The notes: a model not told the origin generated them from the letters alone. A DNA stretch of 64,000 nucleotides from Podarcis liolepis (GCA_965112155.1 OZ218109.1); one strand, 5' to 3'. Shown: positions 1-64,000, counted from the stretch's first letter. A program made the numbers and translations.

Positions 1-232
1 TGCAGTCTTTTGTTGGTTGCCAGCTGCTCTCTCCTCTCCAAGGAAATTTACCTCCCCACCCCTCTAGAAGCACTCATGGAAACCATCATAGGAATAATTG
101 AAGTTAGAGACTAACATAGAAATATAAGGAACTGAAGAGCAAAAAGGACCATTCTACTCTAGGAAAAGCCTCTGGGCAAAAGTGAGAGATATAAAATATA
201 TTCTAAAAGATATAAAACATGTAAATACTTAC

Positions 233-270
233 TATTACATCAAATTTGGAATAAATATCTACAACTTTTC
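233..270 (-). CDS. PRKAG2: PRKAG2 exon 13 (38 bp), (G)KVVDIYSKFDVI
   Basis: Acceptor TTTTTAG (ct at 271-272), donor GTAAGT (ac at 231-232); phase 1 in, phase 0 out; CBS3 motif. Absent from the ORF track. Confidence 0.96.
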
Positions 271-430
271 CTAAAAACAGAAGATAAAACAAACTTTATG
301 TTGGTAATTAAGCTATAAAACCAAATACAATACTCTATATTAGCCTCTGTCAACCTGGTTCAAATGTTTTAAGAGTACAACTCCCACCAGTCCCTCGCCA
401 GCACAAAGACTGCTCTATACAAATTAAAAA

Positions 431-507
431 ATTGTTCAGTAGCACCTTAGAAACCAACTAAGTTTGTTCTGGGTATAAGCTTTCATGTGCATGCACACTT
501 CTTCAAG
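431..507. mobile_element. Penelope-like terminal fragment
   Basis: Similar to the start of the 48672 element. Confidence 0.62.
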
Positions 508-1233
508 AAGGATGTAAATACGCCTAGAAGTTGTATTAACAGATTTACAGCTTGGTCCCATGCTTGTTTATTCAGAGGTCATGGGGTTTACTTCCATTAT
601 GTGTATATGACACACACTAGGCCTGTGATTCTGTACATGCTTACTTTTGAGTCAACAAGTTATAGTGCAGGATGAATCCATATAAAAAGGTGAACATATT
701 TTAGGAAGCAGTTAATTTTTAGCTTCAATGATTTCAGCACAGAAAATAATTAATGGGAAATTTCGCCTTCCTTACCCAAGAAATGCAAAAGCACAATCCG
801 TCTGCACTTTTCTGTACATTATATTGGAATGGAAGGAAAATAAAATTACTCCAGAGGTATAATAAAAATAGAGGTGCAAATCAGGAGTAATTTTATTGAA
901 GTGAAAACACACAACTGAAAAGAGAAGCAAAAATATATTTTGTTCTAGATCCTATAGGGTTTGATGAGAGTGGAAAAGGGATATGTGCAAATGTGCTTTT
1001 AGCTTTAAATGATAATGAAAAGCAAGATAACCAAAACAGAATGGAACCATTTTGTTCTATTACAGTTTCCTAGAAACGTAATTAATTCAAGTGAGATGAT
1101 AGAGATGTTATGAATAAAAGATTGATCAAAGGGTGATAAAGAAGCTTTTTTTCTCCTTTTATTTTTTCCCATTTAATAAGGCGGCTCAGATAATTTAGCA
1201 CTTACAACAGATAACCAATGGCAAAATAAACTA

Positions 1234-1437
<204 letters not shown>

Positions 1438-3124
1438 CTAGAAGAAGTAAAATACTACTTGTTTGACAGGCATATTTTACCATTTTTAATCTACACAGCT
1501 CACACAGTTTAAAAAATTACCACGCAAGGAATTTCCTTATCATGTCTTTCAACTGGTAACATATTTTAGTAGCCTAGTAAGCTTAAGATTAGTGGGCAAA
1601 GTCAAATGTGTTAGAATGAAGGTCTTTGAAGCTGAACTCTATTCTGGCATTCTGTCCCACGTTTCTTGCCCATATAGGGATGCCCTGAACTGGGAAAACA
1701 CAATAAATATCCAATATACAGTAACACGTTCGCAGCTTTTATAATTGCAGCATGGATTGCAGTGGCACAAGTGTCCTTGGTGTTTTAAAGATGTAGCTTA
1801 TGAATGAAACAGCACAGTTATCATTCAAAGCTTGCTGCTTCCTTGTCCAAGCTTCACAATGCAATTATTAATGCCTTATATAAGGTTGCATGCTAGAACC
1901 TCTGAGTGTCGTATAACCCAGGCATCATTTGGACATGCTTCTGCAGCTGTGACATTTAGCACACTGAATTTTGCAGGAGAGTTATGAAAGGGATAGCATG
2001 TCTAAGGAGTTTTACTAGCATATATTTTTATTGTACCAATTACAGACAAGTGGAACCTCCAAGAATGTTGCAGTGTATCCTCGCCTCTTAGTAGGAATGC
2101 TCCTGGACAGGTTTCCAGCCAGCCAATCATGACCCTGTCCATTCTACATTTCTATTTTCCAACAATCAATCAATATTCTGTGCTTATTGAGCATGCTCAG
2201 TCCTCACTGGGCTGTTTTGTGGTTTGTTTTTCAAAATGTTCTACTTCTGCAAACCTCAGAGTTCCTCTGAGCATGTCAATACCTCTTTCCTTTCTCAGCG
2301 CCCCAGTTTGGCTCCAATCCTGTCTCTGAACTCAGTGGTGAGCCCTATTATGAGAATGCAAAGTTTGCATAGATTTTTACCATGAAGGTTTCTTGGCAGT
2401 AAACACTATAAAGTTGCTGCCATCTGAATACCCTGTAAACGCTATTTGCATGACCCATCCCAATACGAGAAATTTTGCCACAGGAAAAGCGAGACAACAA
2501 AAACCATCCATGTGGTCATTTGATAATTCTCAACTATAATCTCATTATACTCCTAAACTTTATAAAAACCTAGGAAGATCAACTACAGTTTCAAGTGACT
2601 GAACTAGGCCAGATGACTGCAAATGAGGCAAGCCAAAGCCTTGGATTTGCACCCTCTCCTCCTCTATGAACAAGAAATGAGAGTGGAAGCTTGCACTTTT
2701 CACTAAAATAAAAACTTAAAGAACTGTTCCTTATTCAAACTCCAGTAGGATAAAAGAATCCAGGATCTTGTTAGAATAAACTAAGGTTCCAAGTTTGTAC
2801 GTAACAGGAAATGGTGCTTTAGTCTACAGTGAAAGCAGAAGCTTTGATTTTCCTCTCACACATGCAAACCGGGTGATGAAGTGTCACCTGCAAAAGTGAC
2901 TGGATTATTTAAGAGTCTTTTCTGAGACTGCTTGATTGCACAAGTCCAATTAAAATACTTCCTGCACAGTTATTATGGATGGAAACACTTTTATCACTGT
3001 AGTGCAGAGTAAAGGCCTGCTACCAACTGCATGAAGAGAGACAATGGGAACATACCTATTATTTCTGTACCAGTGTAAGTGTAGAGTATTCAAAGGGAAT
3101 GGATCATATCAGTACAGTTGTTTA

Positions 3125-3364
<240 letters not shown>

Positions 3365-4099
3365 TTACTGTGATATCCGAAGACAGCTTTGATGATTCCC
3401 CCAAAGCTACACTCTACCAACTAAGTGATTTTTAGTAAATAATGTTGGAGGAAGTTGTGAAAGCTGAGCTAAAGGACAGATGATTTCATTACATCATTGT
3501 TAAAGTAGGTATAGTACAGTTGAACATCAATATTATATCAGATTCTGTCAGCCAAACAGGAAAGCTGTTAAGAGGGGGAAATGATTTGTGATGGGGTGGG
3601 GAAAGAGAAGGTTTTACTTATAAGGACCTGAAGATTAGTAAGATTCGAATGCAAACTAAAATAGAGGACAATAACAGTAATAAACACAACAGCTTTCTCA
3701 CTAAATGTCCTTGTGATGGCTTGGAAGGGTTACACAGAATGGATGGTTAATTATGGCATAACAAGCTTCACTTATATAGTAATATACTAATACTACATAC
3801 AGAAATACATGTAACTGGAAGCAGGAGTGGAAAGGAAGAAAACCTATGCCATATCCTCAGTATTTCTTGTGTAATCATGACCCCCCCCCCCAAAAAAAAT
3901 CAGATTCAAAAACCCCAAAGATTCTAAGATAAGCCATAAAGGTTCCTATCACCAATTTAGAAACTTAATTGAAGTTAGAAACTTAGAAACACCAATTGCT
4001 AACATGCACTATCTGTCTTAGGGTGTCCCTTGCAGCTGTGTGATGGATGTATTAGCACAATTTACTTTTTAAGAAATCAAAAGTAGAAAAGCATCTTAC

Positions 4100-4154
4100 C
4101 TGGCGTCTGGTGAAATGTTCACTAAAGGCTTAAAGGTTTCTTGTAAATAAAGCT
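4100..4154 (-). CDS. PRKAG2: PRKAG2 exon 10 (55 bp), (E)LYLQETFKPLVNISPDA(S)
   Basis: Acceptor TACAG, donor GTAAGA; phases join exons 9 and 11. Confidence 0.97.
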
Positions 4155-4789
4155 CTGTATAATTAAAAACAAAACCAATGCTTCATAAATTAATAATCAA
4201 AAAATAGTATTTCATGAAATACCCACACACACACCCCGGTGTTACTCTTAGCAGCGAACCCGGCATATGAAAGTGAGGACAATCAATGATTTACTAAAGA
4301 ATGGCAGTGGTTCATAAGAGCAATCACTAGAGGTCACTATAATACTATATTAATACACATGAATACCATAAAAGAGTAGATAGCAAAGGCTGAGCAGAGG
4401 GTATTTTAAAGAAGTGTTTCAGATTACTAATGTAAGTGCTTTTTGTTTTTAAGGCTGTCTTCTCAGGCACCTGCAGTAATAAATGAACTTCCAACTTTTT
4501 CTGCAATATATAGCATGTCCTGGAGACACATCTTCAAGATGAATATTTTTGAAAGATCTTCAATTTTTTATCTAACATCATTTCCTGAGGAGTGACTTGG
4601 TAAGGTGGAAAGAGGCAAAGGGAGGCAATTTATATTTATGAAAATATAAATACAAAAAGCCATTATTACCCATATTTAAATCAAAACATGCAACATGTAA
4701 TAATTAAAATTTACACCACCAGTCAGAAATATATAACACATATAGGTGAATGTTATTGTGATATTTCATCTTGCAGTGATTGTTAAAAA

Positions 4790-5050
4790 AACACTTTTCA
4801 ATAAACTTGCCTGGTGATCATCCTCTCTTACAACATGAAAGTTTTGTAAGAAATAACACATTCACTCATATGAAGATGATAATAAAGAGTTTCAGGGGGA
4901 TTTCCAAGATAACTCCTATCATGTAAACTATTCACCGTTTTAAAGTCCTCCAGCAATAGATGATCCTTCAAATATCCCAAAAGTAATATTTTAGGATTCA
5001 ACAAATCATATCCAGTAATCTCTTTTACTACTTCCATTACTCTTGCCAAA
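4790..5050 (-). mobile_element. Degenerate L1/Tx1 ORF2 fragment
   Basis: VKEITGYDLLNPKILLLG resembles the L1 ORF2 C-terminal motif; boundaries approximate. Confidence 0.4.
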
Positions 5051-5320
5051 ATGAGGACTTGAGCTTTTCCAAAATACCTGCATTAATTTTGTCTCTAAAG
5101 CTTTACACCTCCAACTCCTACCTTCCTGTAATTTTATCCTTCCTGCAAAGAAAGACCTTAATATGAGCTAATCCCTTTAGAATTTTACAGACTACAAACA
5201 GACTTGAGCTTTTCCCAAGATATGAGCAATTAGGACGGATTCCAGCACTCAACACTTGTGTTGGAATCTCTTCCACAGCCCATGGCAGAGCCCAAGTATA
5301 TCTGGGTTCTCAGGCTAAGG

Positions 5321-5500
5321 GAACATAGGAAACTATTCGTGAGTCAGACCATTAGTCTATGTAACTCAATATTGTCTACACTCACTGGCTGCGGTTCTCC
5401 AGGGTTTCAAGCAAGGTGTCTCCTGGCCCAAGCTGAAGATGCTGGGAATTTAACCTGAGATCTTCTGCATGCAGAGCTGATGTTCTACCACTGAACTATA
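5321..5500 (-). mobile_element. Degenerate tRNA-Ala-like SINE
   Basis: Minus strand TAGTTCAGTGGTAGAACATCAGCTCTGCATGCAGAAGATCTCAGGTTAAATTCCCAGCATC resembles tRNA-Ala(TGC); ends in TTCCTATGTTC; similar to 33481-33646. Confidence 0.65.
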
Positions 5501-5594
5501 TAGTCTTTCCCCTATTAAGGACAACACATAGTATAGTACTGCATAACAGGCTGTGAATCATGTTCTTAGTGCATATCTTTCAAAGGGTACTTAC

Positions 5595-5640
5595 CCCTCC
5601 ATGTTTCAATCTTGTGCTCCTCCAATTCATAGATTTGTAC
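5595..5640 (-). CDS. PRKAG2: PRKAG2 exon 9 (46 bp), VQIYELEEHKIETWR(E)
   Basis: Acceptor TTTGCAG, donor GTAAGT; conserved AMPK-gamma motif. Confidence 0.97.
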
Positions 5641-8600
5641 CTGCAAAGAAAAAACAGGTTTAAAGCTCAAATCTTTAGCATATAATTTTAAAATGGCCAG
5701 TGAACTAAAAGCTATCTACCTTCAAGTAATTAGGACTGAGGCACATAGTTAATATGCTGAGACTAACTATAGTAATATGGGTGACTTTAAAATGCAATGA
5801 AAGGCTGACAAATTGGAAACTAAACCCAAATCCTGAACAAATACTTAGATTTTCTGCATACACAGCCACTGGAATTGACAATTACATTCTAATTTGAATC
5901 ATTTTCTTATGCTCTGTTGCAAGCACATTACAGCAAACAGGAATTAAGGGTGGTGGGAAAATACTAATTGCTAACGCCAGCCCTGGGATGAACAAGTTTC
6001 TCATCTGCATGTTTTGAAAATGAAATTTTATTTTCCTACACTAATAAAACTAATCAGAGCACTTGGCTGAAAAGTGGTTGAAATAACCAGGTATAGAATG
6101 AATTGCTAACAAAATATATTCATTCTGCTGTCAAGAAAATAATGAAAAAAATCTTGCTGAAGCAGAAAAGTTGGGCATCTTCCATTTTCTTATGTAGATT
6201 AAGATTACATCATAACTTGAGTGTCAGCAGCAGCCCCTTATCCCCATCACTAGCTGTGTACAGTTATGGGTAGCTACATGCATTCTTTACAAGACACTTA
6301 CTTTAAAATTAAGTTTGAAAATGCCACTTTTGATTTGTCATATTCGATTAGGCAATCGGGAGCATTCCACAGGCTCGGAAACTTCCATCCTTCCCTGGTT
6401 AGTGTTCCCCATACTGCAGCATTACATCTGCGTTAAACTAAGCAGTTTTCCATGTCAGGTAGAAACCCTAATTTCAAAGCTAACTACAGTTAACGCTAGT
6501 GCAGACAAAATGCTGCAACATAGTTAACACTAATAAGGGAAGGGAAGGAGATTGCAACACATGCCCAGTAGTGTCGTGTGTGCTTGTCCAAGATGTGCAA
6601 ATGAATCTTCAAAGTTATACTGGCATATCATTGTAGAATCTTATACACTTGTGTGTGGTAAAGGCCCTCTCTGCACACTCATTTTGCACTAACATACATA
6701 TGCAGATCCACTGTATCATCCCTACCCTGACATAAAATTGCTACCAGACCCCAAGATAACAGGAGGAGCAAAAGAACTGGAGATTCCAGAATGTTACACT
6801 TTTGAGTTCAGCATCTTTCCCTGCAGTTCCCAAATAACATTAGCAGAGGTGGGACAGTGAATTACAACTTTGCCATCTCCTGACACTATGGCACCATGCT
6901 TCAATAATTCAGAAGTTCGGGTTAAAAGAGCTCTTGAATGTTGAATTTTAGACTGGGCTCTAAAGAATGCAAGCCACAAGAGTTAAGAAGCATATTTCAT
7001 TTTCTCTGCCTAAGAAATCATCTTTAAAGGGAATGAATCTTTGCAGCAAGTACCAATTAAAAACCAAGTACCAATTTTGGTATATAGAGTTTGACTTGTT
7101 GACATTACTGCAACAGTAATGATTTGAGTAATGGCAGGAATGTTTGTAGCAATGGAAAGAACTTGAACTTTGTACAGAAATCCCTTGGCATGGGTGCTTG
7201 GCACTCTAATGCAAAATAGAAACTCTACTTACAATACTCCAACTTTCCTCATGATGGGAGTAAAAAAACCCTGAATCCATACACATCAGCAAATATGGAA
7301 AACACTTATAAGCTATTGGAATGCATGCAACCCTTACAACAGTGGTACAGCTGGATTTTATTGCCTTACAAAAACGATCACTCCCTTATTTGATGCTGAA
7401 AATGCGGCAGTGCTAATTTAAAATTCCTGGCTCCTCTACAGACCCATGGTTTGCAAATCAGGAGTCATGCTCATTAATGGTGCTCCCTTTCCTTCACTCT
7501 CCAGATGTTACTCCTTTCTTCTTCTTCTTGAAATTCACTTCAACAATGCAAACTAGGCGTCCTTTGTAAAACAGAAGCTGTATTCATATTTGAGCTGGGA
7601 TCATCAATGAACATGGTTTGTGCCTGTGAATATGTAGCATGAAAAACAAGGAAGGGAAGGGGACAATAACTCTGGAGAGGAAGTAACTATGGTTTCTAGG
7701 GAGTTAAAGTTACAAAATGCACCCATCTAATGATTCTGAAATTGAAATTATGGTTTTCAAAGTGCAAAAAGATATAGTGCTAAGTTTACACTTAAAATTC
7801 ACAAAGTTGCATTTCATCTCTCATCACATCTACCCACTGTGTCGAACATAATCGCCCATTCAAGGTTTGGCGGATTAAGAACATGCCACAGGCTCATATG
7901 TTTCCCCTTTGTGGATTCCCTCCTCCATTTTCTGGTTGCCTCTATTCAATTATTTACCCAATTCAGATTACAGAAAACCAGAAATGGAGGAGAGTAAGCA
8001 AAAAGGGCAAATGTATGCCTGCAGTTTATGCCTGATCCTCCAAACCATTATATGAAGCATTGTTTGAACTGCGCCAAATTAATTATATTTACATCATGAT
8101 TAATTCCATTCACTATTTAGTGAATTTATGGTTTCAGTAACTGACAGAGCAAGACTATTCATTTTCAGTGAGTTAAATGTCTGACGGTCATTTATACAAA
8201 AATAAAGAACTTTTGCTTCTCCAACAAATTAAAAACAAACAAACCTACAATTAATAGGTACTTTTCAGAGTAGCCTTTTCAACTATTCAAATATAATAAA
8301 TTCTTTATTGCTGCTATTCCTTTTAGAACAATGGCAAACTTCAATGTCAAATAACTTGTTGACTTTGTTTAGCAACTGAAGGATTACTAACAACAAACAT
8401 TCCCTCAGCCAGAAATAGCCAACTTAGTGCCTTCCAGTGAGTGTGAACCAAAACTCCCAACATCCCAGACTACTGCAGCTGCTGGCTGGGGCTGATGCAG
8501 TCCACAAAATCTGGACGGTACCATGTTATTCCATGTGTTCTAGACAAACTAAGCAAAGATGGGGAAAATGTGATTGAAGCAATGCTACAAGCAAAAAACC

Positions 8601-10710
8601 AGCATTGTTGAAGAGCTACAGGCAATTGTTACCTAAATTCAATAAATCACTATGATGCTTTTGGTCACAGTAGAACAGCTACATCAGCGCAACAGAAACG
8701 CATAGGTCAGCACTATCCTGGTGATAAGTCACCATTTGACCAGCATAGTTTTTTACTAATGTGGTAAATTTATTTTGGGCTATAGCACTGAGATTGCTTG
8801 GGGGCGCTCCATCCATAAAATTTCATCCACATAGCAAAATAGAACTCTTCTCCCTAACATCTAGATTTCTAAATGTGTAGGGAGGACTATTCAGCAGAGA
8901 AAGCCTCCAAACTGCAGTCTAAAGTAGTACAGCCCTATCACCTCCGCAGGAGAAGGGCCATAGATTAGTTGTAGACAGCTGTTTTGTGGCACAGAAACAA
9001 TGAAGAAAGCTAAAGACAAAAGCAAGGACTGGGGACAATTAACATATGCAACATCCTAGGAATCAGTGGAAATCTAAGCACCTGACAAGTAATAGGTATC
9101 TGTTATAAATAGAGCCCTGCAGCCAAAGATTTAGCAGGTACAATTCAATGCGAAATCCAGCCCCAGTTCCTTTTCAGGCTCCTTGCCCAACTCTAGTTTC
9201 CAAAGCTCTGTTTCATACTCATTCCCATTGTGTCCAAATCTGATAAGATTTGCCTGACTTTAGGCTGGGTGAGAATTTACCAAAACTCTCCTAGGTACAG
9301 GATTGTTAATTAACAGGGTTTTGCCTAGCCAAGCCAGTATTGGGAGAGCTGGATACATAGACAAATGTGTGTCATGGCTGACAGGCATCATAAAAGGAAG
9401 CATTTGACCCACTGTGTCTGTGCACCATTCCAGCGATATATTTCTTTAGGATCAGGCTGTATACTCTCAGGTGAAAGAAATCTAAATTTTTCTTTAAACA
9501 TTTTCACTGTCTCTGTTCCAACAAAATGCATCAGGTACACAGGGAAAGACAAGTAGCAGATCAGACTTAACTACCAAATGGTCAGCTGTTTCCTCTCCTT
9601 GCACAACTTGATTATTTCCTGAAAAAAAACTAACAAAGGAAGTTCTTCTCCTTAAAAGTGCACCAAAAGGGTTTCCCCCCCTATAACTGAATTTATATGG
9701 TTCCAACAATATGCTCTGTGCTTGACTGTAGGGAGAACTGGAACTTACTGGCATTAAAGCACATAGGAAAGTACATTTCAACCTTGTATGCAAGGCAGAA
9801 GAGTTTCAAATTGGAACAGTTGGCATGTTCAGATAAAGCTGCTATGCTGAAACAAACAACAGGAACTAACAGGCTGAATACCAATCACGATTGCTATGTA
9901 GCAGATATATCCTGGATCCCAGCAGCATGCCTGTACAACTACATGCAGTTCCCACTTACCAAACACAATGTGTACCCAGGAAATTGTTCATTAGGCAAGG
10001 GTTTGCATAACAAACTGGTGATTTCCATTATTTCCTATGTGAACATTTCTAACCCATGATCTCTCTCCCCTCTCCCACCATGTTTCTTCATAAAAGGGCT
10101 GCAGCCAACCAGGAAAAAAGAGACAAAGACAAAATTAATTTGTCCACTCTCTTTCCTTCCTCCCTCTCTCCATGGTTTCTGTCCGAAAATGTCTGCTGCA
10201 GACCAACAAAGCACAAACAAGGAAGGAAGTGGGCAAACTCCAGTTGTTTGGATATCAATCAGCTTTGTATGTAGAAAGATTTGGGTATTACTATGTTCAG
10301 ATAAGTGAAATTTTTGGATAATGAGCAGGTGGATAAGTGGGATCTCTGCGTATAAATTTGTGTCCTAACTTCATATTATGAAACTGTGGGGGGTTGGCTC
10401 ATTTCAGTCTTACAACAAACCTAGGGCCCTAGAGTGTCCTGCCCCAGGACAACTAGTTATTTTCACAGTTAAACCAGCCTTTGAATCAAGGTATCTGCAG
10501 TCCAACACTTATTCCATGTACTAAACCACACTGGCTCCATTCCACTGTGCATATTTTCTGCATACTTTGTGTTACATCCATGTTATTTCTGCTTTTTATA
10601 TTGGTTTGTGCATATCATTTTATAACTACCATGGTTAAGCCAGCTACCCCATGCACCAGAGAAATAAAAAACAAACTCCTTCAGTATCAGAGACGTGCAA
10701 TTATCTAAAG

Positions 10711-10968
10711 CAGGGGTCAGAAACTTTTTCAGCAGGGGGCCGGTCCATTGTCCCTCAGACCTTGTGGGGGGCTGGACTATATTTTTTTTGGGGGGGTGAA
10801 GGAATTCCTATGCCCCACAAATAACCCAGAGATGCATTTTAAATAAAAGCACACATTCTACTCATGTAAAAACACGCTGATTCCCGGACCACCCGCGGGC
10901 TGGATTTAGAAGGCGATTGGGATTTAGAAGGCGGATCTGGCCCCCGGGCCTTAGTTTGCCTACCCATG
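10711..10968. mobile_element. hAT (Charlie/Buster-like) MITE
   Basis: CAGGGGTC...ACCCATG ends; perfect 8-bp TSD ATCTAAAG (10703-10710, 10969-10976). Confidence 0.9.
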
Positions 10969-10976
10969 ATCTAAAG

Positions 10977-11113
10977 CGATGTGTCCCAAACTTTGGTTTC
11001 CGGTTTTTTTTTAAACTACAACTCCCATCATCCCTAGCTAGCAAGACTAGTGGTCAGGGATGATGGAAACTGTAGTCCAAAAAGAGCTGGGGAGCCAAGT
11101 TCAGGAAACACTA
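10977..11113. mobile_element. Older palindromic hAT-like MITE
   Basis: actacaactcccatcatccct.../...agggatgatggaaactgtagt hairpin; flanked by ATCTAAAG and ACCTAAAG. Confidence 0.72.
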
Positions 11114-11438
11114 ACCTAAAGTACCAAGTTTGATATAAAGCCAGGAATAATGGTTCTTATCATCTCTCTTATTCCTCACTCCAAAGATGGGTAACTGGGG
11201 CACACAATAACTAAAGAGTGATATGAGATAAAGAAACCTTTGCCCAAATATCTACAAAAAAGGTGGGGGTCTTAATTTCACATGTACCATTCAGCAGCAA
11301 AACTTTCCTTCCTCTTCAAAAGGCAGCATTCTTTCAACCACCCACCCAATTACAAAAAATATATATATTATTATCAAATATATTGTTATCAATGCTTTTA
11401 TTTCAGGGATACTGTTTCACTAAAGATAATTTTATTTA

Positions 11439-11567
<129 letters not shown>

Positions 11568-12106
11568 TTAATTAACAAATTAAAATAAATTAAATATTGC
11601 ATCCCTAATTGATAAAAGTTCCTAAAAATTTTTCCTAGTGTAGCTTGGAAATATGAGTGTACATGACACTGCCTGCCTTTTACAAGAATCACCAGAGCTA
11701 CATAAACATAATTCCTACATAATAAAGGGACATAGCATTTCACATCTGTAAAACAGGTAAGATCTATTTTGTCACACAACTCTAGCAAAATGTCCTCACC
11801 GAACAACTCCTAATTGTTGTTTGGTTTAGGATCAGGAACCTCAACCTTCCACGCTTACTCCTTCCCTTGCATGCCAAGATTAGATGATTCCATTTTCTGG
11901 TTAATTATAAACGAGAAGTAGCCAATGTGATGTTTAACTACAACTCCCATCAGCATCAGCCAGCATAGCCAATGGTCAGGAATGAGTGTTTACAGAACTT
12001 GGTGAATAAATCAAACTGAATCCAGAAAGTTAAGAGCTTGGCAACTTTACTTAGTTATACACAAGTAGGCCGAACAAAACTGTAGCCATAGGCCTACTGT
12101 AAATTA

Positions 12107-12330
12107 CAGTGGTACCTGGGGTTAAGTACTTAATTTGTTCCGGAGGTCCGTTCTTAACCTGAAACTGTTCTTAACCTGAAGCACCACTTTAGCTAATGAG
12201 GCCGCTGGAGCATGATTTCTGTTCTCATCCTGAAGCAAAGCTCTTAACCTGAAGCACTATTTCTGGGTTAGTGTAGTCTGTAACCTGAAGCGTATGTAAC
12301 CTGAAGCGTATGTAACCTGAGGTACCACTG
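12107..12330. mobile_element. Tc1/mariner-pogo (Tigger-like) MITE, family A copy 1
   Basis: TIR CAGTGGTACCT..GGTTA; TA TSD; four colinear copies in the window. Confidence 0.9.
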
Positions 12331-14095
12331 TACTGTAGAAACTTCTGGTGATGCAGTCAGACTGCAGGCTGAGTTTCTAATGGAAAGGAACTACTATTAC
12401 AGCTAGAACATACGGAACATGTTAGCATTTTTATATGCAAGAAATCTGGGAAGAAGCAACATTCTTTGGCTCCGTTGCTGTTGCACCTACTAGCTGCTTT
12501 AAAACAGTAAGAGCAATCCAATCCGTAATTTACACCAGTGGCTGCCAACCAGTACCTCCCTTTGTTATTTTCAAAAGGTCTCAGGAAGTTTCCTTTCAAA
12601 AATCTAATGCAGGAGAGTGTTTGCTCTTCCTAGTCAATTTTGTTTACACTGGCTCAGCCTCTCCTAAACTGAACACACCCTTCAACATGACCACATTTCA
12701 TTTGATGCCAGGAATGGATGCCCACGCTTCCATCAGGAGCTGAAAAGAGCTTCACTGTGAGCAAGCATAGCTGTGGCCAGCATAGGTGCTTCCCACTCTC
12801 ACTGATGGGGCAGCTGATGGGAAAGCTTGTCAGCACCATTTTGTGGTCCTCTCTCTCTTTTGCTCTTTAAGATGTGAAGCCATTATGCCCATTATTTTCA
12901 CGGTAACCATTTTAAAACTGGTGCATATGGTGCTATTCCAGCAGGGAATCTAACAACATTTGGAGGGTACCACAGTGGCTACCTGCTATAAACATTAGCT
13001 CACCAGGTTCAGACCAACTGGCAGTGACTGGAAAATTCAAATCTTGGCACACAAGGGAGCATAAAAGTATGAGGTGTGTTCTCATAATGTCAAGCTATAG
13101 TTTGGCATTCCAACTGAATAGTCCCCAAGGCGGTAGGGGAGAGGCCACAGTACAATGGGAGAATTTTTTGGGGGGGGAAATTAAAAATCACGTCTGCATC
13201 CTCTTCTTAGGTATGTAATTTCATGTCTTTATGCATGAGAGAATTACAAGTCCAGGCATGGATTTTATTACAACACTGCTGGCAGGTATACAAGAGTTTT
13301 TAAAATCAGAAATATTTTTCAAGCAGCAAAGGTCTGGAGGGCTCCATGTGTTTAAAAAGACCGGACACAGCCAAGCAATGGTGTTCACTTAAGATGCAGT
13401 CAGAACCAGTAGTGTATTGCTACAGATTAGATTCTTGCGTATTTATCATGGAAGTGAGGCCTAGAAAGATGGTTTTGGGGGGGGGGGGGCGGGTTACAGA
13501 AATCAAATGGGATTTTAGAAATAAAGCCAACAGGAATTTGCTTGTAATGGAAATTACTTCTCTCTTTTCAGAAAAGCTGAAGATAATTCAAAAGCACCTG
13601 AAATACTGCTGCTTGCACCTTTTCAGCTCTTTGTATGTTTGGCTCTTGAAAGAGCAATGCTGACTCCTTGGAATTTAAAATATTTTTTTCCAGCCCTGCT
13701 TTTATGATACACTAAGCATCCCATTTCCGAGCAGTTTAAAATGTCAGTATAAAAAAACCAAGAATTCAGCTTCCTCCACAAAAGCACTAAGTGTTGCAGA
13801 CCCTCTCCATCACCTATTCTATGATTTGAAGCCCATGTTAAGAGATAATGGGACACCACTGTGTCTCACTATTTGAGTGAGCTTCCCCATTGCCCCCACA
13901 CAGGTGGGAAAGCAGAGACTTCCTGTTATGTCTGAAACAGATATGGACGGTATTTCATGAGTATAAAATAAAAAATTGAAGAGAAGGCAAAAGCACAAAA
14001 ACCCCCACAACCCACCACTATATCTGATTCCACTGTTTAGTGGAGATGAATTAAATATCTCTCTCCAAACTTTATACTAATATACATTATCTTAC

Positions 14096-14177
14096 CTACA
14101 AAGCTTTGTTTTTTACTCTCCCACAGAGGAGCTGCTCGGACACCATTTGCTACCAAGGCAAAGAAAGCTTTCTTTAC
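14096..14177 (-). CDS. PRKAG2: PRKAG2 exon 7 (82 bp), [27 protein letters not shown](G)
   Basis: Acceptor CTTTCAG, donor GTAAGA; CBS1, including the Arg equivalent to human R302 (CGA, 14136-14138). Confidence 0.98.
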
Positions 14178-14457
14178 CTGAAAGACAAAATAAAACAGCA
14201 TTTTCTTTTAAAAAAGGACATAGAGCATTGCTATTTTTAAAAATCTTATCACACAGCTTGATACTGAGGAGGACATGACAGCTACAATTTGCTAGAAAGG
14301 TATGGATGAGTTTCAAGCCTAAAGAAACAACATGGATACATTGAAACACCACTCTCACTTGTTCTATATCCATTTGGCATTACACTTGTATGTACAAACC
14401 GGAACAGTGATTTAGTTCTTGGCAGCTTCCCAAACTCAAGGACATGGAAAACACTTA

Positions 14458-14982
14458 CCGTATTTTTCGCCCTATAGGACGCACTTTTTCCCCTCCAAAA
14501 ATGAAGGGGAAATGTGTGTGCGTCCTATGGGGTGATTGCAGGCTTTCGCTGAAGCCTGGAGAGCGAGAGGAGTCGGTGCTCCAGGCTTCAGGAGAGCCCC
14601 ACCGCCAGCCCCACAAGCTCTGGAGACAGCGGGGAGGCGGAACGCCGCCATCCCGCTGTCCCCCGACTGGTTTGGAGGCTGGCGGCGGGGAGAAGAGTGC
14701 TTCTCCCTGCCACCAGCCCCACAAGCTCGGGGGACACCGGGGAGGCGCAGCGCACCATCCCGCTGTCTCCCGACGTGGTTTGGAGGCTGCCGGCGGGCTT
14801 CCCCCGACCCCAGCCCCGCAAGCTCCCAGAGCTGCCTGTTCTGGGGGTTGTGGTCGGCGGAAGCTCAGGCTTCCCCCACCCCAGCCCCGCACCTGGGGAG
14901 GGGGAATTTCCTTTATTACCCCCCCAAAAAAAATCTAGGTGCGTCCTATGGGCCAGTGCGTCCTATAGGGCGAAAAATACGG
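14458..14982. mobile_element. Tc2/pogo-like non-autonomous DNA transposon (525 bp, GC-rich)
   Basis: Perfect 28-bp TIR CCGTATTTTTCGCCCTATAGGACGCACT; TA TSD; explains the cluster of spurious ORFs at 14444-15134. Confidence 0.92.
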
Positions 14983-16477
14983 TATTTTATAATAAACCTG
15001 CAGTATTAGCCAATGAATATCCCCCACCGCCCTGTACAAAATCACATTCATTGCTGCATTTGTGTTTGCCTCTGGCCTCACCCACCACTGGCCTGTGGGA
15101 GGTTGTCCAGAATGGAATCTGGTTCCCCAGCTGAAAAAAATGTTCCCCATCCATTTCTAAGCCATACTTTGTTTTAAAACATGGCTTAATCGTGAATGTG
15201 ACTCCTAGCCTACTGTGTGACGCACCCCACCTCTGGTGGGTGCTATGTGCAGCACAAAGCAAGCTATTGTATGGCTTATCAGATCAAGTAAATCTAATTT
15301 GTGTCAAATGTTTGTTATTGGCTTATTTCTAGCTTACCATTCATTTGTATGAAATATGACAAGCCATGTTGTGGCTCGTTTGTGCCACACACAGCATTGT
15401 ACAGAGGTAAGGTCATGTGTTTAAAATCAACTATGGCTTAGCATGACATGCAAACTTAGCTCTTCTGGGGGGGGAAAGGTCACCTGAATCCACTGGCATG
15501 TTAAGACTTTAATCATGAGAAAAAATGGTAAAGAATGGAAGACTAGGTTTCCTTCAGGCTATCTGGAGGATAATATACTTTTGTTCTATATAGGTCTTAA
15601 GGTTTGAGTGTTGACCTCCCAACTTTATGAAAGCATGCATTGTATAAAAAGATCTGTCTATCATCAAAGACAAGAGGTTAATTTATTTACCTACCAGGTC
15701 CAAGAAGATAATGCAACTACATTATAAAAGGATATATTTTTAGTAACATACTTTTCATTGTAAACAATTCAATGTGACTTTGAAAGTCAACGAATATAGA
15801 AGGAGTGTATTTTGTGTCAACTGGAAATGCTAATTTATATTAAAATGTCATGTTAGAAGAATATATGTCTCTCAGAAAATCTGTTCCATGCTGTTTCTCT
15901 GTTCCTATTCTGCTATATTCAGTGCTCCTTTTCAACTTTAAAATGATGCTACAGTGAAAAATGTTAATATAGAGCTTCACAGTCTAAGTGTTGGCTTCAT
16001 TATGACATTTTTATTTTAAAAAATTCTAAAATGACCTTCATCCAGACAGATCCTAGGTAGGTATATAAAAATTATAGTTTAGTGGGCTTACTTGTAAATA
16101 CTGGCATGCAATCCTTAAAAGTTACTTTACCAAGGTATTTGAAACCTTATGCCATATAATTTATAAAACAAAAGATAGGCATCTGTTCAACATATGATTT
16201 TAGAACATATTTGATAGTTCCATTTTCACAAGCACACAAAGGCACTTTGTCACTAACCCTTTTCCATTTAAAAGGAAGGGAACTTCCATTGGTCATTAGG
16301 ACTGATGTCTAATTATTGATTCAAAGAGGAAGAACATTTTTTAAAAAAACTTTAAAAATATCTTTGAGGCATTGCATTCTGAAAACAAGGTCATCTGTAT
16401 CACAGGCCACAACCCATGTATATTATTAATAAGGCAACTAATGGTTAGGAAATGGATTCTGAAAATGGACAACTCAC

Positions 16478-16587
16478 CTGTAGTGTAGTGTCAAAGACCA
16501 CAAGCTTTGAGCTTGTTGGAACAATATCATAACACTTATGTGACCTCATGAATCGCATGTAGATATCACTTTCTGATTCGCCAACAG
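16478..16587 (-). CDS. PRKAG2: PRKAG2 exon 6 (110 bp), (x)[36 protein letters not shown]
   Basis: Acceptor CTTACAG, donor GTGAGT; begins in phase 1. Confidence 0.98.
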
Positions 16588-16855
16588 CTGTAAGAAAAAC
16601 AATTTTTTTTAAAAAAATAAAAATGCCTCAAACCATATGAATGCTATTCTAATTTAAGGAAGGAAAAAGTGGAATCCTCAACAACATTTCTACTGCAATA
16701 GTCATATAAACGTGGGCATAATTTTTAAAGTTATTGATGAGAAAAATCAATGAACAAATTTAGTGGGTACAGAGCTCCAGAATGAGGCAGGTTCACTTCC
16801 CTGATGAAAGGCAAACCCCAGCAAGAAAGCAGAATGCCTGGAGAGTAAGCAGTGA

Positions 16856-17160
16856 GATGTTCCTCCACAACAGGTCTGAGAATATTGATTGGAATGACTA
16901 CACATGTGAAAAGGAATTTACCTATGGAAATTAAAAAGAACATTGTTTGTAAAGATGATTTATTGGCAGTGGTGAGAATGGATTACATCTAGCGAAGATT
17001 TTAAGTGGATTTCAAGAAAAAAGGATGTGGCAACAACAGAGGAGAAGGACATATGTTGGCAACAGGAGCGGGAAACTTCATTTTTAAAAATTGTATTAAA
17101 TTTAATTAGGTTTGATTTGTATTAATTTGCAAAACTAATAAAAATAATTTGAAAAAAGAA
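16856..17160 (+). mobile_element. 5'-truncated retroposed insert (L1/Tx1-like 3' end)
   Basis: AATAAA at 17137-17142 plus A-rich tail; 15-bp TSD GA(G/A)AGTAAGCAGTGA at 16841-16855 and 17161-17175. Confidence 0.72.
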
Positions 17161-18856
17161 GAAAGTAAGCAGTGAACCTTTAATGAGAAGTTGAGACAGC
17201 CGTTTTTCTATGGTATGATATGTTTCAGCATATTAACAAACATAATCAGAACCATGTACTTCCTGCATGCATAAGAATTCAGAGCAGACTACTAGGCACA
17301 TAAACAGCCCAAGTGGACTCCCAGCGTGACAAACACCTGCCTGAAGGTTCCCTCAGCTTTGCTATGATTTGCACCTCTGGTTTCATGTTGCACGATTATT
17401 GCCATGTTGGGAAAAATGATACATAAAGCGGCCCTAATGTTACACCTGAATCAGCACCGATATTTAAAACCCAGTGTTTAAATATTCATGGCATTAAGTC
17501 CCAAATCAGATTGCTGTTGCAGTTTTGGGGCGACAATGCAGAAGAGAGCAAAAAATATGAGTGGCTTCTAGAGGATGTCAACATGCCACACAACATTCCA
17601 GAATGGGCGAGTTGAGATGGAGCCACTTCACTATGCTTTGAGACAATATAAGTTAACTGCCAGCCATTGTTAGAATTTCTATCATGCTTTAAATCTTCTT
17701 CAGGTTGCTTGTCACAAGGTTACAAATTAAGCTTAGAATAATTCCGTTATTAAACTATTTCTCCACCATCACATCAGGTAATTCAGGAATCACCACACTG
17801 CCAATTGCCTTTCAATACATTTGTGAATATTTTATTTATTCTGGAAAACCTTTTCAGTTTGCTTCTAGATATGGTCAAGTTAGCCAATATCTGGGAGGGG
17901 CTCCCTTCCACAGACAAGGCTGGAATCTAAAATTGTGGCTATACCCAAGCCATATAAAGATCCGTTGCAGGTGGAATCCTACTGCACAATATTTTTGACT
18001 AACCATGTATACATAAAATCAGCATTGATTCTTAATCTAAAGCAATCATTCATATTAATCATCTGAACTCCAATAGTATAGATATTAAATGTGGGACAAA
18101 GCAAGGTTTATTATAATTTTTACTTATTCTAACACTAGGGACTAGAACCTTTTGCTATTACGGCTGAACTTCCCTGCAATGCCTTGCATTGTTTAGCAGG
18201 CTCTGGGAAGTGGATAATCTAAATGCACTTGGAAGAGGTTGAGTCTCTCATATGGCTATAGTTACAGCTGCAGTCACTTCAGTGCCAGATCTGCTCAAAT
18301 CCTGGCTTACAAGACATCACTTCCTTTTGCTATTAGAATCTGGACCTCGGCAGACATTTCAGGGGTAAATATTAAACGAAGATACTGTATCTTCGGAAAG
18401 TACATGGATGATATTATGCTAACTACACCAAAACCCATGGAAACAGCTCAAGCAATACAAGAACTTAAACCAACTTTGCCTCTGTCACAGGGTGTGTATT
18501 TCCAAAAAAACTGAGGCAGTATGTGTTCATATCCCTCCTCACACACAAAAATCAGTCAAGAGTTTATTGAATATTAAAATGCATTATGTGAAACTGAAAT
18601 ATCTAGGTATATTTATCACTATAAATTTGAACAGACTGTTCAAAACTAGATATTTTCGTGGTAATTAAAATGGTGACTCTTCCCAAGTTAACATACCCCT
18701 TTCAAGCTCTTCCAGTATGAATATTGCCTGTACAATCATGTCTATGGCAATAGAAATAGAAATGTAATTATTTTATTTTTGAACAATGTAAAATCCATGT
18801 TGGAAAGTTTCTTTATGTGGCCTATCATGACTGGGGCTGGAGAATCCTGAATTGTA

Positions 18857-19164
18857 AAGGTAAAGGTACCCCTGACCGTTAGGTCCAGTTGCGGACGACT
18901 GGGGTTGCGGCGCTCATCTCACTCTATAGGCCGAGGGAGCCGGCGTTTGTCCACAGACAGCTTCAGGGTCATGTGGCCAACATGACTAAGCCGCTTCTGG
19001 CGAAACCAGAGCAGCACACTGAAACACCGTTTACCTTTCCGCCGGAGCAGTACCTATTTATCTACTTTGATGTGCTTTCAAACTGCTAGGTGGGCAGGAG
19101 CTGAGACCGAACAACGGGAGCTCACCCCGTTGCGGGGATTCGAACCACCAACCTTCTGATTGGT
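18857..19164 (-). mobile_element. Sauria SINE, 5'-truncated
   Basis: (ACCTTT)n tail and typical body; 17-bp TSD GAGAATCCT(G/C)AATTGTA at 18840-18856 and 19165-19181. Confidence 0.92.
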
Positions 19165-19337
19165 GAGAATCCTCAATTGTACTACCTGGCAAATCAGCTT
19201 CACCATGCAATTCCAATTATCATGGATGATACAATGGGTTTGTATGCAATCTGAACAGATATAGGGTCTCCCCTTTCATGCCTTTTTGGACTCCAATAAT
19301 AAATTTCAAAACAACCCACATATACACAACAATTTTC

Positions 19338-19935
19338 TGTGGGATGTGAAACACAGGAGCAGTCAGTTACAACATTCCTAGAGTGTACATGTTTAGACAT
19401 GGGGAGGGATGTTTGTCCAGCCAGCAGGTAAACTTCCTGGGACAGACTTCCGCCGCATGGGACTAGAGGTGAGTGTGGCCTCACCTGTGCAGGTAATGAT
19501 AAAAGCACAGAGAGGGGCAGCCATCTCTCTCTCTCTTCTCTTCCTTCGAAGAAGCAACATCTGCTAAGATGCCCTCTTGGCTCCCAGCCAAGAGAGGACA
19601 AAGGGACTATCTTCGTACAAGATAGAATCCAAATGTATATTACTTTATTAAGCTGTCTGCCTTCTGGGATCTGATGTGAACAGAATGTGAGTAAACTCTT
19701 TTTATACTTTTGTAAAGGTCTGTGTCGTGTCTTGTATTTTAAGAGGGAATAAAGGGGAAATTACCAGAGTGATTATTATAGAGGTTCTAGCGAACCTGAG
19801 CAAACGCTACCATTGCAAATTTAAGATAAAGGGGAATGTTTTACTCTGCTGATATTTTGGGAACTTGTTAACACAAGTTGGATAAGGATATAATCAGTCA
19901 ATATATCCTCTCCTGCATCCCTGAACATCCCCACA
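19338..19935 (+). mobile_element. Solo LTR (598 bp)
   Basis: TG...CA ends with terminal inverted repeat TGTGGGATGT/ACATCCCCACA; 5-bp TSD TTTTC (19333-19337, 19936-19940); TATA-like GATAAAAG near 19498 and AGTAAA near 19690 suggest plus orientation. Confidence 0.8.
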
Positions 19936-20329
19936 TTTTCTCCAAACAGCAGTCCACTATTGGCTTAGAAAGGTGGCTGTACTTGCTGCAGCCCTATCCC
20001 CTTTAATTTGTTTGGTCTCCATCCCCTCTTTTATCACAAAAATCAAACTTACGATATAAGATGGTTGTGGACTGTAAGAGAATGTTTTACTTTTTTGTGT
20101 AGATAATGTTCCCATATTGGAGGACAAACTTAATGAAAGTCTACAAAAACTACATGTACCATGGCTTCTGTGGAGGCAGATCTCTACTTTTCTCTAAAGG
20201 TATTAGAGAGGCAGTAACATGTAAACTTTCAGAGTTTGAAGGTGTGGTGAAACACTGCAGTAGTAATATTAAGGGGTTGATTTTAGACTATCCAGTAGCT
20301 TACTGAAATCACAAGTGAACGGCACAGAA

Positions 20330-20770
20330 GGCCTTAAAATAATGTTGGAGCAAGAACTGGATTTGAAGCTGGAGGAACAGGAATGGCAGGCAAGATGGAA
20401 CAAATCCCCATGGTCCATCTCAGTTAGTGACTAAGAAAAAGCACTTAAAATGGTACGGAGGTTATCCTGTATAAATTATACACTATCACCATACTGTAGG
20501 AGGGGATGCCAGATAGTGTGTACTTAAAACATCTCTGGAGGGATTGTAGAAAAATATAAAAGTTCTGGCTCTCTGTGTTTAAAGAGATTAGCACACTTTC
20601 AAATTGTAACGTAACACCCACCCCACAACTAGCTCTTCCAAACATTTTTGAAAAGAATGATAAAGGATTATTTTTTAAGGAGTTGGATGCAGTACTGTTC
20701 CAGAGGAATTGCTGCAGGAAGATATACAGCCGGGGGGGGGGGCAGGCACTACCTCTAGAACAACGCTATA
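20330..20770 (+). mobile_element. Degenerate L1/Tx1 ORF2 C-terminal fragment
   Basis: HLWRDCRKI*KFWLSVFKEI...TPQLAL resembles the L1 zinc-knuckle region. Confidence 0.55.
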
Positions 20771-22610
20771 TCCTGACGCATCATCATTCAGGGTAGTACA
20801 GCAGCTAGTGGCAGAACAATTATTTTAAAAACTCCCCGCGAAGGCCACTGCTGCTGCTTCCACTACTTACAATTGTAAATCTGCATACATTTGTTTAGAA
20901 CCAAGCCAAAAATGCTGACCCACTTTCATGGCTTTTGAAGTGGGAAGGCATTTTTGGCTCAGTGCTACTTAAATATTGTTTTGCTACTAATGACCCAAAG
21001 AACAGCTATCTCTTCCCTCTACTTGCTCCTTCAAAATCTGATCTTTTTTGAAATACTGTAGCCACGTTTAACAAATGCCAATTTATTTAATTTGCAACTT
21101 GTATTTTCATATGGGTTACAAACAACACCTATAATCTCATTATCAAAATTTCTGGCGTTTAACCACTTACTTACACTACATAAAAATCACGCCCAACAAA
21201 AATCTTCCATCTGATAATCCCAAGTACTACTACTATATGGGTCAAACAGAATATTTTTTTGGTAAAACCCCTTTGTAACTCAACATTCCCGGTCTCATAT
21301 ATGTCATATATGATATACTTATGTATCTATCTGCAAGGAGGATGTTTTAGAGGACTTAGAGGAACCAATAGAAGAACAAGCATTTCAATTGAAATCAAAT
21401 ACTGATTTCCTCCAGACAGGAATTCAACTGCCCAATACTGACAATATGCAGAAAGTAAAAATGAGACATCTTTAAGAAACTGTTACTGTTCCCTTCCTAC
21501 TACAAGACATTTAATAATTCTACAGAGCTAAAAGTTACAATCAGTTATGCTCTAAAAACTGATACACATGGTATACCAGGGGTTGTGCTGAAGTACTTGT
21601 TCTGAAATTCAGGTAAGTCATTTCCACACCAGTGCTATTTCTCCCATCCATTTGCCTTGTAGTGATGAAAAGAGAAAAAATAAACTGAGAAACACCTTTA
21701 TTTTTAATTAAAACATTTTTATACCGCTCGGTGTTCAAACACCATGCTTGAATAATTATCAGTATTTCAAGAAGCATGTATAAATGACAGACAGCGCTGT
21801 AAGTAATTAGGTACAGTAGAACCTGGATTTAGTCAAGCCATGTAATGCATGCCTTTTCTGTTTTCTTCTGCAAAAGCAATTATGGTAAGTTGTGTAGTCA
21901 ACAGTATAGACACATCTGCATAAACATTGGTTAATATACCAATGAAGTGAAGAGTTTATATATAATCCAAAGTATAAATCAGGGCAACATTACAGCAATT
22001 GTTGTTTGCATTAATCCATAAATGAAGATTCAATGACTTGTGACTGGTTACTCATTAAGACTAGAAATACCATGAAAACAGCCTGGAAGAAAGTATTCCA
22101 TTTGTATACCTCCATCAAAGCTCAGGAGACTCCATGGGGAGGGAGATCATTTTATTTTATTCAACTGCTCTGTGAGGTAGGTACAGGTAAGAGACAATGA
22201 CTGGCCAAGGCAACTTAGTGAGTGAAACAGGAATCTAAACATGTTACCCACCTCAAACCCAAAATTCTAGAGGCAAAGCCAGACATGGATGATCAGTCAA
22301 CAGATCTCCACTCACCTTTTTCAAATCTTACGGTATAAAGCAACTTTTTCTCCCAGTCAATATTGCTCCAGTTATTAGCATCGCTTGCCTGGAAAAAAGC
22401 AAGTTCCTGTCCCCCACTGGACAGAATGAATTCCCAATTCAATCAGGAAATGATACAGGGAGAAAAGGTTAAATCCTTGCCCCTTCAGCTCTTTGGCACC
22501 AGTCAAATATGGTTCCTGCCCCCCTGCAGCTTTACCATAGATCTTGCATCTCATCTCGTTTAGTTACCTTATCACTACTGCATATTGCCTGCATGAATCA
22601 CTATTTAAAT

Positions 22611-22755
22611 TAGGAATGATGAACCTGTGGCCCTTCAGATGTTGAACTACAACAACTCCCATCATCCCTAATTATTGGCCATGCTGGCTGGCGTGATGGA
22701 TGTTTGTAGCAATGTTTGCAGCAATGTTTGTAGGGTTTCAGGCTCCACACTCTTG
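22611..22755. mobile_element. Older palindromic hAT-like MITE
   Basis: gaacctgtggcccttcagatgttg...actcccatcatccc...ggccatgctggctgg; related remnants near 8410-8537, 11915-11985 and 54561-54690. Confidence 0.6.
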
Positions 22756-25700
22756 ATTTAGGGATTGGGAGTGGCCTTTCCTCTAAGGAGGTCCAGGTGG
22801 AATACTCATGCAAACACAAGATGAAGCTACAGCACTCTGCTCCTCACATCTAAGTAAGGAGATGGTTTTAACGAAAGGGCAGTTTTATACAAAACAAGAC
22901 TACAAAGGGCAAACAAACAACACTCCCCTTTTCAGAAACCATTATTAGGCACACTTCAGGATTCCCTACAACTATCTTCAGCCCTGGTGAAGTTTTCCCC
23001 ATACACTGGAAAAAGCAATGGGACACCAAATATTCACATTCCATTGATTGCTATCACTGGTCTTTATTTTTCATTAAAAGATTAGAACCATATTGCATGA
23101 CAGGAGAACAAACAGTAATGAGACAAATACAGTGCAACTTCCTCCAGTAAATGGGTATTGCCTTAATATTGTTTCCTCAAATGTAGATATCAGGAGAACT
23201 ACTACTTGAGTGAATACTCACATAAGTGGACAGTGTGACTGTGACATGCAAAAAATGGAAGAGAAACAGCAGCTGTCACTATCTTAATCAGACAATAGGA
23301 CCACTATTTCCATTTAAGTCATATAAACTACCCAATTTTGGAAGTTGGATACTACGGCGCAGGTCTAATGTTTGTATTCAAGATGTTATTGGCAAGTGCA
23401 AAGAGCTCACACTACAATTCTACCTGGGAGCGAGCCCCAAGGAAGCCAGTCCCGTCATGTTCAAAAATTAATCAGAGAAAACAAAGCCCACCTGTCACTT
23501 AAGAATTCATAGCAAGTTTTTCTAACAAGAGGAAGTTTTTAGCTTAAGGCAAAAATGACTTACAGTACTAGTACTATACTTCAACACTTGGAGAGGATGT
23601 CAGCATCTCCCATTCCTTTTCTTCGATATAAGATTTAAACAAATTGCTCTGACAGCAAGAATTCAGTGTCAGAAACCTTTTTGTCCCTGGCCACCAATGT
23701 GTAAAAAGATATCTCAAAGAACAAATGCAGTTTTGTATATTGTCTACTGCTTCTTGTTCTTAAAACTGTGCTGATGAGAAATGGATGAAAGCCAACATTG
23801 CAGCAGAACCAGTTATCCAAGATAGACTTACAGCTCTGCACCAACCAGTTAACCAAAGTGATAGGCATATAGTTGATGCTTAATAGTTTTATTCTTAGAA
23901 ATGGTTTTGCAACCAAATTGAATTTTAGTCCAATTTGCTTTGAAAGCAAAGACACTAATTTCAGAACACATTAACACTGTAAGTTCAAACTATACTACAC
24001 AACAAACTGTTATTAAAGTTTCATGCCGAACAAACCAATATATCAGGACACTCAATCGTTAATAAAGGCAACTTTTAATAACTGAAAAGTCTGATATCAA
24101 GGAAAGGGACCAGTTTCCCAATTCTTCCTTCACATGATTATAAAAATTAAAACAATCAAATACATTGCTTACTAAGACAAGTACAGCTGTTGCTAACAAC
24201 AGTACTACTTTTGTCACTGAACCATTTTCAGCTATGAAGTATGGTAATAACCTTATTCTCAAGTAAACAGATTAATCCATTCTCAGAATCATATCTCTAT
24301 GGTGCTTTATAAAATTATTTTATACAGGTTGCCTACTGGGTGACATGAGCACCACATTTTTATTGGGAAGGTGGGCCAGAGAGAAAGCAGCTCTCTAGTT
24401 GGATGTATTGGTTCCATTTAATCAAGGCAGCAGTTCCTCTCCCTGTGAGCAGATATAATTTTCATGACTTCTATTCCAGAGCAGTCTCTAATTCACCCTC
24501 TTCTCGCTCATCTCCTGTGTGCCACTGGGGAGATGATTATGCATCATGGAAGCAAGTGGTAAAATTTCACTGGAAAAGATGTACGGTATCTCTTGTACAA
24601 AGGAAAACATTGCAGGTGTTTTCCTGGAGGGGGCGCAAACTAAGGGCTAGCTCTGCTTGTAAGATGTCTGTAGCGCTAAAACTCACAAACCTCTCAGGGA
24701 CAGAAATCTCATCTGATCATATATTTCAATTCCCCCAATCAAGATGGAGCGAGTGAACGCAAACATCAACTTATCTGTGTGAACAGAACAGTACTGGTGG
24801 CAGGGCAGAGTTTTAATTTATCTTAAGTGGGAATCAAGCAATTTTTGTTCTCCTCCCTCTTAGAAATAAACCTATTTTACACGAAGCATCAATTTGGCTA
24901 CAAGGTACATGCCCTGACCCTGAATGTCACAGTTCTTCATACAACCAATAGGGGAAAGGCTAGGCATAAGCAATGTGACTACTGACTTTTGATGAGAGTT
25001 GAAACTTGCTCCTGAACAGGATTAGAAATGGTGACAAAAACCTATTGTGAGTACAATGGACTTGTACAATATGTTGAGTACAATAGACTTGTACAATTGC
25101 ACCAAGTAATCTTTTTAACATAGCCAAGACCTCCTCATCTTGTGCCCTCTGCTACAAATTCTGGACAACAATTCCTGCCACAGGAGCTAACTCCTAGGGG
25201 CCAAGGTCCCTTCGCCCCCTACGAATAAAATATTTGAGGGGGCCAGGCCAAAAAGAATCTCTTGTATCCATTTACCGCTTTATCACAAAATGCTCAGCTG
25301 AAGAAGAGAAGACACTTTTGACATTCCTAATGCAGTCAAAGCTTAGACCAAGTGTTTTAGCATCTTTAAAGCACTAATTTAAATTGAAGATGCAGTTACT
25401 CGGAAGAGATAATACATAAAAGCAAACATAACCATTAGATCAGAAAGAGAGTCTTGCAGCTCTACTACCCACTAAAGTGTGATTCTGCAGTCATTCCATA
25501 GTGAGACCCATTAAGAAACTGGTCTTGTTGATGTTTCAAGCCAACACATAGCAATGATCAAAAGTCAGTCCTATCATTCATGAGGTGGTCCAGGAAACCT
25601 TCCAATGCAAAGTCGCATCAAGCTGCTGACAGCACAATCCTGTATGTATTTACTCAAAAGCTACATCCTACTGTGTTTAGGATTGCAGCCTGAGTCCACT

Positions 25701-27590
25701 AACTGTCCTCAAAGTCTGCTAATCACAGGAGGAAATGGAACAAGTTCTTAGGGGGAAAAACAGCTCTGTTGATTATAAAGCATTTTTTCTTTGTAAATAT
25801 GTTCTGGAAAACTGCTTTTGATTGTTGTACTGCCTATAACTCTTAAGAGTCTAACAAACTGAGTCACCCAAAATTGAAAAGAAAAATGAATCCTTTGTTA
25901 AAAGATCTTTTAAATAAGAAGCTCAGTTATGAGTGGGAATGCAAGAAGCATTATGTTGACTTGTCCATCTAATTAAGTAGGCTTTCTCAAAACAAAACAG
26001 ACTTTGAGAGTCTCTGTGCTGAAATATCCTTTAAGAGCTTTCTGTTATTTATACCATCTTTACGTGACATAGCAGTCACTCTATAGTATCTTCTATAACA
26101 AAAGTATATTGGGGAAAAATAAGCCTGTAGAAAATTTACAGAGGCTTAAATTTCCAAAACAAAATGTGGATATGAAGTTGTGTGAAGAGATTGCAGTCAC
26201 AACAGTGCACTTTGAACAAGTATTTTAATGGAGATCCATAGAAGATTATCTGCTCAGGAGAACTGTGAATATCTGCAGAACTAACTGTTCAGAGGTACTC
26301 TAAATGCCTCTAGGGGGCAAACAGTGAAGGTGCCAGATGTCCCTTATTTTAACTCACTGACCCTTAATCCAGAATACCACAGTCCATTAGAGCACAATAG
26401 CAATCCATCATGTCCGACACCACTGCTCAGAAGTGTTGCTTTTAAAAACAATTAGGTTTGGCAATCTCAATATGAGCTGCCCCCTCTTACAAAACTACAA
26501 ATAAAGAGCTATAGTGCCTAGGAAGGCCTGTGTATACATCAAAAGTTTATTTTGAGGTCTCAGCGTTGCATGTGGCAGGTTGCCTGTTTAGCCAGTTTTT
26601 AGATGGCTGTGTGAGAGAACACTTTTAGAACGCAACCGACACCAAAGGGCAACTAACTGATGGGATTAATGGTGCTGGAGGGAGAAATTTATTCCATGGA
26701 ACGAGAATAGACTGTGCACACAAAACATATCTATTCTATGGAAACAGGTAATTCCCATTTATGAGAATTGCTTGGAGAGGAAATAAGTAATTCTCGTTCG
26801 GGAATTGCTTGGGGAGAATTTCTGTATGGCAAGAATACAGAAATAGATTAAACCTGTTCTATTGGGCAGACTGCAGGATTGTCCCTGATCTACTAAATAA
26901 GTAATTGTTCTACTCACCCCTAGCCTCAATGCCATACTGTTTCAGAATAGCTACTTCACACAACTGTGTACTGACAGAACAGAAATGAATTTACCTTCTA
27001 GAACCACCCTCTCCAAATGCAAGTAGGGCACAGCATATAAAGGGTATTACCCAATGCCATAGAGAACAGGAATCAAGAATTTTTAGAGGAATAATTTTAT
27101 GAAATGCTACTTGTCATAACAGTGCTGCAGAGCGAAGGAAAGCTATCTCTGATGAAGTTTCCTTTCCCATAGAGCTATTAAAAGGTCCTCTTGAAGACCT
27201 TTTAATTAACACTGCTTTTAATTAATGTGTGTAGGTCTGTATTTTAATGCTGTTGCTGTTTTAATTATGCTTTTAGCTTTGACTGATTTTTTTTCAAATT
27301 ACTGTATGTTGAATTCTCTCTCTCTCTCTCTTTTTTAATAGTCCATTTTGATATGAACCTCCTCAGAAGAGTTTACCCTGTAAAGAGAAATACACATTCT
27401 GAAATAAATATATAGACCTAAGAACCCAGGCATGAAAGAGTTGATATTTTAGACTGTATGCTCCATGGGGACAGGGATACATCCTTTCACTTGTGAACCC
27501 ATGTACACGAACGGTACTGAAGAAACTAACTAATCCACATTAAACCACCTTGACTATGGCTGCGTATTCACCATACATTTAAAAGCACAC

Positions 27591-27790
27591 NNNNNNNNNN
27601 NNNNNNNNNNNNNNNNNNNNNNNNNNNNNNNNNNNNNNNNNNNNNNNNNNNNNNNNNNNNNNNNNNNNNNNNNNNNNNNNNNNNNNNNNNNNNNNNNNNN
27701 NNNNNNNNNNNNNNNNNNNNNNNNNNNNNNNNNNNNNNNNNNNNNNNNNNNNNNNNNNNNNNNNNNNNNNNNNNNNNNNNNNNNNNNNNN
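27591..27790. other. Assembly gap (200 N), probably hiding PRKAG2 exon 5
   Basis: Run of N abutting a CpG-rich block; exon 4 (phase 0 out) cannot join exon 6 (phase 1 in) in frame. Confidence 0.9.
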
Positions 27791-28280
27791 CCGGCGGCGA
27801 TATACCGAGCGCTCTTTCCGCCCCTTTCAGGGACTCGGTTAGCGCCGCGCGGGCTGGCTTCCCACCTCAGCATAGGGCGGCATCCCCTCTCGCAGGGCTG
27901 AGGCGCGGGAGGGACGGCCGTTAAGCGGCCAACGGCCGCTGGCAGAACGTTGGCGCGTTTCAACCGTCACCTTTACACACCCCTATTTCGGGAAAGCGCA
28001 GTGGAACATCCCGCGCTCCTCAAACCCCTCGCCGCGCTACTGCCCCTCGGGAGAAGCGGGCAGCTACCACCTAGCATTTCGGAAAGAGGGAGAGAAGGGG
28101 GCGGGCCTGGCTGGCCGGCCGGCGGCAAGTTTCCTATTATGCTAGGGAAGTAAGCGCCTACTGTCCTCCCCACTTCCACGCCGCCGTCAAGAGATCAGGG
28201 CCGCAGGATTCCATATTAGACTTTAGAGGCGGAGGTAGGACAGGAGACTCACTTCTTCCCCAACGCACCCCACCCCCGCC
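27791..28280. promoter_or_regulatory. Intragenic CpG island, likely promoter of the short gamma-2 isoform
   Basis: Dense CpG/GC in otherwise CpG-depleted, non-repetitive sequence; GC boxes at 27818-27824 and 28098-28105; position between exons 4 and 6. Confidence 0.75.
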
Positions 28281-28394
28281 AGCTGCTGTTGGTATTGTCC
28301 AGTGTGCATTCACCTGCACGGAAAACAGGATGAACCACTGCTCTGGTTCAGGGGAGAAGCTTCATGGTCTTGTGTCCTCCTGCCAGTCACGGCA

Positions 28395-28544
28395 CATAGA
28401 ATTGCAGAGTTAGTAGGGATCCCGAGGGTCATCTAGTCCACCCCCCCCTGCAATGCAGGAATCCTGCCCACAGCTGTCCCTGGGTGGGCTTGAACCGCCA
28501 ACCTTCTGGTTAACAGCCAGGCACACTGACCCATTGTGCCACAG
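28395..28544 (-). mobile_element. tRNA-Asn(GTT)-headed SINE with CR1-LINE 3' tail
   Basis: Minus strand 28544-28475 reads CTGTGGCACAATGGGTCAGTGTGCCTGGCTGTTAACCAGAAGGTTGGCGGTTCAAGCCCACCCAGGGACA (tRNA-Asn-like), then ATTCCTGCATTGCAG...GGACTAGATGACC...ATTCTATG. Confidence 0.85.
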
Positions 28545-28917
28545 TAAGAATGGACTGATTTGTCTGGATCTTAGTTTATCTGCAATATGATCCAGATGTC
28601 AGTTCCTCTCCTCACAGAGCAGGATGCACATTCTACAGATGTGTCGGTGACCCCAGAGTTTGGCAAGCCTACCATAATGCCTGTCCCACCTAACTTGGTT
28701 TTTCACCATCACCCTTCATTATGCGCCCACACATTGTATTCCCATTATCTGGTGTGCAACCTTGCTCGTCTTTTTCAGTTCATCCTCCAGTTGCACAAGA
28801 AGAATGAGATGGAGGTATATTTCTGCCAACCTCCACATTCAGTACACATCACCACAGAACAGATCCCACCCTGTGCACTTGTTGTTAGTCTTCAACCCCC
28901 CAGCAGAGTGCTTAAGG

Positions 28918-29275
28918 CAGGAAGGGGAAAATGTGGCCCTCCGGGTATTGGTCACTCCATCCTGACCACTGGCCGTGCTGGCTAGAGCTGATGGGAAGTC
29001 CAGCAACATCTAGAGCAGGGATAGGCAACCTAAGGCCCGTGGGCCGGATGGGGCCCAATCGGTTTCTAAATCCAGCCCACGGATGGTCTGGGAATCAGCG
29101 TGTTTTTACATGAGTAGAATGTGTGCTTTTATTTAAAATGCATCTCTGGGTTATTTGTGGGGCATAGGAATTCATCAGTTCGGCCCACCACATGGTCTGA
29201 GGGATGGTGGACCAACCCACAGCTGAAAAAGGTTGCTGACCCCTGATCTAGAGGGCAACAGGCTCCCCACCCTTG
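28918..29275. mobile_element. Older hAT-like MITE interrupted by the 29016-29245 element
   Basis: CAGGAAGGGG...CCCCACCCTTG ends; TSD GCTTAAG(G/A) at 28910-28917 and 29276-29283. Confidence 0.65.
29016..29245. mobile_element. hAT MITE (same family as 10711-10968, inverted)
   Basis: Perfect 8-bp TSD ATCTAGAG (29008-29015, 29246-29253). Confidence 0.9.
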
Positions 29276-30478
29276 GCTTAAGAAGCAAATTTATATCGGC
29301 ACAACAGATGCGTATGTTCTTATATTTTTCAACCACTCGTGGGTACATTTAACTTGCTTAAAACTTCTCATGTCCCTCACTGTAAAAGGTATTGGTTCTC
29401 CTGTTTCCATCCCTGGCTCCCCCACTTCCCAACAGTGCATATGGCTTTCCCCCTTAACGTTCAGCAGAGATGCTGAAAGGATTAGGTATCTCTGACAGCA
29501 ATGAACAGCTCCTAAAAGGTAGATACTGCACTTTACAAGTGCATTATTCATACTTTATCTGCTTTATCTCGAAAGGTCCATGGATTAACATGCTTAGTCA
29601 AACAAGTCTTAGAGCTGGGTATAGGCCCAATCTTTAAACTAATTTAAGAAATTAGAGCAAAATAAAAATGGAAAGCTTGTAAGAAAGTCTGGTTCAGAGT
29701 AGACTTTACCTGAATGGGATTTGCACAGTAACTACAAATTAGATTTATATCTTGAAAGAATATGGCACGTTATGCAATTTCATGCTTTCCTACTATTGAA
29801 GTTGGTTTTCTGTGTTTTCAACAGGCAGAATTTTAAGGAGCACAGGAAAAATTCAGAACATTGCTCATCTTTTGTAAGTGCACAGAGTTTATTTTTGAGC
29901 TTATATTATCCACTGCCAAACTTTCAGGCTTTCAGGGAAGTAGATATGCTTAACATAAGGATTCTAAATTTAAATAAGTTTAAATCACACTTCTCAACAT
30001 AACCACACACACAATCTTAACCAAATCCTTGCCTAAATATAAAGGTCTTAGTCTGTATCCAGTGGGTACTTATGCTAGGGTTAGAAGAAGGTGCACCATA
30101 ACTATGGAGTCAATGTGATCAGAACTACTTCACAGACATATTTCTACTTGTATATAAAATCTGACACCTCAATTCCCCCATCTTACTCTTCCACAGTCAG
30201 TCACCTCAAATATGCCTGGGGAGTTGCTGCTTCCATCAATCACCCATTTCCAAATTCTTCCAAAATATTTATAGTCTCACTCAATCCTTATTCAGCCCAC
30301 GGCATCATTCATATTCTTTCACAAGGCAATAGTGTATCTGCAACCAGAACCAAGTAATTGTGGAAGAAAAATGCACAGCTCCCTTTGTCTATGTAGAATT
30401 GGCTCAGGGAGCAAAATTCAGAGACTGTTACTTCAGGAATGTTATCACATACTCTCAGGTTCTGAATGCAGAGTAACT

Positions 30479-30479
<1 letters not shown>

Positions 30480-30526
<47 letters not shown>

Positions 30527-30794
30527 TTTATTTATATCCCGCCCTCCCCAGCCGAAGCCGGGCTCAGGGCGGCTAACAACAATAAAACAGTACAGAACTA
30601 CAACACAACACTCCACTCTAAAATCATTCATTATAAAATTAATTCAAATCAAGCCACTGGCAACCATTGGGCCAGAGCTCTGCGAAGATTGCCGAAGGAG
30701 GGAGTCAGGCTGTGCCCTGGCCAAAGGCCTGGTGGAACAGCTCTGTCTTGCAGGCCCTGCCGAAAGATGTCAAGTCCCGCAGGGCCCTAGTCTC
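30480..30794 (-). mobile_element. L2-type LINE 3' end with (TTA)n tail
   Basis: (TAA)15 on the plus strand; minus strand encodes ETRALRDLTSFGRACKTELFHQAF, typical of an L2 ORF2 C-terminus. Confidence 0.75.
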
Positions 30795-31098
30795 ATACAA
30801 ATTTGTTCTACACACAGAACAGGTCCACATACACTCTGTCCTCTATCTGTTTTTCTGGGATTACTGTTCTAATGCACATGCTTAGTGCACATTTGATAAA
30901 ACCATTAGTTACTTGAAATGACTAAACCTGCAAGCTTAACACAAACATACTCAGAAGTAGCTTTCCTCCACTGAAATAATTCAAGGCAGGAGCTGCAGAA
31001 AAACCACGGTGCAGATCAGCTGAATAAATGATAGGCATATAAAGCAGCAATTCTTGTGGAGCAAGCTTCACAGAACTCAGAGGGACTCATTTTGCATA

Positions 31099-31244
31099 GC
31101 CTGGATAGCTCAGTTGTTTAAAGCAAAGTGCTGATAATGCCAAGGTTACAGGTTTGATCCCCGTAAGGGACAGCTGCTTATTCCTGCATTGCAGAAGGTT
31201 CGACTAGATGATCCTTGTGGTCCCTTCCAACCCTGATTCTATGA
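31099..31244 (+). mobile_element. tRNA-Ile-headed SINE with CR1-LINE 3' tail
   Basis: TAGCTCAGTTGTTTAAAGCAAAGTGCTGATAATGCCAAGGTTACAGGTTTGATCCCCGTA (tRNA-Ile-like, GAT at 31133-31135), then the same ATTCCTGCATTGCAG...GGTCCCTTCCAAC...ATTCTATGA tail. Confidence 0.85.
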
Positions 31245-32620
31245 ATAAGCATGTTTAGGATCTTGCTGCAAGCAGTGCTCAGCCTTATGCAAAACAAGGC
31301 TTTTCAGCAATGCACAGTGGCCAGTGATCTAATTTCTATGTTCTATGAAGTATAAAAAGTCAAGAGCAGGTTTATTGGCTTTTCAGACAAGGTAACAGTT
31401 GCTTTAAGAATAAACATAACTCTTAATACGTTTCTACCTTTCAGAAGACAGCCTGGTCACACTTGATTTATGCAGAGATTCCATCCCTACCCAATACTTG
31501 TCCTTCGAAGCTCATTGGGCAGATACACCAGCCTTAAGAGAGTCCCTTTTATCTTCACACCCCAAAACATGGTTTTCCAGTGTAGTGTTTCAACAACATA
31601 AGCAACCAAACACACAATGCAGGAGACGAGGTTTGCCAGGGTGACCGAAACCTCTCCTGAAAGGTTCCTTCAATTTCACATCTTCCTAACCCCTTCATCT
31701 TTTGCCTGCCAGTTGTCAGTTTGGATCTTAAGGGTCATAACTGTTGTTACACGGTTCCTTAAGTGTTTTTCCTTAGAGAGAGACAGAGCCAGCAATTTCC
31801 TGCAGGGCTCAGATGCTCCCTGAAGCTTCTGTCTGCCACCAGCCACTGAACTTCAATGAGAGTATTCATTTTCCTCGGAAACAGTTCTCTCTCCCCTGCT
31901 GTGCTGTGGCAGCAGATGCCACTGCGGCTTAGGAATGCCCCTGGATGCACAATGCGGCACTTCAAAAGGAGCCATAGTGGCCATGCAGAGAATACAGACT
32001 TTTCTTGAAGTCAGCGCACAGGACAGGAACTACCAAAGCCCAGCAAGTCCCTAAATTAGGAACCTAACAGAATGTTAATTAAAAACAAAAGAGATGTTAG
32101 GCATTCCTCCCGAGCATCAGAATATAATTGCAACTGACGAGACCAGAGCAGAGCAACGGCCCATCTAACTTCAGTATCCAAATCCCAAAAAATGACCAGT
32201 TTCAGAAAGCCCAAGGGAGGGAAATAGGAAACCTATAAAAGATCCCAGGCCAACTCAGCAATTTGTGCTTGCAGAAATAAATCTGCAAGTCATTCTAGTA
32301 CTCGCCAGTCCCACACAGGTATGCTAATAACCCCAGATGCCAAGTCCTTCCAGCATCATTTGTGGCAGAATAATGACTTGAAAGTGAACTTCAAGCTGCA
32401 CCGATAATGACTGCAGAAGAAGCTATTACTCTTTGCAAGACATGAACTGGGAGGTACACTAGTCCAAAGCCACTCTTTTAAAGCAAAAGGAAGTGGTAGC
32501 TGAAACCTGCAGGGAGGAAGTATTTACCATTTATGTTCCTATTCTGCATTTTTGAAAAGCCTCATAAGATTATTGTCAAATGACTAACTTGGATTTGGAT
32601 TTTTTAAAATTCTTGCTGAA

Positions 32621-32674
<54 letters not shown>

Positions 32675-32811
32675 TTATTTATACCCCGCCCATCTGGCTG
32701 GGTTTCCCCAGCCACTCTGGGCGGCTTCCAACAAAATATTAAAATACAGTAATGCATCAAACATTAAAAGCTTCCCTAAACAGGGCTGCCTTCAGATGTC
32801 TTCTAAAAGTC
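32621..32811 (-). mobile_element. L2-type LINE 3' end with (TTA)n tail
   Basis: (AAT)18, then tttatttataccccgcccatctggctggg; colinear with 52382-52741. Confidence 0.78.
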
Positions 32812-33142
32812 ATAACATCACAACTTAAAGCCATGCAGGTGTAATTCCAGTTGCTGCTTCTACTGGGCACACCATAAAAGTTTCATCGGCTCAGTATTAA
32901 TGCAAGCAACCCCAAAACACCCAAGGCTGCATGCAGATGTTCTTGTTCTTGGATCTCCTACTGTGGACTTGCACAATAACATACTAATACATTCAAATTC
33001 CAAGATCAATTTGCTGCCTCACCACAACAGACCAATAGTCACACCCACCCAAACACTTCCTAGTTATGTTCTTTGGGCAGCATAGTATACACTCAGAATG
33101 CTACTTTTCCTAGGCATATGCAATCTGACAAAATGTGGAATA

Positions 33143-33477
33143 CAGTGGTGCCCCGCAAGACGAATGCCTCGCAAGACGGAAAACTCGCTAGACGAAAGAG
33201 TTTTCCGTTTTGGAGGTGCTTCGCAAAACGAATTTCCTATGGGCTTGCTTCGCAAGACGACAATGTCTTGCGAGTTCCTGCTGGTTTTTTTCCTCCCCCC
33301 CCCTTTTTCTAAGCCGCTAAGCCGCTTATCAGCTGATCCGATCAGCAGATAAGCCGCTAAAAGCCGCTAATAGCGCTAATCCTCTAATCCGTCAATGGGC
33401 TTGCTTCGCAAAACGAAAAAACCGCTAGACGAAGAGAATCACAGAACGGATTCTTTTCGTCTTGCGAGGCACCACTG
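33143..33477. mobile_element. Tigger-like MITE, family B
   Basis: TIR CAGTGGTGCC(C/T)CGCAAGACGAA; TA TSD; CpG-rich, so probably young. Confidence 0.88.
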
Positions 33478-33480
33478 TAT

Positions 33481-33646
33481 ATGAAGAAGCCTTGCCATTG
33501 GCCTCATCTTGGATCAGTATGGTCTACACTGATGGGCAGTGGCTCTCTGGGGCTTTTGGAAAGGGGTATTTTCCAGTCTTATGTGGAGGTGCCATGGATT
33601 GAACCTGGGAGCCTCTGCATCGCAAATATGTGCTCTATCACTGAAT
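33481..33646 (-). mobile_element. Degenerate tRNA-Ala-like SINE (same family as 5321-5500)
   Basis: Shares the gtctacact...ggcagtggctctc body and a tRNA-like head. Confidence 0.55.
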
Positions 33647-36600
33647 TCTGTTGCCAGGATGGCATCAGCAGTCTCCATATCTCCAGCTGTCTCTCAAGAT
33701 ACTTCCTATTAAGCAAATAAGGGGCTTGTCCACACCGGACTGGACTGTGAACTTGAGTCCAAGATTTCTGGGAGCCATCCTCAACCAGAACCCAGCCATC
33801 ATTTGTTATTGAGTGAAATTAGATTTCCTCAACCCTGGGAAGATCTGAAAAGCAAAGCAAAACCCAAAACAAATCCACTGGTGCTGTTTGCATTCTCTTC
33901 AGTTAAGGCAGCACCAGAAAGATCTATGCAATCTCAGAGTGAGGTGGGGGCATGGGGGATTGAGAATCTGGAGTTTGTATGCAGAGTGGAAGGTAAAAAA
34001 GGACATTTTTCTCTGCTTCCCCACTTCCAGCCACTTGCTGAAGACTGGAGAAGGGACCCGCATGAGAATATGATGGGAGGGGGAGCATGACTTTGCTTTT
34101 GAAGGCTGATGAAGATTTGTTTGTGGGGCCACCTTAAGCCTTGTTGAACCTTGCAAGTGGTTGGAGCAACATTGAACCGGCTCTGATTTCTGAAACTGTT
34201 ACTAAGCCGTGCATTCATTTTGGGATCCTGCCCTTGTGTGGACCAGTCTGTTGTGTGCACTTGTTACATGTTACATGTGCAATGAGCCTGCACAACATGC
34301 GACTCGTCAGGTTGACTGCAGGCTGCATAATGCAGCAAAAGCTGGTGCTTGACAATTCCTGTAGTACATTCACTTCAGCAGACTGGGCCACATGTGGTGC
34401 AGGCCTAGTGCATACTAAGAGTATTATGAGACACTTCCGCTAATCCTTATGAGAGTCGCTGGGCATAAGAGTCAGACCAAGTTACCCATTCTCATGCCAA
34501 ACCTATTTGGATTAGTTTCATGCTCTCCGATAACCTTGAGATATATATATCTTTCACTTGCTGCATTAATGGTTTCACTGACCTTGTGCAATTGATCTGC
34601 ATTTTGTTGCCAGTGAGGAGACAGTTTCTTGGTACCTGCCTTTAAAGTTGTGTTGTTTGTCAAGGGTTGCAGCTCTCATTACACTGATAAGGCACATTCT
34701 CCATTTCCTGGATTTCTCTGCTGAGGACATCCAGAGCACATTTAGGCCACTCTGATTTTTAAAATATTGATAATTTTAGGAGCGGACTTTGAATACAATG
34801 TTGCCAACATACTGAAGCGCCAAACAAAAAGTGTTAAAGAAATAACAGAGTCTAAGCCACAATTTTCATTATCACAATACTCACGTTAGAGCTATGGATA
34901 GCCGAGTTATATGAAATATGAAAATATAATTGTTTTGCACCAAATGCATTTTACAAAATGCAGGATAAATATAGTCCAGTGCTGTTTCTCTTCTGTGCTT
35001 TCTTTTGGAGCAAGACTGCTTTTATGGTGGAGTTATTACAACCGAGTGTTTGCAATCAAAATGCTGATCCAGGCAAAATCACCACACAATAATACTAACC
35101 CCCACCCAAGGGCTGTTTGAAGTAATAAAATATGGATCAGAATAAAATTAAAGTGCTTCTGTAATGGAAGAATATGAGCTGCAATTCAACTAACTTGAAG
35201 GCCCTGGCTTTTATCCCAAATACTGCTAAGCTTTTGAGTAGGAAATAGAATCCAAAGTACTACATCCTGCAAAGTCTTTTAATTGTGTACCAATACACAA
35301 TGTAGTGTAGTGCCCATGGAAATAAAACTTATACAAGGTTAACAGTTAAAGTTCTCCCCAAAGAATCTTGGGCATCATAGTATTTACGGCAATGCCATTT
35401 ATTCTCTGAAAGCGATAGCTAGCCTTCTTCACAGAAAGTTACTTCACAAGAGTCTTTAGAAAGAGAATGACAAGCTAAACCTGTCTAAGACTATAGTGCA
35501 GATAAGTCCTTGTACGATTATTCACTGCATGGTTAGTCACTGGCAAAAGATCAAGCTTTGATAACATAGCGTATCTTCATTGCATGTTTTGCAAACGGTT
35601 TGCAAAATATCTGTCCAAAACAGAATTTATCTTTATTGCACTAAACAAACAAACAGCACACAAGAACATCCTAGCTATAGAACAAAAGAAAAGGATGAAT
35701 TTGTGCTGCTTTCACCACACTGAAAGTGCTGTTTCTGCACATAATCTGCAGCAAATTCCATGTACATCAGGGTCAAAACAAGCTTGAGGCATGATCCAAT
35801 ACAAGCCCCATAAAGCCAGAACTTCTGAAGACTTTCCCAAACAGAGCTCGCCACAAGGAGACTGAAAACTCACTTGGGGTAGGGGGTGGGAAAGAAAGGT
35901 CTTGCAAATCCAAAGCCATGGATGTCACCCAAAGGTGCTAAGTTGTGTTTCCTCCAACAAAACAAAATCTTAGTTTAATATTGACTCTCAAATGCCAATC
36001 CAAATTTCTTTCAACTGAAGCTGTAACGCAAGCCCAAAATTCTGATACTCACAAGTATTGCTTCCAACTTTATCTCTAATTCAAGTTGCCCATCATAACT
36101 ATTCACTGTGAACTGAGGTTCTGACAGCTAGCAGAAGCATACAGTATATTGCAGCCATTTAGAGAGAAAAGGAATGTGGTTCTTAATTGATCGGTGATGT
36201 GGTAGTGTTGTGTTGTATTATTTATGCAAATTGATTTCCTCTGAAGTTAAATATCTGACTGGGACAAACCTTGTTACGCTGAGCTCGTATTTTGCACAAT
36301 TTGTATACAGTGTCTGTTTGATAATGTGTGGTTTGCTATGCCTAATAAAGGATATTTGATATTAGAAAAGGAATGTGTGCATGGTGGAGAAGCCAGGACT
36401 GCAGACTGCAAAAAGTCCTACCTAGACCCTGCTCTAATCTAAGCCATCAGCAAATCCACCCTTATGTCACCAAGTTCTTCCTCAGGAAGGAAGTTTTGCA
36501 CCACATTCCAGGTTGTACACTCGTACAGCAAATTCACTCATACAATGTACATCATCCTGCCTACATTAGTATCTGCATTTTCAATGTGGCAGTTTTAAAA

Positions 36601-38763
36601 CACTAGGTCTACCTAAAAATTAAGGCATCTCAAGCCAGCAACATGTAAGTACCTCAAATGCAACAATTAAGTACCCCTTTCAGTAGAGAAAAAGTGACAA
36701 AATAATGGGCTCCATATGCTGATATCAGTTATATCCTGTTTGTGTAATATTCTTGCTTTTCAAGGAATGAAAAAGTTGGCGTCTCAACAGACAAAATGAC
36801 TTTCATTTATAACATACAGAATGCACCCAAGCAAATGGTGTTTTGAGTAATTCCAGTGGTTACATATTAATCTGCTATGGCTGGGTAGAGGCTCAAGAAT
36901 CTTGTTTTAAAGCCAGATCCGCATGACAGAGAGTTACTCAAGCACTTCAAGAAGAGCCATGGGTGCCCTTTATTAACAGTTGACCTTCCTTGATACACAA
37001 AACACTTCTTTCAAAAAACCTGTTTCCACCAAAAACACAGAAGCCAATAAACTAATGGCTTCAGCATTATGCTCTAAATATGTCTCTGCAACTAAGAATG
37101 TCATACTAATTTTTAATTTCCCTCCCAGTGCTTCTTAAGAAGTAAACACACACACACACCCCTACCTTTTTTAAAAAAGCTTAACAGACTAAAGTCTAAT
37201 GAGAAGGAATTCCTATCTAAATGCAAATCAAGGTACACCAATCTTGAATGCACAAATAGTTACAAATGGAACTTTTCCCACCATCTGTGAATGAAACATG
37301 CCACAATTTATAGCTTTTGCACATGCTTCCAGTTCTTCTCTCTGAAATAGTCATGTCTAAACCATGGTGCTTCCAACTCAAACTGTGCAAGCCTCAAACC
37401 TTCCTACTGTGTAGGAATATATGCGTTTCAAGTTAAATTGAGAATATATATACTTATTCTTGGATCATCTGGCACTATTGGTTTTGCTCCAGTAAAGTCA
37501 AGAGATGGAGACAAAACAAGGGTGGCTCTTCTGCTCAAATGGCAAAGAAAGTGACTAATGGTTGCACTGCCCAGGTGAACTGGACAGGTGGAGTTATTTT
37601 TGCATTCACTGGCACCAAAGCGGACAGCTTTCGGGCCTTGCAGTGATTCAGCCACTCAGCGGCAGCAGTCATTACAACCTTCTCCTTCCCATCAGCCTGG
37701 CAAACAACAAGCCTTGTATTTTATCTTATTGTACAGGGCTTATTTAAGTCTTGAGGTTGTCTTCAGGATGGAACAGACATAGCATACTAGTGACAGGACT
37801 GGGAAAAAGAAGAAGAAAAAGAAGAAGAAAAAGAAGAGAGTCTTGGGCTAGAAGAGCAGAGGAAGGGTACACATAATCTTGAACTTTTTCCATTGCATAT
37901 CCATTGCTAAACAGCCAAGAAATGTTACATCTGCACTGGCCCAATCAAATCACCGACATTTAGGACACATGCATTTAAGATCCTCTTTACCTTTTGGCTT
38001 ATTATGAGCCTGAAAAAAGCACGTCAGTCAGTCATGAGAAGTGCCATTCCACTTTCCCCTTGAGAAATGAATCAGCTGTCCATCCCAGCGACTGGCCTAA
38101 GGCAGCACTGCAGGCCCTAGCCAGAACTAAGTTAATTGCAAATCTGCCAAAGGGGTGAACCAGGCAGAGCTGATGTTAATGGCTTCTCGGCAGCATAAAG
38201 CAATGGAGCTAATGAGGAAGAGATTCGCAAAAATTGTACCTGGAGACAGGCTTTGTAGAAATATAACTGATTCAAGTGATATAAATTACAATTAATCGTG
38301 TAATCCAGTTTAGGAGGCTGGCAGAGAGTTTTTCCTTTCACTCTGCAACTTGCGGGAGGAAAACGGCCATCTGTTTCATTTATTTAGCAGACGTATTGCA
38401 GGACGTGAGACTCCTTGTTCAAGGGCTCCCTGAACAGATTAGTCCCCCCGTAGTTTATTTTGCAGCGAGTGTAAAATGTCATTCAGTAAAGTACAAAATC
38501 TCTCTTGTGGCTTATATAATGCCTGTGCAGTTGTGGGGTTTGAGAAAAGGTGTGTTAACAGTGCACACGATTATCGGTATAGCAGCCCAAGATACTGTTT
38601 GAGTAGCCAGAATTCACTTATTAATTAAAACCATTTATATACCGCCTTCCATGTAAACATCACAAGACAGTGTGCAAGAATACATTAAGGTAAACAAATT
38701 ACCGTAGTCCTTCAGGTCAAAACAGTTGTATTAAGTAAACTAAGTATTAAGCTAACAAATACA

Positions 38764-38907
38764 GGATAGCTCAATCGGTAGAGCATGAGAATCTTAATCT
38801 CAGGGTCATGGGTTTGAGTCTCAAACTGGCGAAAGATTCCTGCATCGCAGGAGGTTGGACTAGATGACCCTCGTAGTCCCTTCCAATGCTAGAGTTATAT
38901 GATTCTA
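38764..38907 (+). mobile_element. tRNA-Lys(CTT)-headed SINE with CR1-LINE 3' tail
   Basis: TAGCTCAATCGGTAGAGCATGAGAATCTTAATCTCAGGGTCATGGGTTTGAG (tRNA-Lys-like, CTT at 38793-38795), then ATTCCTGCATCGCAG...GGTTGGACTAGATGACC...GATTCTA. Confidence 0.85.
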
Positions 38908-39075
38908 CTTTTGCCGACATTGAAATGCCATCAGTGTCGGCAGCTGCCTTAATTCAGAGGAATCCAAATAGAATGTTTCAGTGTATAACAGTTCTAACAA
39001 GGAAGGCATATACAAAGAGAGGGACAGTTTTGGTTCTGAAACAGATGAAGGGAGCTGGAACTATATCTTTATCTA

Positions 39076-39605
39076 CTGTATTTTTCGCTCTATAGGACGC
39101 ACCTGACCATAGGACGCACCTTGTTTTAGAGGGGGAGAACAAGAAAAAAAAATTCTCCCCCTCTCTGTTCAGTGCCCATTTAGTGAAGCGGCAGGAGAAA
39201 CAGAGCCCCTTCCATTTCTCCTCCCGCTTGGCTGAAGGGGCGCTGCGCAGCTCTCCCTCTCTGCTGAAGCCAGGAGAGTCTTGCTCTCCCGGCTTCAGCA
39301 AAAGGAACCCGAAGCCTTTGGAGAGCAGCGCGAGGTCCCACTGCGCTCCAAAGGCTTCAAGTGGCTATCCCTGAAGCCTGGAGAGCGAGAGGGGTCGGTG
39401 CGCACCAACCCCTCTCGCTCTCCAGGCTTCAGCGAAAGCAACGCAAAGCCTCCGGAGCACAGAGGGAGCGCTCCCTTTGCGCTTCGGAGGCTTCGCGTTG
39501 CTATCGCTGAAGCCAAGGAGCCTGCATTCGCTCCATAGGACACACACACATTTCCCCTTAATTTTTGGAGGGGAAAAGATGCGTCCTATAGAGCGAAAAA
39601 TACAG
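39076..39605. mobile_element. Tc2/pogo-like non-autonomous DNA transposon (530 bp)
   Basis: 26-bp TIR CTGTATTTTTCGCTCTATAGGACGCA; TA TSD; opposite orientation to 14458-14982. Confidence 0.92.
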
Positions 39606-39607
39606 TA

Positions 39608-39646
<39 letters not shown>
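39608..39646. repeat. (TATC)n microsatellite
   Basis: Directly visible, adjoining a MITE. Confidence 0.95.
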
Positions 39647-39724
39647 ACAATAAAATTATGTGGCATAAGAATGTAAGAAACAGCCATAAGACAGCTTTTC
39701 TCTTCAAAGAAAATCTTTTGTGTA

Positions 39725-39832
39725 TGGATGGCCATCTGTCATGGATGTTTTAGCTGAGATTCTTGCATTGAAGGGGGTTGGACTAAGTGACCCCCAGGGT
39801 CCCTTCCAACTTTACAATTCTGTGATTCTATG
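39725..39832 (+). mobile_element. CR1 LINE 3' end fragment
   Basis: ggatggccatctgtc...gggtcccttccaac...attctgtgattctatg; no tRNA head. Confidence 0.78.
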
Positions 39833-40266
39833 TGTGTGGGAATTGTTGCAACACATTGCCTAAAATTTAGCCACATTGGTATCAAGCAGACCTCTCCAGC
39901 GAGGGCATTCCAAAACCAACACCTCCATTCCAGGCCTTCTCTTTGGTCACTGTGAATCTTACTCTAGGTCAAGGGTGGGTGACTTGCAACCCTAGGTCCA
40001 CATAGAGCCCTCTAACAAATTTCACACAGTTGGCAAAGTGGGAGGAGAGGGAGAAACTTCTGGTTCTGTGAGGACTAAGGATCAAAGACCATTTCCAAAA
40101 AGCATTACTAAACTAAAATTCCCATGAGTCCTTGGACAGAGCCCTGACAGTTCAGATATTATGTTAATTACCCACCCTTCACCTTAAGGTGCCACGATGG
40201 TTAAAACAATTATATCCATCTGTGGTGCAGACAACCTGCCCATGTCCCAAAGTGTGTTGTATACTA

Positions 40267-40478
40267 CAGTGGTACCTCGGGTTAAGTACTTAATTCGTTC
40301 TGGAGGTCCGTTCTTAACCTGAAACTGTTCTTAACCTGAAGCACCACTTTAGCTAATGGGGCCTCCTGCTGCTGCATGATTTCTGTTCTCATCCTGAAGC
40401 AAAGTTCTTAACCCGAGGTACTATTTCTGGGTTAGCGGAGTCTGTAACCTGAAGCGTATGCAACCCGAGGTACCACTG
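40267..40478. mobile_element. Tigger-like MITE, family A copy 2
   Basis: TIR CAGTGGTACCTCGGGTT; TA TSD. Confidence 0.9.
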
Positions 40479-41536
40479 TACTGTCATACTCCTCAAACCA
40501 CGTATGCACATATATCATTTTAAGGAAATGATCAGTGAAGCATCACTGGAGTGAACTGGGATTAGGCAGAAGTAGCACTTGGCCAAAGGACACACATTCA
40601 GCCAGTCTGCTATAATTGACTAAAGGACTGTAGAGCAAGGCCACATCCCTAGTGCAAAACAATCAAAATTATCAACAGGTTGCTTTTATCCTTGCCCTCA
40701 GTTCCAAATGAAAACATGACAGTGATGAATCTGCAATAATAACTATTTTGTGTTCACATCAGTCATCCAATGCAGAGGAAACATTTTCCAACCCACTGCT
40801 GAGACATTCTCCAATATTATTATGAGTCAGCTGCCCCAAAGCATCTCATTTTCCAGTGGCTAAACCTAGCCTGTTGCAGGTTTTTGCTTTTAGTTTTTAA
40901 GTGCAGACTCTGTTTTTAAAGCAATCTTATGCCTCCTCCTCCACTCCTCCTGGCTTCCCAATGGCTTAGCTGGTGTTGCATTGAGTATGGACAGAGAAGC
41001 AGTCTCCATTGAGCAGGAGCAGGCAGCGAGAGCAAATATTACTGGACAACTTAGGGAAAGCCACCATTTCATTCCCAGTACACGACATCATCTGTGGAAC
41101 GGGGTAATGCACCCTTTTAAAAAATCCAGCAGCTTCGTTCTCCATGTGTAGCTTAGTAACAGAACAATCACAACCGTATCTACTTCAAAGTAGGTCATAC
41201 TGAATTCAATGGGGCTTACCATCAGGTAAGTGGGCTGAGGACTGCAGTCTAAAACACTAAGCTTTGAATCAGCAAGACCTCTGTCATAAACTCTTAAGGG
41301 CTGCTTTGACACTGAGCATTTTTACTTATGGAAGTCACACTTCCTTCACTCTAATTTTCAGAGACATCTGTAGTGATAAAAGCATCCTCCTCCCAGATTT
41401 TCCCTGTTCAGCTTCTTTATTCCTCCAGAGTTCAGAAAAATCTGTTTGTTCTCTTGACATAATGGAACAGCTATGCAATTTCCATCACACAGTTGGTCCA
41501 GCCTATACAGAGCAACAGTGGCCTGAAAAGACCGTA

Positions 41537-41750
41537 CAGTGGTACCTTGGGTTAAGAACTTAATTCGTTCTGGAGGTCCGTTCTTAACCTGAAACTGTTC
41601 TTAACCTGAAGCACCACTTTAGCTAATGGGGCCTTCCGCTGCCGCCGCCGTGTGATTTCTGTTCTCATCCTGAAGCAAAGTTCTTAACCCGAGTTACTAT
41701 TTCTGGGTCAGGTCTGTAACCTGAAGCGTCTGTAACCCGAGGTACCACTG
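41537..41750. mobile_element. Tigger-like MITE, family A copy 3
   Basis: Same TIRs; TA TSD. Confidence 0.9.
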
Positions 41751-41955
41751 TACTGTAGTATGTTTGGAGGGCAGCAGTGGGGGAGAGAGTACTGCACCTT
41801 CTTTCCCTGCCCCTGCACGGTCTAAGTGATGTCCCCCAATAAACATTTGGACTGGGGAAACGTGGGCTGATCACAACAGAATGCAATTTGGATTCCAGAA
41901 GTCTAGATGAGGTTGCTACTGTCCTTCCTGTTTAAAACAGAGGAGCAAAGACTAG

Positions 41956-42211
41956 GCATTGCCTGGAAACAGTCAGGCTGTGCATCCATAGCAGAAGAGG
42001 AATGACTGCTAGAAAGAACAGAGAGAGAAGAAACACTATGCTGCATCTGCAGCAGCACAACCGGGCGCCTTCATCTGCCCCAGCTGCAACAAAACATCTC
42101 TCACCACATCAGTCTCGACAGCCACAGCAGGCACTATAACCTTCCAACAGTTTGACTTCACCCCCAAAGGCAAACTCCTCCAACTGTCTCCTGAGGCAGA
42201 TGGATACCAAC
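41956..42211 (+). mobile_element. RTE-clade LINE 3' fragment (same family as 59083-59470)
   Basis: Reverse-complement similarity, e.g. ttcatctgccccagctgcaacaaaacatctctc. Confidence 0.75.
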
Positions 42212-43278
42212 CATGCTAAAACATCCATGTCTGTAAGCACCCTAAGTAACCTAGCCCATCCTGGATCAGGCCAATTCCCCTCTAGCCCAGCATCCTGTTC
42301 TCATTTTGGCCAACCGGATGCCTGTGGGAAACGCACAAGCAGGATTCAAACACAAGAGCCACTCTTCCAAATTGTGATTCCCAGCAACTCGTATTTGGAG
42401 ACCTGCTTCCCCCAACCTCCCATGCTATGTCTCCTTTGGCCTTTAGATAAGCTGCTATCTCTCAGTCCAGGCCTATATCTAGAGAGGCTACTGATCTACC
42501 ATACAGGGTTCTTGTAAGAAGACCTGGGAAAGTCTTCTGCAAGCCAACCTCCCCAACAACGGAAGGAAAAATGGACCACTGTGCAGCTAGAGGAAGCATT
42601 CGGATCATTGCCGCCCTGTCCCCCTTATCCCTTGTCTACTTAGTTACTGTGCCTGGTGAAAAATTTATGAAGCCCTAGTCATAAGATGTTTTCAGACAGA
42701 CGTACTTAACTGCCAGCCCTTCCTTCACTAACTGCAGCAGCTTTCACACCAGCATTTATAATGTCAATGGAGAGTTCTATTTAAGCATTTATTGCTGGCG
42801 GTGGTCCACCGAGATCCATTAGAGTGTGGCGCAATCTCCCTCAGGGAAGTGGTGGGTAGCCGAGGGCCTCTGAAACCAGACTGGGCAAAATGCTATTTTT
42901 AAGGAATCGATGGCAAGACAGACACTGGCCACTGCCCAAGGAGAAGAGCTTGCAGCTGCTCCTAAATCCCCTTTTGTGATATGTTTACTGGGGCGTAAAC
43001 ATATCATGGCTGAGTCACAGAAACTTCTTGGCACAACTTGCTAAATCATGTTTGCCCACCTGAACACTGGAATGCTGGGTCTACAGTACAATGACAGCAC
43101 ACATTCTCCCTTTCCCTCAAGGCACCTAATTTCTTCTCAAGAAGTGCCAGATTCAGGCTAGAGGTACTTTCCTTTCCTGCTGCAGTCTCCATGTGCAACT
43201 CTGGGATACGCAGAGGTGGTGGAGAGAGGAAGTTTTTTGGGGGGCAGGGTTGTACTTAGTCCTAGTGTGCATGACCTC

Positions 43279-43639
43279 TGAAATATACTCGGAGTCGAGT
43301 GTGGATTTCATGCTCTTTATTTAGCTCATAGTAGTGAGGAATGGAAGTTCCCCAAAAATATCTGCTTTATATACATTATTTATAATGGGCCACACGTGAT
43401 TGGCTACTTCTGGGATTCTCCTGTGGGCCAATCAGGTTGCGGATTCACTCCCACCTGGAGCTGGATTGGGTGGCTCCTGCAGACCAATCACACTGCTGCA
43501 TTGTTCTAGGACCAATCAGACTGCTGCATTCTGGACCCTATTGTTCTAGGACCAATCAGACTGCTGCATTCTGAATCCTATTGTTCTAGGACCAATCAGA
43601 CTGCTGCCTTTTGGACCCTATTCAACTCAGTACATAACA
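43279..43639 (-). mobile_element. Solo LTR (361 bp), Gypsy-like, CCAAT-rich
   Basis: TG...CA; 5-bp TSD ACCTC (43274-43278, 43640-43644); 40-bp tandem repeats, TATATAAA (43366-43373) and AATAAA (43316-43321) in order on the minus strand. Confidence 0.88.
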
Positions 43640-45493
43640 ACCTCTTTCAGACAACACTATTTTCTGTTATTAGAAAGATGTGAGGCATCCTTCCGAATGC
43701 ATGGTGAATGGGAGTTAATTGTCGTTTTAATTCTTTCAAGCAGTGAAGAGGTTGCTTGTTTACCTTGCTTCTCCCAAACCCTGTGCCTGAGAATGGACCA
43801 TATTTGTGGATTGCCCAATCTTGGGACTCTAACTTAGTCTGCAGCCTTGGAGGCCCATTGGATGGGTACACAAGCAGGACTTTAGACACCAGGGGCAAAT
43901 ATGACTTTCCTAGAGCCAGCCTTTCTTCAGTGATATGGCCACACACAATATGTCTGAAATCACAAAGTGTTTTTTTGTGCCAAGTCATTTCCAGGTGAAG
44001 CTTGAAAAGCTTAGGAGAGTATGTAATAAATGCATATCAAAGGAAAGCATGCGATTCACCACTAGGATCCAGGAGCTGCCGTGAAATCAAAGACCCAAAG
44101 CTCTCTTACATTTTGTGTTCATCTTTTTACATGAGAAAAGGAATGGGCAGTTGCTAGAAAAGCAGAGTCATGGCAAAAAGGTTGAGGGAAATGGAAGGAT
44201 GGAGTCAGGCAAGAGAGGAAGAGACAAGGAGAGGGAAAAAGGAACTATTTCTGAAGGCACAGAAAATGCAAATGCAAAAACTATCATCACCCTCTGTATT
44301 AAAACCCCCACACAACCCTATCTGGAGCTCTATCAAATCTTAGGTGAAATGATTGGTAGAATGAAGACTTTGTTTCCCAATGCATGCACAAGAAACTTTG
44401 TTGGGCTGATAGAAGGGGGATGGATGGGAATATAAGGTCATCTTACACACCAGATTTCTGACTTTATGGCTGCAGCCAGGACACACTTCCAGGTACAGCT
44501 TTTTCCAGGGCTGGGGGAGCTCTCTCATGTGTACATGACAAATGGCTATTAAAACACGTGATTACTATAACAGTGCCTTTTGGGTGGTGGCACTACAACT
44601 TTGGACGGCCCTCTGTGGGGAGATGTGAATGGTTCCCTCTCTTCCCATTTTTAGGCAGGCAATGCTCTGCTGTTTTAGTAGGCTTTATGCAGTTCCACGT
44701 TTATGTAGCGCTGCTTTTAGTTGTGCTGAATTTACTGGAAAATCACATGGCATTGTTAGCTCTGTGCGCCATTCTGCAAGTCTGGCTGCACTGCTGGGTA
44801 CCTGCCAAGACCTACATCCCCGCAAGAAGTCCAGTTCCATCCCCTGGATCCTTGTGGCTCTGCTGTTCCTCCACTTGGCTGTTGCTCCCTGCTCATCTGC
44901 TCTCTTTGACCAGATAAATAAAGTACTTTAAAAATAATAATCTCAACCACCTTTAATTAAAGTGTTCCAGGGAGATGTACAATAATATTTACAAGAAAAA
45001 GCCCCTTAAGCTGGGCATCCTTTTAAAAATGGCAGATCTGTGCAAACCAGCCACACCATAAAGCTGCAGAGAAAGGAATGAAGAGAACAATCTCCCTCTC
45101 CCCCCCCCACACCAGGCAAAAAAAACAAAACAAAAACAGAAGCAAAGGAAACTTGCCTCCCCCATTACCTTTACAACCTCTCTGCATTCCACTCACACTT
45201 GGTAATCTGACACTAAGGAAGAGTTTAAGTCACCATCCTCCAGCTACTGTTTGAAGGTCAGGCAGTTCAAATAACAAGAAGTCAAAGTACAAATTGTTGT
45301 CTTATAGATGTTACTGTGTGTGTGAAGTTGTATGTCTTCCCACTAAACACAGCTGGCCTAACCTTTCGTTGAAGGAATCCAGCTAACCTTAGACTCTTTA
45401 TCTGGAAGAAGTGCTTTGGACTCCCTACTAGGGACAGATACATAAACAAACACACACTTTTCCATAAAATTAAGCAGCTGCTACTTTGCAACC

Positions 45494-45849
45494 GGGGATG
45501 CAGGTGGTGCTGTGGGTTAAACCACAGAGCCTAGGACTTGCTGATCAGAAGGTCGGCGGTTCGAATCCCTGCAACGGGGTGAGCTCCTGTTGCTCGGTCC
45601 CTGCTCCTGCCAACCTAGCAGTTCGAAAGCACGTCAAAGTGCAAGTAGATAAATAGATACCGCTCCAGCAGGAAGGTAAACGGTGTTTCCGTGTGCTGCT
45701 CTGGTTTGCCAGAAGCAGTTTAGTCATGCTGGCTACATGACCCGGAAGCTGTACGCCGGCTCCCTTGGCCAATAAAGCGAGATGAGCGCCGCAACCCCAG
45801 AGTCGGCCACGACTGGACCCAATGGTCAGGGGTCCCTTTACCTTTACCT
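45494..45849 (+). mobile_element. Sauria SINE, full length
   Basis: tRNA-like head with A/B boxes, ACCTTT tail; TSD TACTTTGCAACC at 45482-45493 and 45850-45861. Confidence 0.95.
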
Positions 45850-46265
45850 TACTTTGCAACCAGGAGGTTTGCAAGACAGCATTAAAATTACCTTTAGACA
45901 GGGCAGGTCTCTCACCAGGTTCTGCCATAGTCACTCTGCCCAAGCTTTATCTACTCCAGACATGCCAGACAACAGATCAGCATTAGGGAAGGAGTAGGCA
46001 GGGGCAGCCAGAGCTGCTATGTCATTTTAAAGTTAGAAACCTCTGGTTTGCAACCCTTACCCCAATTGCAAGGATGCCTGTACCAGCTCAGATTTAACAA
46101 GCAACTCTGTCTGCCAGGTTGTTGCATTAAATATATACAGTATATATTGGCTCTGTTCCTGTGCCTTTAACAACAGCCTGACATACAGAAATGCTGCAAG
46201 TAAACCTGCTCCCAGCACTCAGCTTCCACCTGCTTCATTTCTGCTGTTAAAGGCACAGAAACAGA

Positions 46266-46578
46266 GAATCATAGTGGGAAGGGACCCCAAGGGTCATCTA
46301 GTTCAACCCCCTGCAATGCAGGAACCTGGGCTAAAGCATCCTTGACAGATGGCCATCCAATCTCTGCTTAGAAACCTCCAAGGAAGGACAGTCCACCACC
46401 TTTCGTGAGAGTCTGTTCCTCCACTAAACAATTCTTACAATCAGAAATTTTTTCTGATCATTTAGTCGGAATCCCCTTTCTTGCAACTTTAAGCCACTGG
46501 TTCGAGTCCTACCCTCCAGAGCAGGAGTAAACAAGCATGCTTCCTCCTCCATGTGACAGCCCTTAAGATATCTGAAAA
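46266..46578 (-). mobile_element. CR1 LINE 3' fragment
   Basis: Typical CR1 3' end (plus strand gggaagggaccccaagggtcatctagttcaaccccctgcaatgcagg) with upstream ORF2 remnant; abuts a MITE at 46581. Confidence 0.82.
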
Positions 46579-46580
46579 TA

Positions 46581-46822
46581 CAGTGGTACCTCGGGTTAAG
46601 TACTTAATTCGTTCCGGAGGTCCGTACTTAACCTGAAACTGTTCTTAACCTGAAGCACCACTTTAGCTAATGGGGCCTCCTGCTGCCACCGCACCGCTGG
46701 AGCACGGTTTCTGTTCTCATCCTGAAGCAAAGTTCTTAACCTGAGGTAATATTTCTGGGTTAGCGGAGTCTGTAACCTGAAGCATATGTAACCTGAAGTG
46801 TATGTAACCCGAGGTACCACTG
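46581..46822. mobile_element. Tigger-like MITE, family A copy 4
   Basis: Perfect 18-bp TIR CAGTGGTACCTCGGGTTA; TA TSD. Confidence 0.92.
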
Positions 46823-46860
46823 TACAAAGAGACAGAAGCATTTCAGTTTCTGTGGAACTA

Positions 46861-47278
46861 CAGGCAACGACCATTTTACACGGGGCTTACATTCCAAGGC
46901 ACCGTGGGTTTAAGTGAAACTGCGTATATTGGGGACGCCCATAGAAAAAGCCCGTGAACACCCTCTGTAAACCCCAGAAAAACCCTTTAAAAAACCAGCA
47001 GCACTTACCAGATGCCAAACTCCACCACAGTTGTTCCCTCCAAACCTCCTTTCTCAAACTCCAACTCTCCACAGGCCTCAATGGTTGGTGCAAGGGCTTT
47101 TGCGATTGTACTTGCAAAAGCTCGTGGGATTGCTAGATGCTGTTTTCACACCGTTTTTGCCCTTTCCACACTTTTTAAGGGCCACTGTTGCCCTTTTCCC
47201 GGTCACTTCCGGGTTCGCGGCAACCCGCGTGTGCATGACCAGACACAAATTGAATGTGTGTAAAATGGTCATTGCCTG
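46861..47278. mobile_element. Tigger-like MITE, family C
   Basis: 21-bp TIR CAGGCAA(C/T)GACCATTTTACAC; TA TSD. Confidence 0.85.
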
Positions 47279-48671
47279 TACTTATAGCAATGGGAAATCA
47301 AGTATGAAAATTAGAAAGCATTAAAGTATGCCCAGCCAGTGAAGGGTGGTGAAATCTCAGCTGGGGGGGGGGGTCAAATAAATTAAATTTGCCTTTCTGG
47401 GCTGTGACCAGGCGTTCACCTTTTACCTTTACATCATCTGATGCTGAGGTAGCTTCTGCTTCCAGTGTCCCCCCCATTTCTGAAATCTTCCTCTTTTCCC
47501 ATCAACAGATATAGGGAGCTAATGTCAGGTAAACAATATAAGCCACAGCTGCTAAGCATTTTGCTTTATGGGTGGATTTAAAGACAGAGGAGGAAATCTT
47601 CAGGTTGCAACCTGAGCATGTAGACAGCAGATGTGTTATTCCCTGTCAGAGGAACTGAAGTCCTAACACAGAAAGGCTGCAAAGGATATGTGACGCAAGG
47701 CTTATAAATCATGGTTTCTCCGCCACTGTCAGACTTGCCGGCTATCTTATGCAGCCACGCTCCAGAAAATAGGAAGAGTTATTGAGCCAATGAAAGATGT
47801 GATAAGTACAGTACACAGTCAGGGGCAAGCTATCCATCTCACAGTCATCTCAGTTTCCTGTGTCTAAGCCACCTTTTTAAAAAAACAAAATTAATTTTGT
47901 TCTGGTGGACGGTCTCAGAAATAAATATGGATGCTAAAAGAATACAACCAAGGATCCTGCTTCCATACCATGATGGTTTTCCTCAAACAAGCTCCCAGCA
48001 AACTTTCCTGCTGCTGTAAAGAAAGTTTGGGGGTCAAATGGGACATTGTTCACAGGAAAATTATTCCTGCACCTGTACCTTTAACAGCAGTCACATGCAG
48101 AGAAATTTAGCAGGTGAATGTTTTTACCCACCATTTATCTCCACGGTGGAAAATGGTTTCTTTGCATTAGGCTGCCATCAGAAGCAGGGCAGTTAAAAAA
48201 GGAGGGGAGGGGAAATGTTGGTGATCCTAGAAGTTAAGAGATAATACTATTTCAATCTGCAGAGTCTCTTCCACCAAATATAAGTATTAGCAAATACATC
48301 AATATTGATGAAATATCTGAGAACCCCCTGGCTCTTGAAGACATATCTTCTAAATCAAGTACTTCCCTGAACCTGAGCTTTCTGATTTAATTGTTTTAAT
48401 CGTTCTTTTAACCGTTTTAATTGTTATGCTTCTTCGCAGGCTTGTTTTATTGTTTATATTAAATACAGGTGTTTTTATGTTTCGATGGAATTGCTTTATT
48501 CTGTATTTCAATTATGTGTGGATATTGAATACTTGATTTTATACTTGTAAACTGCTTTGAAACTATTTTGGTATGCAAGGATTATATCACTAAATACACA
48601 GTGCCGACATTGATCAAAAGCAAAGGGTTATGTCGCAATCGTCAGATTTGAATAATGACATATTAAAAGTA

Positions 48672-48960
48672 AAAAAATTCCTTCCAGTAGCACCTTAAAG
48701 ACCAACTAAGTTAGTTCTTGGTATGAGCTTTCGTGTGCATGCACACTTCTTCAGATACACTGAAACAGAAGTTGCCAGATCCTTCTATATAGTGAGAAGG
48801 TGGGGAGGGGTATTACTCAGAAGGGTGGTGGGAATGGGTGATTGGCAGATAGCTGAGATGAGCCTGTTGACGACTCTTAACGACTGCAATAGGTCTTACA
48901 GGAAAAAGCAAGGGGTGAGAAGGTGAAAAATGGGTTAGTCATGTATAATGAGATAAGAAA
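48672..48960. mobile_element. Penelope-like retroelement fragment
   Basis: ccagtagcaccttaaagaccaactaag...gtgcatgcacacttcttcagatac terminus; perfect 12-bp TSD ATATTAAAAGTA at 48660-48671 and 48961-48972. Family assignment from recall. Confidence 0.7.
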
Positions 48961-49228
48961 ATATTAAAAGTAGTTTCAGAAAAGCGGACTCACAGGAGAC
49001 ACCAAGAGATGAGTGGTATGCAAAAGTAGAATGTAGGACTAGAGACTATTTAGTGCAAAACAACCGTTGCGAATTGGAGTAAACAGTAAACCAAGTAACT
49101 AAGGTTAGAACAAGATTGTGGAGTAGAAATTTAGATGTAAAGGAGAAAAATATGGAAGCAGCATGAGATTTTTAGGAAGAGATCATGGTGATAGGAAGCA
49201 CCTGCCATTCCTATGGTTGGGAATATAC

Positions 49229-49733
49229 CGTTGCACGCCACCCCAATCTCAGAACAATGTGAGATTCCAGGCACTTACCCAGGGTTTGTGTTTCCTTCGG
49301 AAAAAGGGATAGCGGAGACTGTAGTGTCTTTATAATATATGGTTTATTTACGCACATATACACAGCCTGACCCTATGGTGGAGAGGTTCACAGCATTAAC
49401 AGCCCAAGAGGATATTGTTTCTCTAATAGCCACAGCCTTGGATTTGAACAGAAATCAAGCATGCCTCCATCTCTCTGGCTTCTGCTTGGTTCTTTCCAGC
49501 TTCCAGCTCACATCATTCCCATGTCTCTGATCTCAACTCTGCCTCTGTCCTTCTAGCTTCCCACGAATTGAAGGAGGGGGCCCCACCCATTTGCCATCTA
49601 GCACAGAGCCCCTTTCTTTGTTCTCCTTAATGGCCCATCACCCAGGCTATCACCTCACCAGGAAGCTAGCCTGGGTATTAAAAAATAGAATGGGGTCCAG
49701 ACATTAGGCTCACCCCTTCCCAAACTCATAACA
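49229..49733 (-). mobile_element. Probable solo LTR (505 bp)
   Basis: Minus strand begins TGTTATG and ends CAACG (expected CA mutated); 4-bp TSD ATAC (49225-49228, 49734-49737); AATAAA on minus at 49343-49348. Confidence 0.55.
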
Positions 49734-50463
49734 ATACTAACTGACCCCAGATATAGGGAGATGGCAAAACCAAATGATAGAAAAGATTTTGGTTACTAGG
49801 AATGGCATAAGTAAGGCCTAGTAGGAAATAGCAATTGGGAAGGCTTGCTGTGGGGAAGGTTCTTCTCACCCGAGACTAGGTGTGCACAGGAGATAAAAAA
49901 TGGCACACAGCTAAAAAGCTTCATATGGGTTACTTAGTGCATGGGGATGGAAGGGTTTCTTGCAAAGGATGCTGAATTTGGTAGACCTTAATCTGATCCA
50001 CCCAGGCACTTCTTATGCTCTTAAGAAAGAACACATACATATTTAGGATCACTTAGCACAGATTAGTCATGCCTCAGCTACCCTAACTACTTTTTTGGTA
50101 CATTTAACACACCTTGATGGAGAATTCTAGCTTTACAAAAAGTAGACTACAGAAGATTGGTCAGCCCTTGGAAGATAACACCCCCTGCTATTGTCTCCCC
50201 ATCTCTTTCTCACCAAGTTTTAGAACTTAACTTAGGTGTCCTATTTTGTGTTATTGTCCTGTTGCCACGCCCTGGGACAAATGCTGACGTAACACCTTAA
50301 GACTGAAGGGAGACCTCCGAGTATTCATATTACATTGCTGTTCTGATCCAAGGCAGGTTTGATCATTGTGACTAAGATTACGGGTTGTTTTTTAAACTTA
50401 GCTGCTTTGTACTTGTTGAGGAAAGACTGGGTATAAATTAACACAGGGCTAGAAAGTCAAAAA

Positions 50464-50816
50464 GGGGACATGGGTGGCGCTGCGGGTTGAACCACAGAAC
50501 CGATCAGAAGGTCGGCGGTTCGAATCCCCGCGATGGGGTAAGCTCCCGTTGCTCAGTCCATGCTTCTGCCAACCAAGCAGTTTGAAAGCACGCCAAAGGG
50601 CAAGTAGATAAATAGGTACCGCTCTGGCGGGAAGGTAAACGGCGTTTCCGTGCGCTGCTCTGGTTCGCCAGAAGCGGCTTAGTCATGCTGGCCACATGAC
50701 CCGGAAGCTGTATGCCGGCTCCTTCGGCCAATAAAGTGGGATGAGCGCCGCAACCCTAGAGTCGGCCACGACTGGACCTAATGGTCAGGGGTCCCTTTAC
50801 CTTTACCGTTACCTTT
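50464..50816 (+). mobile_element. Sauria SINE, near full length
   Basis: Colinear with 45494-45849; small deletion in the head. Confidence 0.93.
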
Positions 50817-50865
50817 AGAAAGGTCTGACATAAGGTTTTCACATGGCCAGAGGTGGAGGTTGATC

Positions 50866-51067
50866 ACATCTGGAAAAACTTTCTGGCAGCAAGAACTGTT
50901 TGACAGTGGAACTGTCTCCCTCAGGAGGTTGTGGACTCTCCTTCCATTTATGTTTCTAAGCAGAGATTGGATGGCCATCTGTCAAGGATGCTTTAGCTGA
51001 GGTTCCTGCATTGCAGGGGCTTGGACTAGATGACCTTTGGGGTCTCTTCCAACTCTACAATTCTCTG
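50866..51067 (+). mobile_element. CR1 LINE 3' fragment
   Basis: cagtggaac...gttgtggactctccttcc...ggatggccatctgtc...ttcctgcattgcagggg...ttccaactctacaattct. Confidence 0.82.
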
Positions 51068-51656
51068 TTGTTATCTAAAATAAATCCTCCATGTTTGATT
51101 GCCATATTGTGATCACATTGTGTGGACCGTACTTAGATCAGCAACTCATGTCAAAGGTGAATGGTTTGAAGAACTCACGTTCACTCAGAAAGGCTGATGG
51201 AAGAATAACCTATCAACTGACTCACCAAGCTATATTTCATACATCCAATCCCCAAATGAGTAATTTCTTCCTCCTATGAAAGTTGCCAGTTGACTTTCAC
51301 ACTCAGAGGCTCCGCAGTGGCCATTCAGGAGTGTTTCCCCACCAAAGTCAACTACTATTTCATACTGGCATGTAAGCAAAGTATACAGTGACCTGATGTG
51401 ATTGATGTTAGAATGAGCTGAGGTCAAAGTATTAGTTTAGTCATCAGTGGCGTCTTGCCAGCCACATCCAACTGCACGTCTCACAGCAACACATATCAGC
51501 TACCTTTGCTCTAGTTCCCATTAGTCATCTCTTTACGTAAATTCTGTAAATCTACAGGTGCTTAATACAGCTGTCAGACTGCAAGCCAGATCGATGCTAA
51601 CCCTTTAAATTCCCAAGTTAAGTGGGAGATTCTGCAACCCATTTTTCCTCTGGCCC

Positions 51657-51658
<2 letters not shown>

Positions 51659-51698
<40 letters not shown>
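51659..51698. repeat. (AC)20 microsatellite
   Basis: Directly visible. Confidence 0.97.
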
Positions 51699-51699
<1 letters not shown>

Positions 51700-51875
51700 A
51701 CTGTAGCAGATGGAAGGTTTGGCTGTCTTCACATTTTTCCCTGAAAAATGCAGGCTTTAAATGTTTGTTACTTCTAAGCTTCAGCAAAAGTATATTGGCT
51801 AAGGGTGATGTTTTACATCTGAATTTAGAATTTTATAAAGTAAAACAGTGTATTGCCTACCCCTGAGAAAAGAGC

Positions 51876-51950
51876 TATAGTATAGTATAGTATAGTATAG
51901 TATAGTATAGTATAGTATAGTATAGTATAGTATAGTATAGTATAGTATAG
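51876..51950. repeat. (TATAG)15 pentanucleotide microsatellite
   Basis: Directly visible. Confidence 0.97.
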
Positions 51951-52381
51951 TATTTATAGATACTATAAATAAGACTGATGGGTGTTCACAGCTAGAATCC
52001 TATACAGGATTAAGCAGAATAAGCAGGTCTGAGGAAGGAACCCAAGTAATCAGAATAGCTTTATCTTACAACAGAAAACTGCATCCTACAAATTAAACAC
52101 TGTATTCTATTGAAGACAATGGTGCCAATAATTAGTTGCTATTTGTAATGGCTGATGGCTAAGTACTCAGTGTGCAAGTTAAAATTTAGGCACACCTTCT
52201 GAAAGCTCCCAAGCAAACCTGCAGAGATTTGCAGTCTAAAAGCCTTTGCTAAGAATCGAGAAGCCATTGGTTCAAACCTCACCTCTGGACTCATTAGGAG
52301 GCCTTAGATAAGGCATCAGCCTCCGTCCTCACCCCAACTGAAATACAGTGATAACTGTAAGACTTAAGTACCTTGCAGAAT

Positions 52382-52741
52382 TAATAATAATAATAATAAT
52401 AATTTATTATTTATAGCCCACCCCTCTGGCTGGGTTTCCCCAACCACTCTGGGCGGCTTCCAACAGGACACTAAAATACAATAACCTATAAAACATTAAA
52501 AGCTTCCCTAAAGAGGGCTGCCTTCAGATGTCTTCTAGAAATTTGGTAGTTATTTTTCTCTTTGACATCTGGTTCGAGGGCGTTCCACAGGGCGGGTGCC
52601 ACTACCGAGAAGGCCCTCTGCCTGGTTCCCTGTAACTTGGCTACTCGCAGCAAGGGAACCGCCAGAAGGCCCTCAGCGCTGGACCTCAGTGTCTGGGCTG
52701 AACGATGGGGGTGGAGATGCTCCTTCAGGTATACTGGACCG
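52382..52741 (-). mobile_element. L2-type LINE 3' fragment
   Basis: (TAA)n tail; minus strand encodes RAFSVVAPALWNAL, an L2 ORF2 C-terminal motif. Confidence 0.8.
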
Positions 52742-52870
52742 ATTATATCAAAAGGATTATAAGAAGATAATCCATGTTATGCACTTGGACACTTAGAAGC
52801 ACCCTGTTAATCCCAAAATGCACACAGGACTTTGCTTTTCTTACAGAGAAATGAAACGGTCCATACTTAC

Positions 52871-53082
52871 GGCTTTTGAGGTAGCGCACGGGGTGGAAGT
52901 GGGAGGTTTGGCCACACTTTGTCCAGGAGGAAGGCTCGGTCTCTGGCCTGTATCTGGGGGGGAAGAGGACGTGTGAATCCGTGTTTCTAGCCTCTCTGGT
53001 TCATGTTTGTAGGATTCAAGCGGAAACGTTGGCTGCTTGATCACTTGTGTCGGGGTCGAGGGAGAGGAGGAAAGACCAGAGG
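52871..53082 (-). CDS. PRKAG2: PRKAG2 exon 4 (212 bp), [70 protein letters not shown]
   Basis: Acceptor TTTGTTTATAG, donor GTAAGT; gamma-2-specific N-terminal extension; inside ORF 52841..53092; phase 1 in, phase 0 out. Confidence 0.96.
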
Positions 53083-53871
53083 CTATAAACAAAACAAAAA
53101 AAATATGCAGATCATTAAATCTCAGTATACATATTGGGTGAGCAATGGCTTAAGCCATGCAAAGGCTTTAATCCAATATTTTCATCTCCCCACAACACTG
53201 CAACACTGAACAGAAATCTTGTCCTATTTACAAAGTACGGGTCTTCCTCCCATTGCCATAAAATGCCTTTTTTAATCTATAAAGTAGCTGCTGTGAAGAG
53301 TGTGTTGATCTCAAGCAAGCACAACCAGCCAGATGTGGCTGCGGAAGAGATACCATCCCATTCCTCGTTGTCATTGTTGACAGCCATGTAGAGCAATCTG
53401 TGAAGAAAACTGGGGTGAAAGCAAGAGTAGAGATGCTTGTGCCTTCCTGTTTTCTAGGGATTTCTCCTCCCCACATGTACACACACACACCAGGGACTGT
53501 TCAAAGGGTGAGGGGAACTAATGATATGCCAACTCCCTTGGCTTGAATCACTACTGGCTCACATAAATCGAATACTTCAGGTGGGGAGATCACATTCTTT
53601 GAAAGCTCCAGGTGCCCGGCAATGTTTTGCTTTCTCACAGTCTCCTGGGAACAGTAGTGTGGTAGGGATGGAGTTTCAGAGCAAGGCAGCTCAGCTTAAT
53701 GCACTCAGGTATTGCAAGGTCAGAAAATTTGTACTGCGAGCCTGCTATTTTTAAAAACCCTAGAAAAAACAACAACCCCAAAACGAAAAGTTAGAGAGCA
53801 GTGCAGGCAAGTTCAGCTAAGCCAAGGCAGTTCTTTTGTGGAAATGTATAAAGCTGATTGTAAGAGAGGAT

Positions 53872-54276
53872 GTATGGAAGTGAGAGCTGGACCATAAAGA
53901 AGGCTGATCGCCGAAGAATTGATGCATTGGAATTATGGTGCTGGAGGGGAGACTCTTGAGAGTCCCATGGACCTCAAGAAGATCAAATCTATCCATTCTG
54001 AAGGAAATCAGCCCTGAAGGACAGATCCTGAAGCTGAGGCTCCAATACTTTGGCCACCTCATGAGAAGAGAAGACTCCCTGGAAAAGACTCTGATGTTGG
54101 GAAAGATGGAGGGCACAAGGAGAAGGGGACGACAGAGGACGAGATGGTTGGATAGTGTTCTCGAAGCTACCAGCATGAGTTTGACCAAACTGTGGGAGGC
54201 AGTGGAAGACAGGAGTGCCTGGCGTGCTCTGGTCCATGGGGTCACAAAGAGTCGGACACTACTAAACAACAACAAC
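53872..54276 (+). mobile_element. RTE-BovB LINE 3' fragment
   Basis: Encodes LKLRLQYFGHLMRREDSLEKTLMLGKMEGTRRRGRQRTRWLD; (CAA)n tail; TSD AAGAGA(G/T)GAT at 53862-53871 and 54277-54286. Confidence 0.93.
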
Positions 54277-55130
54277 AAGAGATGATACTGCTTAGCTTAG
54301 CCACTTTCAATGTCTGATGGAGCCAGATGGGAAGGGAAGGGCAGAGTTAGAAATGCCCCAAGGGACTCCCACCCGCTTTATTAGGAATCTGGAACTGGCC
54401 AGGCTGTCAATTTCAACATCTTTGGTCCATTAGAGCCAAGTGGCTGTTACAGGATTTCTTACAGAAAATGTATGTGGTATGATGACTTTCCCTAGCAAGC
54501 ACTGCTAGAGGAAATAGAGGAGGGAGAGTTGGTGGATACAATTAACAAAGGTCTCTAGAGCAGCAGCCTTCTCCAATTTGGTGCCCTGAAGATGTATTGG
54601 CTTACAACCATCAGTCCCAGCCAGAATGGCCGATGGTCAGGGATGATGGGAGTTGTAGTCTGAAGAGAACCATGCTAAGGAAGGCTCCTGTACTGAGGAT
54701 TTGTACCAATCCCATTATTTCAACACAATCCGTCTTCTGTTGGTCGAAAGTATCATGAAAGTCAACGGTACAGCAGTTTCCGTTGGTTTTAAAGACCATA
54801 TCTTGGCAACCTGAAATTGACTTTTGTTTGAAGAGGCATTTGTGTTGTGTAAAATTAAACAAAACACACACACAATAGCTGTTAAGGTACTGTTCAGAAC
54901 CAGGAAACTGTTAATGCAGGCCCTCCTCAGCAGTTCTGTTATCTCAGATGTTGCTATGAGAAAGTGAACACTTCCAAGCAGCAAAGAAATTGAACTAAAG
55001 ATTTAAAGGCTGTTATGAATGGTAAATAAGCAAGAAAGCTGAAAAATGGTTGTTTGCTCTCTCCTATAAAGATTCCCAATTGTGACATGTTATAAAAAAA
55101 AACAGAAAAACCTTCTGGATATGCTCTTAA

Positions 55131-55480
55131 AAAGGTAAAGGTAAAGGGACCCCTGGCCATTAGGTCCAGTCGTGACCGACTCTGGAGTTGCGGCGCTCAT
55201 CTCGCTTTATTGGCCGAGGGAGCCAGCATACAGTTTCTGGGTCATGTGGCCAGCATGACTAAGCCGCTTCTGGCGAATCAGAGCAGCACACGGAAACGTC
55301 ATTTACCTTCCCGCCGGAGCGGTACCTATTTATCTACTTGCACTTTGACGTGCTTTCGAACTGCTAGGTTGGCAGGAGCAGGGACCGAGCAACGGGAGCT
55401 CACCCCGTCACGGGGATTCGAACCGCCAACCTTCTGATCAGCAAGTCCTAGGCTCTGTGGTTTAACCCACAGTGCCACCC
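55131..55480 (-). mobile_element. Sauria SINE, near full length
   Basis: Reverse complement of the plus-strand copies; (GGTAAA)n on the plus strand. Confidence 0.93.
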
Positions 55481-56148
55481 TTATGCCACTGTTATTAGGA
55501 TGCACATTTGTATTTCTAAACACATGATGTTGCTTTACGCAGGGTTTGATCATTGGCTCACTTAACCTAATACTGAATGCTCTGATCAGCAGCTGCTCTC
55601 TGGCATTATTTTGTAATAGGCTTGGATTGTTTTTCATTTTGTGTGAGTCACCTTGGGAGAGTTTTTAAGGACCAACAGGTGGGTATTAAAGTTATTATAA
55701 AGGAACATCATGAAATGTCTCAGCAGAGGGTCTTTCCTACCCTTCTACTTAAAGTAATATTTAACTAATTCTGCTATAGATAAACCACAGGAGCTTTTAT
55801 GTGTATAGCATTTCCCCCACAACTGCTCTGTAGCCCCACATTCCATCACAGTTTTAAAATATTATATTCCATTTCACTTATGGAGGTCTGCTATATATGA
55901 CCAGGAAAGTGACAAGAGGAAGAAGAGATGAAAAAAGCCAGCAAAATTAGCACATGCAACAGGAAAGAGGAAGAGGAGACAGATGGTCAAGAGAACAGAC
56001 CCGGTGAACACAAGAGAATACATTTGTGGGAGATTGTGGGGGTCGTTGTTAAGAAGCAGAGAGGGAGCGTGCAGTTCGGATCTTGAGCGAGAGCTGGGAA
56101 AAGAAGGAAAGGGAAAGAGTCTGTGGGTAATCTGTTTGTTTGGAGATA

Positions 56149-56211
56149 CAGTTGTACCTTGGATCTCGAACGTCTTGCAAGCTGAACATTTTGGCTCCCG
56201 AACGCTGCAAA
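56149..56211. mobile_element. Tigger-like MITE left-end fragment
   Basis: TA followed by CAGTTGTACCTTGG; no partner TIR seen. Confidence 0.5.
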
Positions 56212-56715
56212 GCTTGCAGTCTATGTCCTGACAGATTCTAAGCTAGAGAACATTCATATTCTCAAGAATCTCCCTACACCCTTCTGCTGTGCCTGATGCT
56301 GTCTCTAACTAACAGATGCTAACTCTAACTAACAGATGACTACATAAAGAACATTGTTTCTTCTAGCTAGAATAGCATTTAATGCCCTTTTCTATATGTT
56401 TGAAAAGACCTTGCTTCAGTCTGCTGGTCAAGATATCAGACAACAATACTCCTTTGCAGTCAGACACGATATCAGTGCACTGTTTCAGACCACGATACAT
56501 ACTAAGGATTAATCAGACTTGCCATTTCGCATCAGACTACATGGGAGTCAAGCTTTCTAGGTTGTGAGAAAGGTTAATGAACTGTGCAATCCTATAAATG
56601 TCTACACAGGTCTAAGCTACTGAGTTCAGTGGGATTTACTCTGAGGAAACCGTGAACAGGATTAAAATCCGAACTCTCTTCCCCAATGCTTCATTTCTTC
56701 CAAGTTCAATGCATT

Positions 56716-57013
56716 AAAGGTAAAGGTAAAGGTAAAGGTAAAGGTAAAGGTAAAGACCCCTGACAGTTAAGTCCAGTTGCAAATGACTCTGGGGTTGCGG
56801 TGCTCATCTTGCTTTACTGGCTGAGGAAGTCGGCGTTTGTCCGCAGACAGATTTCTGGTCATGTGGCCAGCATGATGAAGCCGCTTCTGGTGAAACCAGA
56901 GCAGCGCATGGAAGCGCCATTTACCTTCCCGCCAGAGCGGTACCTATTTATCTACTTGCACTAGGTTGGCAGGAGCTGGGACCGAGCAACGAGAGCTCAC
57001 CCCATCGTGGGGA
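56716..57013 (-). mobile_element. Sauria SINE, 5'-truncated, expanded hexamer tail
   Basis: About six GGTAAA units followed by the Sauria body with an internal deletion. Confidence 0.9.
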
Positions 57014-58589
57014 CAATGTTTTTACAGGCAGGTAAGTGTTTTCGGAGTGCTTGAAGCTTTGGTGGAAACTGCAAATGATGACAATGACATTCCATTCAAA
57101 GGAAATATGATTTACTGCATTACAGCTCCTTAATGCGACTGCTGAGATGCATCTATCACAAGAGCTAATGGGCTAACATATCGGCTGAAGAGAGGTCCAA
57201 TAGCAACAGGCTGTGCCAAAACACTAATAATCAGACACACAGGAGCCAAGCCACACAGTTAGCAACGTCAGAGACATGCCAAAAAAATAAAATAAGAGGA
57301 TGCAGTAAATGGTCAGCAAATGAGGTTTCTTCAGGAATACTACAGAGCTGTGTATAAGATTGTCTTCATATAGTTTCTCTCCACTTTCACTCTCTCTGTC
57401 CCACTCAAATGTGTGAATGGACAGGGAGTATGTCAGGGCTGAACCAAGGATAGTGGTCTCAAGTGAGCCAGGAGCTAGGAACCAGGAACTGTGGGAAAAG
57501 CCAATAATCAGAAGTGAAGAGTAAGTCTCTACGCAAAGGACGAACCACAAGGTGAGGTCAACGAGCAAGTCAGAAATCCGGATCAAAGAATAACCAAGGA
57601 TACAATACCACACCAGAGTTCAGGAAAACCTTGTTGCTTGAGCAACAAGCCCTACACCCATCTATATCACTAGTGGCCTCAGGGGCTAGGGGTGTGGGGT
57701 TTGAAGGAGGGCTGAGGCATGGGCAGAAAGGGTTAGACTTCCTTGTCCACCCATACGCCAGCCTCAATTACAGAAGCGTGCTGGTTTTAAAATGGATTAT
57801 TTGTAATTTAATTTGGATTAGCGATTGGCCAGGATTGCACACAGAAGTTGAGCAGTTTTGCACCCACACAGGTAGGACCTTGCAATGTGTGTTCCAACAA
57901 GGTTTTGGAGTTCAGCCTTTCCCTTTGCTTTTGATTTGTGCATCAATATTGCTGCAAATCCAAATCTGCCGTTAACCACTCTTCTATTTTCCCATCAGCT
58001 TAGGCTTTCCTTTTCTGGCACTGCTCAAGATCTGACATGCAAAGCCATTTCTCTCCGGGCTAAATATTTTCCACACCTTTTAAGCATTTGCTTACCATTT
58101 TTGTGCCAGCATTTCAAATGTGCAAATATTCCATGTGCACTGTGTTAGGGCATGGGGCAAAGGACTCTCTTCCCCTGCAACCCTTCCGTAAAGGTTTGCA
58201 CTCTTCCACTAATAGGGAAAAGAGGCGCAGGCAAGCTATGGCTGGTGAATGTTAAGTAGAGCCAGTTACTTGTAGCAAAACTGAGCAGGGCCTGCTATTT
58301 CTCCATTAGGCTGATTCATCGCAAAGAATACCAGGCATTTAAGGCAATTGCTGCAAACTTCACATGATAACAGTTGACTGCAGTTGCTTAATGGCTGTGA
58401 AGGCACATACAAAGCAGCAGGTGAAGAGTGTGCTGATGATTTGTAATGAAAGCTCTCGAGATGGGAAGCCACATAAGGAAGCGAGCAGCTAGGCAGTACA
58501 ACCCCTACTGCAACTGGGAAATGTTGCATTTCCCTTTAAAAGATATAACGCAGGGGGAGATACAGCATCTCCTGGCTCATTCTTCCACT

Positions 58590-58963
58590 TTGTTGCTGTT
58601 GTTTAGTTGTTTAGTCGTGTCTGACTCTTTGTGACCCCATGGACCAGAGCACGCCAGGCCCTCCTGTCTTCCACTGCCTCCCGCAGTTTGGTTAAACTCA
58701 TGCTGGTAGCTTTGAGAACACTGTCCAACCATCTCGTCCTCTGTCGTCCCCTTCTCCTTGTGCCCTCCATCTTTCCCAACATCAGGGTCTTTTCCAGGGA
58801 GTCTTCTCTTCTCATGAGGTGGCCACAGTATTGGAGCCTCAGCTTCAGGATCTGTCCTTCCATTGAGCACTCAGGGCTGATTTCCTTCAGAATGGATAGG
58901 TTTGATCTTCTTGCAGTCCATGGGACTCTCAAGAGTCTCCTCCAGCACCAGAATTCAAAAGCA
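58590..58963 (-). mobile_element. RTE-BovB LINE 3' fragment
   Basis: Same ORF C-terminus (track ORF 58603..59064); TSD TCTTCCACT at 58581-58589 and 58964-58972. Confidence 0.93.
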
Positions 58964-59082
58964 TCTTCCACTACTCCCCCAATAAATGCATATATTGAAC
59001 GACGCATGAATATGACTGGCCCTATTGTATCTACACCGGCCCCAACAGATGGGAGGAATCTCAATTGCTATGCCATTCTAAA

Positions 59083-59470
59083 GTTGTTGTTGGTACCCAT
59101 CTGTCTCGGGAGGCAATGGCAGAGTGCACTTTCGGGGGTAACGTCAAACTGTTGGAGAGTTACAGCGCCTGCTGTGGCTGTAGAGACCGATATGGGAGAG
59201 ATGTTTTGTTGCAGCTGGGGCAGGTGAAGGCATCTGCTTGTGCTGCTGCAGATGCACCATGGCGTTTCTTCTCTCTGCGCTCCTCCCAGCGGTCATTCCT
59301 CCTCTGGTCACTGCTATGGATGCACAACCTGACTGCCTGTCTGCAGGCCCCACGGTCGTCCGCAAGGGGTTCCCACAGGGCAGGGTTGACATTGCCAGCC
59401 TTCATGTCACATTTGGAGACATCTTTGTAACACAGAGCTGAGCTTTTGAGAGGCCTAGTGCCTGATGCAA
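59083..59470 (-). mobile_element. RTE-clade (non-BovB) LINE 3' fragment with C-terminal Cys/His finger remnant
   Basis: YKDVSKCDMK...WEPLADDR...FTCPSCNK then, after a frameshift, IGLYSHSRRC; (CAA)n tail. Confidence 0.8.
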
Positions 59471-61298
59471 CACACTTTTGTCTTGGCATGGGGATGCGCC
59501 AGGTTGAACAGAGACCCCGTCACTCCTTGAAGTACACACCATACACCAGGGCACTGTTATCATTATTACCTTGTGAACTGTAAATATTTTAATCAATCAA
59601 GGGACAAAAGCATGCTGACCCTGCGTAGAATTGAGCTGTATAGAATCTTAAGCAAGTCTTCTCTGTCCCCCACAGCCCTCACCCCAATCTATAATATTTA
59701 TTTATACTGAAACGTATAGGCTGCCTTTTGTGCTCAGAGGGCCCTTAAAAAAGAAAGAAAAGAAAACAATGATGAACACAATAAAAAGGAAATGGAGATT
59801 TGAGTTCTGGTTGTCAACAAATTTGGTTCTCTGCTATTGTGATGTTTGGTTTTTTTTATAATAGTTTTATATTTTTGTTTTTGTGTGTGTGGATTTGGTA
59901 TATTTTAGTATATTGCTATGCATCTTGGCAAGTGTTATTGTTGTTGCAATTAACGCAGCATTCAAGAAATCTTTCCAGACGGTGAACTCGGAACGTTTGC
60001 AAGCTGCCCCTGCCCTAGGTAGCATATTTTCCTGCTGATCGGAAGGACCACTCTTCTTCAGCTTATTATTCAAACACATTAGCCCACAAAAAACAGCGAA
60101 CACATTCAAGTAGTCCTTGAGCGAATACATCCTTGGCCCCTGCTAACGAAACAACAAGCGCTAAGGCAACACAGCCCTGAAATGCTGACCTCCGACCCTG
60201 TCACTTACGCCATGAGCCTGTTGCAATGCCTAGGCGCCCTGGGCTTTATTTACTTAGCACATCACCTGGTTTCTCATTCTCTTACAGAATACTTCACATT
60301 CCTCAATGGTGAGGCTTTAAAGGAACAGGTTCTGGGCCCAGTCTGCTCCCCTGCAAGTGTGATCGCCATTAACCTGGCTGCACTACCAGTGACATTAGTT
60401 ACACTCAAATCCATGCACACTTTGTGCAAAATGTAATATATACAAATTCTGGAGCCCAAATTCTGTGACGAGAAATGCTTGATTATTTGCCCCTTACAAA
60501 CCTCACAAATTAGGTAAAGCTTCGGGAGTTTCTCCTCTACAGCTTTATTTACTTTGATTCTTTAGAACAACCACCACAACGACGAATCATGTAATTTGCA
60601 GGCAAAAGAAATGCCTTCATATTCAAACAATCCATAATTAACATGAGAATTTGCTGCCATAAGATGTGGTGGTATACAACTATGTTTTACTCAAAATAGA
60701 CCCAACAGGTGTTACCTTGAGTTGAAGAAAGAGCCCTCTAATTATTTGGGTTTCTTCCGCCTCAATCATTCCACCCCTTGATTGTGTGGATCCAGTGAGA
60801 ATAGGTTCCTGTCTCCAAATAAGATGCTAATAAACTTGGCCAACTACAACCAGGTCCTACACATGTTAACTCCAAAATAAATACCATTGTGCTGAGTTAC
60901 TTACTCCCAAGTAACCATGCACAAATTTGCAGGGAAGGGGGTTGTGTTATATAGTGAAATGAGAAAAATATTCCACAATCTAGATCTTGGCGCGCTAAAT
61001 CCCTCTGAAACCACTGAGGATTTGCAAAATAACCTACATATTATGCATGTCATCCAGAACATGGAATGCCAACGCATGTAAAACCATTGTGCTATATGAC
61101 TGGCATGCATGCTGGATATTTCCAAAATAGGGGGTGGGGGGAACCATGCAAACACCAAAAGCCAAGTTAGGGTATTTCTTGGAGTAGGCAAACCTCAGAG
61201 CAACTATGAATTTGTTTGTCTGTTTGTTACTATTTCTAAGATGCTCCTAGGTATGATTGTACTGTGTTTTGATGTTATCTTGTTATCAAAACACAGTA

Positions 61299-61550
61299 CA
61301 GTCATACCTTGGGATAAATAAGCTTCAGGTCGAGCGCTTTCGGGTTGTGCTCCGCGGCGACCTGGAAGTAACGGAGTGCATTACTTCCGGGTTTCGAAAC
61401 TCGAACATGCGCAGACTGTCAAAATGACATCACGCGCATGTGCGGAAGCGGCAAAATGCGACCCGCAGACGCACTGTTGTATCTTACGTTCTGTTCAGTA
61501 TGCGAACGGGGCTCCGGAACGGATCCCATTCGCATCCCAAGGTACCACTC
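61299..61550. mobile_element. Tigger-like MITE, family D
   Basis: Imperfect TIR CAGTCATACCTTGGGAT versus GAGTGGTACCTTGGGAT; TA TSD. Confidence 0.8.
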
Positions 61551-64000
61551 TAATAAAATATCACATACAAACACAAGACCCAAATATTAAATGCGACAGT
61601 CTGAGTGATCAAGGAGCAGGTTATAGTGTGTACTGAAGCCAGCTTTATTTACTACCCTAAATTCTAAGCACAAAGCATAGGTTCTCTCTCTCCGCCCCCC
61701 CCCTTCATTATGGTGAATGGTGGGGATCTGTTTTTTTAGCGAGAGCTTGTAAGGAACCAATGGGATTGCAGTGAGTCTCGATGGACTCCACATACAGATA
61801 ACACGGTGGCACATTGCATTTCCCGAAGGGAGACTTGCTAGTGAAGGATGACCCTCCTGCAATCAGAAGAGGATTCTCCTAATTCATCACTCCACTTTTT
61901 CCCAGAAGAGTGTATGGCAACCATTCATTTAACGGGGAGAAGGGGAGGGGTAAAAGCGTGTCCTGGAAACCTACCAGGGTGAGATTTAAACTTCTTCCTC
62001 CCCTGCCTCTGTTTTTCCCAGGGATCCGAGCCCTTAAGAATCAAGCCCACTCTGGTCTGAACAGCTCTCGTCTCTGTGAAGCGGTAATAGCACAGGGACA
62101 GAGTAGATGTATTGATCTGATGCAGATCAACCTACCTTCATCCTACCTTCATCCTACAACCTACCTACCTTCATCCAGTATCCCCATCCGAGGTTTCGTT
62201 TCTCGGCCACGCTTGAATGTGCAACAATCTTTGGAACTGATATCACCGACCATTTCTCAGACTTTGATTGCTCAGGGCTTTTAGTCCTCATGGGATCCCA
62301 CTGGCAGTGATAAGAGTCAAAGGTCATTTGCACAAAGGGATGTCAGACTGAACCTTCGTAAAGAACAACTCTCTGAAAGGGTGCTGTGAATGGCTACCAG
62401 GAAAACAGCCTTCTTGGCAGCAGCACCCCATTTCTGCAATGCCCTTTCCAGGGAGACTCGCCCGGCACCAACGTTGCTATTTTGTGTGTGTGTCCAGCAC
62501 AGAGCTTTCAAAATTTTAATTTCTTGGGTTCTTTTGTTTTAAGCACTTTAATTTTGGAATAGCACCTGGTTTTATGCTGCATTATCGTCTGTTTTTATTA
62601 TTTTGTATTTGATGGTGAAACTCTGTAGGCTGCCCAAATAAATTCTATCTGAAAGGTGGGATATAAATCTCTGTTAACAAAATAACAATGAAGTAATGTG
62701 CTTGGGAGTAAGACCAATTAAACTTGGTGGGACCTTATTTCAAATAAACCTGCATAGAACCAGGCTATTAAAACTATTTAGCTTTGGCAGGCTTGTGCAA
62801 AACCTCTGGACAAAGCAATACGGTATGTCGAGAAAGCTGACTCCCAACCTGGGAATACAACTTGCTTTTATGCTCTGGGCTGCAGGGGTTGAACATGAAA
62901 ATGCTAGTGCAAGCCATTGTGATAATAAAGCCTTGGTTTGTCATTCCTTCTCCTTTATGAGACTGGATTTTTTCAGCATATAGGCATTGCATCCTTGCCA
63001 GGAGAACAATTAACCCCCCCCCCGCAAAGTAACCTACACCATTTAAAATTCAAAATGCATCCGAGTGCAGCCTCGTCCCATGGGGAGACAGCAGGGGTGT
63101 GAGGTGGGGGAAAGAGAGCTCCAGACTTTCAGCCCTGCTCATCATCATTCTTATCCTGCTAACGTGGGAAATTAATCTCTTTATTAATGTATGTCGCAGT
63201 GTGGTTCCTTGGACACCTGCCAAAGCCCTCCTGGAGGAATGAGTGATGACTGCTTAGCTCCTGTTTGACAGAAAATAAACTGCTTGTGCCTCGCTTATGA
63301 TCCCTTACTGTACTTAGTGAAATAAATTTGTGCCGGTTATAGCAAAAGATCACATCTGCAGCTTGCACGTTTGAGCAATTTGCTCTCTCTCAGAAGCTGA
63401 TATCACCGCTCCCCACTCACCTACCTCCCATTGAAATGGATGCCCTCTCTGCACAAAGACCCTCTCTGCCATCTCTTGCTTTTCCCCACCCCTACAACCT
63501 GGTAATCGTACAGACAGCCATTGAACTTCTTACAAAAGGGATATTGGTATCTCAGCCATTCACACTTTCTTGTATTTGGACTTCCTTTCTTTTTTCTTTT
63601 TTTTGCAGTGAAGTTAAAACTATTTGTTGCGCCACTCCTGCCGCAACCAGGCTAGTTTCCCTTGAAAGCCCCTTTAAAAGAAATTCTACTACTCCTCTGC
63701 TATTGGCTGCTTGCAGGGAGGCTGAGCAGGCAATTGTCTCTGGCTCTAGTTCCACTTGCCAGCGTACGTGTTTGCCCTTGAGGCTGAGAACACTCGGATG
63801 AAACGCACCACAAGGCGGCTTTCCGAGTCTTGCTCTGAGGAGGCCGGCAGCTGTTGGTTCCTCTCAACACTCCTCTTGCACACAGCGGGAAGCGGCTGGC
63901 CAGAGACAAGACGGGCTGGCCTGTCAGCAGCGTCCGATCCAACTCACGCCTGCACTTCCCACAGGCTTCTTGTAGCAGCATTCTTCTCCAGAAAACTCTT

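Follow-up and report, generated by a model that had tools for sequence, protein, structure and literature searches.

The 64,000-nt stretch of Podarcis liolepis DNA analyzed here (the window) contains three SINE copies of 146 to 155 nt, each with a tRNA-derived head joined to the 3' UTR tail of a CR1-type LINE, and three headless CR1 ends. The parts of these elements, in order of position, are as follows.

28395 to 28461, minus strand: CR1 3' UTR tail of the Asn element, terminating in one ATTCTATG unit
28462 to 28474, minus strand: 13-nt linker of the Asn element, containing part of an 11-nt word at 28471 to 28481
28475 to 28548, minus strand: tRNA-Asn(GTT)-derived head; A box with 0 and B box with 0 mismatches; acceptor stem with 5 of 7 pairs
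31099 to 31172, plus strand: tRNA-Ile-derived head with anticodon GAT; A box with 0 mismatches and B box with 1 mismatch; acceptor stem with 3 of 7 pairs
31173 to 31244, plus strand: 8-nt linker and CR1 3' UTR tail of the Ile element, terminating in ATTCTATG
38760 to 38831, plus strand: tRNA-Lys(CTT)-like head; A box with 0 and B box with 2 mismatches; 5' end decayed or truncated
38832 to 38907, plus strand: 5-nt linker and CR1 3' UTR tail of the Lys element, terminating in two degenerate repeat units
39725 to 39832, plus strand: headless, 5'-truncated CR1 end; ORF2 stop TAG at 39751 to 39753, followed by the 3' UTR
46258 to 46573, minus strand: headless CR1 end with the last 80 codons of ORF2, including one internal stop; ORF2 stop at 46331 to 46333
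50873 to 51067, plus strand: headless CR1 end; ORF2 stop TAG at 50994 to 50996, 6 nt before the start of the shared tail

The three headed elements lie where the original prediction had placed them, and the anticodons that it had read are present at the same positions: GTT at 28512 to 28514 (minus strand), GAT at 31133 to 31135, and CTT at 38793 to 38795. The A box and B box mismatches were scored against motifs that we take to be the consensus. The acceptor stem of the Lys head, like that of the Ile head, retains 3 of 7 pairs. The heads have 1 or 2 remaining CpG and no internal TTTT, and a downstream T run lies 70 nt away from the Asn element, 57 nt from the Ile element, and 2 nt from the Lys element. 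CCA is absent after the discriminator base in all three. A search for target-site duplications around the three elements gave best matches of 5 to 6 nt that do not flank the elements, and none for the Lys element; the copies are 8 to 12% from the tail majority. The linker between the end of the tRNA sequence and the start of TTCCTGCA is 13 nt in the Asn element, 8 nt in the Ile element, and 5 nt in the Lys element. It had been claimed that all three heads join the tail at about the same point; each join is indeed within ~7 nt of the CR1 ORF2 stop codon, but with linkers of unequal length the joins are not identical. The chance that a tRNA-like match ends within 15 nt upstream of 3 of the 6 tails is ~1e-8 or less. 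We consider it highly probable that these are copies of SINEs and that their CR1 3' UTR tails carry tRNA heads of three distinct kinds.

An HMM trained on four tails and run on the 64-kb window finds exactly six tails, three on the headed elements and three on the headless CR1 ends, which bears out the claim that these six share a common 3' module. Over 50 columns, the SINE tails are 76 to 86% identical to the three CR1 ends and 80 to 88% identical to each other. The SINE tails differ from the tail majority at 4 to 6 of 50 columns and the CR1 copies at 3 to 6 of 50, and because these distances are similar, SINE tails and CR1 copies are of similar age. All tails terminate in ATTCTRTG-like units, and ATTCTRTG is the amniote CR1 microsatellite (PMC5729268). 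Two consensus stem-loops are predicted in the tail, with a compensatory change at 0 of 20 pairs. When folding was compared with that of shuffled sequences, z-scores ranged from -2.67 to +0.43, and 2 of the 6 tails were clearly better.

The open 49-residue part of the CR1 fragment at 46258 to 46573 has 52 phmmer relatives, with E values up to 0.001. RVT_1 is present in 3 of the 7 relatives that were scanned, the source names of 3 of the 4 that were looked up are Anolis or Varanus, and 13 of 51 (one hit without coordinates was left out) end within 2 residues of the stop in the window. From this shared end and the presence of RVT_1, we conclude that the headless fragments code for the C-terminal part of an RT protein and that the TAG at 50994 to 50996 is the ORF2 stop. 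Since the shared tail begins 6 nt past this stop, the SINEs carry almost exactly the CR1 3' UTR. Just upstream of the ORF2 stop, CR1 has a purine-rich word that resembles a tRNA 3' end.

The heads were compared with natural tRNAs by several methods. ARAGORN calls only the first head, as tRNA-Asn at 28473 to 28549. The Rfam tRNA model RF00005 gives 42.8 bits for the Asn head and 33.9 bits for the Lys head, and just 17.2 bits (E = 0.68) for the Ile head, which is under the gathering score of 29. Reference tRNAs were taken from viral contigs and were retrieved with one motif from the anticodon arm of each head. The Asn motif retrieved tRNA-Asn(GTT) at 16 of 16 loci and the Ile motif tRNA-Ile(AAT) at 9 of 9, while the Lys motif retrieved tRNA-Lys(CTT) at 1 of 49 loci; the other 48, which have no Lys tRNA call, are probably chance matches. 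Measured against 22 distinct natural tRNAs, of which only two are Lys references, identity to the head's own isotype versus other isotypes is 0.79 versus 0.61 for Asn, 0.73 versus 0.66 for Ile, and 0.76 versus 0.62 for Lys. This whole-head comparison is partly circular because the references were retrieved with motifs from the heads themselves; outside the retrieval motifs, the values are 0.79 versus 0.62 for Asn, 0.75 versus 0.67 for Ile, and 0.67 versus 0.63 for Lys. When the D arm and T arm are counted separately, the Asn head alone separates clearly from other isotypes. The Ile head ties with Lys in both arms (17 versus 17 of 20 in the D arm and 12 versus 12 of 16 in the T arm), and the Lys head ties in the D arm (18 versus 18 of 20) and loses in the T arm (10 versus 12 of 16).

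Compared by eye, the Ile head agrees with that of the bird SINE ApalSINE1 at 47 of 59 core positions, and about half of the differences are CpG decay (PMC8044555, Table S2). A 10-nt match by which the 5' end of the Ile head resembles Lys was set aside, since it is mostly A box and the Ile head of the bird PeleSINE1 starts alike (by eye). Judged from sequence, the first head can be assigned firmly to tRNA-Asn and the second well to tRNA-Ile. The third would be assigned to tRNA-Lys on the basis of its anticodon arm, the two references, and a likeness to vertebrate tRNA-Lys(CTT) that we presume. As sources of the G in the Ile anticodon, an Ile(GAT) gene, an inosine read as G, and a later transition are all possible.

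Pairwise identity among the three heads is 53 to 57%, and the medians between different natural tRNA isotypes are 59 to 64%. The original prediction that there are three different tRNA heads is thus upheld by their low mutual identity and by each being closest to its own isotype, but the Lys identity is weak outside the anticodon arm. The identity values bear on whether all three could belong to a single family in which the anticodon drifted, as it did in ApalSINE1 of the trogon. A single SINE can mimic about ten anticodons (PMC8044555), and with the distant references used here, Ile and Lys are inseparable outside the anticodon arm, which would be in keeping with drift. However, the heads differ over their full length and the tails are far more alike (80 to 88%). 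Heads that are 53 to 57% identical are therefore not those of one drifting family, and this explanation, which we regard as very improbable, is largely refuted.

Each head type is present as one copy in the window, and the collections scanned yielded no second copy, which is what would be expected if the elements were one-off chimeric retrocopies of a tRNA and a CR1 end that were never amplified. Yet 3 of the 6 CR1-type ends are headed (interval, 12 to 88%), and the headed copies are joined nearly at one point, unlike the three true CR1 fragments, which are truncated to differing lengths (~110, ~195, and >315 nt). Headed ends seem too common for one-off products, so we infer multicopy families and consider one-off chimeras improbable. 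By extrapolation from density, there would be ~69,000 headed copies per 1.475 Gb (95% interval, 14,000 to 200,000). The probability of three different heads in three draws is 0.22 if there are three equal families and <0.05 if one family makes up at least 80% of copies. The density thus points to three or more families that are similar in size. Among 24 listed sequencing runs, 14 (from 5 studies and 7 coded organisms) contain at least half of the words of 28300 to 38299, and no RNA run is among those listed as containing them. Pattern scans for a B box and tail in viral and metagenome collections returned 3 viral and 30 metagenome loci; the full tail is present in 0 of these 33, and they are therefore chance matches. 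The elements are most likely old, decayed copies of CR1-dependent tRNA SINEs of at least three families, for which we infer both the copy number and mobilization by CR1.

The sequences at the joins indicate how the three elements may be related. An 11-nt word that spans the join is identical in the Asn element (28471 to 28481) and the Ile element (31166 to 31176), a match that is reached in 0 of 5,000 shuffles, and the longest word common to SINE and CR1 in the same 30 nt is 6 nt. In the 30 nt that lead up to the tail, the Lys element shares a word of at most 4 nt with Asn (reached in 4,506 of 5,000 shuffles) and of at most 7 nt with Ile (116 of 5,000 shuffles). By eye, two bases of the 11-nt word depart from the Ile-type end of TguSINE1 and match the Asn element. 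Together with an acceptor stem of 3 of 7 pairs in the Ile head versus 5 of 7 in the Asn head, these two bases fit a graft, within the 3' acceptor strand, of an Ile head to a SINE of the Asn type. We favor a mixed origin, in which the Asn and Ile elements would derive from one event with head replacement and the Lys element would be separate, and consider this an evenly balanced call.

The last 5 nt of the 11-nt word coincide with the CR1 stop codon, and because the CR1 stop and the word upstream of it resemble the Asn/Ile word, two switches that occurred separately at the same microhomology could look like common descent. All three elements might, then, be independent families, each born by its own template switch from CR1 to a tRNA at a hotspot at the ORF2 stop, with no swap of heads. 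In agreement with this, 0 of the 50 core tail columns unite the three SINEs against the three CR1 copies (a comparison of single decayed copies, which has low power), the linkers are unequal in length, and CR1 itself has the tRNA-3'-end-like word just upstream of its stop. In a tail tree of 6 rows and 65 columns, which is weak, the Ile tail pairs with the CR1 copy at 46266 (97/95) and not with the Asn or Lys tail, and the three SINEs do not group. The Asn and Ile tails are also the least alike SINE pair (40 of 50). What speaks against independent births is that the Asn and Ile elements share an exact 11-nt word, compared with 6 nt at most for SINE and CR1, and we regard three separate births as rather unlikely.

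The original prediction was of a single SINE lineage that kept its tail and swapped heads repeatedly to give all three elements. The three joins fall close to one CR1 position, the Asn and Ile elements share their junction word, the Ile and Lys tails have in common two states that are absent from the three CR1 copies, and head switching has a precedent in passerines (PMC5729268). However, no state is common to the three SINEs and absent from CR1, and the junction words of the Lys element are short. The prediction is partly supported: a junction signal that would fit a swap is seen in the Asn and Ile pair only, and the extension to all three elements in one lineage is unlikely.

A cycle for such elements can be proposed by analogy with tRNA SINEs, in which Pol III transcribes from the head, CR1 ORF2 recognizes the 3' stem-loop and repeat, and the RNA is copied by target-primed reverse transcription (PMC7983390, PMC5729268). 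Pol III would start at the A and B boxes of the head, transcribe through the CR1 3' UTR, and terminate at the downstream T run; the CR1 ORF2 protein would bind the predicted tail stem-loop beside the ATTCTRTG repeat and insert a copy of the RNA at a new site by target-primed reverse transcription. As for origin, template switching has been proposed for the birth of PittSINE (PMC5729268). Here, reverse transcriptase on CR1 RNA would complete the 3' UTR, reach about the ORF2 stop, which is at the foot of the predicted first tail hairpin, and there jump to a tRNA template. Under the mixed origin that we favor, the Asn and Ile families would have come from one such switch, with the head probably replaced later inside the 3' acceptor strand, and the Lys family would probably have had a separate origin.

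CR1-tailed tRNA SINEs have been described from other sauropsids. A close parallel is in passerine birds, in which TguSINE1 (Ile) gave rise to PittSINE (Asp) by a head switch (Suh et al. 2017; PMC5729268). As in the window, a tRNA head sits directly on a CR1 3' end with an ATTCTRTG repeat and a hairpin (a predicted one in the window), and different heads occur on one tail, Ile and Asp in the birds and three heads, including Asn and Lys, in the lizard. In contrast, TguSINE1 and PittSINE are tied by four diagnostic tail bases, and none ties all three elements here; the bird tails, compared by eye, lack the TTCCTGCA hairpin that is predicted in the lizard tails; and the birds have about 2,000 to 2,500 copies per genome, compared with tens of thousands by extrapolation here. 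PeleSINE1 of the pelican and ApalSINE1 of the trogon, which arose in separate bird lineages (Ottenburghs et al. 2021; PMC8044555), also have tRNA-Ile heads (AAT and GAT) and tails ending in ATTCTATG, but both are avian, and the numerous anticodons of ApalSINE1 represent variation on a single Ile-like head and do not come from distinct tRNAs. Two further likenesses are by description only. The tortoise PolIII/SINE has a tRNA-Lys head and a CR1 partner, PsCR1 (PMC3747384), but is found in turtles and has a single head, and tuaCR1-SINE1a/b is a CR1-mobilized tRNA-like SINE with over 10,000 copies in the tuatara, which is a lepidosaur (PMC7116210, bioRxiv 867069).

We found no CR1-tailed tRNA SINE of lizards or snakes in the literature searched; Repbase, Dfam, and SINEBase lie outside that literature and may list them. 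Excerpts of further papers (PMC3531059, PMC5381603, PMC10670947, PMC5786205, PMC11303007, PMC7397244, PMC9498476) do not mention a squamate CR1-SINE. The SINEs that are described from squamates, Sauria/Squam1, Squam2, and Squam3, are tRNA related and 190 to 350 nt long, with bodies (PMC10702118, PMC7983390, PMC13295347). Sauria has a Bov-B tail, and Squam3 has a CORE domain and an L2 tail, whereas the elements here are ~150 nt, bodyless, and CR1 tailed. Identity with Sauria/Squam1 was rejected, as this requires ~350 nt and a Bov-B-derived end with ACCTTT repeats. Squam3, which has a CORE domain and an L2 end within 218 to 239 nt (PMC7983390), was also rejected because linkers of 5 to 13 nt leave no space for a body and the end is that of CR1. 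The elements most likely belong to a known class of SINE, as new members from squamates.

The principle of a tRNA head on a CR1 tail is already known, and the novelty of head swapping is lowered by its description on a CR1 tail in birds (PMC5729268); the points of note are the coexistence of three heads and the join at the ORF2 stop. The fullest reading, which we advance tentatively and consider doubtful, is of an uncatalogued, bodyless SINE set of high copy number (tens of thousands), in which an exact CR1 3' UTR is paired with at least three tRNAs, both by template switching at a hotspot at the ORF2 stop and by head exchange inside the acceptor stem, the families coexisting in one genome. 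If that reading is true, these SINEs would be a natural series in which to ask which tRNAs can found SINEs and whether the template is the mature, edited tRNA (G34 in the Ile anticodon could be inosine read as G). If the families are real and abundant, a class missing from squamate repeat libraries would be gained; in one lacertid genome, roughly half of all repeats lack a classification (PMC9498476). Such families would also raise the apparent number of tRNA genes and provide presence/absence markers. With three heads in one genome, de novo birth of SINEs and head swap could be tested directly against each other, for which birds offer one pair.

The window also contains other repeats. Five copies of up to ~350 nt, 75 to 92% identical, are Sauria/Squam1-like:

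18854 to 19164, 45503 to 45855, 50472 to 50817, 55131 to 55480, and 56733 to 57013: Sauria/Squam1-like copies

One of the Sauria-like copies ends in ACCTTT repeats, which are the Sauria SINE end (PMC13295347) and mark the DNA as that of a squamate. The copy at 50472 to 50810 is ~60 nt upstream of the CR1 end at 50873. The Asn head at 28492 to 28508 (minus strand) is identical at 17 of 17 nt to a Sauria SINE head at 55420 to 55436 (minus strand), and over these positions it departs from natural tRNA-Asn toward the Sauria state. This identity may reflect chance, a common origin from tRNA-Asn, or conversion. A fourth tRNA-like head, at 5434 to 5505 (minus strand), scores 31.6 bits with Rfam, has the anticodon TGC, and is followed by ~170 nt of non-CR1 body. 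It is probably Squam2, a name that we give on the assumption that Squam2 is derived from tRNA-Ala.

A MITE-like element that has terminal inverted repeats as well as internal palindromes is present in two copies (39071 to 39610 and 14456 to 14984). Rfam microRNA matches near 39371 to 39604 were rejected, as they are under gathering scores and lie inside this palindromic repeat. A repeat of 210 to 250 nt is present in four copies that are 86 to 91% identical (12098 to 12333, 40258 to 40484, 41535 to 41756, and 46575 to 46825), the last of which directly adjoins the CR1 fragment ending at 46573. Unclassified interspersed repeats with two copies each are at 53921 to 54277 and 58597 to 58965, 10704 to 10973 and 29011 to 29252, 41970 to 42211 and 59089 to 59335, and 32650 to 32808 and 52382 to 52540. 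There is a 200-base assembly gap at 27591 to 27790, ~600 nt from the Asn element, and a tandem repeat at 43482 to 43622 consists of ~3 copies of a 40-nt unit with 92% matches.
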